Positions 1 through 64,000 of a DNA stretch of 64,000 bases are shown in pieces. Both the position numbers and the translations under genes were made by a program. The notes beneath the pieces were generated by a model. The model made no database searches. It was not told the DNA's origin and saw nothing but the letters and a program-made list of their open reading frames with translations. This stretch comes from Candidatus Aldehydirespirator sp. GTDB lineage: Bacteria; Actinomycetota; Acidimicrobiia; Acidimicrobiales; Aldehydirespiratoraceae. Position 1 is the stretch's first letter, and the number at the start of each line of letters is the position of its first letter. The stretch covers positions 2,028,048 through 2,092,047 of the forward strand of contig OZ241894.1 of the NCBI GenBank assembly GCA_965203575.1, written 5' to 3'.

Positions 1-133
1 CGGTGTGTGGTCTGTGCAGGAGTGGCCCCTCGGCGATGAGACGTTGCTCGACCCTCTGGAGTCGAGCGCGGTCCTGATCCTCCAGCGTCAGGACCCACTC
101 TCGGTACTCAGCAGTGGTCAGGAACTCCCACAT
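1..133 (-). CDS. RelE/ParE-superfamily (Gp49/HigB-like) toxin, N-terminal part; gene runs off the window start
   Basis: My own minus-strand translation from the ATG at 133 gives MWEFLTTAEYREWVLTLEDQDRARLQRVEQRLIAEGPLLHRPHT. This fits the MWE..F..W..L....R.......L...GP.LGRP pattern of Gp49-type toxins. It is absent from the ORF track because it is cut by the window edge. Confidence 0.5.
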   Translation of the reverse strand, partial: MWEFLTTAEYREWVLTLEDQDRARLQRVEQRLIAEGPLLHRPHT

Positions 134-333
134 GGCGCATTCAGCCTACGGAAGCCTCACAGGGCCACAAGGAGAAACCGACAGCGGCGCACCGTCTCAC
201 CCATGAGTCCCGATCGATTCCAGTCGGCGGCGAACACTCACGACGACGGCGGAACTCGATCCGGCGGCACCGATCCGCTCGGTCGGGCACACCCGCACTG
301 CATCAGTACGGCAGGCCCATACGCGGCCATCTG

Positions 334-771
334 GTGAGGCTGAGCTCGACCCACGACCCGGCCGGCGGCACCCCCGCCAACGCGTCGACGTTCCCGGTCG
401 CCCGCCGGACCGACTCCTCTGGCTCGGTCCGCATCGGGTACACCTACACGGGCGGCGGCTCAACGGAGACGATCACAGCGAACACGGCCTCTGACGTGAC
501 GGCCAATGCGACGCTCACCCCGATCACCGCCGGTGGAGCCAATGTCACGAAGGCTGTCTACTGGGCGGCACCAGCGGCAGGCCCCGGCGTCGCCAGCGGA
601 ACGGTTCTGGCGGCCGACCTCGACAACAACACGATCATCGTCTCGGGCAGCGACGGTCCGCAGTCGGTCAACTACGACGACAACGACCAGTACGCCGTAG
701 GAGCATCCGGCGAGGAGGCCCTCACGAGCATGGTTCGGGGAAGTCATCACCTCCCCGGAACCCGAGGGTGA
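334..771 (+). pseudogene. Orphan fragment of the SLH-surface-protein paralogue family (C-terminal module, truncated after ...EEALTSM)
   Basis: VYWAAPAAGPG..GTVLAADLDNNTIIVSGSDGPQSVNYDDNDQY aligns with VYWAADAG...VLAGD.RRR.IVVNDGDGPV.LV.DDNDRF of the 4542 and 7073 proteins. It has no signal peptide or SLH region, and homology stops at about 735. Confidence 0.55.
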
Positions 772-819
772 ACGCCTCATGCTCGCGTAGGGCGCCGCAA
801 CCTCGCTTGCAGCGGAGCG

Positions 820-2070
820 TCAGTGGGCGGTCCAGAGGCGGGATATGGGCAATGCCAGTATGCGGTCTCCGAGGCGGTAGGCGTGTTCGCCGGTGTGCAG
901 GACGGCGCCGCACACGAAGTCGTCGGAAGCCCGGTCGCGGAGCCAATGGAGGTGCCGGGCATCGTGTCGGTGCACGACGGGGGCCGACTTGACCTCGATG
1001 GCCACCAGCCGGCCGTCGGCGGCCTCGGCGACGATGTCTATCTCGGTGCCGCCGCGGTCGCGGAAGTGGTGCAGGGCAATGTTGTCGCTGTGCCAGGAGA
1101 CTTGGCGGTGCAGTTCGTTGGCGACGAAGGACTCGATGAGCTGGCCGCGGGCGGGATCCGTGGGGCGGGCCAGCGACTGCGGATTCCTGCCGAGCAGGTA
1201 CGCGGCGAGACCGCTGTCGACGAGGTGAGCCTTCTGCCGACGGGCGGCCTTGCTGGAGAGGTTGCGCGACCATGCCGGCAGCAGCAGGACCAGATAGGTC
1301 ATCTGCAGGTACCCGAGGTAGGCCTCGGTGGTGCTGCGGCTTCCGAGGCCAGTCGCCCGGTGCAGGTTCTCCAGAACCAGCTCGCCGGCTGTGCGGGCCG
1401 CCAGCAGCCTCAGCAGCTTGGGCAGCTCGTATGTGCGCCGTGCGCCCGAGAGGTCCTTGATGTCGCGCTGGATGACGGTTCGCACATAGTCGCGGAACCA
1501 CACCTGGCGGGTCTGCGGCGCCATGGCCACCGCCTCGGGGAACCCTCCCGCACAGACTCGGCTGAGATAGTCGGGAAGGCCCAACGTAGAGGGTCCGCCG
1601 TCCAGGAGGCGGTCAGGATCCGCGAAGGCTGCTCTGACGAACCCGTCGGGTTCCTGGTGCATCTCACCTTGTGTGAAGGGCCAGAGCTCCAGGAACGCCG
1701 CCCGGCCCGCCAGTGACTCGGAGATGGTCGGCACGGTCAGGAAGTCCGCCGAGCCGTTCAGCAGGAACTGGCCGCGGCTGGGATCGTCGTCCACGATGTT
1801 CTTGATGGCCCGGATCAGGGGGTCGCCGGCCCGCTGCACCTCGTCGAAGGCCCGCGGCGTGTCCCCGAACGCGGCGAACCCATCGGGGTCGTCCAACGCG
1901 GCCCGCAGGGTCGCCTCCCGGTCGAGGCGCGCGAACGTGCCCGCGCCGCCCAGTGTGTGGCGCACCAGCGTGGTCTTGCCCGCTTGGCGCGGACCGGTGA
2001 CCACCACCACTCGAAAGCTGGACAGCATGCGGCGGGTGATCGGCTCCAAGCGTCTCGGCACGTCACCCAT
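820..2070 (-). CDS. AAA-family ATPase with C-terminal DUF4143 (PD-(D/E)xK-like) domain
   Basis: Walker A is VVVTGPRQAGKTTL. The C-terminal TEIDIVAEAADGRLVAIEVKS resembles a nuclease-fold D..E.K motif. Paralogous to 16955..18232 and to the 12054 fragment. Confidence 0.85.
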   Translation of the reverse strand: MGDVPRRLEPITRRMLSSFRVVVVTGPRQAGKTTLVRHTLGGAGTFARLDREATLRAALDDPDGFAAFGDTPRAFDEVQRAGDPLIRAIKNIVDDDPSRGQFLLNGSADFLTVPTISESLAGRAAFLELWPFTQGEMHQEPDGFVRAAFADPDRLLDGGPSTLGLPDYLSRVCAGGFPEAVAMAPQTRQVWFRDYVRTVIQRDIKDLSGARRTYELPKLLRLLAARTAGELVLENLHRATGLGSRSTTEAYLGYLQMTYLVLLLPAWSRNLSSKAARRQKAHLVDSGLAAYLLGRNPQSLARPTDPARGQLIESFVANELHRQVSWHSDNIALHHFRDRGGTEIDIVAEAADGRLVAIEVKSAPVVHRHDARHLHWLRDRASDDFVCGAVLHTGEHAYRLGDRILALPISRLWTAH

Positions 2071-2309
2071 CCGGGCCTCCTAATGCTAAAATCGTCTGAA
2101 GCCTATTGGTAGTTTCGTCCTACAACTACTGGGACTATCGTCGGTTCTCGCCAATCCGAAGGCATCCGCTGGGCAACAATCACCTACCCGCGCTGCCTCT
2201 AATTCAAAATCAGAACTTGAAACAGCTGCTCATCAGAGCCGAGACTGGTCACGCCTGTAACCCGGGCGCAGCGGCTGGTGCCCGCGCGGACACCGCCGGG
2301 GTGCCGGCG

Positions 2310-2462
2310 TCACTCGGCTCGCAATACCTGCTCGTTCTCGCGCTGCGCGAGGTAGTCGTCGGCTTCTGACCTGAACGCCACGGCCCCGTCCGAGTCATGT
2401 GCAGTTATGTGGATATTGTTCCAATGGCCCACCCGAACCCTGCAATCGAACAATACCGTCAT
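2310..2462 (-). CDS. Small hypothetical protein (50 aa)
   Basis: My own translation gives MTVLFDCRVRVGHWNNIHITAHDSDGAVAFRSEADDYLAQRENEQVLRAE. A GGAGGA sits about 13 nt upstream of the ATG. Below the ORF-track size cutoff; no recognisable family. Confidence 0.3.
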   Translation of the reverse strand: MTVLFDCRVRVGHWNNIHITAHDSDGAVAFRSEADDYLAQRENEQVLRAE

Positions 2463-2526
2463 AACTCAGTAGTCCTCCGGTGTCCGCCGTCGCTGAACGC
2501 ACATCGCTCCTGCTAGGGTCGTCTCA

Positions 2527-2979
2527 GTGAACGACATGGACTCTCCCGCAGAGGTGCCTGCCGGCGGCCATGATCGGGCCGGGCCGCTGCTGGCGCGCCG
2601 CTACACGGTTGTGGGCGAGCTCCCCGCCGCTATGGCGATCCCCGGCGGCCGCGGCGCGGGCTACTGGCCGGTGATCCAGCTCGTCAAGGACTGGAACAAC
2701 CAGCCCGAGTCGAGGGCCCTCATGCTCGCCGGCGGCCTGCCCGAAGGCACGGACGCGACCGCCGCGGCCAAGATTGCGGCGGTCGTGCATGCGCTGTGCC
2801 AGCGCGACGGCCATCCCCCGCCGGAGTGGGTCGCCTCGGCCCGCTCGCCTGTTGATGTGGCCCTGGTGCCCGACGTGGACCTGGAGTCGCCCTACGGGCG
2901 GCGTCTGCGCCGCGACGCCCCCGGGGTCTGCCGCTACCACCGGGTCTACTTCTCGGTGGTGGACCTTCGTTCCACATGA
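2527..2979 (+). CDS. Hypothetical protein, translationally coupled partner of the downstream nucleotidyltransferase-fold protein (possible antitoxin)
   Basis: 150-aa ORF whose stop overlaps the next start (ATGA at 2976-2979). No family recognised. Confidence 0.5.
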   Translation: MNDMDSPAEVPAGGHDRAGPLLARRYTVVGELPAAMAIPGGRGAGYWPVIQLVKDWNNQPESRALMLAGGLPEGTDATAAAKIAAVVHALCQRDGHPPPEWVASARSPVDVALVPDVDLESPYGRRLRRDAPGVCRYHRVYFSVVDLRST

Positions 2980-3593
2980 CCGAGGCCTGGCCGCCGGTAC
3001 CGCCTGACCCGCAGCTCGGCGCCGCCGACATCCGGCGCCTGTTCGACGCGTTGTCGTCGCATCTGCGCGATGCCGGCTCGGCCGGCCACCACCTGATGAT
3101 CGCCGGCGGGGCTGCGTTGGCGCTGATGTGGGAGGACCGCACCACCCACGACATCGACGTCCTCGAGCACCGCTTCCGCGCCGCGCCGCACGCCGGCACC
3201 GAGCGGCGCACCGCAGCGGTGGACTTCATCTCGATGCGCTTCCCCGCCGAGTTGGCGCGCGCCGCCCGGCTCGTCGCCGACGCCGAGGGCCTCCCGCGCA
3301 ACTGGCTCAACGGCGCCGTGGCGATCTTCACGCCCGCCGGCGACCTCCATCCCCAGGTTCTGCACCAGACCGACTGCCTCACGATCGAAGCCCCCTCGCC
3401 CGCCGTGCTGCTGGCCATGAAGGTGTACGCAGCCCGCCCCCTGGACCTCCAAGACGCAGCCCGGCTGGCGCGCGGCACCGGGGCTACAGACCCCGGCCAG
3501 CTGCTCGCGCTGGTCGCGGACGCCTACGGCGCCGACGCCGCCGACGCCGCCACCGCCGACTTCGCCGAGCAGGCTGTGTCGCTGGCGCTCTAG
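2976..3593 (+). CDS. Nucleotidyltransferase-fold protein (DUF6036/AbiEii-like minimal NTase)
   Basis: IAGGAALALMWEDRTTHDIDVL matches the G-x-A...T.DID NTase motif. WLNGAV and PAVLLAMKVYAARPLDLQDA match the C-terminal pattern of this family. Confidence 0.55.
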   Translation: MTEAWPPVPPDPQLGAADIRRLFDALSSHLRDAGSAGHHLMIAGGAALALMWEDRTTHDIDVLEHRFRAAPHAGTERRTAAVDFISMRFPAELARAARLVADAEGLPRNWLNGAVAIFTPAGDLHPQVLHQTDCLTIEAPSPAVLLAMKVYAARPLDLQDAARLARGTGATDPGQLLALVADAYGADAADAATADFAEQAVSLAL

Positions 3594-3654
3594 CGGAGGG
3601 GGTCGGGGCCCCGGGACGCACGGGGTCCCGTTCCCGGGAACCCCTTCCCGGGCG

Positions 3655-3729
3655 CCAGGGTCACCCTGGCGACGGCCGCGTCACCGAGTACGGCCTGAGC
3701 TGAGCGGCCTCGCATCTTGGGAGTTGCGC
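3655..3729 (+). pseudogene. Displaced 3' end of an SLH-family paralogue (...GRVTEYGLS*) plus a conserved 22-nt post-stop block
   Basis: gtcaccgagtac..ctga followed by cctcgcatcttgggagttgcgc (3708-3729). The same 22-mer follows the stop of the 4542..5633 gene (5638-5659). Confidence 0.55.
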
Positions 3730-3834
3730 CGGGAGTCTGGCCGGCGACCGGGATTGGAGGGTTGACGCAAGCAGGGTGCCTATAGTTGAGTGTGGGCTAG
3801 TTGAGTGTGGGCGCACCACAGGAGAGGCGAAGCC

Positions 3835-4068
3835 ATGGACGACATCGATCGGCTCTTGGCAGATTATGGTCGGAACTTTCCCGCCTTTGAACGACAGGAA
3901 GCGCTCCTTGAGCAGGAGCATCTCGGCAGGTTCGCCCTGTTTTGCGACGGCGAGCTAGTCGGCGTGTACGACACCTCCGAGGAGGCTGACGCCGCGGGAG
4001 CAGCCCACGGCGACTACGCGGTGTTCAAGATCGGCAGACAGCCTCTCAGATTCTCAATGCCCGCGTGA
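3835..4068 (+). CDS. Small hypothetical protein (DUF5678-like pattern)
   Basis: AGGAGAGG RBS before the ATG at 3835. MDDIDRLLADYGRNFPAFERQEALLEQEHLGRFALFCDGELVGVYDTSEEA resembles small G.WVA..DG.VV proteins. Weak call. Confidence 0.4.
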   Translation: MDDIDRLLADYGRNFPAFERQEALLEQEHLGRFALFCDGELVGVYDTSEEADAAGAAHGDYAVFKIGRQPLRFSMPA

Positions 4069-4250
4069 CGGCGCTCTATGCGCCGATGTGGATCGTCCCG
4101 AGACGGCTCCCAACTCAATGGCGGCTGTGGAAGGCGCACATCGACACAGGGTCTCCGGTGACCATCGCCGGGAGCCGTCTCGCGCGCCATCTGCTGGAAC
4201 AGCACATCAGGCACCTGACAAACGAGCGTCGAGGGCCACGCGCATCGAGT
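4065..4250 (+). pseudogene. Possible retropepsin-like aspartic protease fragment
   Basis: WKAHIDTGSPVTIAGSRLARHL contains a D-T-G-S active-site-like motif in the usual context. The frame degenerates into low-complexity sequence after about 60 aa. Confidence 0.3.
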
Positions 4251-4541
4251 CACCCACACGCTGCGCAGCAATGTCCTTCGGCACAGTCGTGCTTGCGGCA
4301 ATGTTGCAGTGCCGGCACCGTGCCCGAGGCACAGAACACAGAGCCTCCGTCTTGTCCCTCAGCCGTCCACGGGCTCCCCTCGTCGCCTGGGCGCCTCAGC
4401 CGCGGCCGGCTGGTTCGTGCGCCCCTTGTGAGGTCGGCGTTTGCGCGGCGCTCGTACCTCAGACGGCCGCCTCGTCCGACATGTCGGAGTTGTCCGGCAG
4501 CCTGTAGTGAAAAGGATTGTCCAGGCCTGTGGTCCTAGAGA

Positions 4542-5633
4542 TTGCTTACGGGTTGGGCAGTGCTCGCCGCAGGCGCCTTGATCGCATCGCTCCTCGCAGT
4601 CAGCGCGAGCCCGGCAGCAGCCGTCCAAGAGAAGGCGGACCACGCTTCGGCGACGGCGGCGTGTGTGGGTGACGCTCTCGGCGACCAGATGTTCACCGAC
4701 GTGTCCGATGGTCACGCCTTTGGCGACGCCATCAACTGCGTCGCCTACTACGGCATCACCAACGGCACCGGGGACGGCTCGACGTACTCCCCGAACGACG
4801 ATGTGACCCGGGCCGAGATGGCGACGTTCCTGATCGGTCTGCTCGTCGAGGCCGCACCGAACGTGACTGTCGACTCCAACGGCACCATCCTGTTGGGCAC
4901 CGCGGGTTCAAGGTCCGTGGCCGACGACCGCTTCCCCGACACGAGCGATGCGAAGATCGCTGCGCTCTACGAGCTGGGCGTGACCAGGGGTGCCAGCGCT
5001 GCGGAGGTGCAGGATCCCACAATGCCGCCGCTGGACCTCAACTACGAGCCCGACGGCACCGTCGACCGGGGCCAGATGGCTGCGTTGCTGGGCGGATTCG
5101 CATCCAACAGCGCGACCGTCACCGTGCTCGACCAGTACGGCAATCCCTTCCCCGGCGCCAAAGTCAGGCTCGCAGGCACCCTGTCGGGGTCGGGGACCGT
5201 CACACACGGTACCGCCGAGCTCACGGTGGACGGCCGCGGCTCCCGCCGGTTCGCCTACCAGTACAGGGGGCAGGGCGGCGAGACCGAAACCCTGACCCCC
5301 TCCTACGGTGCGACCACTGCCAACCTCACGGGGACGACCGCCACGGTGTACTGGGCCGCCGACGCCGGACCGAACGACGACGACGAAGCCCGGGCGGTGC
5401 TGGCCGGCGACATCCGCCGGCGCCACATCGTGGTCAACGACGGCGACGGCCCCGTGCTGCTGGTCTACGACGATAATGACCGGTTCAACCTGCGGGGCGA
5501 GCCCACCTCGATGGCCGCCTTCGAGGCCGTTCTCGCCGCGGCGCTCAGGCAGGACAGTCCGGGCGTGACCCTGGAGTGGAGCAACTACCGGGCCGGCAGC
5601 GACCGTCGCGTTACCGAGTACGACCTGACCTGA
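4542..5633 (+). CDS. Secreted SLH-domain surface protein with Big-like domain and conserved family C-terminal module
   Basis: Signal-like AVLAAGALIASLLAVSASPAAAV. SLH pattern FTDVSDGHAFGDAINCVAYYGITNGTGDGSTYSPNDDVTRAEMATFL. Ig-like VTVLDQYGNPFPGAKV. C-terminal VYWAAD...EWSNYRAGSDRRVTEYDLT. The TTG start is uncertain. Confidence 0.8.
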   Translation: MLTGWAVLAAGALIASLLAVSASPAAAVQEKADHASATAACVGDALGDQMFTDVSDGHAFGDAINCVAYYGITNGTGDGSTYSPNDDVTRAEMATFLIGLLVEAAPNVTVDSNGTILLGTAGSRSVADDRFPDTSDAKIAALYELGVTRGASAAEVQDPTMPPLDLNYEPDGTVDRGQMAALLGGFASNSATVTVLDQYGNPFPGAKVRLAGTLSGSGTVTHGTAELTVDGRGSRRFAYQYRGQGGETETLTPSYGATTANLTGTTATVYWAADAGPNDDDEARAVLAGDIRRRHIVVNDGDGPVLLVYDDNDRFNLRGEPTSMAAFEAVLAAALRQDSPGVTLEWSNYRAGSDRRVTEYDLT

Positions 5634-5713
5634 ACGCCCTCGCATCTTGGGAGTTGCGCTGAGCAGCCGGTGTGGCACACTGGGGGCCTGCCGCGGCAGG
5701 CCAAGGAGATTGA

Positions 5714-5929
5714 TTGAGTGGACGCAGGCCACGCCACGGACACGGCGACTATGAGGCGCTGCTGAAACGGGCCGAGGACGATGGTTGGCGCGTCACCAAG
5801 GGCAAGAAGCACTTTCGTGCTCTCTGTCCGTACCCATGCGAGTGCAGGGTGACGGTCTCAGCTACCCCTCGACACTCGGGGACGCTCAAGAAGGTCCGCG
5901 CGGACTTCAACCGATGCAGAGGCGGGTGA
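5714..5929 (+). CDS. Small basic protein, HicA-like toxin candidate
   Basis: YEALLKRAEDDGWRVTKGKKHFRALCP....RVTVSATPRHSGTLKKVRADF resembles the HicA layout (..L...GW......SH......P......P.H.....GTL..I). The resemblance is weak. Confidence 0.4.
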   Translation: MSGRRPRHGHGDYEALLKRAEDDGWRVTKGKKHFRALCPYPCECRVTVSATPRHSGTLKKVRADFNRCRGG

Positions 5930-5930
5930 C

Positions 5931-6305
5931 ATGGTGACCGAGGATCATGTGCAGGTGAGCGTCGCAGGCACGCTGACCTGTATCGACGAGAACGGAGCCA
6001 GAGCGCTCTCTGCCGATGAGTTCCACGACGTGATGGACCGCATAGCCGAGCATCTCGACAACGAGGCCGAGATCACGGACCCGGGCACATGGGGTCAGGC
6101 CAGCACGGGCGATATGGAGGTCCATTTCGTTCTTGTCGATGCCGTCGCTGGACCCGAGCTGAACCAGCAGGTCGGGTCCATCATCAGGCGGATGGGCGAG
6201 GAGGTTGGCCTGATCTGGCCCACCGCGCCGAGCGGGGCGACGCGCAGTGTCTCGGGCACGATGCTGGCCCAGACGCGCCAGATCTGCGAACTAGTGGCGG
6301 CGTAG
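5931..6305 (+). CDS. Acidic hypothetical protein, coupled partner of the HicA-like gene
   Basis: The start is 1 nt after the upstream stop (tgacatg). 124 aa; family not recognised. Confidence 0.45.
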   Translation: MVTEDHVQVSVAGTLTCIDENGARALSADEFHDVMDRIAEHLDNEAEITDPGTWGQASTGDMEVHFVLVDAVAGPELNQQVGSIIRRMGEEVGLIWPTAPSGATRSVSGTMLAQTRQICELVAA

Positions 6306-6307
6306 CC

Positions 6308-6357
6308 CACTACCGTCCCGGCAGCGGCCGCCGAGTCACCGAGTACTCCCTGACCTG
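6308..6357 (+). repeat. Second copy of the 50-bp 3' end of the 4542..5633 gene (direct repeat of 5584-5633)
   Basis: cactaccgtcccggcagcggccgccgagtcaccgagtactccctgacctg versus caactaccgggccggcagcgaccgtcgcgttaccgagtacgacctgacctg. Reads ..YRPGSGRRVTEYSLT. Confidence 0.8.
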
Positions 6358-6500
6358 GTGCGGCAACAAGAAAGGGACCCCGTGCGTTCCGGGATCCCGT
6401 TGTCAGCGGTGTGTCGGCTGCATTCGGCTTGCGCCTACTAGCCGGACCGTCAGACGGCTCGATGCTAGGGCCCTGTCACCGCAGTTTCAAACTGGTTCTC

Positions 6501-6977
6501 TCAAATCAGTGGGATCCTGTTCTTGTAGGCCCTGCCTGCGCGGGTGAGTGCTGGCGGGGTGCGGGGAAGCGTGCAGACAGCAGCCAGGGCGTCGGGGATC
6601 AGATCGTGCTCGGCAACGGGCACGCGCAGGCGCGGCCCGTCCACCAGGCGAGCCCGAGTGGATTCACGGCAGCCAGCCGCTGGGAGCGTGGAGGTCCACG
6701 CCGCCGGAAGCGCGAACCGGATCGGGCAGGCGGTTGGACTGGATCGTCTGGGGGTATATCGAGAACGCTGCAGAGGCGGCCTGCTCAAGCTGGGACGAGC
6801 GCCGCCTTGGAGGGAACGCGACGATGACACGCTTGTGCGGGAAGCGGCGCCGGACGGACTCGACCGGCGGCACGAGATCACTATCGCCTGACACGACGAT
6901 CGCAGTGTCGAATCGATTGTCGGAAGCGTCCTCCAGAAGACGCCGTCGATGTAGGCGACCACCCGCGACGCTCCCAC
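6501..6977 (-). pseudogene. NYN (LabA-like) domain gene, frameshifted with an internal deletion
   Basis: The N-terminal VVAYIDG is in one frame. RFDTAIVVSGDSDLVPPVESVRRRFPHKRVIVAFPP is in another (6664..6894). The spacing between the two motifs is far too short. Confidence 0.5.
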
Positions 6978-7072
6978 AGGACGGCGACTGTGCTTAACCC
7001 GATGCCGCGTGCACCTGCGAACTGTCAGAGGTCACTCAGGCCGATCGGTCCTCCTTCCCGTGCGAGATTGAT

Positions 7073-8206
7073 GTGACTGACCCGGTCACCGGACGCGACG
7101 GTGACGCGAGAGTGGCGGTCACCGGTCTGCGGCGCGTTCCGGGGGGCGGTGCCGTCGCGTGGGCCTGGACCGGTCGAACCGGTGACACTCTGGGAGCCGG
7201 CGCAGACCTGTACACGCTCGAGGTGGCCGAGGGAGCCGACGTTGGCTTTGCCACGACCACGCTGATCAGCACGTTCAGCGCCCGCAAGGCTCGCTTCGGC
7301 AGCACGGTCCTGTACACCATGCAGCTGCAAGACATCGTCGGCAACGTACAGACCGGCGAGAATGGTATTGACCCCGCCAAGTGGCTTCTCTCGGTGCGGG
7401 TTGGCGCCGGAGAGCCCGACGAGCAGACGCTGGTGTCCGACCCGTCCGGAGAGGTCGCCTTCACCATCAGCGTGGCAGACCCGAACCCTGGCAGCGCCGA
7501 CGGCGACCTAACGGCTACCTACACGCTGGCCGCGCTCGACAACGCACCCCCCATTGTCGACGCGAGCGGGCAGCCGGCGGCAACCGGCACGTTGACCTTC
7601 AGCGAAGAGGCCAGCAGCATCAGCCCAGGCAGCGCGACGGTCACCATCGAGACCCCCGAGTACGTACACGTGTTGGGCGGCACCGCGTCCAACAGCGTGA
7701 CTGTCACGGTGCGCGATCAGTACGGTTCTCCGTTCCCGGGTGCCATGGTCAGCCTGGGCAGTAGCGGCTTGTCGGACGTCACGCTCGACAGCAGCTCGGT
7801 GCTGACCACGAACAGCCGCGGTTCCCAACGGTTCGCCTACCGTTACAACGGTTCTGGCGGCGAGACGGAGACCCTGACCGCGGGCTACGGCGTCAACAGC
7901 GCCAGCGAGGGCAGCGAGACCGCCACCGTGTACTGGGCCGCTGACGCCGGCGAGGCCGACAGCGGGCCTGTCCTGGCCGGCGATGCCCGCAGGAGGCAGA
8001 TCGTGGTCAATGACGGCGACGGTCCGGTGATCTTGGTCTTCGACGACAACGACCGGTTCGACGTACGGGGCTCGCCCACCAGCATGACCCTCTTCCAGGC
8101 CGAGCTCGCTGAGGCGCTCCGGCGCGACAACCCCGGAGTGGAACTGGAGTGGAGCAACTACAGGGCCCGCAGCGAGAGGCGCGTCACCGAGTACGACCTG
8201 AGTTGA
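7073..8206 (+). CDS. SLH-family paralogue lacking signal peptide and SLH region (5'-truncated, possibly silent copy)
   Basis: VTVRDQYGSPFPGAMV (Big-like), AYRYNGSGGETETLTAGYG, then VYWAADAG...EWSNYRARSERRVTEYDLS. The middle region resembles the 12588 protein (VAWAWTG vs VTVWAWTG). Confidence 0.55.
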   Translation: MTDPVTGRDGDARVAVTGLRRVPGGGAVAWAWTGRTGDTLGAGADLYTLEVAEGADVGFATTTLISTFSARKARFGSTVLYTMQLQDIVGNVQTGENGIDPAKWLLSVRVGAGEPDEQTLVSDPSGEVAFTISVADPNPGSADGDLTATYTLAALDNAPPIVDASGQPAATGTLTFSEEASSISPGSATVTIETPEYVHVLGGTASNSVTVTVRDQYGSPFPGAMVSLGSSGLSDVTLDSSSVLTTNSRGSQRFAYRYNGSGGETETLTAGYGVNSASEGSETATVYWAADAGEADSGPVLAGDARRRQIVVNDGDGPVILVFDDNDRFDVRGSPTSMTLFQAELAEALRRDNPGVELEWSNYRARSERRVTEYDLS

Positions 8207-8312
8207 ACGTCGTCCTTCCGGCCTCGCCAGGAAGTTCAGCCCCAAGAACCACCCATGGGGGGTCGCAAGCAGGTCTATCGCGAGGATGGGCCGCGCCCCG
8301 TCGCTCAAACCG

Positions 8313-8507
8313 TTATGTGCAGTTGTCGTTCACCACGCCGAGACCGAACATCGCGGCGCCGACGATGACGCCCACGAACACGGTCGAGAAGAAGTTCTCG
8401 GTGAAGTTGGTCCATGCGACCGCCACCACGCTGCGGCGCGCCGCGGCGCGGGCCGCGGCCTCGTCGGAGGTCGGTGCCGTTGGTCGGGGGTCGGGTGCTG
8501 GGGCCAT
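8313..8507 (-). CDS. Truncated copy of the small proline-rich single-TM protein (lacks the coiled-coil tail)
   Basis: MAPAPDPRPTAPTSDEAAARAAARRSVVAVAWTNFTENFFSTVFVGVIVGAAMFGLGVVNDNCT* is near-identical to the N-terminus of 9708..10166. Confidence 0.45.
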   Translation of the reverse strand: MAPAPDPRPTAPTSDEAAARAAARRSVVAVAWTNFTENFFSTVFVGVIVGAAMFGLGVVNDNCT

Positions 8508-8530
8508 TCGAGCAGGCGGGTAGGCGACTA
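8313..8530. repeat. Left arm of an inverted repeat of about 215 bp
   Basis: Its reverse complement matches 9690-9905 almost base for base (gcctacccgcctgctcgaatggcccc...ggcgtggtgaacgacaac). Confidence 0.85.
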
Positions 8531-8737
8531 GACGGGAGCTTCCAGGCGCTCGATCCGTTCTTCGTAGCTCTCCAGTGCACCCAGGATCCCATTGACGGTC
8601 TCGATGAGCGTCTTCTGGTTCGCCTCCAACCTGTCGAAGCGCTCGTGCAACTCTTTCACGGACGCGGCCACCTCTCTCACGGACGCGGCCACCGCGTCCA
8701 ACAGCTCGTAGATCGAGGCGAGTGAGTGTTCCTCCAC
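8528..8737 (-). CDS. Small coiled-coil protein (69 aa)
   Basis: AAGGAGGA RBS 7 nt before the GTG at 8737. VEEHSLASIYELLDAVAASVREVAASVKELHERFDRLEANQKTLIETVNGILGALESYEERIERLEAPV has heptad-like character. Confidence 0.55.
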   Translation of the reverse strand: MEEHSLASIYELLDAVAASVREVAASVKELHERFDRLEANQKTLIETVNGILGALESYEERIERLEAPV

Positions 8738-9525
8738 GGCAGTTCCTCCTTGTTCCAGCATATCGGAAGACGATGTTAATGATAAACACCTACATTTCAT
8801 ACATTATCGGGCCAGTGACCGCACGCGGTGTTGACTATCTGGTGGGAGGGCGCAGCACTCCGCTGTCGCTCAGCGCTCCGTTGGGCAGCGGGGAACATGA
8901 TGTGACGCGCTGGATTGACGGTCTGTTGCCCGACAGCCTCCAGGTTCGCCGCAAATGGGCAGACCGTGCGGGCGCCCGCTCCGCCGGCGCCATGGACCTG
9001 CTGGGGACGCCCATCGGCTTGGACTGCGCTGGGGCGGTCCAGTTCTGCCGCCCAGGCGACGAGGAGTCGCGCCGCCGCCGGAGCAGCGGCCTGGAACCTC
9101 AGGGCGAGAGCGACGTGGCCGGGTGGATCAGGCGGGTCCGGCGCGACTGGTCGGACTGGAGCGGCATCGGCTCCTCGGGCCGGTTCAGCCTGGCCGGGGC
9201 GCAGCCCAAGTGCGCCCTCCACTGGGACGGACACCAGTGGTGCGTCCCGCACGGCGACACGCCAACGACGCACATCCTGAAGCCGCGAGCGTCCAGCCAG
9301 CCGTCTGCGTGGGCCGCGGCTGCCGGGGCGCTGCGACTGGATGCCGGTGCAGTCATAGACCGGGCAGCCGAGATCACCCGTGGCACCCCCTCCGCGATCA
9401 GCGACGCCATCGACGGCCTCTCCGACGAGGACCGGGCCTCGCGGGCGCTGCCGCTGCTGCACAGCCTCTCCCGGCGGCTCGCGATCCGGGCGGCGGCCTC
9501 TCTCGTGCAGCCCGGGGCCTACTAG
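8722..9525 (+). pseudogene. hipA: hipA-type kinase toxin remnant (N-terminal and C-terminal pieces, kinase core deleted)
   Basis: LSLSAPL...WIDGLLPDS...LLGTPIGLDCAGAVQF, SLAGAQPKCAL and THILKP are HipA N-domain signatures. The sequence jumps to a short C-terminal tail after THILKP. The total is about 250 aa, where HipA proteins are typically roughly 400 aa or more. Confidence 0.6.
8757..8785 (-). promoter_or_regulatory. Sigma-70-like promoter candidate for the 8737 gene
   Basis: On the minus strand, TTATCA - 17 nt - TATGCT lies in an AT-rich patch. Confidence 0.35.
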
Positions 9526-9689
9526 CTGTGACCGTCAAGTGTCCTTAGAGTCACAGTCGGCACTTCGGTCATTGTTGATGTATGCTGATGCACAGCCTTG
9601 CCACCGGGTGTCAACGGTGTGCCTTCGGTCCTGCCGTACGCTCACCCGACCCGAACGAGGTTCCCGTGCCCTCTCCCGCCGACCCCGCC

Positions 9690-9905
9690 GCCTACCCGCC
9701 TGCTCGAATGGCCCCAGCCTCCGACCCCCCACCAACGGCACCAGCCTCCGACGAGGCCCCGGCCCGCGCCGCGGCGCGCCGCGGCGTGGTGGCGGTCGCA
9801 TGGACCAACTTCACCGAGAACTTCTTCTCGACCGTGTTCGTGGGCGTCATCGTCGGCGCCGCGATGTTCGGTCTCGGCGTGGTGAACGACAACATCAACG
9901 ACGAA
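9690..9905. repeat. Right arm of the inverted repeat of about 215 bp
   Basis: See the left arm at 8313-8530. Confidence 0.85.
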
Positions 9906-10166
9906 TTCGCCGAGATCGACGCCCAATTCGCCGCTGTCGACGCCCGATTCATAAGGCTGGAGGACGAGATCGACGCCCGATTCATAAGGCTGGAGGACGA
10001 GATCGACGCCCGATTCGCGAAGCTCGAGGAGAACCAGATGGAGATGGCGCTGACACTGGCGAGGGTGGTCGCCCTGTTGGAGGCCCGCGGCGACGCGGAG
10101 CCCGCACCTGCGGGCCACGCCCCCGCAGCGCAATCGAGTACCGAGGGGCCCGGCGCCCACGGATAG
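9708..10166 (+). CDS. Small proline-rich single-TM coiled-coil protein
   Basis: TM segment FFSTVFVGVIVGAAMFGLGVV, followed by IDAQFAAVDARFIRLEDEIDARFIRLEDEIDARFAKLEENQ (33-bp in-frame tandem repeat). The start could be further upstream (ORF begins at 9582). Confidence 0.6.
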   Translation: MAPASDPPPTAPASDEAPARAAARRGVVAVAWTNFTENFFSTVFVGVIVGAAMFGLGVVNDNINDEFAEIDAQFAAVDARFIRLEDEIDARFIRLEDEIDARFAKLEENQMEMALTLARVVALLEARGDAEPAPAGHAPAAQSSTEGPGAHG

Positions 10167-10239
10167 CCCGCGCCGAACCGTCTGATCCCCACGCCGGCGT
10201 CGAGCTCCGCACCGCAGCGGTACCTCGACTTGTACCCCG

Positions 10240-10355
10240 GCGGCCCACGGTCGGCCCTGTCGGTCACGGCCGCAGCCGGAACGGCTCCCGCGGCTAGGAC
10301 CGAGGCGACCAGAGCGCCGACAGCGAGAACTGCCAAAGCCCGAGTGCCTCTTCAT
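10240..10355 (-). pseudogene. 5' remnant (signal peptide region) of an SLH-family gene, frameshifted
   Basis: MKRHSG, then after a frameshift LAVLAVGALVASVLAAGAVPAAAVTDRAD. Compare KRRSGTSILAAGALVASLVAVGARPAAAVETVAD of the 12588 protein. Confidence 0.5.
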
Positions 10356-10531
10356 TAGCTGGAGCATCGCGAGCCTTCCCTCGTTAGATGCTCGCAGCCA
10401 GCCTGGCGATTGTGGACAACGCGGGGGTAGCCGTGGACGAATGAGGTACAAGTCGAGGCTTCCTGTGAGGAAATCACGCCAATTCGCGTCCTGTGATCAC
10501 GCCGATTCGCGCTCTGTCTGTCTCCGACCTG

Positions 10532-10591
10532 CCAGGGCGGGGGTTGGGTGGTCAGGGCGGGGGTTGGGTGGTCAGGGCTGGCTTGGATGTC
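10532..10591. repeat. 20-bp tandem triplication spanning the Fic gene stop codon
   Basis: ccagggcgggggttgggtgg / tcagggcgggggttgggtgg / tcagggctggcttggatgtc. The last copy is the real stop plus the final codons. Confidence 0.7.
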
Positions 10592-11870
10592 CGGCGGGGC
10601 AGTTGCCTCCGGGCCGCGGTCTCGGTCCGGGTGCCGGCAGCAGGGTGAGGTTGTCGGCGGGCTGGTGCCGGGATGCCTCGGTGAAGGCGTCCATCATGGC
10701 GACGCATTCGAAGACCCTGTTGCGGCGTCCGGCGCTGCGCTGGGCGAGGATGCCCGCCTCGGCGAGCCTGGAGACGGCGTTGCGGGCGGTCCGATCGGTC
10801 GAGCCGAGCAGTCTCTGTGCGCTGGCGGCGGTGACGACCGGGTTGGTCGGAAGGTGGGCCAGCAGCCGGAACGCCGCGCTCGACGACCGGATGCGATGCT
10901 CGCCGGCGGTGGCGGCCCACAGCTGCTGCAGGGCGTCCACATGGGCGTTGAGCCGGTCGTGCAGCCGGCAGGCGTGGTCCGACGCCGACGCGAGGTGCTC
11001 GATCCAGCCCTGGAACGCACGCGATCGGCTCGGGTCGTCGGGCCCGCAGACGACGCGGGTCGCGTCGAGCGCGTCGAGGTACTCGCGTCTGGTGAGCATC
11101 AGCGCGGCGCTGACCGGCAGCGCCGCGTCGGTGGCGAGTCCGGCCCTCAGGTACATGTACTGCAGCAGCGCCCGGCCGGTGCGGCCGTTGCCGTCGGGGA
11201 ACGGATGGATCGTCTCGAACTGTGCGTGAGCCACCGCGGCGCGCACCAGCGGGATCCCGTCGTCGGGCTCGTTGATGTAGGCGACGAGGTCCTCGAGCAG
11301 GCCGGGCACGGCTTCGGGAGGGGGACCCACGTGGTGCGCTTGCAGCGGCCCGCCGAGCTGGCCGGCGCCGACCCAGTTCTGCCGGTCGCGTACCTGCCCC
11401 GAGATCGGGTCCTCACCCATCAGCGTCCCGTGCAGTTGCCGGAGCCCGTCCGCGGACAGCGCTGTGCCCGACGCGGCCAGCTCGCGTGCATGGGCGGTGA
11501 CGCTGATGTTGCGCAGCGCCTGCATCTCGTCCTCGCCGGACTGCTGGCCGAACAGCGCCAGCCGGGCCTCGGCCCGGGCGACCCTTCGGGCCGAGGGGCG
11601 GATCCCCTCGATGCTGCTGGACGCGATGCTCTCGGCGCGCTCGAGCAGCCACTCGGCGGGCAGCCGGCCGTCGGTGCCGTGCTGGAGGTCCCGGCATCGC
11701 TGAGTGGCGGCGGCCACACGCTGCCATGTGCGAGCGTTCAGATCCGGCGCCCAGCCGCTGATCAGGTGCGGAATGTACGCCTCGAACACCTCCGAGGGCG
11801 GATCGTCGGCGCGGGCAGGCCGCGAGTCGTAGTCGCGGCTGTCCCAGTAGCGGGGAGTTGTCATGCCCAT
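10572..11870 (-). CDS. Fic family protein (AMPylase-type)
   Basis: Canonical HPFPDGNGRTGRAL Fic motif, with a C-terminal wHTH-like region (RTARNAVSRLAEAGIL). Confidence 0.9.
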   Translation of the reverse strand: MGMTTPRYWDSRDYDSRPARADDPPSEVFEAYIPHLISGWAPDLNARTWQRVAAATQRCRDLQHGTDGRLPAEWLLERAESIASSSIEGIRPSARRVARAEARLALFGQQSGEDEMQALRNISVTAHARELAASGTALSADGLRQLHGTLMGEDPISGQVRDRQNWVGAGQLGGPLQAHHVGPPPEAVPGLLEDLVAYINEPDDGIPLVRAAVAHAQFETIHPFPDGNGRTGRALLQYMYLRAGLATDAALPVSAALMLTRREYLDALDATRVVCGPDDPSRSRAFQGWIEHLASASDHACRLHDRLNAHVDALQQLWAATAGEHRIRSSSAAFRLLAHLPTNPVVTAASAQRLLGSTDRTARNAVSRLAEAGILAQRSAGRRNRVFECVAMMDAFTEASRHQPADNLTLLPAPGPRPRPGGNCPAGHPSQP

Positions 11871-12053
11871 CGCTTGGTCCCCTGCCGCAGCCAGCTTGAT
11901 GCGGCAATGTCATATGCCTATATCTGCTGAGTTTACCGTATGATCGTACTTGCGGCAACGTTTCACCGGGACCCCACGCTATGTGGGGATCAGAAGTCTA
12001 GGAGTCTGAGAATTAGTAGTGCTATAGACTGAGAAATAGTAGCGTATGGGGTT

Positions 12054-12260
12054 GTGAACCAGGCGTACCAGCCTCGGATCGTGGATGATCAGCTCGACCG
12101 GCTCCTCGGAGGGCTGCCGGCTGTGTGTGTCGAGGGTCCACGGGCTGTGGGCAAGACCTCGACTGCTTTGCGGCGGGCCGGCACGGTCCACGACCTGGAC
12201 GATCCCGAGACCATGGCGCTCGTGGAGGCCGACCCCGGCCGGCTCGTGCGGGGCTCACCG
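12054..12260 (+). pseudogene. N-terminal fragment of a DUF4143-type AAA ATPase
   Basis: YQPRIVDDQLDRLLGGLPAVCVEGPRAVGKTSTALRRAGTVHDLDDPETMALVEADPGRL matches the paralogues and then degenerates. An unrelated 3' gene fragment (...VVVSSYDPTDSGDVARFVLTVVAN*) follows, ending at 12370. Confidence 0.6.
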
Positions 12261-12450
12261 CCGACGGGAAGCGCACGGCCGGCCCCAACGACACGGTCGT
12301 GGTGTCCTCCTACGATCCCACCGACTCCGGTGATGTCGCGAGGTTCGTGCTGACCGTGGTGGCCAACTAACCCAAAGGGCGGGCGCGGCTCCGGGCCAGC
12401 AGGCCCGGGGCCAACCCCCCCCCGCCTGACACAAACCACCAACCCCGAGA

Positions 12451-12476
12451 AGGCCCCGGCACCATCGCCGGGGCCT
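12451..12476. terminator. Perfect 10-bp stem hairpin (intrinsic-terminator-like, no T tract)
   Basis: aggccccggc accatc gccggggcct. Confidence 0.45.
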
Positions 12477-12587
12477 CCTCGCGTCCCCTCGCAAATGACT
12501 CCGGGTGATGCGGTTCACTCCGTGCATTCGCGGGCAGGCGAACTAGCCTGACCGCAGGTGTTCCAGCCACAAGCCAAGGAGGATCCA

Positions 12588-14654
12588 ATGCCTCAGACAG
12601 TGACGAAGCGGCGTTCGGGCACGTCGATCCTTGCCGCAGGCGCGCTTGTCGCCTCGCTCGTCGCGGTCGGGGCGCGCCCGGCAGCCGCGGTCGAGACCGT
12701 TGCCGACCATGCGACCCCAGTCACCGCCTGCGTCGGTGACGCCACTAGGGACCGGATGTTCACTGATGTGTCCCAGGGCCACTTCTTCCGGGGTGCGATC
12801 AACTGCCTGGCCTACTACGGGGTGACCGTCGGCTACGGCGACGGCACGTTCCGCCCGAGCCGGGATGTGTCCCGGTCCGAGATGGTGCTGTTCATGGAAC
12901 GGTCGGCCCGCGTCGCCGGCGCGGATCCCGCCACTGTCGTGGCCGACTTCGCCACGACGGGCTCCGACCCCGTGAACCGGGCCGACATGGCGCTGCTGAT
13001 CGCCAGGCTGCTCGCTTCGGCGACCAGCAACGACTCCCGCGTGAACGTGGTACTGGAATCCGACGGCACCTTCACCGTCGGTGGGACCGAGCCCGACGAC
13101 TCGTTCATAGACTCGCGCCAGCGGCAGCCCCGCACCAAGGACAGCGCGGCCGGCGCGCTGTTCGAGCTGGGTGTGGCGCAGGGCACCGGGGGCGGCAACT
13201 TCTCGCCGGAAGCGTCCGTGACCCGCGGGGAGATGGCCGCGTTCATCACCCGCGCTCTGGCCCACACCACGGCCCGTCCCGAGGGTGTGTCGATCCAGCA
13301 GTACCTGCCCGGTGAGGTGACCGTGTCGGTCCGCAACGAGGTCTTCGCCCCGGTCGTCGGCGCGGCGCTCGACGTCTTCTCGATCGGCTCGCCGGACGCC
13401 GGCCGGGCCTTCCGCAGCGACGGGTCGTGCAGTTCCCTCGTGAACGACGAGTCGGGCAGCACATCCTGCGTGATCGATGTTCTCGACCCGGTGACAGGGC
13501 CCGGCGGAGACTTCACGGTCGGCCTCGCCGCCACCGACGAGGAGAAGGTGACCGTGTGGGCCTGGACAGGAGCAATCGGGGGCGTGACCCGCAGCGGGGA
13601 CGGCAGGCTCGTCAGCGTCGAGGTGAGCACCCAGGGCGTGGAGGCGACCGGCGCGAAGGTCAGCAACAGCCTGCCCGAGAATGCGACCCATGTCCGTTTC
13701 GGCACGACCGTCACCGTCACCGTCCAGTTGGTCGGCGTGAACGGCCTGCGAGCGGTCCCGCCCGAGGACGGCGCCTCCTACACGATCAGGAAGGAGGCCT
13801 TCAACAGCATCGACGCTCCGGCCACTCCCAGCGGCAACCTCACGCAGAGGAGCACTGAGGTTGTCGAAGTGGACAGCACCGGCAAGATCGAGTTCACCCT
13901 CGACGGGGCCGATCCGGATCCCAACGATGCCGGAGACGCCGCCCCCGACGAGATCCTGTGGCGCTACACCGTCACCCCAGTCGGAGACAGCCCCCCGCTG
14001 GACGAGCCGGTCGAGGACGTGCAGGTCGTCTTCACCGACGCCGATCCGGCGGCGACCACGATCGACCTGGCCACTCAGGCCAAGTACCTGCGGGCTGCGA
14101 GGTCGAGCTCGCGGCCGGCCAGCAACGTGGTGATCGCCACTGTCACCGATCAGTACGGCCGGCCGTTCAGGGGCGCCGGTGTGACGCTCACGAGCGACAG
14201 TGCGTCGTCCACGTCCTTCAGCGACGTGACCACAGGCTCGTCGGGGACAGCTCGGATCGCCTATCGACACTCGGGCACCGTCGGCCTCCGCGAGACCCTG
14301 ACCGCAACCCTCGCGGACGGCGCGGCCGACACCGTCGATTTCCTGTGGGTCGCGGATCCTCCGGCCGCTTCCGAAGAGACGACCGGCGGCGGGAGACACA
14401 CGGTGCTCGCGGCCGACCACCAGCGCAACGAGGTCGTCGTCGATCTGTCCGTCGGTTTCGGGACCCCGACAGTGGTCGCCTACGACGGCAACGATCGGTT
14501 CCGTCTCGACGGCAGGATCGTGTCGCTGAGCGTCTTCGAGAGCGTGCTCGCCAACGAGTTGGACGGCGACGATGCCAGCGTCCTGCTGCTCGGCTGGGCG
14601 TCACGCGATCCCGACAACCAAGCCGATCGCACCGACTGGTACCTCACCAGCTAG
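12588..14654 (+). CDS. Large secreted SLH-domain surface protein (full-length family member)
   Basis: AGGAGG RBS before the ATG at 12588. Signal peptide ILAAGALVASLVAVGARPAAAV. SLH pattern FTDVSQGHFFRGAINCLAYYGVTVGYGDGTFRPSRDVSRSEMVLFM. Big-like ATVTDQYGRPFRGAGV. A divergent family C-terminal module (VVAYDGNDRFRLDG...). Confidence 0.85.
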   Translation: MPQTVTKRRSGTSILAAGALVASLVAVGARPAAAVETVADHATPVTACVGDATRDRMFTDVSQGHFFRGAINCLAYYGVTVGYGDGTFRPSRDVSRSEMVLFMERSARVAGADPATVVADFATTGSDPVNRADMALLIARLLASATSNDSRVNVVLESDGTFTVGGTEPDDSFIDSRQRQPRTKDSAAGALFELGVAQGTGGGNFSPEASVTRGEMAAFITRALAHTTARPEGVSIQQYLPGEVTVSVRNEVFAPVVGAALDVFSIGSPDAGRAFRSDGSCSSLVNDESGSTSCVIDVLDPVTGPGGDFTVGLAATDEEKVTVWAWTGAIGGVTRSGDGRLVSVEVSTQGVEATGAKVSNSLPENATHVRFGTTVTVTVQLVGVNGLRAVPPEDGASYTIRKEAFNSIDAPATPSGNLTQRSTEVVEVDSTGKIEFTLDGADPDPNDAGDAAPDEILWRYTVTPVGDSPPLDEPVEDVQVVFTDADPAATTIDLATQAKYLRAARSSSRPASNVVIATVTDQYGRPFRGAGVTLTSDSASSTSFSDVTTGSSGTARIAYRHSGTVGLRETLTATLADGAADTVDFLWVADPPAASEETTGGGRHTVLAADHQRNEVVVDLSVGFGTPTVVAYDGNDRFRLDGRIVSLSVFESVLANELDGDDASVLLLGWASRDPDNQADRTDWYLTS

Positions 14655-14803
14655 CCATAGCGAGTCGAAATCGCTGTCCTCGTGCGGCGGCTCCTTGATA
14701 GCCCAAATATGGCCTTTGAACTGGGATTTCTTTGGCTAGGTCGTCGCTCGCCAGAGACGTAGTATCGTAAGTGATACGGACTCTGCGCCGAAGGGAGGCC
14801 AAG

Positions 14804-14974
14804 ATGTCTGATCAGCCGATTCTCACACCCGAATTGAAGGCAGACGCGAAGAGGGCACGGGAGGAGACTAATCGTCTCTACGACGAAGACCCTGACCGTG
14901 AGGGGATGACCAGCGACGCTCTGATGGAGCGAGCACGCCGAAATCGGGCACTCCAAAACGGTGCCGAGGGGTAA
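14804..14974 (+). CDS. Small hypothetical protein, possible antitoxin of the downstream decayed toxin
   Basis: GGGAGG RBS; MSDQPILTPELKADAKRAREETNRLYDEDPDREGMTSDALMERARRNRALQNGAEG. No family recognised. Confidence 0.35.
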   Translation: MSDQPILTPELKADAKRAREETNRLYDEDPDREGMTSDALMERARRNRALQNGAEG

Positions 14975-15002
14975 GCCCGGCTGGAGATAGGAGGGTCTGG
15001 CC

Positions 15003-15238
15003 GACAAGCTTCAACAGTGGGGTCATGACCCAGAAATTGACCGCGCTCTAGCAGCTATCTCGGACACGTCCGTTGACATCTTGCCTGGCAGGGCATACCA
15101 GGCCGACGCCGACGGCACGCCGATTGCGGGGGTGCGATACGCGGACGACGGAAATTGGCGGATCTTCTTTACGGTGCTGTGCTCCGAGAGGATGCGAACG
15201 TGTTGATTCTCATGGACATCTATCGCCGCCCATGGTGA
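15003..15238 (+). pseudogene. RelE/ParE-like toxin remnant with a frameshift and no clean start
   Basis: ...GVRYADDGNWRIFFTVLCSE is in one frame and (D)ANVLILMDIYRRPW* in another. The frame break lies near 15186-15192. Confidence 0.3.
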
Positions 15239-15279
15239 CCGCCCCCGAGCAACACCCAGCACCACAGCCGGGAAGGCGC

Positions 15280-16194
15280 TCAGGACCGCTTCTCTGTCAG
15301 GATGATGCCCCAGGAGAAGTCATACCTGGTGGTCCTGTCGAGGTCGCTGTCGGCGTCTTCGGGGGTGATGGTGTCGTCGGCCATGTAGGCGCTGACCCTG
15401 ATCTGGCCGCTCGTCGGGAGGCGTCCGGGCACGTTCGCGATCTCGACGTCGACTGTCCCCGTCGCGGGTGCTTGCCGGAACAGCGTAGCTGTGACCGGCA
15501 GGGTGGCATCCGCCAGCCTCAGGGTGCTGACCGCGTAGGTCTTCCACGCGCTGCTCGAGTTCTCCCGGTACTCGACCTGGATCAGTGTCACCGGCTCGGC
15601 GTCGGCGTCGGTGTCCTGATTGTGGTCTGCTGCTGCCTTGGTGGCCTCCAGCGTGAACACGGCCTCGTATACGCCGGCCGGGAGGTTGAACGAGCGGGTC
15701 TGGTGTTGGGTGCCTCTGGTGGTGAACTGCCGCAGCGGCACCGTCGTGGGTGTCGGCTGGTTCCCGAACCCGGCGTTCGAGTCCGGCGTTCGGACGGACC
15801 CGCTCTCCAGCGCTCGGATCCGACTTTCGAGACGGCTGATCACGTTGTTGTTGTAGCGGTGCAGGAACGTGACCGATTCGGCTCTGTTCACTGTCCTCTC
15901 GGGGCAGAAGTACGTGCCGTCGCGGCATCCGAACGTGATGCTGTTCTGGACGGCCCACTGCACCGCGTCGTGGGCGTAATGGTTGTCGGGCACGTCACGG
16001 AACGTGCCGACCCCCTGTGCGAGCGCCACGGCTGCCGCCGTCAACGCGACAGCAGCGGCGGCCACCCCGACGGCCAGCCGGGACACGCGCCGCTCCCACA
16101 CACGCCGCAGGCGTCCATCCCGCCCGCGGCGACCGCCCTGACGGCCGTCCGAGCCGTCTGCCCCGGGTTCGCCGGAGGGGGGTGTCGTGGTCAT
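15280..16194 (-). CDS. Membrane-anchored protein with one SLH-like (Cys-containing) repeat and a beta-rich C-terminal domain
   Basis: TM segment LAVGVAAAAVALTAAAVALA. FRDVPDNHYAHDAVQWAVQNSITFGCRDGTYFCPERTVNRAESVTFL resembles the G.C....FCP...V.RAEMATFL repeats of the two metalloproteases. Confidence 0.65.
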   Translation of the reverse strand: MTTTPPSGEPGADGSDGRQGGRRGRDGRLRRVWERRVSRLAVGVAAAAVALTAAAVALAQGVGTFRDVPDNHYAHDAVQWAVQNSITFGCRDGTYFCPERTVNRAESVTFLHRYNNNVISRLESRIRALESGSVRTPDSNAGFGNQPTPTTVPLRQFTTRGTQHQTRSFNLPAGVYEAVFTLEATKAAADHNQDTDADAEPVTLIQVEYRENSSSAWKTYAVSTLRLADATLPVTATLFRQAPATGTVDVEIANVPGRLPTSGQIRVSAYMADDTITPEDADSDLDRTTRYDFSWGIILTEKRS

Positions 16195-16402
16195 GGCCGT
16201 TGTCCTCTCCTTTGGTGCAGCCTATTCGGCTGGGGTGACGAACTGTGGGACAGGCGCCGGGCCAGCCACCGAAGAATGGCGTCTGACCGGGTCACGTGAT
16301 TCGTGGTTGTGGAGCCAAGGCTAGCTCGCGGCCCGCACCGGACCACTACCATCGCACCGCTGGCTGCCGGGACGACCTCCGCCACCGCCGCGAGGTTCGC
16401 GC

Positions 16403-16804
16403 CTATTCGCTGGGCTTGCCGAGGGTGCCGCGGAGGCGGGCTCGAATCTCGGCGAGCTCTGCCTCGGCGGCAGACGCCCGGTCCTCGGCGGCAGACGCCC
16501 GGTCCTCGGCGGCCTGCCGGGCGGCGACCTGATCGTCGGGGTCGGGGAGCCACTCGCCCTCGGAGATGTCCCACAGCCGCAGCTTGGGCGGCCGCCAGCA
16601 CAGGTCCAGGCCCAGCACGTCGCTGCGGGCCCGCAGACCGCCGTGTGCCTCGGCCGCGACGTCTATCGCCTCCCAGCGCCCCGAGACGCGCCTCTCGCCC
16701 TGAAGCGGCGGATCCAGCAGGTCCCCGCCGGTGGGGTCGAGGCGCCAGTACTCGCTGACCCCCAGCTCGGCGTACTTGGCCGGCTTCACATACAGGTAAC
16801 CCAC
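16403..16804 (-). pseudogene. Uma2-family endonuclease fragment (C-terminal half only)
   Basis: KPAKYAELGVSEYWRLDP is the Uma2/DUF820 signature and the N-terminal half is missing. Contains a 21-bp in-frame duplication (AAEDRAS x2, about 16463-16510). Confidence 0.55.
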
Positions 16805-16954
16805 CGCCCCACAACCGTAAAATCACCAAAACACACGACAACCTACAAAGTCGAGCCGGGCGCCGATAGCCAAGTGTCCAAGAGTATGATCGTGGCTTGT
16901 CAATCTGTATAATATTCTTATGTTTATGTGTATGACACCGGAGACGGGGTGAGC

Positions 16955-18232
16955 ATGGCGCCCGCAGTACGCGGCGGTGGGCCGCTTGTCCCGGCCGGAT
17001 ACCGGCAGCGGCTGGTCGACACCGAGCTCGACGCGGCGCTCACCGCAGTGGGCTGGGTGCTGCTCGAGGGCCCGCGGGCGTGCGGAAAGACCTGGACCGC
17101 GCTGAGCCGAGCCCGCAGTGCGGCGCGCCTGGACATCGATGTGACGGCCCACGAGCTCGGCAGGGTGCAGCCCGCCATGCTGCTGGAAGGGGACCGCCCC
17201 CGGCTCATCGACGAATGGCAGACCGTGCCCGAGGTGTGGAACCATGCCCGCCACGCCGTCGACGCCTCCGGTCGGCCCGGTCAGTTCATCTTCGCAGGAT
17301 CCGCGTCGCCGGCCGACGACATCACCCGCCACACCGGAGCGGGCCGGCTGCGCCGCATACGGATGCGGCCGATGTGCCTGTGGGAGTCCGGCCACTCGAC
17401 CGGAGAGGTGTCGCTGTCGGCGCTGCTCGACGGCGAGGCCCCCACCGCCCCCGCATCGGGCGGCCTCGCAGAGGTCGCGGCGATGGTGTGCCGGGGCGGC
17501 TGGCCCGCCATGGCGGACGCGCCGGTGGTCGAGGCCCAGCGGACGCTGCGCGACTACCTCGGCGAGGCCGCCCGCATCGACGTGAGGCGCCTTGACGGAT
17601 CGAGACAGCACCGCCCCGCAGGCGTCGAGCGGCTCATCCGTTCGGTGGCGCGCAACACCGCCACCGAGGCCGACTACACGACGCTGATGAGCGACACCGA
17701 GCCCGACCCCATGCACCGCCACACCGTCCGCGAGTACCTGGAGGCGCTGCGCAGAGTGTTCCTCGTGGAGGAGCAGCCCGCATGGGCAGGCCACCTCCGA
17801 TCGAGAGCCGCGCTGCGCAAGTCACCCAAATGGCATCTCGCCGACCCGTCGCTGGCCGCCGCGGCGCTGCACGCCGGCCCGGACCGGCTAGTAGCCGACC
17901 CGGCCACGCTCGGCAATCTCGTCGAGTCCCTCGCCGTGCGAGACCTGGGCATCCTCTCCCAACCCCTGGAAGGACGCGTCACCCATCTGCGCGACGCGTC
18001 CGGCCAGGAGGCCGACGCGGTGGTGGAGTGCGGGGACGGGCGGATGCTGCTCGCAGAGGTCAAGCTCGGCGGAGGCGCCGCCATCGAGGACGCGGCCCGC
18101 AAGCTCAAGCGGATCAACAACAACATGCCCGAGGGCAGATCACCGACACTGGCGGTGCTCACCGCAGTCGGCCACGGCTACAGCCGCGGCGACGGCGTGG
18201 CCGTCATCCCCATCACCGCGCTCGGTCCCTAG
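16955..18232 (+). CDS. AAA-family ATPase with C-terminal DUF4143 (PD-(D/E)xK-like) domain
   Basis: Walker A LLEGPRACGKTWTAL, and a C-terminal QEADAVVECGDGRMLLAEVKLG. An AT-rich patch lies upstream (16850-16930). Confidence 0.85.
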   Translation: MAPAVRGGGPLVPAGYRQRLVDTELDAALTAVGWVLLEGPRACGKTWTALSRARSAARLDIDVTAHELGRVQPAMLLEGDRPRLIDEWQTVPEVWNHARHAVDASGRPGQFIFAGSASPADDITRHTGAGRLRRIRMRPMCLWESGHSTGEVSLSALLDGEAPTAPASGGLAEVAAMVCRGGWPAMADAPVVEAQRTLRDYLGEAARIDVRRLDGSRQHRPAGVERLIRSVARNTATEADYTTLMSDTEPDPMHRHTVREYLEALRRVFLVEEQPAWAGHLRSRAALRKSPKWHLADPSLAAAALHAGPDRLVADPATLGNLVESLAVRDLGILSQPLEGRVTHLRDASGQEADAVVECGDGRMLLAEVKLGGGAAIEDAARKLKRINNNMPEGRSPTLAVLTAVGHGYSRGDGVAVIPITALGP

Positions 18233-18305
18233 GCGACACACGTGGTTGGCTAGGGTCGGGCGGTTGGCAACTGGTGGCAGCCGACCGATCCGAAGGGCGA
18301 TCAAG

Positions 18306-19631
18306 ATGCAGCGCAGCCGGCCCGCTATCGAGTTCGTCAACCACGCCTCGTTCGTGCTCGGATCGGCGGGGCGCAGGATCATCAGCGACCCCTGGCTGTT
18401 CGGGGCGGCGTTCAACGACGGCTGGAGCCTGCTGTGCGACCGCGACTTCGACCCGGAGCGGTTCGCTGAGATCGACTACATCTGGATGTCGCACGAGCAT
18501 CCGGACCACTTCTCGCCCGCCGTGCTGCGCAGCGTGCCCGAGGCGATCCGCCGCGACACCACGGTCCTGTTCCAGCGGACCAAGGACCGCAAGGTGGTCG
18601 ACTTCTGCGCCGAGATCGGGTTCAGGACCCGCCAGCTGCGGCACATGGAGCGGGTCGCGCTGGAGGACGGCCTCGAAGTGGTCTGCGGCCAGGTTCCGCT
18701 GTACGACTCCTGGCTCCTCTACGACTGCGCCGGGTTCAAGGTCATGAACATCAACGACTGCGCAGTGGACGGCCGGGCCTTGGCGCGCATCAGGAGGGCC
18801 GTCGGGCCCGTCGACGTGCTGTTCACCCAGTTCAGCTACGCCGGCTGGAAGGGAGGCCCCGGCGACACCGCCATGAGGCGGGCGGCGGCCGGCGCCAAGC
18901 TGCGAGCCATGCAGGCCCAGATCCGTGTGCTGGAGCCGCGCTGGACGGTGCCGTTCGCCAGCTTCTCGTACTTCTCGCACCACGAGAACCAGCACAGCAA
19001 CGACAGCATCAACCGGCCCGAGGACGCGACCGCCGCCATTGCGGAGGCCGGCTCGGAGCCCGTGGTGATGTATCCCGGCGACACCTGGACGCCGGGCGAC
19101 CCGCGGGCCAACGACGCCGCGGTGCGGCGGTATCGGAGTCACTACGACTTCGCGGCCAAGGGCTATCTGACCTCGGGGACTGTCGACGAGCCGGCCCTGC
19201 TCGAGGCCGGCCGGGCGTACGTCGAGCGGATCCGTGCGCGCAACAGCGTGGCGCTGCTGGGGCTGATGCGTCGGGCGCCGCTGGTCGGGCTGCTGCGGCC
19301 GGTCACCATCGTCGCCTACGACCTGGACGCGACGTACCGCTTCTCGCTGGAGGACGGGCTGCAGCGCATCGGCCCGGTGGCGAGTTGTGATGTCAGCATG
19401 CACTCGAGCAGCCTCGACTACCTGCTGAGACACGAATGGGGCTACGACACGCTCGCCGTCAACGGGCGCTTCGAGGCCGACCTGAGCGGGTTCAGGAAGA
19501 TGAAGAAGACGTTCTCGATCGGCTCGCTCAACAACGCCGGGCACCGGCTGTCGGCCGGCCTGCTGTTCGACCGGGCCCTCCTGCGGATGGTCTGGGCCGC
19601 CGCGGTGCGGCTGAGGCGCCTCGGAACCTAG
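18306..19631 (+). CDS. MBL-fold metallo-hydrolase with a long C-terminal extension
   Basis: WMSHEHPDHF matches the HxHxDH metallo-beta-lactamase motif. It lies 74 nt downstream of the ATPase on the same strand. Confidence 0.75.
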   Translation: MQRSRPAIEFVNHASFVLGSAGRRIISDPWLFGAAFNDGWSLLCDRDFDPERFAEIDYIWMSHEHPDHFSPAVLRSVPEAIRRDTTVLFQRTKDRKVVDFCAEIGFRTRQLRHMERVALEDGLEVVCGQVPLYDSWLLYDCAGFKVMNINDCAVDGRALARIRRAVGPVDVLFTQFSYAGWKGGPGDTAMRRAAAGAKLRAMQAQIRVLEPRWTVPFASFSYFSHHENQHSNDSINRPEDATAAIAEAGSEPVVMYPGDTWTPGDPRANDAAVRRYRSHYDFAAKGYLTSGTVDEPALLEAGRAYVERIRARNSVALLGLMRRAPLVGLLRPVTIVAYDLDATYRFSLEDGLQRIGPVASCDVSMHSSSLDYLLRHEWGYDTLAVNGRFEADLSGFRKMKKTFSIGSLNNAGHRLSAGLLFDRALLRMVWAAAVRLRRLGT

Positions 19632-19687
19632 GGCGGAGCCCGAGGCCCGCCGGCCGACGTCCGCCGGCCGCTGTCCGCCGGCCGCTG

Positions 19688-21820
19688 TCAGTCGGTGGTC
19701 TTGAAGATCGCGACGATGTAGGCGCCGCCCCGGTCCGACACCAACGTGATCCTGTAGCCCCGCACCACCACCTGGTCGCCCCTGGCGAGGATCGGATAGT
19801 CGCCCACCTGCCCGTTGCCGGCGTCGCCGGCGATCCTGAGGGGCAACTCGCCCGAGCCCAGCGAGGCGTCCACGGTGTACACCAGCACCCCCTCGGTCGC
19901 CAGGGCCGGGACCGTGATGATCGCGCCGTCGGCGTGGGGTCTCTCCCGCCCGGCGTCGTAGCCGACCTTGACCCGGACCTCCACCACGAGCACCTCGGTG
20001 TCCGACAGCGGCACCGCAGCCATCACCGCCGCATCGCCCGGATCGGCCACCGGGCTCAGCGTCACCCTCGACCGGTCGGCGGTGAGGCACAGCACCTGCG
20101 ACTCGTCGAGCCAGCCCAACTGCCAGCGGCTCCAGGCCAGCATCTCGGCCGCGTCCAGGTGGAAGGTGTGGCCGGTGACCCGCCGGCCGTAGGTGTAGCG
20201 CCCCGTGACCTCGATGCGGCCGTCCTCGGGATGGGCCGCGAAGGCCGTGTTCAGGCCCATGAGACCGAACTCGCCGCGCACCCAGATCCTCCCCGGCGGC
20301 GCATCCGGCAGCTCGTGGCGGGAGGCGTCGTAGGGGTAGAGGTCCGACAGCCCCAGGCTGTGGGCCAGCTCGTGCGCCGCCACCGGACCCCACGGTGAGG
20401 GGTCGCGGGGCTCGTCCAGAGCGGCCGTGTTGACCTCGGCCATCAGCCTGATCGCCTTCTCGTCGGTGTGCACCAGCCCGGTGGTGTGGTTTCCCGCCTG
20501 GAACCGCGAGCTCGGCAGCACGGTCATCACGGCGTGGATCCCGGTGAAGTCGAAGGAGGGGTCGGCCAGCCGGATCGCTTCGGCGCTGGGGGTGACCCGG
20601 GACTCGCCGATGGCGTACTCCTGCAGGTAGTCCTCGAAGCTGAGCTCGGCTCGCAGCCATCCGTGGAGGGGAACGAACTCGACGTCGATGCGCCCGTAGC
20701 TGGCCGCCTCCAGGTACTCCTCCGCGTGCGGCAGCCCGAGGGCGGCCTCGTCCCGGGTGGTGTAGGTGGCCCGGACGTCGGGGAAGTCCATGAACAGCAC
20801 CGCCACCCGCATCGTGCCGATCGGCGGCGCGGCCTCCTCGGGCAGCGGGAAACCGGCCGTGGTGTATGGCGTGCCCCGGGGCCGGCATTCGGCGGCGTTT
20901 GCTGTGGTTGCGGTGGCGGGCGGGTCTTGGTCCTGGCCGGGTTCGTCGTCCTGGCCGGGTTCGTCGTCCTGGCCGGGTTCGTCGTCCTGGCCGGGCTTGT
21001 CGTCCTGGCCGGGCTTGTCGTCCTGGCCGGGCTTGTCGTCCTGGCCGGGCTTGTCGTCCTGGCCGGGCTTGTCGTCCTGGCCGGGCTTGTCGTCCTGGCC
21101 GGGCTTGTCGTCCTGGCCGGGCTTGTCGACGTTGACGCCCTCGCCTGGCAGCGGCGGGTCTGCGGGTGGTTCCGGCTTGGGGACGAGGCCTAGGGCCCGG
21201 GCCAGGAACGTGGCCATCTCGGCCCGGTTCACCGGCTGGTCGGGGCAGTAGCGCAGGGGGTCGGTCTGGCAGCCGGCGGTGATGCGGGCCGTGGCCAGGG
21301 CGTCGATGTTGGCCGCGTGGAAGTTGCCGGCGGTGTCGGCGAACCCGGCCGGTTCGGCGGCGGGCAGGTCGAGGGCCCGGGTCAGGAACGTGGCCATCTC
21401 GGCCCGGTTCACCGACCGGTCCGGGCAGAACCGCAGCGGGTCGACCAGGCAGCCCGCGGTGACCTCCAACTCGGCCAGATGCTCGATGTGGGGCAGGTAC
21501 CACTTCTCGAAGTCCACGTCGGCGAAACTCGACTCGGTAACGGCGGGGGGTTCGGCGTCGTCGACGATCCGCACCAGCCACACCGCCATCGTCCAGCGCT
21601 TCATGTCGCCGCCGGGGCAGAACATGTCCTGGTCGCACTCGGTGCCGTCGAACACGCCGAGCTCGGCCAGCGCATCAATGGCCGGCTTGTGCACACCCCC
21701 GGTCACATCGGAGAAGCCGTCCGTGCGCTGGACCTCCTGAGCTTGAGCTGCCGCCGTCGGCGCCAACCCCGCGACCGTCACCGCGACGACTACAGCAACA
21801 ATCCCCAGTCGCCGGACCAC
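19688..21820 (-). CDS. Secreted SLH-like-repeat protein with an M6 (InhA-like) metalloprotease domain
   Basis: Signal peptide MVRRLGIVAVVVAVTVAGLAPTAAAQA. Three G.C...(R)FCPD..VNRAEMATFL repeats. A (KPGQDD)n linker. HEXXH in AAHELAHSLGLSDLYPYD, as in HE.GH.LGLPDLY of M6 peptidases. Confidence 0.8.
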   Translation of the reverse strand: MVRRLGIVAVVVAVTVAGLAPTAAAQAQEVQRTDGFSDVTGGVHKPAIDALAELGVFDGTECDQDMFCPGGDMKRWTMAVWLVRIVDDAEPPAVTESSFADVDFEKWYLPHIEHLAELEVTAGCLVDPLRFCPDRSVNRAEMATFLTRALDLPAAEPAGFADTAGNFHAANIDALATARITAGCQTDPLRYCPDQPVNRAEMATFLARALGLVPKPEPPADPPLPGEGVNVDKPGQDDKPGQDDKPGQDDKPGQDDKPGQDDKPGQDDKPGQDDKPGQDDEPGQDDEPGQDDEPGQDQDPPATATTANAAECRPRGTPYTTAGFPLPEEAAPPIGTMRVAVLFMDFPDVRATYTTRDEAALGLPHAEEYLEAASYGRIDVEFVPLHGWLRAELSFEDYLQEYAIGESRVTPSAEAIRLADPSFDFTGIHAVMTVLPSSRFQAGNHTTGLVHTDEKAIRLMAEVNTAALDEPRDPSPWGPVAAHELAHSLGLSDLYPYDASRHELPDAPPGRIWVRGEFGLMGLNTAFAAHPEDGRIEVTGRYTYGRRVTGHTFHLDAAEMLAWSRWQLGWLDESQVLCLTADRSRVTLSPVADPGDAAVMAAVPLSDTEVLVVEVRVKVGYDAGRERPHADGAIITVPALATEGVLVYTVDASLGSGELPLRIAGDAGNGQVGDYPILARGDQVVVRGYRITLVSDRGGAYIVAIFKTTD
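20925..21130 (-). repeat. In-frame 18-bp tandem repeat encoding (KPGQDD/EPGQDD) about 11 times
   Basis: gtcgtcctggccgggctt is repeated head to tail, with a gggttc variant at the 5' plus-strand end. Confidence 0.9.
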
Positions 21821-21978
21821 GCCCCGACCCTACCCAACCCCCCGCATCCGTCACAGATGGAAGGACGGACGCTCCAGCCGGGCTGTCCGGCCCTAGCTGA
21901 CCTCACCGCAGGGCCGGACCGGCTCACCCGACCGGCGAGTCTCGTCGGGCGTCAACGGCCACGTTCCTTGGGGCGGCT

Positions 21979-22245
21979 TCATCGGGGCCGGTAGACGTCG
22001 CGGCGATGGCCGACTCGGATCACATGGACCACAAGTCGGGCGTCGATGACCTCGTAGAGGATCCGGTAGTCGCCGACGCGCACCCGGTACACGGATTCCT
22101 CGCCCGAGAGAGCAACGCAGCCCGGGGGTCGAGGCTCCTCGGCCAGCAAATCTATGGCCGCTCGAATCCGGCGTTGTTCCTTGGGCGGCAACCCGGCGAT
22201 CGACCTGATCGCCCGGCGGGCGATCTCGACGCTGTACCGGTTCAC
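21979..22245 (-). CDS. RelE/ParE family toxin
   Basis: MNRYSVEIARRAIRSIAGLPPKEQRRIRAAIDLLAEEPRPPGCVALSGEESVYRVRVGDYRILYEVIDARLVVHVIRVGHRRDVY is the classic RelE/ParE layout. Confidence 0.85.
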   Translation of the reverse strand: MNRYSVEIARRAIRSIAGLPPKEQRRIRAAIDLLAEEPRPPGCVALSGEESVYRVRVGDYRILYEVIDARLVVHVIRVGHRRDVYRPR

Positions 22246-22493
22246 TCCAGTCCCAGGGCAGCCTTGACCTCATCCCAGGGCACGTAGTCGTCGTCGGCCC
22301 GGGCCGCAGCGAGCTCGCGGCGGTCCTCGACGTCGTCTGCGCTGTCCACCAGCCGGTCGAAGTCGTCGGCGCCGACGATCACGGCGATCCGGCGGCCGCG
22401 CCTGGTCACCGAGACCGGCTCGCCCGACCGGCGAGACTCGTCGATCACCTCGGCCAATCGGTTTCGCGCCTCGCTCACCGCCACCTCATTCAT
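22242..22493 (-). CDS. Phd/YefM family antitoxin
   Basis: MNEVAVSEARNRLAEVIDESRRSGEPVSVTRRGRRIAVIVGADDF. There is a 4-nt overlap with the toxin gene. Confidence 0.85.
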   Translation of the reverse strand: MNEVAVSEARNRLAEVIDESRRSGEPVSVTRRGRRIAVIVGADDFDRLVDSADDVEDRRELAAARADDDYVPWDEVKAALGLE

Positions 22494-22650
22494 GTACGAA
22501 TCGTACACTTCACCAGGCAGTGCTGCAACGCGTTTTCCTGAGCCACCGCCCCCGGCGCCACCCCGACCATGGCCAACGCAGCTACCGCAACCGCCAACCG
22601 GGTCACGGCGTGACACTACCTAGCGGCAACCTCCAGACCGCCGCCGGCTC

Positions 22651-25213
22651 TCAGCGGCGGCCCTTGATGATCTGGACTGTATGGGTGTCGCCGTCGTCGG
22701 ACGCCACGCCGATGGTGTAGCCCCCCACGAATGCCCGCTCACCTCGGGCGAGGATCGGGTAGCCGTCGACCTGCCCGTTGCCGCTGTCGCCGGCCAGCCT
22801 GATGGGCAGCTCGCCCGTGAGCCGCGAGGCGTCGACGGTGTAGATCAGCACGCCCTCGATGGCGAGTCTCGGGACTGAGGCAACGACCCCGTTGGGGAAG
22901 CGCTCCTGCTCCTCGGCGTCGTAGCCGATCCGGCGCCTGCTCTCGATGACGAGCATCTCGGTCTCGGACAGGGGCACCACTGCCATCGCCACGCCGGCGC
23001 CGGGATCGGCCACGGGACCCAGCCTCACCCGGGCATCAGGCGTGTCGATGCAGCGCACTTGCGACCCGTCTAGCCATCCCAGCTGCCACCGGCTCCACGC
23101 CAGCATCTCATCGGCGTCCAAGACCTCGGTGTAGCTGGTGGTCCTATTGCCGTCGGGATATGTCCAATCGATCCGGTGGCGGCGGTCCTCGGCCCCGGCT
23201 CGGAAGACCGCCGTCAGACCCATCAGACCGAAGTTGCTGCGCACCGCCGCCTCCGATCCTGATGGCTCGGGCAGTACGTGGAGGCTGGCGTCGTACGGGT
23301 AGAAGTCAGACAGCCCCAGCCCGTGCATCATTTCGTGGACGGCGACATCGCCCCACGGCACGGGTTCACGTGACTCGTCGATAGCCGCATTGTTGACCCG
23401 CGACACCGGCCCGACCGCGCCCTCGTCCGTTTGCAAACCGGCCAAGTTGTTCTCGCCCCCGGCGAAGAGCGAACTGGGCAGCACGGTCAGGGCGGCGTGG
23501 AATCCGGTGAAGTCGAAGGAGGGGTCGGCGAGCCTGACCGCTTCGGAGTCGATGACTACCCGCGATCGCCCCAGGTTTCCCGGTTGGGCGTAGTGGTCGT
23601 GGTTGTTCTCGGCCCGCAGCCAGCGATGCAGGACAACGAACTCGACGTCGAGCCGTCCGTAGCTGGCTGCTTCCAGATAGGCCTCCGCGTACGGCAGGCC
23701 GAGGGCGGCCTCCTCCTCGGTGGAGTGGGTGGCCACGGCGTCGGGGAAGTCGACGAACAGCACCGCCACCCGCAGCGTGCCGATCGACGGAGCCGCCCAG
23801 CCCGGCAGCGGGAACCCCGTCGTGTGGTGGGGCGAGGGCACCCCGTACGGCCGGCATACCGATGAGCCCAGCTCGACCGTGCTGATCCGGCCGGGGCCGG
23901 TGGTCTGCCCGTGCTCGTTGAAGCCCCAGCATGCGACGGTGCCGCCGGTGCGAAGCCCGCACGAGTGCAGGACGCCGGCGTCGACGGTGCTGAAGGTGCC
24001 CGCGGGGGCGGTTGCCTGGCCGCTGAAGTCGCCCCTGAAGTCGTCGTTCGAGCCCCAGCATTCGACGGTGCCGTCGGTGCGGACCCCGCAGGTGTGCTCG
24101 CTGCCTGCGCTCACCGCGGTGAACGTCCCCCCCGGGGGCGTCGGCCTGGCCCACATACTCGTCCTGGGAGTCGGCGTTGTTGCCCCAGCACTGGACGGTG
24201 CCGTCGGTGCGGAGTCCGCACGTGTGGAGCGTCCCGGCGGTCACCGCTCTGAAGGACCCCTCGGCCCGGGTGGTCTGCCCGAAGTGATTGTCGCCCCAGC
24301 AGACGATCGCCCCGTAGGACAGCAGGGCGCATGAGTGGTACCCGCCCGCGACCACTGTGGTGATCGCGGTGGGGGCCGACTCGCCGGAGCCGCCTTCTGT
24401 GCCTTCGGGGTCGGTGCCGTTGGCGTCGGCGGGGTCGGGGTCGGGGGCGGGCTCGGGGATCTCGACGAGTCCCAGGGCGCGGGCCAGGAACGTGGCCATC
24501 TCGGCCCTGGTCACCGGCTTGTCGGGGCAGTAGCGCAGGGGGTCGGCCTGGCAGCCGGCGGTGATGCGGGCCCCGGCCAGGGCGTCGATGTTGGCTTCGT
24601 GGAAGCTGCCTGCGGTGTCGGCGAACCCGGCCGGGTCGGCGGCTGTCGGCAGGTCGAGGGCGCGGGTCAGGAACGTGGCCATCTCGGCCCGGTTCACCGA
24701 CCGGTCCGGGCAGAACCGCAGCGGGTCGACCAGGCAGCCCGTGGTGACCTCCAGCTCGGCCAAGCGCTCGATGTGGGCCAGCCAGCGGTCGTCGGCGTCC
24801 ACGTCGGCGAAGCTCGACTCGGTCGCGGCGGGGGGTTCGGCCTCGTCGAGCACCCGCACCAGCCACACCGCCATCGTCCAGCGCTTCATCTCGTCGCCAG
24901 GACAGAACCTGTCCTCGGCGCACTCGGTCCCGTCGAACAAGCCCCGCTCGACCAGCGCATCAATGGCCGGCTTGTGCACACCCCCAGTGACATCGCCGAA
25001 CCCGTCGCCGGCCTGTACGGCCTGGACGGGCTGGGTGCTCGCGGGCGGTGTGTTTGCGGGCTGGGTGCTCGCGGGCGGTGTGTTTGCAGGCTGGGTGCTC
25101 GCGGGCGGTGTGTTTGCAGGCGGTGTGTCCTCCGGGTGGGCGGCCGCCGCCGGCGCCAACCCGGCTACGGCGACCGCAACGGCTACCGCCACAACCCCCA
25201 GCCGCCGGACCAC
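22651..25213 (-). pseudogene. Paralogue of the SLH/M6 metalloprotease with an RCC1-like repeat insert, split by a 1-nt frameshift in a homopolymer
   Basis: Two overlapping ORFs (23366..25213 and 22651..24156) join as ...GQADAPGG|TFTAVSAGSEHTCG if one G is removed from the minus-strand G7 run (plus-strand C7 at 24127-24133). RCC1-like GG.HSCAL..G..CWG.N..GQ occurs four times. HEXXH is in AVHEMMHGLGLSDFYPYD. The N-terminus has ANTPPASTQP x3 (30-bp repeat). Confidence 0.7.
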
Positions 25214-25277
25214 AACGCGACACTAACCAACCCTGATGTGACTGGTCGCCCCCGGCGCGGCGCGACATCATGATCTA

Positions 25278-25306
25278 TTGCATGTATCGAAAACAATGGA
25301 TATAGT
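25278..25306 (+). promoter_or_regulatory. Near-consensus sigma-70-type promoter upstream of the small TM/coiled-coil gene
   Basis: TTGCAT - 17 nt - TATAGT in an AT-rich patch. The RBS GGAGG precedes the ATG at 25379. Confidence 0.45.
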
Positions 25307-25378
25307 CTGTGCTGCCTTCGCAAGCCGAGGTTCAGGCTCGCCCCACTAGAGCGCTTGAGGGATCGGAGGCACAGCACG

Positions 25379-25654
25379 ATGGAAGCCGACACTGTTGTCC
25401 TGATGATCACGATCGTGGGGTCCGTCCTCGGATCGACCTTGACGACCATCGGACTGCTGATGGGCGAGATACGCGGGCTCAGGGACAGGCTCGACGTAAT
25501 GGGCCGCGATGTCGTGGACACGCGGGAGCGGGTTGCGCGCATCGAGGGCCACCTGATGGCGTCCGATGGTTTCACGCCGCGACGCAGCCAGCCGTCAGCC
25601 GCCGATCAGCGGCCTCCTGAGGATCCCGCTCCCGACCGTCGGCAGGCGAGCTAG
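25379..25654 (+). CDS. Small single-TM coiled-coil protein with a RVARIEGHL motif
   Basis: TM segment VVLMITIVGSVLGSTLTTIGLLMG, then IRGLRDRLDVMGRDVVDTRERVARIEGHL, then a Pro/Asp-rich tail. Confidence 0.65.
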   Translation: MEADTVVLMITIVGSVLGSTLTTIGLLMGEIRGLRDRLDVMGRDVVDTRERVARIEGHLMASDGFTPRRSQPSAADQRPPEDPAPDRRQAS

Positions 25655-25797
25655 CCGCCGTCAGTCGCCGATCAGCCGTCGGCTGAGGATCCCGCTCCCG
25701 GCCGTCGGCAGGCGAGCTAGCCGCCGTCAGCCCTTATCGGCCCGCCGTCGGTCAGCTGGCGGTCCCGGGCTGCGGCCCGCCGTCGGTCAGCTGGCGG
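25591..25797. repeat. Tandem repeats spanning two convergent gene ends: a 66-bp unit about 2.4 times (3' end plus stop of 25379..25654) and a 22-bp unit twice (3' end plus stop of pyrE)
   Basis: gccgtcag.cgccgatcagc....c.tgaggatcccgctccc.gccgtcggcaggcgagctagcc occurs at 25591 and 25657 (partial at 25723). cccgccgtcggtcagctggcgg occurs at 25741 and 25776. Confidence 0.85.
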
Positions 25798-26374
25798 CGG
25801 CTACCGGTACCACGGGGTCGATGCCGAGCAGTTCATAGGTGACCATCGGGTAGTAGCCGACCCCACGTTGCTCGAACTGCGATCCGGCCAGGCCGCTGCG
25901 GTCGACCAGCGTGACCGCCGCGACGGTAGTGGCCCCGGTCTGGTCGACGATGTCGAGGGCCTTGAAGATCGACCCGCCCGTCGTCACCACGTCGTCCACC
26001 AGCAGCACCGTGTCGCCCGGGCCGATCTGGGCGCCCTCGACCCAGCGCCGGGTGCCCCGCTGCTTGGCCTCCTTGCGCACGAAGAACCAGCGGCAGTCGG
26101 CGACCGAGGCGATGCCCACCGCCAGCGCGTCGGCGCCCATAGTGAGCCCGCCGACCGCATCGAAGCGGTGACCGTCGGCGGCGACCGCCTCGACGATGGC
26201 CTCGCAGGCGAGCCGCAGGTGGCGCCACTCGGCCAGGGCCTCCTTGCCGTCGATGAAGTCCTGGGACAGGGCCCCCGAAGCGAGCCTGATCGGCTGATCG
26301 AGCCGGCGGTAGCCCCGCTCCTTCAGGATCTCGAGCAGCTCCTGGCGCAGTGGGGTCAATCGCATGGTGTCCAT
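25787..26374 (-). CDS. pyrE: Orotate phosphoribosyltransferase (type I PRTase)
   Basis: PRPP-binding VLLVDDVVTTGGS and an OPRT-like N-terminus (LLEILKERGYRRLDQPIRLASGALSQDFIDGK). The start was chosen at MDTMRL. Confidence 0.7.
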   Translation of the reverse strand: MDTMRLTPLRQELLEILKERGYRRLDQPIRLASGALSQDFIDGKEALAEWRHLRLACEAIVEAVAADGHRFDAVGGLTMGADALAVGIASVADCRWFFVRKEAKQRGTRRWVEGAQIGPGDTVLLVDDVVTTGGSIFKALDIVDQTGATTVAAVTLVDRSGLAGSQFEQRGVGYYPMVTYELLGIDPVVPVAAAS

Positions 26375-26633
26375 GGTGCCGCCACCATACAACGTCCGCC
26401 CCGCCCGCAGTGTCCATTGATGCCGTGTGACCTCGGCGTTTATCCCGATGTCACAGGGATGCATTAATGTTTGTCCATGATGTTTCAAGCAATACTGCTA
26501 TGGATCGCGTTGCCGGGGCTCACCGAGGATGGCTCAGCCAGGGAGTGTTGGTGCGGGCTGGTTGGTGTGGGTCGTGCCGGGGCTCGCCGAGGACGGCTCG
26601 GCCAGGAAGTGTTCGTAACGGAGATCGTGTGGG

Positions 26634-28457
26634 ATGACGACCATGTGGGATGACTTCAAGACTGCAGTGCAGGCCATTGACGTGGCTGGCCTGGATCGGG
26701 CCGACCTGGGTGCCTTGGCCGGGGAGATCGGTGCGGCTCGGGCCGTGCTCGACGGGCTGGAGGCTCGGGTGGCGGTCGGGCTGCGGCGGCTCGGGGCCAG
26801 CGAGGCCAGCACCGCCGAGACGCTGCGGCGGCAGACGGGCTGCTCGTCGCGGGACGCCAAGCACCGCACCCGGCGGGCCGAGACTCTCGAGAAGATGCCG
26901 AATGTCGCCGAGGCCCTGTCGTCGGGACGCCTCACCGGAGAGCACGCCACTGCCCTGGCCCGGGCCGCCGCCGAGACCTCGCCCGAGGCGGTCGACCGGG
27001 ATGCCGGCTTGCTGGCTGAAGCGGAGTCCTTGCCCGCCGATGTGGCTTCCGGCAAGGCCAGGGACTGGGTCCGCCGCCGCCAGACCGGCGACGACCTGCA
27101 ACGCCTGCACATGTGGCAGCGTCGCAACCGGTCGTTGCTGTTCACCGGGGGCGAGGGCGGGATGGTCGCCGGCATCGCCAAGTTCGACCAGGTGTCGGGC
27201 GCGCAGTTCCAGAACCTGGTCGAGTCGCTGGCCGATCGCCTGTACCGGGCCGACGGCGGCCGTGACAACCCCCATGCTCGCACCCGGGCCCAGTGCCGCC
27301 TCGACGCCCTGCTGTCGCTAGTAGGGATCGCCCCCGCCCCCGCGCCCGGTCTCGCTCCCGCCCACGCCAACGGCCACAGCGCGGCCCCCGACCGCGACTC
27401 CAACCCCGGCCGGGGCTCCGATGTGGGCTCCCGCCTCGGGCTGGGTTCTGGCTCTGGCTCCGGTGTGGGTTCGGGCCTCGGGCTGGGTTCTGGCTCTGGC
27501 TCCGGTGTGGGTTCGGGCCTCGGGCTGGGTTCTGGCTCTGGCTCCGGTGTGGGTTCGGGCCTCGGGCTTGGCTCTGGCTCCGGTGTGGGTTCGGGCCTCG
27601 GGCTTGGCTCTGGCTCCGGTGTGGGTTCGGGCCTCGGGCTTGGCTCTGGCTCCGGTGTGGGTTCGGGCCTCGGGCTGGGTTCTGGCTCTGGCTCCGGTGT
27701 GGGTTCGGGCCTCGGGCTGGGTTCTGGCTCTGGCTCCGGTGTGGGTTCGGGCCTCGGGCTGGGTTCTGGCTCTGGCTCCGGTGTGGGTTCGGGCCTCGGG
27801 CTGGGTTCTGGCTCTGGCTCCGGTGTGGGTTCGGGCCTCGGGCTGGGTTCTGGCTCTGGCTCCGGTGTGGGTTCGGGCCTCGGGCTGGGTTCTGGCTCTG
27901 GCCCGCCGTCTGTCGCCGACTCCGACTCGGGTCTTGGCACGGGCCTGGGATGCTCCTGCGGCCGGGGATTCGGCCCCGGCACCAAGGCCCAACTGTGCAT
28001 CGTGATGGACTTGGAGTACCTCGCCACCGACGGCGAGCGCGGCCGCTGCGAGATCCCCGGCGTTGGTGCCCTTGCCCGCAGCGAGCTTGAGCGCCTCGGT
28101 TGCGACGCCGACATCTACGGCATCATCTTCGACGGTCGGGGCGTCCCCTTGCACCACGGTCGCCGCACCAGGACCGTCTCACCCCAGCAGTGGCGTGCCC
28201 TGGTCGCCCGCGACGGCGGATGCGTGATCTGCGGGGCTAAACCCAGCTTGTGCCAGGCCCACCACGTCAAGTTCTGGTCCCGCGGCGGGCCCACCGACAT
28301 CGACAATCTGGTGCTGCTGTGCCACAACCACCACCGTTGGGTCCACGACAACGAGATCACCCTGCGGTGGGGTTCCGACGGCTGGCGCGCCCCACCTGGT
28401 CCGGCCCCGCCGAGTTTCACCACCCGCCGCCCCGGGCTGGCACTCCGACCCGCTTAG
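26634..28457 (+). CDS. DUF222-type HNH endonuclease (REP13E12-like) with a large internal Gly/Ser-rich repeat insert
   Basis: N-terminus [34 protein letters not shown] is DUF222-like. The C-terminal HNH is [32 protein letters not shown]. Confidence 0.85.
27436..27900 (+). repeat. In-frame 42/36-bp tandem repeat (about 12 units) encoding [12 protein letters not shown]
   Basis: gggctgggttctggctctggctccggtgtgggttcgggcctc units alternate with a 36-bp variant lacking gggttct. The antisense strand reads [12 protein letters not shown]. Confidence 0.9.
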
Positions 28458-28496
28458 GCCGTTGCGGCTGCTATGGCGGCGCTCTCAGCAAGCGCG

Positions 28497-29603
28497 CTAG
28501 CGGCAGTATTGGCTCAGGTCGCCCATCAGCCGGGTGTTCGAGTCCTGGGCCGCGGGGACCAGTGCCTCGGGGAACCGCAACGACTCGCCGCCGCTCAGTC
28601 GCTTGAGCCCCTCCGCCCACAATTGATCCCAGTAGACGGGGTCCTTCACGTCGTCTCGGTCGACGCGGTCTCGGCGTACAGGGATGGCGACCAGACGCGA
28701 GTTCAGGTTCGGAATCGTGGCCAGCTTGTCGAGCCCATTCGATGCGCCGACCATCAGCACCGCCCGCCGCCGGTAGTCGAGCCTGCGCCGCCCGCCGCGC
28801 TGAGCCGCCGAGTACCTAAGCGCGCTGCGGTCGAGCATGTGGCGAGGCCTGTCGTGCACGCGGGCGAGGCTGTCGGTCGCGCCGCGGAGAACCTCGCGAG
28901 GCTGGCCCAGAAGGTCATCGACCACGGCGAAGACGCAACCCTGCGTGCCCCTCATCCTCTCCCTCGTATCCAAGCTGTCGCCGCCGAGACTGCCCGCCCA
29001 CAGCCCGTTCACCCATTCCTGAGCGAAGGGCTCGGGCGGCAGAAGCGCAGCGGCCAAACTGCGGTACGAAGCCCAGCGGGACCCGACCAGCAGAGGCAGG
29101 CGGGACCGGTCCCCCTCACCGACCGCCGAGTAGTCGCCGCCCCGGCCCTGGAGTTGCCGCGCAATGGCGCCCATCACATAGTGGCGCCCCGCCCAGCTGG
29201 CCAACTCAGGGTCGCAGCCCGAGTCCACGTCGAGCACCTGGTCCAGCATCAGGTCCAGGCGAGGCTGGCCGTCCCACTCGGGAAGGGTCGCCAGCCACTC
29301 CCGGAAGGGATTCACCACGCTAACGCTCAGCAATCGGCGCAGGGTCATCCTCCACTGCCACGCCGTGCAGTCCGCCACAACCTGCTTGCGCACATGCCCG
29401 AGCAGCACGTTTCGGGGGTACTTGGTGATCTTCTCCCACAGCGGAGATAGCGGATCGTGCCGGGTCGGGCCCTCGGCCCACTCGCCGTCCCCGGTCATCT
29501 CGTTGAGCCGCACCGACACATCGGCCTGCTCTAGAAGTCTTCTCAATGTCTTACGGCCAAGCAATACTCTCATAAAGCATCTTCCTGCTATTCCATAAAC
29601 CAT
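28497..29603 (-). CDS. VapE/VirE-family protein with a degenerate P-loop
   Basis: NPFREWLATLPEWDGQPRLDLML is the VirE N-region pattern L..L.WDG..R.D. LPLLVGSRWASYRS sits where G.GKS is expected. VLMVGASNGLDKLATIPNLNSRLVAIPV matches GTtN..fL.D.tGnRRF.pv. Confidence 0.55.
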   Translation of the reverse strand: MVYGIAGRCFMRVLLGRKTLRRLLEQADVSVRLNEMTGDGEWAEGPTRHDPLSPLWEKITKYPRNVLLGHVRKQVVADCTAWQWRMTLRRLLSVSVVNPFREWLATLPEWDGQPRLDLMLDQVLDVDSGCDPELASWAGRHYVMGAIARQLQGRGGDYSAVGEGDRSRLPLLVGSRWASYRSLAAALLPPEPFAQEWVNGLWAGSLGGDSLDTRERMRGTQGCVFAVVDDLLGQPREVLRGATDSLARVHDRPRHMLDRSALRYSAAQRGGRRRLDYRRRAVLMVGASNGLDKLATIPNLNSRLVAIPVRRDRVDRDDVKDPVYWDQLWAEGLKRLSGGESLRFPEALVPAAQDSNTRLMGDLSQYCR

Positions 29604-29697
29604 GAATAAGGAGGTACAAATATCATAACATCATGAATTAGTCTAGGAGAAGCAGCCCGTCAGCGAGATCGTGCGTGATCTGGCGGGCTGATCGGCG

Positions 29698-30597
29698 CTA
29701 GGCGCGGCGGCCGGCTACCGGGCTCAGCGAGGTGACCGCCACGCCGGCGATCACCAGGCAGATCCCGATGATCAGGGCCACCGTCACCGGCTCGGACAGC
29801 ACCGTCATCGCCAGCGTCGCCGCCACCGCCGGCTCCAGCAGGCCCACCACCACCGCCACGCTCAGAGTGAGACGCTTCAGGCCGGCGCCCCACAGCGAAT
29901 GGGCCAGCATCACCGTCACCAGACCCAGGTACAGCACCGTCGAGGTGGAGGCGACCGAGTCGAACGTGGTGTCCACCGAAGTCACCCAGACCGGCAGCAT
30001 CAGCACCGCGCCGCCGGTCAGCACCGTGGCCATGGCGGTCACCAGCGGCCGGTCCCGCATGAGCTGCTGGGCCGCGAACCCCTGGCACGGGATGCCGCAC
30101 CCGGCCAGCACCGCCAGGGCGACCCCGCTCCACACCACCTCGGCCGCGCCGCCCGACAGCAGGGCCACCCCCGCCACCGCCAGCAGCATCCCCGCCAGCC
30201 AGTGCCGGTCCGGGCGATGCCGGTACGCCATCCAGTCGATCAGCCCCGCCGCCAGCGGGCCGATGCCGATGGCGACCAGGGTCCCGACGGCCACCCCGGT
30301 GCGGGCCATCGCCTCGAAGAACAGCAGCTGGCTGACCGCCACCCCCGCCGCCCCGAGCACCACCCAGCGGACCGGCAGCCGGTAGCGCCACGGCGCCTGG
30401 CCGCGCAGTGTCGTCAGCACCAGCAGCCCGGTCGCACCGATCGCGCCCCGCCATGCCCCGGTAGCGACCGGGTTCATCGAGTCGGGCCCGAGCTCGGCCG
30501 CGGTCCCGATCGTCCCGATCAGCGACGTGGCCAGCGCGGTCACCCCGACCCCCAGCATCGTCGTGCGCCGCGTCCGTCCCGGATCATCCCCGGTCAA
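29698..30597 (-). CDS. EamA/DMT-family transporter
   Basis: About 10 predicted hydrophobic helices; two-repeat DMT-like architecture. Confidence 0.7.
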   Translation of the reverse strand: MTGDDPGRTRRTTMLGVGVTALATSLIGTIGTAAELGPDSMNPVATGAWRGAIGATGLLVLTTLRGQAPWRYRLPVRWVVLGAAGVAVSQLLFFEAMARTGVAVGTLVAIGIGPLAAGLIDWMAYRHRPDRHWLAGMLLAVAGVALLSGGAAEVVWSGVALAVLAGCGIPCQGFAAQQLMRDRPLVTAMATVLTGGAVLMLPVWVTSVDTTFDSVASTSTVLYLGLVTVMLAHSLWGAGLKRLTLSVAVVVGLLEPAVAATLAMTVLSEPVTVALIIGICLVIAGVAVTSLSPVAGRRA

Positions 30598-30649
30598 CGC
30601 GCACCTCGAGACAACTCGTTCGCAACGAGTTCAGATCGTATTGCGTCGC

Positions 30650-30760
30650 CTAGCCGGAATCGCGGTCGTCGTCCCCGTGAGAGGCATCTGCCGGAAGCGG
30701 GGCCAACCCCAAGTGTCCCTCTATGCGGCCCAGCCTCTCAATGAAAATCATCAAGGATCC
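30650..30760 (-). pseudogene. C-terminal remnant of a RIEGHL-family small protein
   Basis: ...ERLGRIEGHLGLAPLPADASHGDDDRDSG* versus DRLARIEGHLGIGLYPQKPAASDESDSDAA* of 33444..33884. Confidence 0.5.
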
Positions 30761-30804
30761 GGCGCGAGTCTCCCCGGCGCCTCTTCGTACTCCTGGTTGG
30801 CCAG

Positions 30805-32109
30805 ATGGCCGGTCCTGGTACGTTGACGCCCGATATGAGCCCCGATATGAGTGCATCCTCGAAGCTCACGCCGATGACCGAGCGGCTCGTCCGGCCCGAC
30901 TGGGTGCGGCGCATCAACCTCATGGCCGGATCCGTCGGCGGCCATCCCCGCGACCTCGTGCCCATCGACGCCGGCGACCTCCTCGACACCGCCACCGCCG
31001 GCCTCGGCGGCCTGCCCGGCGGCGACCTCGGCGACCCCATCTGGCAGGAGCGCTTCGAAGCCCTCGCCGCCGCCATCGACGCCGCGCCCATGCACCTCGT
31101 CGGCCGGCTCATCACCAAACAGGAGCTGCTGCGCTCGCTGCGGGCCCGCCTCCTGCTCACCGCGGCCATCGACGCCGCCCCCGAGATCACCCGCCAGCCC
31201 GTGACCGCGCCGGTGATCGTCACCGGCCCGGCCCGCTCCGGCACCACCATCCTCTTCGAGCTGCTCGCCCTCGACCCCGGTCTGCGGCCCCCCACCGCCG
31301 CCGAGGCCCTCCACCCCGTGCCCCTGCCCGAAGCCGCAGGCAATCCCGACCTGCCCGAGCCGCTCGTGCTCAGCGAATGCGAGCAGGAGTTCTGGGCCGA
31401 CGTCCAACCCGAGTTCCAGGCCCTCCACGAGCTGCGCTCCGACCTGCCCGTCGAGTGCGTCACCATCACCCAGGGCAGCTTCTGCGGCTTCCACTGGAGC
31501 ATGATCGCCTCGCTCGACTCCTGGCTGCCCGACCCGGCCGTCAACTACGCCTACGAGCGGCAGTTCCTCCAGGCCCTCCAGCACGGCGCCGGCCCCACCC
31601 AGTGGGTGCTCAAGACCCCCGGCCACCTCATGCTGCTGCCGCTGCTGTACGCCGAGTTCGGCGACGCATGGGTGGTGCAGACCCACCGTGACCCGGCCAA
31701 GACCATGCCGTCCACCGTGAGCACCACCGCCATGATCCAGTGGCTCCGCACCGACCACGTCGACGTCGACGGGATGGCCGAGGTCATCCTGTCCGTCTTC
31801 GCCGCCGGCCTCAACGGCTCGATCGACGTGCGGGCCTCGGGCACGGTGCCCGCCGACCGGTTCGTGGACGTGCACTTCGCCCAGCTGATGAGCGACCCGG
31901 TGGCCACCCTGCGAGCCGCCTACGCCCGGATGGGCCGCGACTTCACCGACGACCACGCCACCGCCGTGCTCGACTACCTGGCCCACAAGCCCAAGGGCAA
32001 GTTCGGCGTGCACCGCTACCAGCCCGAGGACTGGGGCTTCACCGCCGAGTCGCTGCGTTCCGCCCTCGCCCCCTACATCGACCACTACGGGGTAGCCAAT
32101 GAGTCCTGA
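30805..32109 (+). CDS. Sulfotransferase family protein
   Basis: PAPS-binding-loop-like VIVTGPARSGTTILFELL. The start is uncertain (several in-frame ATGs between 30805 and 30880). Confidence 0.7.
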   Translation: MAGPGTLTPDMSPDMSASSKLTPMTERLVRPDWVRRINLMAGSVGGHPRDLVPIDAGDLLDTATAGLGGLPGGDLGDPIWQERFEALAAAIDAAPMHLVGRLITKQELLRSLRARLLLTAAIDAAPEITRQPVTAPVIVTGPARSGTTILFELLALDPGLRPPTAAEALHPVPLPEAAGNPDLPEPLVLSECEQEFWADVQPEFQALHELRSDLPVECVTITQGSFCGFHWSMIASLDSWLPDPAVNYAYERQFLQALQHGAGPTQWVLKTPGHLMLLPLLYAEFGDAWVVQTHRDPAKTMPSTVSTTAMIQWLRTDHVDVDGMAEVILSVFAAGLNGSIDVRASGTVPADRFVDVHFAQLMSDPVATLRAAYARMGRDFTDDHATAVLDYLAHKPKGKFGVHRYQPEDWGFTAESLRSALAPYIDHYGVANES

Positions 32110-32123
32110 CACCCCCCTGCACG

Positions 32124-32208
32124 GCGGACCCCGGCTTTCTTGGTGCGATTTCTGCGTACCTAGTACCGAAAACCGACCCGAGATCGAAAACCGACCCGAG
32201 ATTCCCGG
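32124..32208 (-). repeat. Copy E4 of the dispersed intergenic repeat family (reverse orientation, internal 18-bp duplication)
   Basis: The reverse complement, atctcgggtcggttttcg(x2)gtactaggtacgcagaaatcgcaccaagaaagccggggtccgcc, aligns with 51642, 51711 and 58722. Confidence 0.6.
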
Positions 32209-32217
32209 AGGAAACGG

Positions 32218-33372
32218 GTGACCAACGACGCTGCCCAGTCCAACGACACGGCATCCCGCCGGGCGCTGCACGAGCTGATCGACCTCCTCGGCGACGTCGA
32301 CCGCCGCTGGGCGTCGCCCGAGTGGAACCTCCACTCCGACGACGACGTCGTCGGCGCCCACCGGGCCCTCATGCACATGCTGCAATGGGGCCTCGTCGGG
32401 CTGTTCGAGCGCGACCCGGCCGCCCCCCGGTTCCATCGCATCGTCGACCCCGACCGCAAGGTCCTGGGCGACAACCCCGACGCCGTCTACTTCGACGCCC
32501 CCGTGTCGGCTGGCCACGTCTACCGGGTGACCGGCGAGACCAAGGGCGCGGCCTACGTGTCGATCACCGTCGAAGCCGGCGAGGCCTGGGGGTCGATGAG
32601 CAACCAGACCGTCGGGGTGCTCAACGACGAGTCGTTCGACGTCGACGCCGACGGCCGCTTCGAGATCCAGCTCGGCGGCGAGCCCCGCCCCCGCAACTGG
32701 CTGGCCCTGCCCGAGCGCTCCGGCTCGATCAGCACCCGCCACTACTTCGAGAACCCCACCTACGCCGCCGCCGACCCGGCCCGGGTCCCCGTCATGCGCA
32801 TCCAGGTGATCGACGGCGACGGCAACCCGGTGACCACGCCGCCGCCCCGCCCGTCCGACGACTCCGTGGCCGCCGGCATCCGCCGGGTCGCCGGCCTGGT
32901 GCGGGAGCTCACCGTCGACCGCCCGCCCATGGCCAGCGACCAGACCCGCACATGGGTCTCACGGGTGCCGAACGTGTTCCCCCCGCCGGACCGCCCCGGC
33001 GACCTGGGCCTGGCCGCCTTCGACGCCGCCTACGCCATGGCCCCGTTCCTGATCGGCCCCGACGAGGCGCTGGTCATCCGGGCCCGCTGGCCCCGGTGCC
33101 GCTACGGCAACGTCTGCCTGTGGAACCGCCACCTGCAGACCTTCGACTACGCCACCCGGCCGATCTCGCTCAACCGGGCCCAGACCGTCGCCGACGCCGA
33201 CGGCCGCTTCACCGCGGTCATCGCCCACACCGACCCCGGCGTCCCCAACTGGCTCGACACCGAGGGCCGGCCCTTCGGCATCGTCTACTGGCGCTTCATG
33301 CTCCCCGAAGGCGACATCGAGACCGCCCAAGCCGAAGTAGTCCCCTTCGCCGAGATCGCATCCCTACTCTGA
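32218..33372 (+). CDS. DUF1214-like protein
   Basis: GGAGGA RBS plus GTG start. GDNPDAVYFDAPVSAGHVYRVTGETKGAAYVSITV fits the DUF1214 pattern as I remember it. Confidence 0.45.
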   Translation: MTNDAAQSNDTASRRALHELIDLLGDVDRRWASPEWNLHSDDDVVGAHRALMHMLQWGLVGLFERDPAAPRFHRIVDPDRKVLGDNPDAVYFDAPVSAGHVYRVTGETKGAAYVSITVEAGEAWGSMSNQTVGVLNDESFDVDADGRFEIQLGGEPRPRNWLALPERSGSISTRHYFENPTYAAADPARVPVMRIQVIDGDGNPVTTPPPRPSDDSVAAGIRRVAGLVRELTVDRPPMASDQTRTWVSRVPNVFPPPDRPGDLGLAAFDAAYAMAPFLIGPDEALVIRARWPRCRYGNVCLWNRHLQTFDYATRPISLNRAQTVADADGRFTAVIAHTDPGVPNWLDTEGRPFGIVYWRFMLPEGDIETAQAEVVPFAEIASLL

Positions 33373-33443
33373 ATCTCCAATTCTCGCATACTTTCATGTA
33401 ATTGAAAGTTGCTCCGTTCGCGAGTCTGAGCTAGGGTCGGAGC

Positions 33444-33884
33444 ATGGACCCGACGACCGCGACCACAGTGCTGCTGGTCCTCGGGTCCGCGTTCGGCGTG
33501 ATGTTCGCCACGATGACCACGCTCCTGTTCGTGTCGATACGGGTCCAGCACCGCGAGAGCCGGCAAACTCGTGACTACGTCGCCCTGCAGATCGAGAAGG
33601 CTGTCGGTGACGCGATGGGGACGCTACGGGCGGAATTCAACGAGCGTCTGGACTCCCGCTTCGGCGAACTCATGCGGGTGATCGAGCACAACCATCAGGT
33701 CTACGAGCTTCAACACAAGGCCACCCAGAAGCGACTCGACCGGCTCGAGGCCGGCTTCGCCGACCTCAGTGATCGGCTGGGCGGCATCAGCGATCGGCTG
33801 GCCCGTATCGAGGGCCACCTCGGGATCGGCCTCTATCCGCAGAAGCCCGCAGCGTCTGACGAGAGCGACAGCGACGCCGCCTAG
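33444..33884 (+). CDS. Small single-TM coiled-coil protein with a RLARIEGHL motif
   Basis: TM segment VLLVLGSAFGVMFATMTTLLFV, a long coiled coil, then DRLARIEGHLGIG. TTGCTC-17-TAGGGT lies 6 nt before the ATG, so the mRNA may be leaderless. Confidence 0.65.
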   Translation: MDPTTATTVLLVLGSAFGVMFATMTTLLFVSIRVQHRESRQTRDYVALQIEKAVGDAMGTLRAEFNERLDSRFGELMRVIEHNHQVYELQHKATQKRLDRLEAGFADLSDRLGGISDRLARIEGHLGIGLYPQKPAASDESDSDAA

Positions 33885-33946
33885 CCCCGGCCTGCGGGCC
33901 ATCGAGGTAGTACGTTCGGGCTGAGCCGAGACCCTCGGGAGGATGG

Positions 33947-35638
33947 ATGGGGGACAGCGCGCACGACGACGGCTACTACGACCTCGGGTCATACACCTGG
34001 CCGGCCACGACCAGGGATCCGCAGGCCCAGACCTGGTTCGACCGGGGGATGGCGTGGTGCTACGGCTTCAACCACGACGAGGCCATCGCCTGCTTCGAGC
34101 AGGCCCTCGACTGCGACCCCGACCTCGCCATGGCCCACTGGGGCATCGCCTACGCCATAGGCCCCAACTACAACAAGCCCTGGGAGGACTTCGACGAGGA
34201 CGACCTGAGCCAGTCGCTCGACCTGGCCCGGGCCTCCTGCGCCGCGGCCGCCCGTCTGGCCGCCGGGGCGACCCCGGTCGAGCAGGCCCTGATCGGCGCC
34301 CTGGCCGAGCGCTACCCGGCCGGCCCCGACGAACCCTCCGGGTCCGACGAGTTCTGCTCCTGGAACGACGCCTACGCCGACGCCATGCGGGCCGTCCACC
34401 AGGATCATCCCGACGACCTCGACGTGTGCGCCCTGTTCGCCGAGGCCGTCATGAACCGCACCCCCTGGGCGCTGTGGGACCTGGTCACCGGCGAACCGGC
34501 CGACGGCGCCGGCACAGTCGAGGCCACCGGGGTTCTCGAAGCCGCCTTCCGGGACCTCGATCACAGGGGCGCCAACCGGCATCCCGGCCTGCTGCACATG
34601 TACATCCACCTCATGGAGATGTCGCCCCACCCCGAGCGGGCCCTCAAGGCCGGCGACACGCTGGTCGATCTGCTCCCCGACGCCGGGCACCTGGTCCACA
34701 TGCCCACCCACATCGACGTCCTCTGCGGCCACTACCAGAACGTGGTGGCCCGCAACCACGCCGCCGTCGTGTCCGACCGCAGCTACCTGGAGCGCGAGGG
34801 CCCGGCGAACTTCTACACCCTGTACCGCTGCCACAACTACCACTTCAAGGCGTACGGGGCGATGTTCCTGGGCCAGTACGGGCCGGCCGCCGAGGCGGCC
34901 GAGGAGATGGTCGCCACCCTGCCCGCCGGGCTTCTCGGCCCCGACGACACGCCGCTGGCCGACTGGCTGGAGGGCTTCGTGCCCGTCAAGCAGCACGTGC
35001 TGATCCGCTTCGGGAAGTGGCAGGAGATCCTCGACCAGCCGTTCCCCGACGACGCCGACCTCTACTGCGTCACCACCGCCATGATGCACTACGCCCGGGC
35101 GGTGGCCTACGCCTCCACCGAGCGGGTCGCCGAGGCCGAGCAGGAGGCCGCGGCGTTCGCGGCCGCCCGGGACCGGGTGCCCGAGAGCCGGATGCTGTTC
35201 AACAACACCTGCCTCGACATCCTGGCCGTGGCCGAGGCCATGATGACCGGCGAGGTCGAGTACCGGAAGGGCAACTTCGACGCCGCGTTCGAGCACCTCG
35301 GCCGGGCCGTGGAGCTCGACGACAACCTGCCCTACGACGAGCCGTGGGGCTGGATGCAGCCCACCCGCCACGCCCTGGGCGCGCTGCTGATGGAGCAGGG
35401 CCACCTGGACGAGGCCGAGGCCGCCTACCGGGCCGACCTGGGGTTGGACGGCCAGCTGCGCCGGGCCTGCTGGCATCCCGACAACGTGTGGAGCCTGCAC
35501 GGGCTGCACGAGTGCCTGACCCGCCGGGGCGAGACCGTCGAGGCCAACCACATCAAGCAGCGCCTCGACGTGGCCCAGGCCCGGGCCGACGTCCCGATCG
35601 AGTCGTCCTGCTACTGCCGCCTAAACCGCGCCGCCTGA
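33947..35638 (+). CDS. TPR-like repeat protein (conserved actinobacterial family)
   Basis: WFDRGMAWCYGFNHDEAIACFEQALDCDPDLAMAHWGIAYAIGPNYN; GGGAGGA RBS. Confidence 0.6.
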   Translation: MGDSAHDDGYYDLGSYTWPATTRDPQAQTWFDRGMAWCYGFNHDEAIACFEQALDCDPDLAMAHWGIAYAIGPNYNKPWEDFDEDDLSQSLDLARASCAAAARLAAGATPVEQALIGALAERYPAGPDEPSGSDEFCSWNDAYADAMRAVHQDHPDDLDVCALFAEAVMNRTPWALWDLVTGEPADGAGTVEATGVLEAAFRDLDHRGANRHPGLLHMYIHLMEMSPHPERALKAGDTLVDLLPDAGHLVHMPTHIDVLCGHYQNVVARNHAAVVSDRSYLEREGPANFYTLYRCHNYHFKAYGAMFLGQYGPAAEAAEEMVATLPAGLLGPDDTPLADWLEGFVPVKQHVLIRFGKWQEILDQPFPDDADLYCVTTAMMHYARAVAYASTERVAEAEQEAAAFAAARDRVPESRMLFNNTCLDILAVAEAMMTGEVEYRKGNFDAAFEHLGRAVELDDNLPYDEPWGWMQPTRHALGALLMEQGHLDEAEAAYRADLGLDGQLRRACWHPDNVWSLHGLHECLTRRGETVEANHIKQRLDVAQARADVPIESSCYCRLNRAA

Positions 35639-35642
35639 ACAT

Positions 35643-37214
35643 GTGAATTCCCGAGTATCTGCTCTTCTCGTCGCGGTCGCGCTGGTTGCAACCGCCTGCG
35701 CAGGCGGCGGTGACCTGGACACGACTGAGTTCATCGGCGACGAGGCGCCCGCCGGCACGTCCGAGGCCGAGGTTCCCGAGGCTCCAGAGGCTGCTACTCC
35801 AGAAGGCACAGCGCCCGAGACGGCAACGCCGGAGGCCGCGGTAGAAGACGCCGACACCGCTGCGGACGAGCCCGCCGCCGACCCGGCTCCGCTGGACCCA
35901 CGCGAGCGGGGCGCCCTGCGGAACTTCCTGGGGTACGAGTTCCCTCCCGCCCCCGACGTCCCGACCGGGCCGATCGACCAGCTCACCGTCGACATCCTCG
36001 AGGTCATCTGGGCCGGCCTGGAGTTGGGCGGGTTCGACGGCGGCCTCGTCGCCAGCCTCGCCGACTCGGGAGACGCCAGGCTGGCCTGGATCATGTCCGA
36101 CCTGCTCCGGTTCTTCTACTTCGGCGACATCCACGACGGGGCCGTCTCCGGCTTCCAGCGCCTGACCGGGGCGAGGCTGAACGACGACCCCGTGGCCGAG
36201 CGCAGCTCGTGGCAGTCGGTCACCGACCACCTGATCGCCTGGGACCTCCCCGCCTTCGACCGCTACGCCGACTACAAGGCGCGCCTGTTCACGCTGGTCG
36301 ACCCCCGCTGGCAGCCGTTCTTCGACGACCCCGACGCCGACATCGACTGGCGTCTGGTGAGCTGGGGCGGGGTGCGGATCGACGACCGGGCGCTCGGCGA
36401 CCCGAGAGGCTGCCCCGCGGGCTGCATCCCGGCCCTGGACGACCCCGCCGTCACCGACGCGGCCGGCGGCTCGTGGTACGGCGACGACGGCGTCGTGTTC
36501 GCGGTGGTGATCAACGGCGAGGCCCGGGCCTACCCCCGCCACATCATGGAGATCCACGAGATGGTGAACGACACGCTCGGCGGGCGCCGGATCGGCATGC
36601 CGTACTGCACGCTGTGCGGCTCGGCCCAGGCCTACTTCACCGACGACGTGCCCGCCGGCGTGGAGACCCCCGTGCTGCGCACGTCGGGCCTGCTGGCGAG
36701 GTCCAACAAGGTGATGTACGACCTGGTCACCAAGTCGGTGTTCGACACGTTCACCGGGGAGGCGCTCTCGGGGCCGCTGCGCGAGCGGGGGGTGGTCCTC
36801 AACCAGGCCACCGTGGTTACCACCACCTGGGGCGAGTGGAAGGCGGCCCACCCCGACACCACCATCATCGCCGAGGACGGCGGCATCGGCCGCAGCTACC
36901 CGCTCGACCCGCTGCGGGGCCGCGACGACGACGGACCCATCTTCCCGATCGGCGACATGGACGCCACCCTCGGCGTCCACGACCAGGTCTTCGGCGTGGT
37001 GCTGGACGACGGCACACCCGTGGCCTTCCCGGTCGACACGGCCGCGGCCGCCCTCCGAGCCGGCCAGGACGTCGAGCTCGCCGGGGTGACGCTCCGCCTC
37101 GACGGCGGCGGGGTGCGGGCCGTCGACCCGGCCGGCGACGAGATCGAGGGCCATCAGGCGTTCTGGTTCGCCTGGAGCCAGTTCATGCCCGACACCCTCC
37201 TCTGGCAGCCCTAG
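35643..37214 (+). CDS. DUF3179-domain lipoprotein
   Basis: Signal plus lipobox-like ALLVAVALVATAC. INGEARAYPRHIMEIHEMVNDTLGGRRIGMPYCTLCGS and RTSGLLARSNKVMYD are typical DUF3179 blocks. Confidence 0.75.
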   Translation: MNSRVSALLVAVALVATACAGGGDLDTTEFIGDEAPAGTSEAEVPEAPEAATPEGTAPETATPEAAVEDADTAADEPAADPAPLDPRERGALRNFLGYEFPPAPDVPTGPIDQLTVDILEVIWAGLELGGFDGGLVASLADSGDARLAWIMSDLLRFFYFGDIHDGAVSGFQRLTGARLNDDPVAERSSWQSVTDHLIAWDLPAFDRYADYKARLFTLVDPRWQPFFDDPDADIDWRLVSWGGVRIDDRALGDPRGCPAGCIPALDDPAVTDAAGGSWYGDDGVVFAVVINGEARAYPRHIMEIHEMVNDTLGGRRIGMPYCTLCGSAQAYFTDDVPAGVETPVLRTSGLLARSNKVMYDLVTKSVFDTFTGEALSGPLRERGVVLNQATVVTTTWGEWKAAHPDTTIIAEDGGIGRSYPLDPLRGRDDDGPIFPIGDMDATLGVHDQVFGVVLDDGTPVAFPVDTAAAALRAGQDVELAGVTLRLDGGGVRAVDPAGDEIEGHQAFWFAWSQFMPDTLLWQP

Positions 37215-37322
37215 AGGCCGAACGGGCAGGCGAGCGAACCCGGCTGCCCCGGCAGCCCGGGCCGCTCTAGGTATTGTCCAACCAGAACCCAGAACATGGC
37301 CTCAAGGCGAGAGGAGGTTCCA

Positions 37323-37814
37323 GTGAGGAAGGTGACCGAGACCGACCTGCCCGGGGTGGGGATCCGTTTCGACCTGCAGACAGACGCCGGCCGCTGCGTC
37401 GGCGTGGTGGCCCACCAGACCGGCCGGCGCGACCTCGTGGTCTACGACGAGCGGGACATCGATCGGGCCTGCGAGAGCGTCCAGCTGACCGAGGACGAGG
37501 GCCACACCCTGGGCGAGCTGCTGGGCGGCAGCCCCGTGCTGGAGCACCTCGACGACGCCGTGCACCGGCTGGAGGACCTGGTGATCTCGTGGGTCCAGAT
37601 CGCGGCCGAGTCGTCGATCGCCGGGCGCACCCTGGCCGAGGCGGTCCTGAGAACCCGGACGGGGGCCGGAGTGGTCGCCCTCGTCAGCGAATCGGGCTCC
37701 ATCCCCATCCCGGCCGGGACCGAGCGCCTCAACGCGGGCGACACCGCGGTGGTGGTGGGCGTCCCGTCGGCGGTCAAGGCGGCCACCAGGCTGCTCAGGC
37801 GCCCTGCCGATTAG
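37323..37814 (+). CDS. Cation:proton antiporter regulatory subunit (KhtT-like, TrkA-C domain)
   Basis: GAGGAGG RBS plus GTG. VRKVTETDLPGVGIRFDL parallels the B. subtilis KhtT N-terminus. C-terminal TrkA-C-like IAGRTLAEAVLRTRTGAGVVAL. Confidence 0.7.
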   Translation: MRKVTETDLPGVGIRFDLQTDAGRCVGVVAHQTGRRDLVVYDERDIDRACESVQLTEDEGHTLGELLGGSPVLEHLDDAVHRLEDLVISWVQIAAESSIAGRTLAEAVLRTRTGAGVVALVSESGSIPIPAGTERLNAGDTAVVVGVPSAVKAATRLLRRPAD

Positions 37815-37821
37815 ATCGATT

Positions 37822-38075
37822 CGATCGACTGGATCGGCCTAGGGCAAGCGCCAACATGCACACCGCCGCCCCGCCGACTGGATCGGCCCGGTCCGTGCAC
37901 ACCGGCGTCCCGCCGACTGGATCGGCCCGGTCCGTGCACACCGGCGTCCCGCCGACTGGATCTGCCCGGTCCGTGCACACCGGCGTCCCGCCGACTGGAT
38001 CGGCCCGGTCCGTGCACACCGGCGTCCTGCCGACTAGATCGGCCTAGGGCAAGCGGCAATGCACACCGGCGGCGA
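37822..38075 (+). repeat. 39-bp tandem repeat (about 5.5 copies) filling the khtT-antiporter spacer and containing the antiporter start codon
   Basis: (g/a)tgcacaccggcgtcccgccgactggatcggcccggtcc units. The terminal variants gatcggcctagggcaagcg.caa(c)atgcacaccg flank the array. Confidence 0.9.
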
Positions 38076-39228
38076 CCTGCTGGTCATCGAGCTCGGCGCG
38101 CTCGTGCTGGCCCTAGCGGTCGTCGCTCGCCTGGCCCGCCGGATCGGCCTGCCCGCCCTGCCGCTGTACCTGCTGGCCGGGCTGGTCCTCGGCGAGGGCA
38201 GCCTCTTCGAGATCGACGCCTCGGAGGACTTCATCGAGGTGGGCGCCGAGATCGGTGTCATCCTGATGCTGCTGATGCTGGGCCTGGAGTTCTCCACCCA
38301 CGAACTGATCACCAACGTGCGCCGCTCGACCCTGGCCGGGGTGGTCGACCTCGTGCTGAACTTCACGCCCGGGTTCGTGGCCGGGCTGATCCTCGGCTTC
38401 GACCCGATCGTGGCCGTCCTGCTGGGCGGGGTGACCTACATCTCGTCGTCCGGCATCGTGGCCAAGCTGGTGGCCGACCTCGACCGGATCGGCAACCACG
38501 AGACCTCGGTCATCCTCAGCGTCCTCGTCATCGAGGACCTGGCCATGGTGCTCTACCTGCCGATCGTGTCCGGCGTGCTCTTCGGCGGCTCGGCCCTGAA
38601 CACCACCCTCACCGTCGCCATCTCGCTGGCGGCCGTGATCGGGGTGCTCGGCGTCGCCTACGTACTGGGCGACCGGCTCAGCGCCATCGCCCTGAGCCAG
38701 TCCAGCGAGGCGCTGCTGCTGACCCTGCTGGGTGGCACCCTCCTGGTAGCCGGCCTGGCCGGACGGCTCAACATCTCCACCGCGGTCGGCGCCTTCGTGG
38801 TGGGTGTGGCGCTGTCGGGCGACATCGTCTCGCACGCCCGCGGGCTGCTGCTGCCGCTGCGCAACCTGTTCGCCGCGGTGTTCTTCGTGTTCTTCGGGCT
38901 GCAGGTGGATCTCAGCCTGATACCGGGCGTGGCCGTGGCCGCCCTGGCCATCGCGGCCGCCACCGTCGTCACCAAGATCGCCTCCGGCTGGATCGCAGCC
39001 GCACGGGCCGGTATCGGCAAGCCCGGCCGGCTGCGGGCCGGGGCCGCCCTCATCGCCCACGGCGAGTTCTCGATCGTCATCGCCGAGCTCGGCATCGGCC
39101 GCGAGAGCGACCTCGGCGCGCTGGCGGCCACCTACGTCATCGTCCTCACCCTGGTGGGAGCCGTGCTCTGCCAGTTCTCGGACTCCATCACCCTCCCAGC
39201 CCGCAAACCCCGCCGAGCCCGCGCCTAG
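38059..39228 (+). CDS. CPA2-family cation:proton antiporter (Kef/KhtU-like)
   Basis: A polytopic membrane protein of 389 aa, with LGLEFS and the typical Na_H_exchanger topology. It follows the KhtT-like gene. Confidence 0.8.
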   Translation: MHTGGDLLVIELGALVLALAVVARLARRIGLPALPLYLLAGLVLGEGSLFEIDASEDFIEVGAEIGVILMLLMLGLEFSTHELITNVRRSTLAGVVDLVLNFTPGFVAGLILGFDPIVAVLLGGVTYISSSGIVAKLVADLDRIGNHETSVILSVLVIEDLAMVLYLPIVSGVLFGGSALNTTLTVAISLAAVIGVLGVAYVLGDRLSAIALSQSSEALLLTLLGGTLLVAGLAGRLNISTAVGAFVVGVALSGDIVSHARGLLLPLRNLFAAVFFVFFGLQVDLSLIPGVAVAALAIAAATVVTKIASGWIAAARAGIGKPGRLRAGAALIAHGEFSIVIAELGIGRESDLGALAATYVIVLTLVGAVLCQFSDSITLPARKPRRARA

Positions 39229-39255
39229 AAGCGAGCGCGGATTGATGTGAGGCCT

Positions 39256-39365
39256 GTCGTGTCGCAACGGGGTCACCCCCGCTCTTGTTCGCTGCGCTCA
39301 CGGGCCGCTCGGGCCACGGCCTCGCCCGTATGAGCCGGACTCGCGCATCTATCCGCTCGGCCTCT
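39256..39365 (+). repeat. Copy 1 of a dispersed repeat of about 90-110 bp (R element)
   Basis: cccgctcttgttcgc.gcgctcacgggccgctcgggccacggcctcgcccgtatg.gcc...ccgctcggcctct is shared with 54113-54223. It contains the nested hairpin acgggc..ggccg...cggcc..gcccgt. Confidence 0.8.
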
Positions 39366-39421
39366 AAACCTCCACCAGGCGCAGCGGCCGCGTGGCGGTG
39401 GCAGTTGACTACAATGTCGTC

Positions 39422-39844
39422 ATGACGGTGTTGTCGATCCGGTTCAAGCGGCCGGGTGTCTACGAGCGGCTCAAGCGGGGCGCGGCTCAGCGGGCTGAGT
39501 CGATCTCTTCGGCAGGGGAGCGCCTGATCGACGAGGGACTGCGCATGGACGCCTATCCCGGGATCGTCTTTCGCGACGGGCCGGCCGGCCGGCGGGCCGC
39601 GCTGGATACCGGGCCCGATGTGTGGCAGGTCGTCCCGCTGCTTCGGGGCCTCGAGGGAAGCCTCGAGGAGCGGATCGCGGAAACGGCTGAGCAGCTCTGG
39701 CTCACCGAGAGGCAGGTCCGCGCTGTCAGCCGCTATTACGCCGAGTTCACCGACGAGATCGACGCCATGATCGCAGAGAACGACGAGATTGCCGACCGCG
39801 AGTTGGCCGCCTGGGAGAACGAGCGCAAGCTGCTGACGGGGTGA
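39422..39844 (+). CDS. RHH plus DUF433-like antitoxin
   Basis: MTVLSIRFKRPGVYERLKRGAAQRAESIS is RHH-like. YPGIVFRDGPAGRRAAL.TGPDVWQVV...LTERQVRAVSRYY is DUF433-like. Confidence 0.55.
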   Translation: MTVLSIRFKRPGVYERLKRGAAQRAESISSAGERLIDEGLRMDAYPGIVFRDGPAGRRAALDTGPDVWQVVPLLRGLEGSLEERIAETAEQLWLTERQVRAVSRYYAEFTDEIDAMIAENDEIADRELAAWENERKLLTG

Positions 39845-40221
39845 AGCTCCTCCTCGATGAGATGTACGCCCCCGGCGTCGCGGCCCTGCTGCGGGACTGG
39901 GGACACGATGCCGTCGCGGTCAAGGAGCGTCGCGATCTCATCGGGTTGTCTGACGAGGATCTGCTTAGGACGGCGACGGCCGAAGGCAGAGCGGTGGTCA
40001 CTGAGGATGTGTATGACTTCGCAGCGCTTGACCGGCGCATCTCTGCCTCGGGACAGCATCACCCGGGACTGGTCCTCGCCGACGCTCGCCGGTTCCCTCG
40101 CTCGGCGCGGAACCATGTTCGAGTGCTGGCCGATGCGCTCGCCGCGTTCCTTAGCGAGCACAGCGCCATTCTCGACGATGTCGAGTCGTTCGTATGGTGG
40201 CTCGAGCGACCCGACCGCTGA
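39841..40221 (+). CDS. DUF5615-family PIN-like toxin
   Basis: MKLLLDEMYAPGVAALLRDWGHDAVAVKERRDLIGLSDEDLLRTATAEGRAVVTEDVYDF. There is a 4-nt overlap with the upstream gene. Confidence 0.65.
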   Translation: MKLLLDEMYAPGVAALLRDWGHDAVAVKERRDLIGLSDEDLLRTATAEGRAVVTEDVYDFAALDRRISASGQHHPGLVLADARRFPRSARNHVRVLADALAAFLSEHSAILDDVESFVWWLERPDR

Positions 40222-40379
40222 GGGCCGCTGGTCCCGGATCCCGGCGAGCTCCACCCCATAACCTCCCAAGAGGAATGCCCGTGAACCTCGACCCGTCGCT
40301 CGGCACCGACCCGTCGCTCGGCACCGACCCGCTGCGGACCGCCCCCATGCGGGCCAGTCCCGCCGGTGACCGCCCGCGC

Positions 40380-40772
40380 CTAGACCTCCACCAGGCGCAG
40401 CGGTGTGTGCTCGGCGATGGCTCCGTAGTCCCGGCCAAGGTGCAGCACGGGAAGATCGAGCCGTATGGCCGCCGCCGCGATCAGGGCGTCGACCGGTGAT
40501 CGCACGGTCACGCCGCGCTGCTTGAGCGATCGGTAGATCGTCGCCCCGTCGAGCCAGTCGAGCCGGGGAGCCAGCGGCTCGAGATGCTGGGCCTCCAGCA
40601 GCCGCTGCGTCCGGGCGACACCGTCGCGGCGAGCGCCGGCCATCACCTCAAGCAGGATCGGATCGATCACGACCACCTCCCCGCCGGCTATGGCCTCCCG
40701 CATGCGTCGGGCCTCGGCCGAGCCCGTCCCCCTGAGGAACTCCACCCAGGCCGAGGTGTCCGCCAGCAGCAC
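40380..40772 (-). CDS. vapC: VapC PIN-domain toxin
   Basis: MLLADTSAWVEFLRGTGS...IDPILLEVMAG...DALIAAAAIRLDLPVLHLGRDY shows PIN acidic residues in the canonical positions. Confidence 0.85.
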   Translation of the reverse strand: MLLADTSAWVEFLRGTGSAEARRMREAIAGGEVVVIDPILLEVMAGARRDGVARTQRLLEAQHLEPLAPRLDWLDGATIYRSLKQRGVTVRSPVDALIAAAAIRLDLPVLHLGRDYGAIAEHTPLRLVEV

Positions 40773-40778
40773 TGCGGC

Positions 40779-40991
40779 TCAGCCCGCGAGTCGGTCGGCG
40801 CGCATGGCGTCAAGGTCTCCGTCCCAGCCCGCGCCCTCCATTTCGAGTTGCTCCTCGACGCTCATCGGCCCCCCGCCCAGCAGGCGCTCCAGAGCGAGAT
40901 GCACCGCCTGGCGCTTGGTGCGCAAGCCGAACGCTCGCATGGCCCGTTCCACAAGCTCGTCGTCGATGTCGATGTTGGTCCGACTCACCAC
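40779..40991 (-). CDS. vapB: VapB-type antitoxin
   Basis: (V)[37 protein letters not shown] is the typical MazE/VapB-like start. A GTG start was chosen. Confidence 0.75.
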
Positions 40992-41043
40992 ACCATCATA
41001 CACACATAGGTGTATAGCCTGCGTCTGCTCATCCGCTGGCTGC

Positions 41044-41078
41044 TCACAACATAGTAGGTTGTGAACCATGAAACAACC
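41044..41078. promoter_or_regulatory. Operator-like inverted repeats in the vapBC promoter region
   Basis: tcacaac-N7-gttgtga, followed by ggttgt-N10-acaacc, in an AT-rich patch upstream of vapB. Confidence 0.35.
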
Positions 41079-41112
41079 TAGAAAACTATGACGAGGATTT
41101 GAATGCAGCCGC

Positions 41113-42693
41113 TCATCCGCCGGGGTTGCCGTTGAGGCGCCGGGCCAGGGAGAGGGGGTTGTCGTCGCGGACTGCGTCTGGGAGCAGGTCGGGCGGGAAG
41201 TTCTGGTAGCAGACCGGGCGCTGGAACCGCTGGATCGCCAGAGTGCCCACCGATGTTGCCCGGGGATCCGACGTGGCCGGGAACGGGCCGCCGTGCACCA
41301 TGGCGTGGTTGACCTCCACGCCGGTCGGCCAGCCGTTGGCGATCAGCCGGCCCGCCTTGCGCTCCAGCACCGGCACCAGCCCGGCCGCGGCCGCATGGTC
41401 CGACTCAGCCATGTGGATCGAGGCCGCGAGCTGGCCCGGCAGCGCCTCCAGCACGGCCCGCAGCTCGTCCATCGACTCGTAGGAGGCCACCAGGCCGGCC
41501 GAGCCGAACACCTCCTCCTGGAGGTCGGGCGACTCCAGCACCTGGGCTGCGGTGGCGGTGAACAGCACCGGAGCCGGGGCGTTGGCCGACTCCCCGGCAC
41601 TCCCCGAGCACACCCGGGTCGCACCCGCCGCCTCCAGCCGCGACAGGCCCTCGTGGTAGGACTCGCGGATTCCGGCGGTCAGCATCACCTGGCCGGTCTG
41701 GGCGGCCATCGCCGCGGCGATGGCCTCGACCAGCGGCTCGGCCGGCGCGGGCACGAACAGCAGCCCCGGGTTGGTGCAGAACTGGCCCGCGCCCAGCGTC
41801 AGCGACCCCACATAGGCGGCCGCGAAGGACTCCAAATCACCGGCCGCGGCCCCGGCCAGCACCACCTGGGGGTTGATGCTCGACATCTCGGCGTACACCG
41901 GGATCGGCTCGGGCCTCCCCGCCGCGGTGGCCATCAGCGCAGTGCCGCCCGCCTGCGACCCGGTGAACGCGATGGCCTTGATCGCCGGATGGGCGGCCAG
42001 GGCTTGGCCCACCACCCGACCCGCCCCGAACAGCAGCGAGTACACCCCGCCGGGCAGCCCGCACGCCTCGACCGCCGCGGCCACCGCCGATCCGGCCAGC
42101 TCGGCCGTGCCCGGATGGGCGTTGTGGGCCTTGACGATCACCGGGCAGCCCGCGGCCAGCGCCGAGGCCGTATCGCCGCCGGTGGCTGAGAACGCCAGCG
42201 GGAAGTTGCTGGGACCGAACACCGCCACCGGACCCACCCCGATGTGACGCTGGCGCACGTCGGGCGCGGGCAGCGACGCCCGGTCGGGCTGGGCCTCGTC
42301 GATGCGCACCCCCTGGTGCGATCCGAGCCGAACCTCTCGGGCGAACAGCCGGATCTGGCCGGTGGTGCGGCCGTGCTCGCCCTCGATCCGGGCCCGGGGC
42401 AGCCCGCTCTCGGCGCAGGCCCGGTCCACGATGGCCTCCCGCCGGTCGTCGAGTTCGGCCGCGATCCGCTCCAGGAACCCGGCCCGCTCAGCCGGCGACG
42501 TCTCCCGGTACGCATCGAACGCCGCCCCAGCCGCAACCGCAGCCGCGTCCACGGCCGCCTCGGTCACGAACAAGAACTCCGGATCCAGCTCAGCGCCCGA
42601 CGCCGGATCCACGGCCCGGACCGACTCGCCCGAACCAGCGCCGTCCCATCCGGCGATAATCGAGCGCCCTGTCAGCCCGGCCCGTGCCGTCAT
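41113..42693 (-). CDS. NADP-dependent aldehyde dehydrogenase (2,5-dioxovalerate/KGSADH-like)
   Basis: 526 aa. [44 protein letters not shown] matches this ALDH subfamily. Confidence 0.8.
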
Positions 42694-42880
42694 GGCTGTC
42701 CCGTCGGCCCTGCCTGTGCAGTCGGCCCGCGCCGTTCCGTCATGGCTGTCCCGTCAGCCCGGCCCGTGCCGTCATAGCTGTCCCGTCGGCCCGTGCCGTT
42801 CCGTCATGGTCGTCATGCCTGTTCTGTCATGCCCGTGCCATTCCGTCATGGCCGTCATGTCTGTGCCGTCATGCTCAACA
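42668..42880 (-). repeat. Degenerate tandem array of the aldehyde-dehydrogenase start region (ATGACGG... repeated about 9 times)
   Basis: The minus strand reads atgacggcacagac atgacggcc atgacggaatggcacgggc atgacagaacaggc atgacgacc atgacggaacggcacggg... atgacggcacgggccgggctgacggg...cc atgacggaacgg...cc ATGACGGCACGGGCCGGGCTGACAGGG (the real start). Confidence 0.8.
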
Positions 42881-42965
42881 TGCACCTCCTCCCCGCCCCG
42901 GACCTCCAGTCCCGGAGCGCGGCACAGGTATAGCCGTCGGCTGTGACAGAGCCCTGACAGAGCCC

Positions 42966-43880
42966 TCACGCCACCATGCTCGCTCGGTGCTCGCTGACGG
43001 TGGTCTCCCACTGCGGCCATGTGGGCCGGGCCTCCTCGGGCAGCACCACGAACGGGACGTCGCCGGCCTGGAGGCAGCCGTTCTCGATGAACTCGGCCTG
43101 CGAGCGCACCTTGCTGCCCGGCGTGGCCGAGGCCGGCGTGGGCATGAATCGGAAGTCGACGCTCCAGCGGCAGTGCCGGGTGGTGTTCTGCTTGCTTCCG
43201 TGAACGGTGAGGTTGGTGAAGAAGAGAGCCCCACCCACCGGCACCGGCGCCGGCACCGGCGTGCCCCGGGCCTCGACGTCCTCGGAGATCCGGACGTTGC
43301 GGTCCTCGCCCCGCATCGCATCCAGCAGGCCCCAGCGGTGACTGCCCGGGATCACCCAGCAGCACCCGTTCTCGAGCGTCGCCGGCACCAGCGGCACCCA
43401 CACGGAGATCATGTGCAGGTCCTCGGTGTGCTTCTCCATCTTGTGCACTTCGGTCTGATCGAAGTAGTGGCTGTCCTGGTGCCAGGGGAACGACGTGACC
43501 GCGCTGCCGGGAAGCTTCTGGCGCAGCGAGGGGCTCGCGATCACCGAGACCTCGCCACCCAGCAGCAGCCCGACCACCCGCAGGATCCCCGGATTGGTGT
43601 ACAGACCGTAGAACTCGGGCCCGAATAGCCCGAAACCCCAGTCCCGCGGCGAGATGCCCTGCTCCTCGCAGATGGCCGCATACCGGCGCTCGAACGGCTC
43701 GTCGGCGTACAGCGACGCCAGATCGCCTCGGGCGTGCTGCTCGGACGCATACCCGTCGACCGCCGCCGCGATGAAGTCCCGCATCGGATCCAGGTCGGCG
43801 TCGTCGACGACGTCCTCAACTACCACGTAGCCGTCACGCTGGTAGCGGTCGACGATCTCCCGGTCGCTCATCTGCACCAT
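42966..43880 (-). CDS. Phytanoyl-CoA dioxygenase (PhyH) family Fe(II)/2OG oxygenase
   Basis: YQRDGYVVVEDVV; FPWHQDSHYF; and HGS in TVHGSKQN. Confidence 0.75.
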   Translation of the reverse strand: MVQMSDREIVDRYQRDGYVVVEDVVDDADLDPMRDFIAAAVDGYASEQHARGDLASLYADEPFERRYAAICEEQGISPRDWGFGLFGPEFYGLYTNPGILRVVGLLLGGEVSVIASPSLRQKLPGSAVTSFPWHQDSHYFDQTEVHKMEKHTEDLHMISVWVPLVPATLENGCCWVIPGSHRWGLLDAMRGEDRNVRISEDVEARGTPVPAPVPVGGALFFTNLTVHGSKQNTTRHCRWSVDFRFMPTPASATPGSKVRSQAEFIENGCLQAGDVPFVVLPEEARPTWPQWETTVSEHRASMVA

Positions 43881-43924
43881 GCGCCACCCCCGAGGCGTCA
43901 CCCGGCTTGGCCCGCCCTTAGACG

Positions 43925-44647
43925 ATGTATATATCATGCATCGAACCGAGGCAGGGGGGTCAACACCGGGTGGGTCCTTCCCGACTAGCGCCGCTAGCGC
44001 GAAAGAACCTGAGCGAGCAGATCATCGACGCGATCCGCAACGCGATCGTGGAAGGCCGCTTCCGGCCGGGCGACAAGATCCCTGAGGCCGAGCTGGCCGA
44101 ACAGCTCGGTGTGAGCCGCACTCCCGTCCGGGAGGCGTTCAAGCTGCTCGAACAGCAGGGCCTGATCGAGATCCGGTCCAAGCACGGCACCTACGTGGCC
44201 AGCATGAACCGGGCCGAGGCCGAGGACGGGCTTCACGTCCGGGCGGCTCTCGAAGTCCTCGCCGTGCGCCAGGCCCTCGAGCGCCTCTCGATCCAGGAAT
44301 GGGACGAGCTCTGCGGCCGGTACGAGGCCATGCTGCAGGACGCCTGGCGGGCCTCCGACACCAGTGACGCCGTCGCCGGCATCGAGTTCGACATCGCCTG
44401 GCACACGCTGCTGGTCGAGTCGGCCGGGAACCAGGCCCTGCTCCGGACCTGGTCGATGGCCGGGCTGTCCAACCTCATCTGGTCGTTCGAGTTCGAGCTG
44501 TACCCCCTCGACGACGTGGCCTTCAAGTCGTGGGTGCTCCGCCACGTCGAGTTCCTGGACGTGCTGCGGGGCCGCAACCCCGACGCCTGCGAGGAGGCCG
44601 TCCGCTCTCACATTCTCATCAAGGTGGACGACGTGGACGACGGCTGA
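43925..44647 (+). CDS. GntR-family (FadR/FCD-type) transcriptional regulator
   Basis: LSEQIIDAIRNAIVEGRFRPGDKIPEAELAEQLGVSRTPVREAFKLLEQQGLIE, plus an FCD-like C-terminus. The start is uncertain. Confidence 0.85.
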   Translation: MYISCIEPRQGGQHRVGPSRLAPLARKNLSEQIIDAIRNAIVEGRFRPGDKIPEAELAEQLGVSRTPVREAFKLLEQQGLIEIRSKHGTYVASMNRAEAEDGLHVRAALEVLAVRQALERLSIQEWDELCGRYEAMLQDAWRASDTSDAVAGIEFDIAWHTLLVESAGNQALLRTWSMAGLSNLIWSFEFELYPLDDVAFKSWVLRHVEFLDVLRGRNPDACEEAVRSHILIKVDDVDDG

Positions 44648-44723
44648 CGGCGTACGGCGTCGACGGCTGACTCCACCGACCACTGAGCACACAACCAACC
44701 ACAACACACCCCAGGGGGAGACA

Positions 44724-46400
44724 ATGTCAGACAGCGAACAAAAGGGAATCGTCAAGCGCACGCTCAGCAGGCGCAAGTTCAACATGATCGCTGGCGGCTC
44801 GGTGCTGCTGGCCGCCTGCGGCGACGGCGACACGGCCCAGCCGGCGGCCACCACCACCGCCGCGCCGGCCACCACCACCGAGGCCGCCCCCGCCACCACC
44901 ACGCCCGCGACCACCACCACCATCGCGGCGACCACCACCACCGAGGCCGGCGCCACGACCACCACCGCCGCGCCCCGGCCCCTCAAGACCCTGCGATACG
45001 GCTATCACGCCGCCACCACGTCCGCCGACACGCTCGACCCCGCCTACCGGACGTCGTCCACCGACGGCCTGTTCCAGACGCTGGTCTCCGAGCAGATCGT
45101 CCGGCTGGACGAGAACCTCACCCCCACGCCGCATCTCGCCGAGCGCTGGGAGACCAACGACACCGGCACCGAGTGGACGTTCCATCTGCGCGACGGGGTC
45201 ACCTTCCACAACGGCAAGCCGTTCGTGGCCGCCGACGTGGTGTACACCTTCCAGCGGCTGCTCGACCCCGACGTGGCCTCTCCGGGAGCGGGTGGCCTGC
45301 CCGGTCTCGAACCCGACGGGATAACCGCGCCGGACGACCGCACCGTGGTCATGCGGCTCACCCAGCCCAACGTGGACTGGCCCGAGGCCATCACCAACTC
45401 CCACACCCGGATCGTGCCCGAGGGCGCCACCAACGCCGATCTGGCCGCCCAGAGCCTCGGCACCGGCGCATACCGGATCGACGAGTTCATACCGGGCGAG
45501 ATCAGCACCGTCTTCGAGCGCAACGAGAACTACTGGCAGCCCGGCTTCCCCAAGGTCGACTTCATGGAGGTCATCGCCATCGGCGAGGCGGAGGCCAGGC
45601 TGGCCGCCATCAGGGGCGGGCAGGTGGACGTCCTGTCGGAGGTCCCACTGGCCTCGATCGCCGATCTCCAGGCCGACCCCGACATCGAGATCGTTTCCAA
45701 CCCGATCGGAAGCTCCTCGGTCGCGTACTGCCAGATCGATGTCCCGCCGTTCGACAACAACCATTTGCGCCTAGCCATCAAGTACGCCACCAACCGCCCG
45801 CAGCACAACGACCTCGTGTACGGCGGACTGGCCCACAACATGAACGACATCCCCCTGCCGGGGTTGATCCGGTTCGGCCTGGGCGGCGAACGCGAGCACA
45901 ACGTGGCCATGGCCAGGGAGCACCTCAGCCAGGCCGGCTACCCCGACGGCATCGACCTGACGCTCACCCTGGCCGACATGCAGGACTGGATGGTGTGGTG
46001 CCCGGTCTGGCAGCAGCAGCTGGCCGAGGCCGGCATCAACATGGAGCTGAACGTGACCCCGGCCGACACCTACTGGGGCGACCAGTGGCTCACCGCGCCC
46101 TTCGCCATGACCGGCTGGAACGTCCGCACCGTCGACCACGGCCTGGGCCTGTGGTACCACTCCGAAGCGGAGTGGAACGAGACCCACTGGCGCAGCGAGG
46201 CGTTCGACGCCGACCTCGCCGCCGCCCGGTCCACCACCGACGAGGCCGAGCGGACCAGGCTCTACCACAAGATGCAGCAGCAGATCATCGACGAGGGCGG
46301 CCACTTCGTGCCCACCATGTACGGCTTCTACAGCGCGGTGCGTGCCGGTGTGACCGGCTGGCAGCCCCGCGGGGTGTACTACACCATCGACGTCCCCTAG
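44724..46400 (+). CDS. ABC transporter substrate-binding lipoprotein (family 5, peptide/nickel/opine type)
   Basis: The RBS GGGGGAG precedes the ATG at 44724. Tat-like SRRKF and lipobox LLAAC are present, then a Thr/Ala-rich linker and an SBP_bac_5-like body. Confidence 0.8.
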   Translation: MSDSEQKGIVKRTLSRRKFNMIAGGSVLLAACGDGDTAQPAATTTAAPATTTEAAPATTTPATTTTIAATTTTEAGATTTTAAPRPLKTLRYGYHAATTSADTLDPAYRTSSTDGLFQTLVSEQIVRLDENLTPTPHLAERWETNDTGTEWTFHLRDGVTFHNGKPFVAADVVYTFQRLLDPDVASPGAGGLPGLEPDGITAPDDRTVVMRLTQPNVDWPEAITNSHTRIVPEGATNADLAAQSLGTGAYRIDEFIPGEISTVFERNENYWQPGFPKVDFMEVIAIGEAEARLAAIRGGQVDVLSEVPLASIADLQADPDIEIVSNPIGSSSVAYCQIDVPPFDNNHLRLAIKYATNRPQHNDLVYGGLAHNMNDIPLPGLIRFGLGGEREHNVAMAREHLSQAGYPDGIDLTLTLADMQDWMVWCPVWQQQLAEAGINMELNVTPADTYWGDQWLTAPFAMTGWNVRTVDHGLGLWYHSEAEWNETHWRSEAFDADLAAARSTTDEAERTRLYHKMQQQIIDEGGHFVPTMYGFYSAVRAGVTGWQPRGVYYTIDVP

Positions 46401-46459
46401 ACGACGGGTCACCTGCCGCGGGTAGAACCCGCCATGAGCCGCATGAGTAGCCTCGGCTA

Positions 46460-47449
46460 GTGCACTTCGTCCGCGTAACCGGACAACGAACTGCGCTGGC
46501 CGTGGTCGCCCTGATCGCGGTCTCGCTGATCACCTTCTGGGCGGTCGAGCTGCTGCCCGGCGACGCGGCCACCCGGATGCTCGGCCGGGAGGCGACCCCG
46601 GAGCGGGTGGCCCACTTCCAGGAGCAGATGAACCTCGACGCACCCGCCCTGGAGCGCTACACGACCTGGATCACCGGCTTCGTGCAGGGGGACTGGGGCG
46701 AGTCGCTGGTGCAGGCCCGGCCCAAGACCGAGGGAGCGCCCGCCGGGCGGATCAACCGGAGCGTCACCGACATCATCGTCCCCCGCCTGACCAACACGCT
46801 GCAGCTGGCCGCGTTCGCCCTGATCATGTACATCCCGCTCAGCCTGGCAATCGGGATCGTCACCGCCGTCTACCGCGACCGGACCTTCGCGGCCGGCCTC
46901 TCGACGCTGGTGATCCTGGGCTGCGCGGTACCCGACTTCGTGATCGCCATATTCCTGCTGGTCATCTTCGCGGTGGCCCTCGAATGGTTCCCCGCGTTGT
47001 CGCTCGTCGACCAGGCCGAGTCGTTCGGGGCCCAGCTCAGGATGATGACCCTGCCCGCGGTGACGCTGACCGCGGCCATGACCGGCTTCGCGGTGCGCCA
47101 GATGCAGGCCAGCCTGCTGTCCGTCCTGAACTCCGACTACGTGCAGTTCGCCACCCTCAAGGGCCTGCCCCGCCGCCGGGTGATGCTGCTGCACGCCCTG
47201 CCCAACGCCCTGGGCCCGGCCCTGCGGGCCACGGTCATCAACGTGGTGTGGCTGGTCGGCGGCGTGGTGCTGGTGGAGGTGGTGTTCACCTATCCAGGTA
47301 TCGGGCTGCTGCTGCTCGACGCGCTGCGTCTGCTGGACACGCCGGTGATCCTGGCCTCGACCATGATCCTGGCCAGCGTCTACATCTTGTGCAACCTGGG
47401 GGCCGATCTGGTGGCAGCCGCATTGAACCCACGCCTGAGGACCGGCTGA
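46460..47449 (+). CDS. ABC transporter permease (DppB-like)
   Basis: The N-terminus ends in FWAVELLPGD. A polytopic BPD_transp_1-like protein. Confidence 0.8.
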   Translation: MHFVRVTGQRTALAVVALIAVSLITFWAVELLPGDAATRMLGREATPERVAHFQEQMNLDAPALERYTTWITGFVQGDWGESLVQARPKTEGAPAGRINRSVTDIIVPRLTNTLQLAAFALIMYIPLSLAIGIVTAVYRDRTFAAGLSTLVILGCAVPDFVIAIFLLVIFAVALEWFPALSLVDQAESFGAQLRMMTLPAVTLTAAMTGFAVRQMQASLLSVLNSDYVQFATLKGLPRRRVMLLHALPNALGPALRATVINVVWLVGGVVLVEVVFTYPGIGLLLLDALRLLDTPVILASTMILASVYILCNLGADLVAAALNPRLRTG

Positions 47450-48375
47450 TGGACGACCCTACGGACACCCCCGTGGCTGACACGTCCGCGGCCGACACCG
47501 GTGCGACCGGCGGGTCGGAGACCGCACCCGGCCGGCTCCGGAGGCTGGCGCGTCTCACCCGCGAGCGCCCCGTGTTCGTGGTGCTTCTGGGTGTGCTGAT
47601 CCTGCACTTCTTCACCGCCATCACCGGACCGTGGTGGGCGCCGTACACCCACGACACGATGCTCGTCGGCGAGCCGTTCACCGGCCCGTCGTGGGACCAC
47701 CTCTTCGGCACCGACAACTTCGGGCGCGACGTGTTCAGCCGGGTGGTCCGGGGCGAGCGGATCGTGCTGATCCAGGGGCTGTCGGCATCGGGCCTGGCCA
47801 TCATCTCCGGCTCCACCATCGGCATCCTGCTGGCCTACAAGCGGGGCTGGGTCGACGAGGTCGGCATGCGCGGCGTCGACATCATGCTGGCCCTGCCGGG
47901 GCTGATCCTCACCCTGCTGATCCTGGGCTCCATCGAGACCAACAACCTGGTGATCATCATCACCGTCGCCTTCTTCTTCACCTGGCCGGTGACCCTCACG
48001 GTGCGGGCCGCGGCCCTGGGCGTGGTCACCGAGGACTTCGTGACCAAGGCCAAGCTGCGAGGGGAGTCGGCCTTCTCGATCGCCCGGCGCGAGATCCTGC
48101 CCAACGTGCTGGGCAACGTGCTTGTGGAGTTCTCGCTGCGCACCGGCTACGCGGTGTTCTTCATCGGCGCGCTGAGCTTCCTGGGCTTCGCGGCCGCGCC
48201 GCCGTCGCCCGAGTGGGGGCTGATGATCAACGAGGGCCGCAAGTTCCTCAGCGCCTCCAAGTGGATGGTGCTGGGCCCGGCCGGGGCGCTGGCCTCGCTG
48301 GTGGTGGCGCTGAGCCTTGTCACCGAGGAGGTCGCCGACATCCTCGGCGTGTCCACCCGCCGGAGTTCCGACTGA
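47449..48375 (+). CDS. ABC transporter permease (DppC-like)
   Basis: ATG overlaps the upstream TGA (ctgATGg). WDHLFGTDNFGRDVFSRVV is the DppC signature. Confidence 0.8.
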   Translation: MDDPTDTPVADTSAADTGATGGSETAPGRLRRLARLTRERPVFVVLLGVLILHFFTAITGPWWAPYTHDTMLVGEPFTGPSWDHLFGTDNFGRDVFSRVVRGERIVLIQGLSASGLAIISGSTIGILLAYKRGWVDEVGMRGVDIMLALPGLILTLLILGSIETNNLVIIITVAFFFTWPVTLTVRAAALGVVTEDFVTKAKLRGESAFSIARREILPNVLGNVLVEFSLRTGYAVFFIGALSFLGFAAAPPSPEWGLMINEGRKFLSASKWMVLGPAGALASLVVALSLVTEEVADILGVSTRRSSD

Positions 48376-49436
48376 TGGCCGCCGGCACTATGACTCCGGC
48401 GACTCCGGCAGCTGCCGGCGACGCGGCCACCGGCGGCCCTTCCACCAACGGCCGCGAGCCGCTGGTGCGGGTCGACGATCTCACCGTCGACTACCGCAAC
48501 GACGACCAGTGGGTGAGCGTGGTCAAGAACGTGTCCTTCGAGATCGGGCGGGGCGAGACGCTGGGCCTGGCCGGCGAGTCGGGCTGCGGCAAGACCACCA
48601 CCGCGCTGGCCATGTTCGGCTACCACAAGCCCGGCAGCCGGGTGGCCGGGGGCCGGGTCACCTTCGACGGCCGGGACCTGCTGGGCCTGTCCGACCGCCA
48701 GATGCAGCCCATCCGGGGGTCCCGGATCTCGCTGGTGCCCCAGAACCCGGCCAGCACCCTGACGCCGTCGATGAAGGTCGGACGCCAGGTGGTCGAGACG
48801 CTGGAGGCCCACGGCGTCAGCTCGGGAAGCGACGCCATGGAGCGCACCGTCGAGATCTTCGGTCAGGTGGGGCTGCCCGAGCCGGCCAAGATCGCCCGCC
48901 GCTACCCGCACCAACTCAGCGGCGGCCAGCAGCAGCGGGTGGTGATCGCCATCGCCATCGTCTGCCGGCCCGACCTGATCGTGCTGGACGAGCCCACCAC
49001 CGCGCTGGACGTCACCACCCAGGCCCGGCTGCTCGAACTGCTGACCCAGATCAAGGGCGACAGCGGCATGAGCGCCCTGTACGTCAGCCACAACCTGGGC
49101 GTGCTGGAGCAGATCTGCGACCGGGTGGCGGTGATGTACGCCGGCGAGCTCATCGAGATCGCCCCCACCGCCGAGCTGTTCAACCAGCCCCGCCACCCCT
49201 ACACCCGCGGCCTGATCGCGGCCGTGCCCCGGGTGGAGGCCGAACACGCCGGCACCGAGAAGCTGCGGGGCCTGCTGCGCCGCGACGACCTGCCCGACGG
49301 GTGCGGCTTCGCGCCCCGGTGCCCCTACTCGCGGCCGCAGTGCTTCACCGACCCGCAGCGGCTGGACGAGATCGAGCCGTCGCACCAGGTGGCCTGCTGG
49401 CGGGCCCCCGAAATCGAAGCCGAGGCCACGCCATGA
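48375..49436 (+). CDS. ABC transporter ATP-binding protein (DppD-like)
   Basis: Walker A GESGCGKTT, signature LSGGQQQRV, and oligopeptide-type C-terminal PRHPYTRGL. Confidence 0.85.
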   Translation: MAAGTMTPATPAAAGDAATGGPSTNGREPLVRVDDLTVDYRNDDQWVSVVKNVSFEIGRGETLGLAGESGCGKTTTALAMFGYHKPGSRVAGGRVTFDGRDLLGLSDRQMQPIRGSRISLVPQNPASTLTPSMKVGRQVVETLEAHGVSSGSDAMERTVEIFGQVGLPEPAKIARRYPHQLSGGQQQRVVIAIAIVCRPDLIVLDEPTTALDVTTQARLLELLTQIKGDSGMSALYVSHNLGVLEQICDRVAVMYAGELIEIAPTAELFNQPRHPYTRGLIAAVPRVEAEHAGTEKLRGLLRRDDLPDGCGFAPRCPYSRPQCFTDPQRLDEIEPSHQVACWRAPEIEAEATP

Positions 49437-49527
49437 CCCGAACTTCCGGTGGAAAGGTGCGATATATGCCCTCCAGCGCCGGAATTTCGGCGAGGGGCGG
49501 GGTTGTCGCGCCGGGGGACGGCCGGCC

Positions 49528-50583
49528 ATGACGCCGCTGCTCGAAGTCACCGACGTCCAGATCTCCTACCGGCCCCGCCGCGGGTTGGTGTCCCGGCTGG
49601 TGCGGGCCCTGCGGTCCGACACCACCGAGCCGGTGCCGGCGGTGCGGGACGCCTCGTTCACCATCAACCCCGGCGAGACGGTGGCGCTGGTGGGCGAGAG
49701 CGGCAGCGGCAAGACCACGCTGGCCCGCTCCATCGCCGGGCTGATCCAGCCCCAGCGGGGGAGTCTGCGCTTCGACGGCAACGACATCACCCGGCCCGTG
49801 CACCGCCGGCCGGCCGAGCTGCTGCGCCACATCCAGTACGTGTTCCAGAACCCGGCGTCGTCGTTGAACCCCCGCCGCAAGGTCCGCTACAGCCTGGGCC
49901 GCACCCTCGACGTGTTCTTCAAGCTGTCGGGGGCCGAGCGGCGCGACCGCATGGCCGAGTTGCTGGCCAGCGTCCACCTCGACCCCGGCTACATCGACCG
50001 CTACCCGCCCCAGCTCAGCGGGGGCGAGGCCCAGCGGGTGGCCATCGCCCAGGCCCTGGCCGCCGAGCCCAAGCTGATCCTGTGCGACGAGGTCCTCTCC
50101 GCGCTGGACGTGTCGGTGCAGGACAACATCCTCGAGTTGCTGCGGGAGCTGCAGGCCAGCAGGGATGTGGCCTACCTGTTCATCGCCCACGACCTGGCCG
50201 TGGTGCGGTGGCTGGCCGACCGGGTGGTGGTGCTGTACCACGGCCGCATCGTCGAGCAGGGCACCGTCGAGGAGATCTTCACCCCGCCCCACCACCCCTA
50301 CACCGCCCTGCTGCTCGACTCGATCCCCGGCAAGGGCGAGCACCAGACCTCCGCGCAGGCCGAGGACGCCTCGACGGTGGGCACCGCCCCCGACGCCGGC
50401 TGCGCCTTCGAGCCCCGCTGCCAGCACCGCATCGCCGGGGTGTGCGAGGTCGACGACCCGCCCCGCCTCCACGACAGCCCGACCCACGATGTGCTATGCC
50501 ACCTGAGCGCCCAGCAGCGGTCGTCGCTGCAGATCACCACCGCCACGTCCGCCGCGGTTGGCGCATCCTCCGAGGAGACCTGA
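49528..50583 (+). CDS. ABC transporter ATP-binding protein (DppF-like)
   Basis: Walker A GESGSGKTT, signature LSGGEAQRV, and PHHPYTALL. Confidence 0.85.
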   Translation: MTPLLEVTDVQISYRPRRGLVSRLVRALRSDTTEPVPAVRDASFTINPGETVALVGESGSGKTTLARSIAGLIQPQRGSLRFDGNDITRPVHRRPAELLRHIQYVFQNPASSLNPRRKVRYSLGRTLDVFFKLSGAERRDRMAELLASVHLDPGYIDRYPPQLSGGEAQRVAIAQALAAEPKLILCDEVLSALDVSVQDNILELLRELQASRDVAYLFIAHDLAVVRWLADRVVVLYHGRIVEQGTVEEIFTPPHHPYTALLLDSIPGKGEHQTSAQAEDASTVGTAPDAGCAFEPRCQHRIAGVCEVDDPPRLHDSPTHDVLCHLSAQQRSSLQITTATSAAVGASSEET

Positions 50584-50665
50584 TGACTCACGCTGTGGAA
50601 CCCAAGCCGCCCGAGGAGACCTGATGGCCCACGCCGCCGATCCCAAGCCGCCCGAGGAGACGACA
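50569..50665 (+). repeat. 42-bp tandem duplication (about 2.5 copies) of the gene junction (stop of the ABC ATPase, RBS, next start)
   Basis: ccgaggagacctgatg.c.cacgc.g..ga.cccaagccgc occurs twice, then ccgaggagacgacatgacc. It creates two mini-ORFs, MTHAVEPKPPEET* and MAHAADPKPPEETT*. Confidence 0.8.
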
Positions 50666-51621
50666 TGACCGATACCGCCGAACTCCGTGACCGCCTCCAG
50701 GGCTGCTACGTGACCGTGCCCACCATGTTCCGGGACGACGACGAGCTGTCGGTCGACCTCGACGCCATGCGCAAGCACGTGAGCTTCCTGATCGACGGCG
50801 GGATCACCACCGGCAACGGCGTGCTGCTGGCCTGCGGCGCGGCCGGGGACTTCTCCACCATGACGTTCGACGAGCGGGTGGCGGTGACCGCCGCGGTGGT
50901 GGAGGAGGCCGCCGGGCGGGTCCCGGTGGTGATGGGCGGTCAGACCACCAGCACCAACGAGCTCGTGCGGCTGGCCCGGGCCGCGGCCGACATCGGCGCC
51001 GAGTACATGCAGGTGTCGCCGCCGTTCTACTTCGCCCACACCGACGACGACTTCATGGAGCACGTGGCCGCGGCCGCGGCCGCCTCCGACGTGGGCATGG
51101 TGGTCTACAACACCCACTGGACCAGCCTGGAGATCTCCAACACCCTGATCGACCGCCTGGCCGGCCTGGGCACGGTAGTGGGGCTGAAGTGGTCGATGCC
51201 CGACAACGGGTTCATGGAGTTCGAGGGGGTGGTGGCCGACTACTCCGACCGGTTCACCATCATCGACAACCAGTTGCGGTTCCCGACCAGCCACATGCTC
51301 GGCGCCCGGGGGATCGAAGTCCACATCTGCAACTTCTGGCCCCAGTGGGGGGTGCGGATGTGGGGCATGCTCAACGAGGGCCGCTACGTCGAGGCCCAGC
51401 ACGAGTTGGTGAAGGTGGTGCTGCCGTTCATGCGGCTGTGGACCGAGATGGAGGGCTACACCAGCGGCGACGGCCACCTCGACAAGCTGTGCATGGAGTT
51501 GGTGGGCCTGCCGTCGAGCCGCAGCCGCCCCCCGACCCGCGACATCCGCGACCTCTACCGCGAGCAGGCCCGGGCCATGCTGCAGTCCATAGGCACCCCC
51601 AACGTCCTAACCCCCGACTGA
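50665..51621 (+). CDS. DapA/N-acetylneuraminate-lyase-family enzyme (class I aldolase/dehydratase)
   Basis: VTVPTMFRDDDELSVDLDAMRKHVSFLIDGGITTGNGVLLACGAAGDFSTMTFDER is the typical DHDPS-family N-terminus. Confidence 0.75.
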   Translation: MTDTAELRDRLQGCYVTVPTMFRDDDELSVDLDAMRKHVSFLIDGGITTGNGVLLACGAAGDFSTMTFDERVAVTAAVVEEAAGRVPVVMGGQTTSTNELVRLARAAADIGAEYMQVSPPFYFAHTDDDFMEHVAAAAAASDVGMVVYNTHWTSLEISNTLIDRLAGLGTVVGLKWSMPDNGFMEFEGVVADYSDRFTIIDNQLRFPTSHMLGARGIEVHICNFWPQWGVRMWGMLNEGRYVEAQHELVKVVLPFMRLWTEMEGYTSGDGHLDKLCMELVGLPSSRSRPPTRDIRDLYREQARAMLQSIGTPNVLTPD

Positions 51622-51641
51622 CCGCCCCCCCCGGCCCGCCC

Positions 51642-51785
51642 CCAGTTCTCGGGTTGGTCTTGGGTCGTGGGTACACAGGATTCGCCCCAAGATTTGGTGC
51701 CCGCCCCGCCCCGGTATCTCGGGTTGATTGTGTGGAGCAGGTCCACAGAACTCGCCCCAAGATTTCTGCGCCCGGCCCGGTCGGC
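51642..51785 (+). repeat. Copies E1 and E2 (tandem) of the dispersed intergenic repeat family
   Basis: ccagttctcgggttggtcttgggtcgtgggtacacaggattcgccccaagatttggtgcccgcc, then ggtatctcgggttgattgtgtggagcaggtccacagaactcgccccaagatttctgcgcccgg. Confidence 0.75.
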
Positions 51786-51789
51786 CGCG

Positions 51790-52623
51790 TCAGCAGGGCA
51801 GCGGGACTACGTGGTGGCGGCCGGTGTAGTCGGCGCCACGCAGGACCCCCATCTGGCGGGGCTCGTCAGGGGCGTGGCGGGCCCGGTCGAGGCCTGCGTA
51901 TAACGGATTGCCGGTCACCCGCACGAACGGCACGGTGACTCGCGGCGACAGTCCGATGCGTGGCTGGGCCGTGCGGTTGGGGCCCGACCCGTGCAGCGCG
52001 TTCTCGCTGAACAGCACGAATTCCCCCGGCTCCAACTCGAAGGCCCGGATGTCGTCGGGATCGATGGCGTCGGTCCGCACGGCCTGATGGAACGAGTGGC
52101 GGGTGCCGTCCACGTCGTGGTCGAACGTGCTGGTGTGCGAGCCCCGGACCACCTGGAGGCAGCCGTTGTCGAGGGTCGCCTCGGTGATGGCGATCCAGGC
52201 CGACACCCAGACCACCGGCAGCAGATCGAAGTAGGCGCCGTCCTGGTGCCAGGGAACCTCGGTGTAGCGCTCCTCATCGCCGGTGGCCTCGGCCAGCGGC
52301 TGCTTGATCTGGAAGTTGCTGCGCCAGATCAACAGGTCGGGGCCGATCAGCGACGCGATCCGGTCCACCAACTCCGGTCCCCGGCACAGCCGGCAGACCG
52401 TCTCATGGTCGAGATGGCGGTCGTGATAGTCCACATGAGGATCATCCAGTTGCGCGCCGGGAACGATGATCTCGTCCACGATCCGCGCCCGCATCTCCGC
52501 CATCACCTCAGGCGCCACCAACCGGAAAGGCCCGACCACCCCATCACGGTGATAAGCCTCAACCTCGCCCGCATCCAACGGAAACCGCAGCTCAGCCTCC
52601 AGCGCCACACCGCCCACAGCCAA
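51790..52623 (-). CDS. Phytanoyl-CoA dioxygenase (PhyH) family Fe(II)/2OG oxygenase
   Basis: YHRDGVVGPF; VPWHQDGAYF; and ALHGSGPN. Confidence 0.75.
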   Translation of the reverse strand: MAVGGVALEAELRFPLDAGEVEAYHRDGVVGPFRLVAPEVMAEMRARIVDEIIVPGAQLDDPHVDYHDRHLDHETVCRLCRGPELVDRIASLIGPDLLIWRSNFQIKQPLAEATGDEERYTEVPWHQDGAYFDLLPVVWVSAWIAITEATLDNGCLQVVRGSHTSTFDHDVDGTRHSFHQAVRTDAIDPDDIRAFELEPGEFVLFSENALHGSGPNRTAQPRIGLSPRVTVPFVRVTGNPLYAGLDRARHAPDEPRQMGVLRGADYTGRHHVVPLPC

Positions 52624-52698
52624 ACCCTAGTAAGGCCGTGTCCAGCCAGCGGTAGCTGGATCGGTGATGTAGTCACCAATTGATGATAGTGTGACTAC

Positions 52699-52953
52699 AT
52701 GACTGTCGGAATTCGGGAACTGAAGGCCAAGCTGTCCGAGTTCGTAGGCCGGGCTGCGAACGGGGAGCAGATTGTGGTCACCGATCGGGGCAAGCCGGTG
52801 GCCCGGCTGGTCGGCCTCGAGGGCGCGTCAATGATCGAGCGGGGTATCGAGGAGGGCTGGATCACGCCGGCGTCCCGGACCCACCTGGGGCCGGCCAAGC
52901 GTGTCTCCGCACCGCGAAGCACGGCCGACGTTCTCGACGAGGACCGCGGATGA
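52699..52953 (+). CDS. Phd/YefM-type antitoxin
   Basis: MTVGIRELKAKLSEFVGRAANGEQIVVTDRGKPVARLV. Confidence 0.8.
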   Translation: MTVGIRELKAKLSEFVGRAANGEQIVVTDRGKPVARLVGLEGASMIERGIEEGWITPASRTHLGPAKRVSAPRSTADVLDEDRG

Positions 52954-53351
52954 CCCTGTATGTGGACACCAGCGCTCTCATCAAGCGCTACATCGCCGAG
53001 CGGGACTCCGATGTGGCCGAGAAGCTCATGGCCACCGATCCCGTGCTAGTGACGTCGTGGCTCACCGAGGTGGAGTTGCGCCGCAACCTGACTCGGCTAC
53101 TGGAGGGCGACGAACTGCTCACCGCCCGCCGGCAGGTGCAGGCCGACCTGGACGCATTCGCGCTGGTGAACCTCGACGGGGTGACATGCAACGATGCGGC
53201 CCGCGTAGCCGAGCAGACGCTCTGCCGTTCCCTCGACGCGTTACACGTGGCCGCGGCCCGGCGAGCCGGTGAGTCGACCACGTTCCTCACCTTCGATGTG
53301 CGCCAAGCCCAAGCCGCCCGCTCAGCTGGCCTCACCGTCATAGGAACGTGA
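52950..53351 (+). CDS. vapC: VapC PIN-domain toxin
   Basis: MTLYVDTSALIKRYIAE...TEVELRRNL...DALHVAAARRAG. There is a 4-nt overlap with the antitoxin. Confidence 0.8.
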   Translation: MTLYVDTSALIKRYIAERDSDVAEKLMATDPVLVTSWLTEVELRRNLTRLLEGDELLTARRQVQADLDAFALVNLDGVTCNDAARVAEQTLCRSLDALHVAAARRAGESTTFLTFDVRQAQAARSAGLTVIGT

Positions 53352-53383
53352 CGGCCCCGCGCCCCGCCACCGGGCTCTCGGGG

Positions 53384-53749
53384 TCAGGTGCCGAGTTCGA
53401 GCACGAGCCTCAGGCCGGACTCGACGCGACGCATCGTGGGCATGTCCACCGCCCCGACCTGATCAGAAATCAGAGCCTTGTCGAGGGTGACAATCTGCGA
53501 CACGTTCGCGACCGAGTCGCGGCTCAACCCCGAGGCGCCGGCCGGGAGCTCCACATTCCCAGGCGCAGCCGCTAGCTCAAGGTTGGACGAGATTGCCACC
53601 GCGACCACGGTGTTGATGCCGCTGCGATTGAAGGAGTCCGCGGATACCACCAGCACCGGACGCCGATAGCCGGGCTCGGACCCTGCGGGTTCACGCAGGT
53701 CGGCCCAGTAGATCTCACCGCGTTGCGGCGCTCCCGGGCCTGTCACCAT
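53384..53749 (-). CDS. mazF: MazF/PemK-family toxin
   Basis: RGEIYWADLREPAGSEPGYRRPVLVVSADSFNRSGINTVVAVAISSN. Confidence 0.85.
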   Translation of the reverse strand: MVTGPGAPQRGEIYWADLREPAGSEPGYRRPVLVVSADSFNRSGINTVVAVAISSNLELAAAPGNVELPAGASGLSRDSVANVSQIVTLDKALISDQVGAVDMPTMRRVESGLRLVLELGT

Positions 53750-53976
53750 TCCTCGCGGACGGCATCGGCCTGAGCCTGGGCCAGGCCGGCATCGAGCCGC
53801 GAGTCGCGGCCGCGGTACACCGCGTCGAGCCGCCGGGTTATCTCGCTGTCGTCCTGGCAGCCGACGAGCATTTCCAGCGCCTCGGCGTAGAGCTGCGACC
53901 GCGACAGCTTGCGCCGCCGGGCAAGGCGTTCGGCCTCAGTGAACAGCGGGTCGGGAATGGAGACAGCAACCTTCAT
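53743..53976 (-). CDS. RHH/CopG-type antitoxin of MazF
   Basis: MKVAVSIPDPLFTEAERLARRRKLSRSQLYAEALEMLV. There is a 7-nt overlap with mazF. Confidence 0.75.
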   Translation of the reverse strand: MKVAVSIPDPLFTEAERLARRRKLSRSQLYAEALEMLVGCQDDSEITRRLDAVYRGRDSRLDAGLAQAQADAVREEW

Positions 53977-54004
53977 GCCGCCATCATACCGGGTATGACC
54001 CGCC

Positions 54005-54078
54005 TTGCTCAGCGAGCACGGCGCCATGCTCGACGATGTCGAGTCGTTCGTGTGGTGGCTCGACCGGGCCGACCCCTA
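54005..54078 (+). pseudogene. 3' remnant of a DUF5615-family toxin gene
   Basis: ...LSEHGAMLDDVESFVWWLDRADP* versus LSEHSAILDDVESFVWWLERPDR* of 39841..40221. The two align well at the nucleotide level. Confidence 0.7.
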
Positions 54079-54112
54079 GGTGACTTGGAGCGTGCGCGGG
54101 TAGGCGCAAACC

Positions 54113-54223
54113 CGTCGCGTTGCTAGGGGGTGTCTCCCGCTCTTGTTCGCCGCGCTCACGGGCCGCTCGGGCCACGGCCTCGCCCGTATGGGCCGTATTC
54201 GCTCGCCTACCCGCTCGGCCTCT
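54113..54223 (+). repeat. Copy 2 of the R element
   Basis: See 39256-39365. It abuts the stop of the 54236 gene. Confidence 0.8.
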
Positions 54224-54235
54224 TAGCGCTCGCGG

Positions 54236-55345
54236 CTAGTGGTTGAGCCCTGAGAGGCTGACGGCGGTGTTGTTGTCGATCCAGTTCCAGTCGAGCTCCA
54301 CGCCGAGGCCTGGGCCGGTGGGCAGGTGCAAGCAGCCGTTGGCGTCGATGTCGAGGGGAGCGCCCTTGAGGGCGAAGCGGAACATGGGGTGGTGCAGCTC
54401 GAAGAACTCGCAGTTGCGCACCGAGCAGGCCACGTGCAGGTTGGCGATGTCGAGCAGCGACGAGTGCAAGGCATGGATTTCCAGGTTCATGCCGGCCTCC
54501 GCACACATGGCCGACGCCTTGCGCAGGCCGGTGATGCCGGCCTTGATGAACACGTCGCCCCGGGCCATGTCCACCGCACGCCGCTCCAGGAACTGGGGCA
54601 GCTCCCCCAGGCTAACCGTCTCGGTGGCCAGGATGGGGACTTCCAGCCGCCGGGTCAGCTGCTCTAGCGTCGCGATGTCGCGGTCCGGGACGGGCTCCTC
54701 GAACCATCGGTAGCCGAGGCGCCCCAGCGCCTCGCCCACCTCGATGGCCTGCTCGAAGCTGTACTCGGCTACCGCGTCCAGCATCAGCGGGAAGTCGTCG
54801 CCCACCGCCTCCCGGGCGGCCTCGGCCCGACCGATGTCGGCGGCCGGGCCGTCGTACAGGGTCAGCTTGTAGCCCCGGTAGCCCTGCTGCTTCATGGACG
54901 CCGCCTCGGCGAAGGTGTCGGCGGGGGTCAGGTTCCAGTGCGAGCCGGTGCGGTAGGCGGGCACCTCCGTGCGGGACACCCCCAGCAGCTCGGCGATCGG
55001 CACCCCGGCGGCCTTGCCCTTGATGTCCCAGAAGGCCACGTCGAGCATGCCCAGCAGGCCGTCGCTGATGGGGTAGAGGTGGCGGTTGAGGCTCATGAGC
55101 TCGCGCCACAGGTCCTCGTGGCGCCGCGGGTCCTTGCCCAGGATGGCCCTCAGGTAGACATCGTGGAGCTGGTGGGCCGAGCCGATCCCCTCGCCGTTGG
55201 CGCCGTAGCCCATCGTGTAGCCGTCGATCCCCTCATCGGTGGTGACGCAGGTGAGCGGGAAGTGCCAGACGGGCGGCACATCGTCGGGTATGGGGCTGTC
55301 GCCGTACCAGGGCTGCGCGTCCAGCGCCAGCACCCGGGTCACCAT
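54236..55345 (-). CDS. Enolase-superfamily enzyme (mandelate racemase/muconate lactonizing family, likely acid-sugar dehydratase)
   Basis: LDVAFWDIKGKAAGVPIAELLG; FPLMLDAV...; EEP; plus the acid/base region. The start was chosen at MVTRVL. Confidence 0.8.
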   Translation of the reverse strand: MVTRVLALDAQPWYGDSPIPDDVPPVWHFPLTCVTTDEGIDGYTMGYGANGEGIGSAHQLHDVYLRAILGKDPRRHEDLWRELMSLNRHLYPISDGLLGMLDVAFWDIKGKAAGVPIAELLGVSRTEVPAYRTGSHWNLTPADTFAEAASMKQQGYRGYKLTLYDGPAADIGRAEAAREAVGDDFPLMLDAVAEYSFEQAIEVGEALGRLGYRWFEEPVPDRDIATLEQLTRRLEVPILATETVSLGELPQFLERRAVDMARGDVFIKAGITGLRKASAMCAEAGMNLEIHALHSSLLDIANLHVACSVRNCEFFELHHPMFRFALKGAPLDIDANGCLHLPTGPGLGVELDWNWIDNNTAVSLSGLNH

Positions 55346-55356
55346 CCCGGTGATCC

Positions 55357-56316
55357 TCACGACGTGGCCCCCGACAGGTCGATCACGTTGGGCGGCGGCT
55401 CGCCCGCTACATAGGCGGCCAGATTGGTTGCGAACACCGCGCACAGCTCGTCGGCGTAGTCCCAGGTGTAGCCGGCCATGTGCGGAGTCACGATGACATT
55501 CTCCATTGCCCATAGCGGGCTGTCATCCGGCAGCGGCTCGGTGGCGAACACGTCGAGCCCCGCCCCGGTCAGGCTCCCATTGCTCAGCCGCTCGATGAGG
55601 GCCTCCTCGTCGACCGACGGCCCCCGGCCCACGTTGTAGAAGTAGGCGCCCGGCTTCATGGCCGAGAGAACCTCTCGGCTGATCAGACCCCGGGTGGCTG
55701 CCCCGCCCGGCAGCGCCCCCACTACATGATCGGCGCCGGCCACCGCGGCGGCCAGATCCTTAGGCCCGAACACGGCCGACACGTTCGGGGCGGGCCGCTC
55801 CGGATGCCGACGCACCCCCACCACGTCCATGCCGAGCGCCGAGCACCGCCGGGCGATGGCCGAGCCCAGGGTGCCCAGCCCGATCACGCAGGCCGTCGCG
55901 CCCGTCAGGCGGCGGTGCAAGTGCAGGTGGTCCCAACTGCGCTGCGGCATGGCCGCGAGGTACTCGGGCAGGCGGCGCACCAGGGCCAACATCATGGCCA
56001 CGCAGTGCTCGGCCACGCCCTCGGAGTAGGCCCCGCCCGCGTTGCACACCACCAGCCCCTCCTTGGCGGCCAGCTCCGGGGTCAAGTACTCCTCGTAGCC
56101 CGCGCTGGGCAGCAGCAGCAGCCGCAGCGGGCTCGCGGCCAGCAGGTCCGGCTCAGGCCAGCCGACCATGACTTCGGCCTCGGCCATCGCCCGCCGGTAG
56201 TCGTCGGCGACGGCGTCCTGGCCCAGCCGGTCACAGACCGCCCGACCCCCGGCAGCCTCACGCAGCGCTTGGATGTGGCCGTCGCCGAAGGCGTCGACGG
56301 CGACGAGCAGCCTCAA
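55357..56316 (-). CDS. D-isomer-specific 2-hydroxyacid dehydrogenase family
   Basis: NAD-binding VIGLGTLGSAIARRCSALGMDVVGVRR, and C-terminal GAGLDVFATEPLP...NVIVTPHMAG. Confidence 0.85.
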   Translation of the reverse strand: MRLLVAVDAFGDGHIQALREAAGGRAVCDRLGQDAVADDYRRAMAEAEVMVGWPEPDLLAASPLRLLLLPSAGYEEYLTPELAAKEGLVVCNAGGAYSEGVAEHCVAMMLALVRRLPEYLAAMPQRSWDHLHLHRRLTGATACVIGLGTLGSAIARRCSALGMDVVGVRRHPERPAPNVSAVFGPKDLAAAVAGADHVVGALPGGAATRGLISREVLSAMKPGAYFYNVGRGPSVDEEALIERLSNGSLTGAGLDVFATEPLPDDSPLWAMENVIVTPHMAGYTWDYADELCAVFATNLAAYVAGEPPPNVIDLSGATS

Positions 56317-56342
56317 CTCCGACGATGAGGACAGGGCGAGAA

Positions 56343-56440
56343 CCTCAGTCGAGCCGGATCGGGGTCGAGCGGCGCAACGGACTCAGTCGAGCCGGATCGG
56401 GGTTGAGCCGCGCAACGGACTCAGTCGAGCCGGAAGCGGG
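56343..56440 (-). repeat. 38-39-bp tandem repeat: two extra copies of the 3' end plus stop of the BNR-repeat gene
   Basis: ctcagtcgagccggatcggggt.gagc.gcgcaacgga occurs twice, then ctcagtcgagccggaagcggg (the real end, ..ARFRLD*). Confidence 0.85.
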
Positions 56441-57566
56441 CGGTCTGCATGTACTGGATGGGCCACTCGTCCTTGGTGTACTCGTGGTAGGCGGTCACGA
56501 TCGTGCCGTCGTCGAGCTGGACCACGGTCGGGTAGCCGATGTGCCAGTACTGCCGGTGGGCCTCGCGCTCAGGCGAGTGGCAGTCGGCGATGATGAACTC
56601 GTTGGCCGGATCCCAGTTGATGCCGTCGGTGGAGGTGCAGCCCCTCACGTCCATGGGCTTGGCCCGGTAGCTGTACACGCTCAGCACCCGGCCGTCCTGG
56701 AGCTGGATCATGTCGGCGGGGTACCCCCACAGCCTGGTCCGCGTGGGCGGGGCCCACGTCACTCCGTCGTCCTCGGAGTGGGTCACCCACTGGTAGTCGT
56801 AGCGGGCCGGCCGGAACAGCACCCGGATCATCGACACCAGCCGTCCGTTGGACATGCGGGTCAGCGACGGCTCCTGGAAGTTGATGATCGACGCCGGGTC
56901 GAAGGCCATCGTCCCCCAGTGGTGCCAGTTGTCGCCGCCGTCGTCGGAGCGCAGCAGGAAGCAGCGCGACGGCTCCCAGTTGACCCCGCCGCCGAGGATG
57001 TAGCCGTCGGGGCTGAGGGTGCCCTCCAGGGGCATCAGCAGCCCGCCGTCGGGCAGCTCCACCACATGGCCTGACCCGGTCCCGCCGGCCAGGCATCCCG
57101 CAGTGCCCGAGTCGGCGATCGGGTAGGTGCTGACCGGGATCGGACCGCTCCACGTCTGCCCGTCGTCGGTGGACTTGTAGACCGCGTAGCCGGTCTGGTG
57201 GGCCTGGACGTAGCCCATGGCCTGCTCGTCGATGCGGTTGGCGATGGCTCCGGGGGCGTTGATGAAGCCGCAGATGCGGGTGTGCATGATGATGGTGCCG
57301 TCGCTGATCTGGGCGAAGGCGCAGTCCCAGTTGCCGGTGTGCTCGGTGTAGTCCTCCACCACCACCCGGGTGCTGGGGTCCCAGCTCCTGCCCCCGTCGG
57401 ACGACTTGATCAGGCACGACCGGCCGGTGTCGGCGTGCATCGGGCCCCGCTCCTCGTTGTAGCCCAGCAGCAGGTCGCCGTTCTGGAGCTTCACGATGCT
57501 GCCCTGGTTGCAGCACCGGTCGGGGTCGTGATAGGCGTCGACTACTTCGGCGTCCACTCTGCGCAT
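56421..57566 (-). CDS. BNR/Asp-box repeat protein (sialidase-like beta-propeller), no signal peptide
   Basis: Asp-boxes SSDGGRSW, STDDGQTW, SDDGGDNW and SEDDGVTW. A GGGGGA RBS precedes MRRVDAEV. Confidence 0.75.
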   Translation of the reverse strand: MRRVDAEVVDAYHDPDRCCNQGSIVKLQNGDLLLGYNEERGPMHADTGRSCLIKSSDGGRSWDPSTRVVVEDYTEHTGNWDCAFAQISDGTIIMHTRICGFINAPGAIANRIDEQAMGYVQAHQTGYAVYKSTDDGQTWSGPIPVSTYPIADSGTAGCLAGGTGSGHVVELPDGGLLMPLEGTLSPDGYILGGGVNWEPSRCFLLRSDDGGDNWHHWGTMAFDPASIINFQEPSLTRMSNGRLVSMIRVLFRPARYDYQWVTHSEDDGVTWAPPTRTRLWGYPADMIQLQDGRVLSVYSYRAKPMDVRGCTSTDGINWDPANEFIIADCHSPEREAHRQYWHIGYPTVVQLDDGTIVTAYHEYTKDEWPIQYMQTARFRLD

Positions 57567-57776
57567 TGGTTGGTCCCCCTGTGGCGTCGGGATGAGGCCG
57601 CCGGGCGGTTCCGGGGCCTCCGGCTGCGATGTATACCTCATACATCACGCCGGAGGCAAAGGGGGGAGGGGCTTCGTCTCCCGGCGAGAAGGGCGCTCAG
57701 TCCTGGGCCAGGCCCAAGCCACCCGCTCCGCCGGCCTCACCGTGATTGGAGCCTGATCGACCCGCGCCGAGTGCGA

Positions 57777-58706
57777 TCAGTCCCGGGCCAGGTGCGTGAT
57801 CAGTAGAACGACCGCGAAGCCGACGACGGCGGCGACGGTGGGGGCGGCCCACTCGCCGGCGGTGGGCCAGGCCAGGCCGGTGCCGGAGATCACCTCGTGC
57901 TCGTGGCGGCTGATCACGCCCACACCGTTGGGCCACGGCCACAGCACCCGCAGCGACCCGAACATCAGCCCCACCAGCACCGCCATCACCATGTTGCGGC
58001 CCTGATCCAGCAGCCATCCCAGCACCGCCGAGAACAGGCCCAGCCCCACCGCCGCGCCGGCCAGGAACACGGCCGCCTCGACATAGTGGAGGTCGGTCAC
58101 GATATGGAGGACCGCCCCGTACATGCCCAGCATCAGCAGCAGGAACGCGCCGCTGATCCCCGGCAGGATCATGGCGCATATCGCTATGGCCCCGGCCCCG
58201 GCCAGCACCGGCAGCGACGGGTCGGCCACCGGGCCCGACTGCAGGCCCAGGAGGGCGAACGTGGCCCCGGCCGAGACCGCCATAAGGACGGCCTGGACCG
58301 CCCCCCGCCACTCGAACAGCCGGCACGCCGACACCGCCGACGCCAGCACCAGGCCGCAGAACAGGCCGGCCATCGTCTCGGGGCGCTCCTCCAGCTGGGT
58401 CTCGATCACCGAGGCCAGCAGCAGGATCGTCCCCAGGATCCCGACCAGCAGCGGCACGATCAGCCACCAGTCCACCCCGGCCAGCCGCCGCCCGCAGCCC
58501 CGCCAGTCGCCCCGGAGCAGCCGCCCCGCCGCCCCGGCCACACCCCGGATCGCGCTCAGCAGTCGCTCGTAGATGCCGAGCACCACCGCGATCGTGCCGC
58601 CCGACACGCCCGGCACCACATCGGCCGCGCCCATGGCCACCCCCCGGGCCAGCCCGAGCGCCAGTCGCCGCCCCGGACCCCAGCCCGTCTCACGCCCACC
58701 GGTCAC
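57777..58706 (-). CDS. DUF368-family membrane protein (family linked to undecaprenyl-phosphate translocation)
   Basis: GAADVVPGVSGGTIAVVLGIYERLL, and the repeated ILPGISGAFLLLMLGMY motif. Confidence 0.8.
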   Translation of the reverse strand: MTGGRETGWGPGRRLALGLARGVAMGAADVVPGVSGGTIAVVLGIYERLLSAIRGVAGAAGRLLRGDWRGCGRRLAGVDWWLIVPLLVGILGTILLLASVIETQLEERPETMAGLFCGLVLASAVSACRLFEWRGAVQAVLMAVSAGATFALLGLQSGPVADPSLPVLAGAGAIAICAMILPGISGAFLLLMLGMYGAVLHIVTDLHYVEAAVFLAGAAVGLGLFSAVLGWLLDQGRNMVMAVLVGLMFGSLRVLWPWPNGVGVISRHEHEVISGTGLAWPTAGEWAAPTVAAVVGFAVVLLITHLARD

Positions 58707-58721
58707 GCCCGCCCCCTACCT

Positions 58722-58800
58722 AGCCCAAGTTCTCGGGTTGGTTTTGGGTGGTGGGTCCACAGGATTCGTCCCAAGAATCTGCGCCCGGTCCGCCCCGACC
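58722..58800 (+). repeat. Copy E3 of the dispersed intergenic repeat family
   Basis: cccaagttctcgggttggttttgggtggtgggtccacaggattcgtcccaagaatctgcgcccggtccgcc. Confidence 0.75.
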
Positions 58801-58808
58801 GCACCCGG

Positions 58809-59630
58809 TCAGGCCTGCGAGGCGAGGCGGCGGTTCTTGACCTTGGCCTTCAGGTAGTCCCGGTTGAGCACCGCGATGAAGTCGAGGCTGATCTCCTTGG
58901 GACAGGCCTCGGTGCACTCGCCGTGGTTGGTGCACGACCCGAAGAACGACTCCATCGTCTCCACCATGGCCTCGGCCCGCCGCCACCGCTCGGGCTGGCC
59001 CTGGGGCAGCACGTTGAGATGGCCGAGCTTGGCCGCGGTGAACAGCTGGGCCGCCGAGTTGGGGCAGGCCGCCACACACGCCCCGCAGCCGATGCAGGCC
59101 GCTGCGTCCATGGCGAAGTCGGCCACGTCCTTGGGGACCGGGATCTCGTTGGCGTCGGGGGCGGTGCCGGTGGGCGCCGAGATGAAGCCGCCCGACTCGA
59201 TGATCCGATCGAACGCCCGCCGGTCCACCATCAGGTCCTTCACCACCGGGAACGACGACGCCCGGAACGGCTCGATCACGATCTCGTCGCCGTCGCGGAA
59301 CTTGCGCATGTGCAGCTGGCAGGTGGCGGTGGCCTTCTCGGGGCCGTGGGGCCGGCCGTTGATCATCACCCCGCACGTGCCGCAGATGCCCTCCCGGCAG
59401 TCGTGGGCGAACACCACCGGCTCGACGTCGTCCTCGATGAGGCGCTCGTTCACGATGTCGAGCATCTCCAGGAACGAGCAGTCCTCCGGGATGTCGGGGG
59501 CGTCGACGTCCAGGAAGCTCCCCGGCTCATCGGGCCCGGCCTGGCGCCAGATCCGCAGCCTCAGCCGCAGCGTCGCCTGATGCCCGTTGCCAGAGCTCGC
59601 GCCCGAGCCCGACCCGTTGCCGGCGCTCAC
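58809..59630 (-). CDS. sdhB: Succinate dehydrogenase/fumarate reductase iron-sulfur subunit
   Basis: [22 protein letters not shown] and [10 protein letters not shown] clusters. The GTG start overlaps the sdhA stop (GTGA). Confidence 0.9.
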
Positions 59631-61549
59631 TTGTAGCTCCTCTGGGTGAGCTTCACGTACTCGAACTCCAGCGGCTCCTTGACCAGCTCCTGGGGCCGGT
59701 CCGGGCCCTGCCAGTCCCAGGCGGCCACATAGGCGAAGTTCTCGTCGTCCCGCAGGGCCTCGCCCTCGGGGGTCTGGTGCTCCTCCCGGAAGTGCCCGCC
59801 GCAGGACTCCTCCCGGTGCAGGGCGTCGCGCACCTTCAACTCGGCCATCTCCATGAAGTCGTCCACCCGGTTGACCTGCTCCAGCGACTGGTTGGTGGTG
59901 TCGGCCGAGCCCAGCACCTTCACGTTGGCCCTGAACTCCTCCCGCAGCGCCGGGATCTCGGTCAGCGCCTTCTCCAGGCCGGTGCGGTTGCGGGCCATGC
60001 CGCAGTACTCCCACACGATCTTGCCCAGCTCCCGGTGGTAGTAGTCCACCGACCGGGTGCCCCGCACCGCCAGCCACCCCCGGGTGCGGTCGTCCACCTC
60101 GGCCACCGCCGCCGCGAACGCCGGGTCGTCGACGGGCACCGGCGCCGCCCCCAGCTTCGGCGCCAGGTAGTCGCCGATCGTGTAGGGCAGAACGAAGTAG
60201 CCGTCGGCCAGGCCCTGCATCAGCGCCGACGCGCCCAGCCGGTTGGCCCCGTGGTCCGAGAAGTTGCACTCGCCCAACGCATAGAGCCCCGGCACGTTGG
60301 TCATCAGGTTGTAGTCCACCCACAGCCCGCCCATCGTGTAGTGGGTGGCCGGGTAGATGCGCATGGGGGAGCGGTAGGGGTCCTCGCCCGTGATCCGCTC
60401 GTACATGTCGAACAGGTTCCCGTACTTCTCCCGCACCACGCTCTCGCCGTCACGGGCGATCACATCGGCGAAGTCGAGGTACACCCCGTTGCGCAGCGGC
60501 CCCACGCCGAGACCCTGGTCCACCACCGTCTTGGCGTTGCGGGAGGCCACATCCCGGGGCACCAGGTTCCCGAACGCCGGGTACTTCTCCTCCAGGAAGT
60601 AGTACCGGTCGGCGTCACCGACGTCGGCCGCGGCCCGGGACTCGTCCATGTTGCGGGGCACCCAGATGCGCCCGTCGTTGCGCAGCGACTCCGACATGAG
60701 CGTCAGCTTCGACTGGAACTCGTCGCTGGCCGGGATGCAGGTCGGGTGGATCTGGGTGTAGCACGGGTTGGCGAACGTCGCCCCCCGCCGGTGGGCCCGC
60801 CACACCGCGGTCACGTTGCAGTTCATGGCGTTGGTGGACAGGTAGTAGACGTTGCCGTAGCCGCCGGTGGCCAGCACCACCGCATGGCCGCTGTGGGCCC
60901 GGACCTCGCCGGTGAGCAGGTCCCTCACGATGATCCCGCACGTCTCGCCGTCCTTGACCACGATGTCGAGCACGTCGGCCCGGTTGTGCAGGGTCACCCC
61001 CCCGGCTGCGATCTGGGCGGCCATGGCCTGGTAGGCGCCCAGCAGCAGCTGCTGGCCGGTCTGGCCCCGGGCGTAGAAGGTGCGGCTCACCTGGGCGCCG
61101 CCGAAGGACCGGTTGGCCAGCAGGCCGCCGTACTCCCGGGCGAAGGGAACGCCCTGGGCCGCGCACTGGTCGATGATGTTGAGCGACACGTCGGCCAGGC
61201 GGTAGACGTTGGCCTCCCGGGAGCGGTAGTCGCCGCCCTTGACGGTGTCGTAGAACAGCCGGTAGACCGAGTCGCCGTCGTTGCGGTAGTTCTTGGCTGC
61301 GTTGATGCCGCCCTGGGCCGCAATGGAGTGGGCCCGGCGGGGCGAGTCGTGGAACGTGAACGCCTCGACCTTGTAGCCCAGCTCGGCCAGCGACGCCGCC
61401 GCCGACGCCCCGGCCAGCCCGGTGCCCACCACCAGGATCTTGAAGCGCCGCTTGTTGGCCGGGTTGACCAGCTTCACCGAGAACTTGTGGTTGTCCCACT
61501 TGTCGGCGATGGGCCCGTCGGGGACCCTGGCGTCCAGCGTCACACTCAT
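59627..61549 (-). CDS. sdhA: Succinate dehydrogenase/fumarate reductase flavoprotein subunit
   Basis: FAD-binding [28 protein letters not shown], and the Bacillus-type N-terminal extension. Confidence 0.9.
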
Positions 61550-61562
61550 GTGACGATCCCGC

Positions 61563-62339
61563 TCATGCGACCACCCCTGCCTGGACCATGATCGGGAAGC
61601 TCAGGTTGCCGACCAGGATCGTCCCGGCGATCACCGTGGCCAGCCCCCGCCGCAAGTGGTTGAACCGCGGGTTGTTCACCCCCAGCGTCTGGAACGCCGA
61701 CCACATGCCGTGGTAGATGTGCACCGATAGCGCCACGTTGGCGACTATGTAGATGAGCGCCACGGGGATCGACGACAGCGACTCCACCACGTTGTGGTAC
61801 ACGTCGCCCCGGATGTAGTCGTCGCCCAGCCACCAGCCCCAGGTCAGGTCGGCCAGGTGGAACAGTACGTAGAGGCCGACGATGGGGCCGGTCCAGCGCA
61901 TGGTCCGGCTGGCGAAGTTGACGGCCACGTAGTCCTGCCCGCCGGCGTAGCGCTTGTTGCCGCTCACCCAGTTGGCCCTGGGGCTGCTGCGCCGGCTGAT
62001 CTCCTTGAGCGACCAGGCGCTGTGGATGTGCAGCACGAACATGGCCAGCAGCCCCATCCGCATCACCCACAGGATCAGGGTGCGGGGCACCAGATGGCCG
62101 CCCAGGTCGCGCAGCGCCTCGGCGTACTCGTTGATCTGGGTCGGGCCCTCGTACAGGTGCAGGTTGCCGATCATGTGCACGATCACGAAGGCCAGCAGCC
62201 CGACCCCGGTGACCGCCATCACGTACTTCTTGCCGACGGCGGTCTGGTAGATGTTCAGCGGCCAGGGAAGCTCCCGCCGGCGCCGTCTCAGCGGCGGCAC
62301 CCGCTCGGCGGTCTCCGGGGGAGCGACCGTCTGCGCCAT
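61563..62339 (-). CDS. sdhC: Succinate dehydrogenase cytochrome b subunit (b558-type)
   Basis: A five-helix membrane protein of 258 aa directly upstream of sdhA, with conserved His residues in the TM helices. Confidence 0.8.
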
Positions 62340-62384
62340 CCCCCAAACCTAATGGCGCTGCCAAACAGGTGCGACTACCCCCCA

Positions 62385-62440
62385 CCCCGAAATTGGTGCG
62401 GATCTTGGACCTCCGGTGGCGGTTTCGCCATCAATTCCGG
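62385..62440 (+). repeat. Hairpin element F1 (upstream of the PLD-family gene)
   Basis: ccccgaaattggtgcggatcttggacctccggtggcggtttcgccatcaattccgg is homologous to 63597-63653. Confidence 0.7.
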
Positions 62441-62489
62441 TGTGGCTGCTGCGGCGTGGGCCGAGCGAGGCAGCGGGTAGCTTCGGCGG

Positions 62490-63572
62490 GTGGGCGGCGA
62501 CACCGGATTGCGGTTGCTGGACAACCGGGAGTTCGTCGAGGACCTGCACCGCGCCCTGGCTGCGGCCGAGCGGCGGGTGCTGATCCAGGTGATGACCTTC
62601 GACGGCGACGCCTCCGGCCTGACCGTGGCCGGCCTGCTGGCCGCAGCCGCCGGCCGGGGCGTGGACGTGAGGCTGCTCGTCGACTGCTTCGCCCTGCGCT
62701 ACGTCAGCGACCGCAAGGACACCGACCCGTCTGTGCGGGATGAGGCCGCGGAGACGAAGGCCATGTTCGACCGGCTGAGGGCCGCCGGTGTGGCCACGAC
62801 CTTCACCCAGCCCTTCGGACCGGTGAAGTTCTTCGGCCTCAGCCGCAACCACAAGAAGCTCTACGTGGTGGACGACCACGCCTACCTCGGCGGCATCAAC
62901 ATCAGCGACCACAACTTCGCCTGGCGGGACTTCATGATCCGCACCACCGACCCCGCCATCGTGGACGCCCTCACCCACGACTTCGCCCGCACCGAGCGAG
63001 GCGACCGCCGCTCCGTGAACACCACTGTCCTGACCAACAGGGAGATCGAACCGGCGTTCACCGAGATCATCGACGGCGCGAGCCGCAGCCTCGTCCTCGC
63101 CTCGCCGTACTCCCTCGACGTCGGGATCGTCAAGCTGCTCGGCCAGGCCCGGGCCCCGGCCAAGGCAGTCATCACGGCCCAACAGAACAACTACCGCTGG
63201 CTGCGCCTGGCCGAGCCCTACATCTGGAGCCGCCTGGCCCGCGCCGGCGTGGAGCTGCACACCTACCCGGACTTCTTCCACGCCCGGTTCCTGCTGGCCG
63301 ACGACGACAAGCTGCTGGTCGGCTCGTCGAACTTCAGCCGCCACAGCTTCAGGTGCAACCAGGAGGTCTGCCTGCTGATCACCGATGCAGAGTTCATCGC
63401 CGGCTTCAAGGCCCGGATGCTGGCCGACACCGGCCCCCTGGAGCCCGCCGGGCGGAGCCACAGCCCCGCGGCCGCAGTCACGGGCGCGGTAGTGGCCCAC
63501 TTCTACTTCCACGCCCTCATCGGCGCGGCCTGGTTCGTCGCGCCCTTCACCCCCGCGCTCGCCCGCCGCTGA
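62490..63572 (+). CDS. Phospholipase D-family protein (cardiolipin/phosphatidylserine synthase-like)
   Basis: Two HKD-type motifs: NHKKLYVVDDHAYLGGINIS and FHARFLLADDDKLLVGSSNFS. Confidence 0.85.
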   Translation: MGGDTGLRLLDNREFVEDLHRALAAAERRVLIQVMTFDGDASGLTVAGLLAAAAGRGVDVRLLVDCFALRYVSDRKDTDPSVRDEAAETKAMFDRLRAAGVATTFTQPFGPVKFFGLSRNHKKLYVVDDHAYLGGINISDHNFAWRDFMIRTTDPAIVDALTHDFARTERGDRRSVNTTVLTNREIEPAFTEIIDGASRSLVLASPYSLDVGIVKLLGQARAPAKAVITAQQNNYRWLRLAEPYIWSRLARAGVELHTYPDFFHARFLLADDDKLLVGSSNFSRHSFRCNQEVCLLITDAEFIAGFKARMLADTGPLEPAGRSHSPAAAVTGAVVAHFYFHALIGAAWFVAPFTPALARR

Positions 63573-63596
63573 GCTGCGGCAACCCCCACTCCCCCC

Positions 63597-63653
63597 GGCG
63601 AAATTGATGCGGATAGTGGGCCTATATGGGCGGTTTCGGCATCAATTTCGGGA
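63597..63653 (+). repeat. Hairpin element F2 (downstream of the PLD-family gene)
   Basis: cgaaattgatgc - 30 nt - gcatcaatttcg forms a perfect 12-bp AT-rich stem. Confidence 0.7.
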
Positions 63654-63722
63654 GGGCCATTGCGCCTCCTCTGCCAGGGTGCCAGACTGATAAGCGGCAT
63701 TTATCAAGGCAGGAACGACACA

Positions 63723-64000
63723 GTGGAGATCACACAGCCGACCTGCACCGACCCGGTGATCTGGAACCAGTGGCACGTGATCAGCGCCCTCGACGAGATC
63801 AGCGCGGGCGTGGTGAACGAGACCCTCCTGCTCGACGAGCGGATCAGCTTCACCGCCACGCCTGACGGCGAGTTCTCCGCCTGGCGGTCGTCGCCCGACC
63901 AGCCTGCCGGAGCCGCCGTCGACACGGCCGGCCTGAAAGCCCTCGACGCCCTGCCGGTCAAACCCGAGTACGGCTACCTCTGGACCAGCCTCGGCGAGCC
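63723..64000 (+). CDS. Hypothetical protein, 5' part (runs off the window end)
   Basis: My own translation from the GTG at 63723 gives VEITQPTCTDPVIWNQWHVISALDEISAGVVNETLLLDERISFTATPDGEFSAW...EYGYLWTSLGE. GC3 bias is strong and there is no stop before the window end. Confidence 0.5.
   Translation, partial: MEITQPTCTDPVIWNQWHVISALDEISAGVVNETLLLDERISFTATPDGEFSAWRSSPDQPAGAAVDTAGLKALDALPVKPEYGYLWTSLGE

Follow-up and report, generated by a model that had tools for sequence, protein, structure and literature searches.

The 49-nt direct repeat that follows a HicA-like, toxin-antitoxin type operon in the 64,000-nt stretch of DNA analysed here (the window) is probably the leftover tail of a second, destroyed paralogue of the preceding surface-protein gene, and would thus represent a scar of recombination or deletion. 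The scar is set within a mosaic island of surface-protein and defence or toxin-antitoxin genes in a sponge-associated lineage of the Acidimicrobiia (Aldehydirespiratoraceae). A first-pass annotation of the same DNA had noted that the 3' end of the preceding gene (gene A; 4542..5633, plus strand) recurs downstream at about 80% identity, and had taken this as the geometry of a circular element that integrates at the 3' end of gene A and supplies a replacement end. The recurrence was reproduced: repeat finding in the window aligned 5584-5632 with 6309-6357 over 49 nt at 84% identity, far beyond chance, and the self-BLASTN comparison that the annotation had proposed, run on positions 1-12000, recovered the pair at 83.7% over 49 nt (E = 1e-8). 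The 674 nt separating the left and right repeats hold a tightly coupled gene pair, referred to here as the cassette. Integration of the cassette is not supported by the comparisons with related loci, and the direct repeat most likely reflects paralogy, with no duplication of an attachment site.

The left repeat (5584..5632, plus strand) is native coding sequence, namely the final 49 nt of gene A. This gene is a short representative of a family with an architecture of SLH domain, Big_1-like segment and conserved C-terminal domain, the last of which ends in NYRAGSDRRVTEYDLT immediately before the stop codon. The left repeat is continuous with the rest of that domain, and identity to the closest relative, locus L021, is uniform across it (5105-6332 against L021 3880-5093, 89.5%). 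The right repeat (orphan 2; 6309..6357, plus strand) comprises the last 49 nt of a different paralogue or allele of the family, with 16 conserved terminal codons and no variable domain. Its stop codon has decayed from TGA to TGG, its frame differs from that of the adjacent acidic-partner gene, and positions 6308-6360 were matched at profile positions 223-275 (E = 2.4e-7) by an nhmmer profile derived from nine intact family C-terminal domains. At the positions of GCC and GAC in gene A, orphan 2 reads CCC (Pro) and TCC (Ser); both of these codons match the end of P0016 in L001, with only TCC held in common with L002(-), and the first ∼27 nt of the orphan are common to L021 and L022. Since the CCC and TCC codons are typical of other alleles of the family, orphan 2 stems from a paralogue other than gene A, which is at odds with the proposal that the end of gene A itself was displaced.

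The same codons bear on the idea that gene A's own end was copied at insertion, either as a long target-site duplication or by replication slippage, and diverged later. The cassette is old (dS towards its relatives is ∼0.2-0.4), so that 16% divergence between once-identical copies is not impossible, but the changes from GAC to TCC, which require two nucleotides, and from GCC to CCC land exactly on the codons of other alleles. Moreover, 49 nt far exceeds known target-site duplications, and neither a transposase nor terminal inverted repeats were found, making such a local duplication very improbable. The annotation had also raised C-terminal displacement at polymorphic loci. This fits loosely, in that the end of a paralogue has been left behind in a surface-protein cluster with much recombination, but not in the sense of Rhs/CdiA orphan modules, since orphan 2 has no variable (displaced) toxin tip and no immunity gene, and the host gene encodes an SLH/Big_1 surface protein.

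Family gene ends occur in four copies, namely those of gene A and of gene B (8157-8205), orphan 2, and a further orphan end at 3654/3669-3702. The core GTYACCGAGTAC has four exact copies within positions 1-9000 and two one-mismatch matches elsewhere in the window, as against 0.35 matches expected across the whole window. The further orphan (orphan 1; 3635..3729, plus strand) is a composite remnant of another family gene, in which a piece from the Big_1 region (3635-3668) is followed by the last 34 nt of the family end (3669-3702) and then by 27 nt of cassette leader (3703-3729; CTCGCATCTTGGGAGTTGCGC). The Big_1 piece matches gene A at 5138-5166 and gene B at 7730-7756, with a score of 16.5-17 compared to a shuffle mean of ∼10 (sd 1, maximum 14.5). 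Positions 3669-3729 are 89% identical to 5599-5659, and orphan 1 was detected by nhmmer with E = 3e-6. Orphan 1 is itself regarded as a two-piece product of deletion. In the coordinates of the family profile the two orphans start at 223 (6308) and 239 (3669), and further fragments span 5-168 (window 578-742), 138-172 (L004-6 and L013) and, inverted, 90-157 (L021). Overall, at least five pieces of this one SLH/Big_1/C-terminal-domain family are present in the window, with scattered breakpoints.

The annotation had pointed out that similar hairpins adjoin both displaced ends, and this is borne out: 3604-3633 and 6370-6399 form an inverted repeat of 30 nt with 87% complementarity, and no third copy turned up in the window or in the fetched loci that were compared. 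The hairpin near orphan 2 (6364..6399, minus strand) scores as an intrinsic terminator of minus-strand transcription, the terminator-like site running from 6398 to 6374 with the tail TTTCTTGTTG and a minus-strand fold z of -2.6; it is no part of the cassette boundary. The second copy (3604..3633, plus strand; fold energy -38.1 kcal/mol) stands directly after the stop codon of a 205-aa gene (3593), of which it is probably the terminator.

The first cassette gene (5714..5929, plus strand) has a TTG start and encodes a small basic, HicA-like protein of 71 aa, a candidate toxin; one base separates its TGA stop (5927-5929) from the ATG of the second gene at 5931. No Pfam match, HicA_toxin included, was obtained for the protein even at E ≤ 10, and it only weakly matches the PADLOC models PDC-M06A (E = 7e-6) and HicA-like (E = 5e-4). 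AlphaFold2 predicted an alpha-beta-beta-beta-alpha fold of the double-stranded-RNA-binding-like type (pLDDT 76.7) comprising a helix at 10-23, strands at 26-29, 33-37 and 45-49, and a helix at 55-69. Among PDB chains of similar length, the highest Foldseek probabilities were for HicA proteins, 6hpb_A (TM-score 0.51/0.61, probability 0.80) and 5yrz_B (0.55/0.65, 0.72), with weak E-values of 0.3-0.8. The second gene (5931..6305, plus strand) encodes an acidic partner of 124 aa, a candidate antitoxin that belongs to no known family. Its homologues form 34 clusters at 59-94% identity that occur on Acidimicrobiia-type contigs only, and a search of 1.84 billion proteins returned 34 representatives at E ≤ 1e-3. 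None of the 27 family members examined has any Pfam match, no HicB or UPF0150 match to the partner was obtained in Pfam or PADLOC, and a scan of metagenome contigs with the acidic-partner alignment gave no relatives. The AlphaFold2 model from 25 sequences (pLDDT 41) is too poor for the fold to be judged. Against profiles of solved structures only weak calmodulin/EF-hand-like matches appeared (E ≥ 0.005), and a relationship to these proteins was rejected, the matches being read as an effect of acidic composition or, at most, an EF-loop-like motif. The first gene has dN/dS values of 0.06-0.15 and the second gene values of 0.16-0.26.

The initial description of the pair as a HicA-like basic protein with an acidic partner is upheld; the toxin-antitoxin function is putative, with the acidic partner as a candidate new type of antitoxin. 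Like HicAB type II systems, the cassette has a small basic alpha-beta-beta-beta-alpha protein encoded first, a coupled second gene, a putative promoter of its own accompanied by a palindrome close to where transcription is predicted to start, and a location in a variable region. Unlike HicAB, its small protein matches HicA-type models only weakly and has a conserved Cys cluster (CPYPCxC...C), and its partner is not, by sequence, HicB, an antitoxin that combines a partial RNase H-like fold with a DNA-binding domain.

The cassette leader (5634..5713, plus strand; CTTGGGAGTTGCGC) carries a putative promoter, with a -35 element TTGCGC (5654-5659) and a -10 element CACACT (5676-5681) separated by a 16-nt spacer, followed by a perfect 18-nt palindrome (GGCCTGCCGCGGCAGGCC, 5685-5702) as a candidate operator and a Shine-Dalgarno sequence AAGGAG (5703-5708) positioned 5 nt upstream of the TTG at 5714. 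A consensus promoter scan did not call the proposed promoter. Its assignment, and that of the operator, would follow instead from conservation of the leader, which is kept in L013, L014, L015, L016, L021 and L023; in L011 the elements read TTGCAC and CATACT with unchanged spacing, and the palindrome of L013 has, as read from the sequence, a compensatory change from T-A to C-G.

Relatives of the cassette were compared in 17 fetched loci, several of them overlapping or near-identical and most of them metagenome contigs, in which mis-assembly of paralogue clusters is possible. The annotation had allowed that the two small ORFs might be conserved nowhere; the pair is in fact kept together in about ten other genomic contexts. 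The conserved unit extends from ∼5645 to the stop codon at 6305. Homology ends at the cassette TAG (6305-6307) in L008/L014, L009/L010, L015, L016, L023 and L011, while the left edge falls, depending on the locus, at 5617, 5645, 5647, 5650, 5653, 5695, 5710 or 5729, a spread of ∼110 nt. In most contexts there is no repeat after the cassette stop; the start of the orphan is confined to L021, L022 and possibly L004-7/L013. L021 (∼90% identical) has the gene end, the cassette and the orphan start, and since it shares the arrangement at this level of identity the event must be old, which further argues against the integration originally envisaged. The junction of family end and cassette leader recurs in gene A, L021, L002(-) and window positions 3669-3729, and in decayed form in L004-7 and L013, where the remains of a family end (CCAGGATGACCGTCTCTGAACGCC) stand before the cassette with no family gene attached. 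Family gene end and candidate cassette promoter form an old recurring unit, to which the left repeat and the sequence following it belong. Cassette debris is present in L024 (11469-11654), with partial copies in L017 and L019, and in L001 and L024 canonical hicAB modules stand at the corresponding place behind family genes. The flank after 6332 had no match in any fetched locus, and scanning metagenome contigs for the orphan-type end GTCACCGAGTACTCCCTGACCTG gave no match. An apparent similarity of the post-orphan flank to L004/L013 (TGCGGCAA...AAGGG) was discarded following a shuffle test (score 4.5, mean 4.7).

Integrative elements of the kind known from tRNA-gene islands insert at a gene's 3' end and bring a replacement for it with them. 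Applied to the present locus, a small circular cassette bearing a promoter, the gene pair and a copy of the family 3' end, which served for attachment, would have recombined with the 3' end of a family gene by means of a recombinase encoded elsewhere. The incoming copy would have completed the gene again and displaced the original end to 6309-6357. The order of gene, inserted DNA and displaced 3' end as a direct repeat bracketing the cassette is indeed what such elements produce, the occurrence of the cassette in many different contexts means that it moves somehow, and decayed family ends before the cassette in L004-7 and L013, with no family gene, would also fit. Tyrosine recombinase genes, moreover, lie in or beside the homologous clusters of L002 (12049 onward) and L024 (4904-5893). 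However, the annotation had already remarked that no integrase is present, and no integrase, transposase or recombinase domain was found in the ∼45 window ORFs tested, and the cassette consists of two small genes only. Identity between the repeats is nowhere unbroken for more than 9 nt, a length reached in three separate runs. The break lies 49 nt ahead of the stop in orphan 2 and 34 nt ahead of it in orphan 1, which contains an internal piece besides, and the boundaries vary likewise among related loci, where most copies of the conserved cassette unit have no repeat after the TAG and variable left edges. The right repeat is, in addition, family-like along its full length from 3 nt past the cassette stop, which an attachment site would not need. 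The annotation's comparison with related genomes for empty sites yielded no precise one among the fetched loci. L002 is the only cassette-less counterpart, and there the family gene is followed by the first ∼40 nt of cassette leader with the genes absent; since this retains the -35 region and spacer, that is, half of the cassette promoter, L002 was rejected as an empty site and is regarded as a product of deletion, pointing to imprecise loss. Hence, of the marks of an attachment-site duplication, direct repeats were found, and a recombinase, precise empty sites and constant boundaries were not, so that site-specific integration is unlikely. An integron cassette, a promoterless ORF with an attC site behind it in an array beside an integron integrase, also differs from the present one, which has its own conserved candidate promoter, a nearby hairpin that scores as a minus-strand terminator, and no integrase found.

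As to how the scar may have arisen, the cassette would be a self-contained operon with its own promoter, whose ancestral place was directly behind the stop of a family gene, and the left repeat is simply the end of the gene that precedes it. The body of the second paralogue may have been lost by deletion, or replaced by recombination with homology at one side and an illegitimate junction at the other. This loss would have preceded the ∼10% divergence between the lineage of the window and L021/L022, with the remnant decaying afterwards (TGA to TGG). Against this account, the location of both orphans directly downstream of a two-gene module, and no more than 50 nt away from a family stop codon, could hint at a preferred target. 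Speculatively, the conserved last ∼50 nt of the family (core GTCACCGAGTAC) would be a preferred recombination site at which small promoter-bearing toxin-antitoxin cassettes are captured and exchanged by a tyrosine recombinase whose gene lies in another part of the cluster, similar to those of L002 and L024, and the scattered fragments would be later decay. This is a long shot; if true, the paralogue array would be an integron-like cassette platform in sponge-symbiont Acidimicrobiia.

A recombination scar is in itself ordinary. The module beside it is lineage-restricted and has an acidic partner of no described family, and the locus shows that clusters of S-layer-type paralogues in the Aldehydirespiratoraceae also serve as places where toxin-antitoxin and defence modules settle, with the leftover gene ends usable as markers for the order of rearrangements. 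It also calls for caution in scans based on sequence only, since paralogy, with no integration involved, can place a direct repeat of a gene end beside a small operon. Defence and toxin-antitoxin genes are reportedly enriched in sponge-symbiont Actinobacteriota (PMC11706023), and hotspots with hicAB in ANME-1 are a reported analogue (PMC13385816). As in defence islands, toxin-antitoxin and defence modules stand here between surface genes, but the present island is interlaced with an array of surface-protein paralogues, in which leftover gene 3' ends mark past events.

The first ∼24 kb of the window is a cluster of paralogous cell-surface genes with toxin-antitoxin-like and defence modules interspersed, including PDC-S01-type AAA_14/DUF4143 ATPases, Fic, a HipA-like fragment and several two-gene modules. 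Gene A has a signal-peptide-like N-terminus, an SLH domain (Pfam E = 5e-12), a Big_1-like segment (E = 9e-5) and the C-terminal domain, and has 96 homologues, among them a database protein of 322 aa that is 100% identical and lies on a contig of 3.93 Mb. Compared to full-length paralogues it is missing ∼880 nt internally, with the breakpoint at ∼5086, where the BLASTN blocks also break (L002 290-602 = 4795-5086; L002 1482-1994 = 5102-5635). Gene B (7011..8206, plus strand), which carries the fourth copy of the 3' end, is a 5'-truncated member with Big_1 only in Pfam and neither an SLH domain nor a signal peptide; its homology begins at 7011, internal to full-length relatives (L002 779-1994). 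Across the paralogues, conserved 5' (4338-4832) and 3' (5086-5633) blocks flank variable middles, and copies occur in both orientations.

The sap locus of Campylobacter fetus is a paralogue-rich surface-layer cluster that rearranges between conserved gene ends. The present cluster resembles it in its many paralogues with conserved termini and variable middles, in both orientations and with mosaic or partial copies, but the best-documented conserved block here is the 3' C-terminal domain, the fragments look like decay products, and nothing observed points to programmed switching. Programmed variation of the S-layer, in which silent or partial copies recombine by gene conversion or inversion and the orphan ends are working substrates, would account for the conserved blocks around variable middles in many copies of either orientation, for the recurrence of fragments across genomes, and for an inverted repeat of 205 nt with 97% identity at 8322-8526 / 9689-9893. 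The orphans, however, consist of 34-49 nt of invariant tail and could donate nothing variable, orphan 2 has lost its stop codon to decay, the breakpoints follow no regular pattern, and no recombinase adjoins the cluster in the window; programmed variation is accordingly considered improbable, and the orphan ends are better read as remnants of lost paralogues.

An Rfam scan of positions 3000-9000 gave no match, and a suspected NYN-domain remnant on the minus strand at 6664-6894 had none in Pfam. The two-gene module upstream of orphan 1 (2527..3593, plus strand; 150- and 205-aa genes) is 90% identical to L023 6615-7721, where it adjoins the 5' region of a family gene, and its 205-aa protein weakly matches a DUF6036 nucleotidyltransferase (Pfam E = 0.0018, which falls short of the family cut-off). 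Another small module (3835..4538, plus strand), made up of a 77-aa gene and an overlapping 157-aa ORF, is situated between orphan 1 and gene A; window positions 3831-4213 correspond, inverted and at 79% identity, to L023 6415-6033, where genes of 77 and 163 aa are called.

The 363-aa product of gene A (4542-5633), a member of the SLH/Big_1 surface-protein family, combines an SLH domain (E = 5e-12) and a Big_1-like segment with a conserved C-terminal domain. Its 96 homologues, one of which is 100% identical and located on a 3.93-Mb contig, include many named as S-layer-homology proteins of Acidimicrobiaceae or Acidimicrobiia, and the common ending of the family proteins is ...VLLVYDDNDRF.LRG.PT...FE..LA.AL......L.WSNYR.GS.RRVTEY.L. 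Gene A is a short in-frame form in which ~880 nt from the middle of full-length paralogues are missing (breakpoint ~5086); at comparison locus L001, two separate adjacent genes each match one of its halves. The first-pass annotation had a repeat of the gene's 3' end bracketing a downstream two-gene cassette, which proved correct: the last 49 nt of gene A (5584-5632) are 84% identical to 6309-6357 (BLASTN within 12 kb, E = 1e-8), and a DNA profile built on nine intact family C-terminal domains matched 6308-6360 with E = 2.4e-7. The family gene end is present in four copies, in a remnant termed orphan 1 (3669-3702), gene A (5584-5632), the right repeat or orphan 2 (6309-6357), where the stop codon is changed to TGG, and a second family member, gene B (7073-8206; end at 8157-8205). 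The core GTYACCGAGTAC has four exact occurrences against 0.35 expected by chance.

The cassette had been interpreted as a circular element that integrated at the gene 3' end and brought a replacement end with it. However, examination of homologous loci, which are mostly metagenome contigs (the source genome was viewed across 64 kb), indicates that the left repeat is the native end of gene A. At L021 the C-terminal domain, stop codon, leader and cassette are contiguous as in the window (5105-6332 corresponds to L021 3880-5093, 89.5% identity), and the family end followed by ACGCCCTC..CTTGGG.GTTGCGC... is found at three further places. These are orphan 1 (3669-3729), where the family end is again joined to cassette leader sequence; L002, where both follow a minus-strand family gene; and L004-L007 and L013, where a decayed family end and leader lie 5' of the cassette with no family gene attached. 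The junction, recurring in all of these settings, is therefore an old one, and the left repeat is native to the gene rather than brought in by an incoming element. L002 was considered as an empty site and rejected, since it retains part of the leader, stopping after ...GATGTGGCA, without the cassette genes, and is therefore a deletion product.

Nor is the right repeat the displaced end of gene A itself. Orphan 2 reads CAC TAC CGT CCC GGC AGC GGC CGC CGA GTC ACC GAG TAC TCC CTG ACC TGG, whereas gene A has GCC and GAC at the CCC and TCC positions. The end of P0016, a family gene at L001, has exactly CCC and TCC, and the L002 minus-strand gene has TCC in common, indicating that orphan 2 derives from the end of another paralogue or allele. 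In L021 and L022 as well, the cassette is followed by the first ~27 nt of orphan 2 and then by an inverted C-terminal-domain fragment, so the event is older than ~10% sequence divergence. Nothing family-like follows the cassette stop codon in L008/L014, L009/L010, L015, L016, L023 or L011.

The locus is a patchwork of such fragments. Orphan 1 is composite: a segment at 3635-3668, which aligns with the Big_1 regions of gene A (5138-5166) and gene B (7730-7756) at scores of 16.5-17 (shuffle mean ~10, maximum 14.5), runs without a gap into the final 34 nt of the family end. Gene B is truncated 5' at ~7011, a further truncated family copy lies at 302-742, internal C-terminal-domain fragments occur in L004-L006 and L013 (profile positions 138-172) and, inverted, in L021 (90-157), and cassette debris is found in L024 (11469-11654), with partial copies in L017 and L019. 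The family breakpoints are scattered along the C-terminal domain, which argues for illegitimate and homologous recombination among paralogues rather than a single recombination site. Site-specific integration of the cassette at the family gene end fails four of the five tests made, and the absence of an integrase from the window was borne out, with no integrase, transposase or resolvase domains among ~45 ORFs. Such integration is kept as a minority explanation because, in two related genomes, homologous SLH clusters contain or adjoin tyrosine recombinase genes with Phage_integrase domains (L002, 12049 onward; L024, 4904-5893). The most likely history is that of an operon beside the leftover tail of a neighbouring paralogue, a deletion or replacement scar: a toxin-antitoxin-type operon resident just 3' of a surface-protein gene would have come to adjoin the residual tail, the rest of that paralogue having presumably been lost by deletion or replacement in a recombination-prone surface-protein/defence island.

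Neighbouring modules also differ in setting between loci. L023 holds a 90% identical counterpart of the 2527-3593 pair in another setting (L023 6615-7721) and has the 3835-4213 pair in inverted orientation, and canonical hicAB and phd/parE modules are placed after family genes in L001 and L024. The sharp-edged block 754-2158, which adjoins the truncated family gene at 302-742 and carries a minus-strand AAA_14/DUF4143 ATPase gene (820-2070; PADLOC PDC-S01, E = 6e-144), matches L006 8599-10003 at 98% over 1405 nt, again in a different setting, whereas the surrounding DNA is 65-82% identical to L006 in another arrangement; the block looks like a recently exchanged module.

Within the cassette, the 71-aa gene starts with TTG at 5714, AAGGAG lying five nt upstream, and the 124-aa gene with ATG at 5931, one base past the preceding stop. 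L004-L016, L018, L020, L021 and L023 all retain the two as a pair, with amino-acid identities of 57-97%, and dN/dS values of 0.06-0.15 and 0.16-0.26, respectively, indicate that both are real. The conserved unit, found in unrelated contexts, extends from ~5645-5653 to the TAG at 6303-6305. Cassette copies share TTGCGC-(16 nt)-CACACT 5' of the start codon (TTGCAC and CATACT at unchanged spacing in L011), followed by an 18-nt palindrome and a ribosome-binding site; judged from sequence, the leader would comprise a promoter and candidate operator, although a simple consensus promoter scan did not call the boxes. The earlier HicA-like assignment of the small basic protein holds: no Pfam family matched, whereas PADLOC models did (PDC-M06A, E = 7e-6; HicA-like, E = 5e-4), the AlphaFold2 model has an alpha-beta-beta-beta-alpha fold (pLDDT 77), and HicA chains 6hpb_A (0.80) and 5yrz_B (0.72) had the top Foldseek PDB probabilities at similar chain length, with weak E-values. 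The acidic partner matched no known family in Pfam, NCBIfam or PADLOC, in a Pfam search with 27 distant members, or in a PDB profile search, and its AlphaFold2 model was of too low confidence to use (pLDDT 41). Its residues ~18-31, IDENGARALSADEF, loosely resemble an EF-hand loop and its family profile gave weak calmodulin matches (best E = 0.005), probably a composition effect. A toxin-antitoxin-type function is inferred for the operon. Its genome matches are 'Candidatus Aldehydirespirator' assemblies; Aldehydirespiratoraceae are discussed among sponge-associated Actinobacteriota, in whose symbiotic members defence and toxin-antitoxin genes are reportedly enriched (PMC11706023).

Two similar hairpins, of which no further copies were found, are each approached by transcription from an upstream unit, and that at 6374-6398 scored as a minus-strand intrinsic terminator. 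A promoter-like TTGAAA-17-TAGCAT (6490-6462, minus strand) lies ~65 nt upstream of the latter hairpin (6398-6374), and the two could define a ~90-nt transcript directed at orphan 2, with no Rfam match to 6364-6490.

Elsewhere, a 205-nt inverted repeat (97%; 8322-8526 and 9689-9893) encloses a 1162-nt segment with a HipA-like fragment (8722-9525; Couple_hipA, E = 5e-8), its arms carrying the N-terminal coding sequence of a membrane/coiled-coil protein (9582-10166), once in place and once mirrored; there are two readings of 8322-9893, a recent duplication in inverse orientation or a segment able to invert. The same 194-aa coiled-coil-like ORF (9582-10166) contains three tandem 33-nt units, two identical, at 9937-10035. 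Between family genes lie a Fic-domain protein (10572-11870, minus) and a second complete AAA_14/DUF4143 ATPase (16928-18232, plus), further marking the first ~24 kb as defence/toxin-antitoxin in character. At 12054-12483, the first ~70 codons of another AAA_14-type ATPase, apparently continuing into the tail of an unrelated gene (...VVVSSYDPTDSGDVARFVLTVVAN*, with its end at 12370), are followed by a GC-rich hairpin (~12447-12483) resembling the terminator 3' of a 927-aa SLH gene in L008, and this debris precedes a full-length family gene (12558-14654). At the cluster edge, HNH-endonuclease (26634-28457) and VapE-like (28497-29603) ORFs may be a mobile-element remnant.
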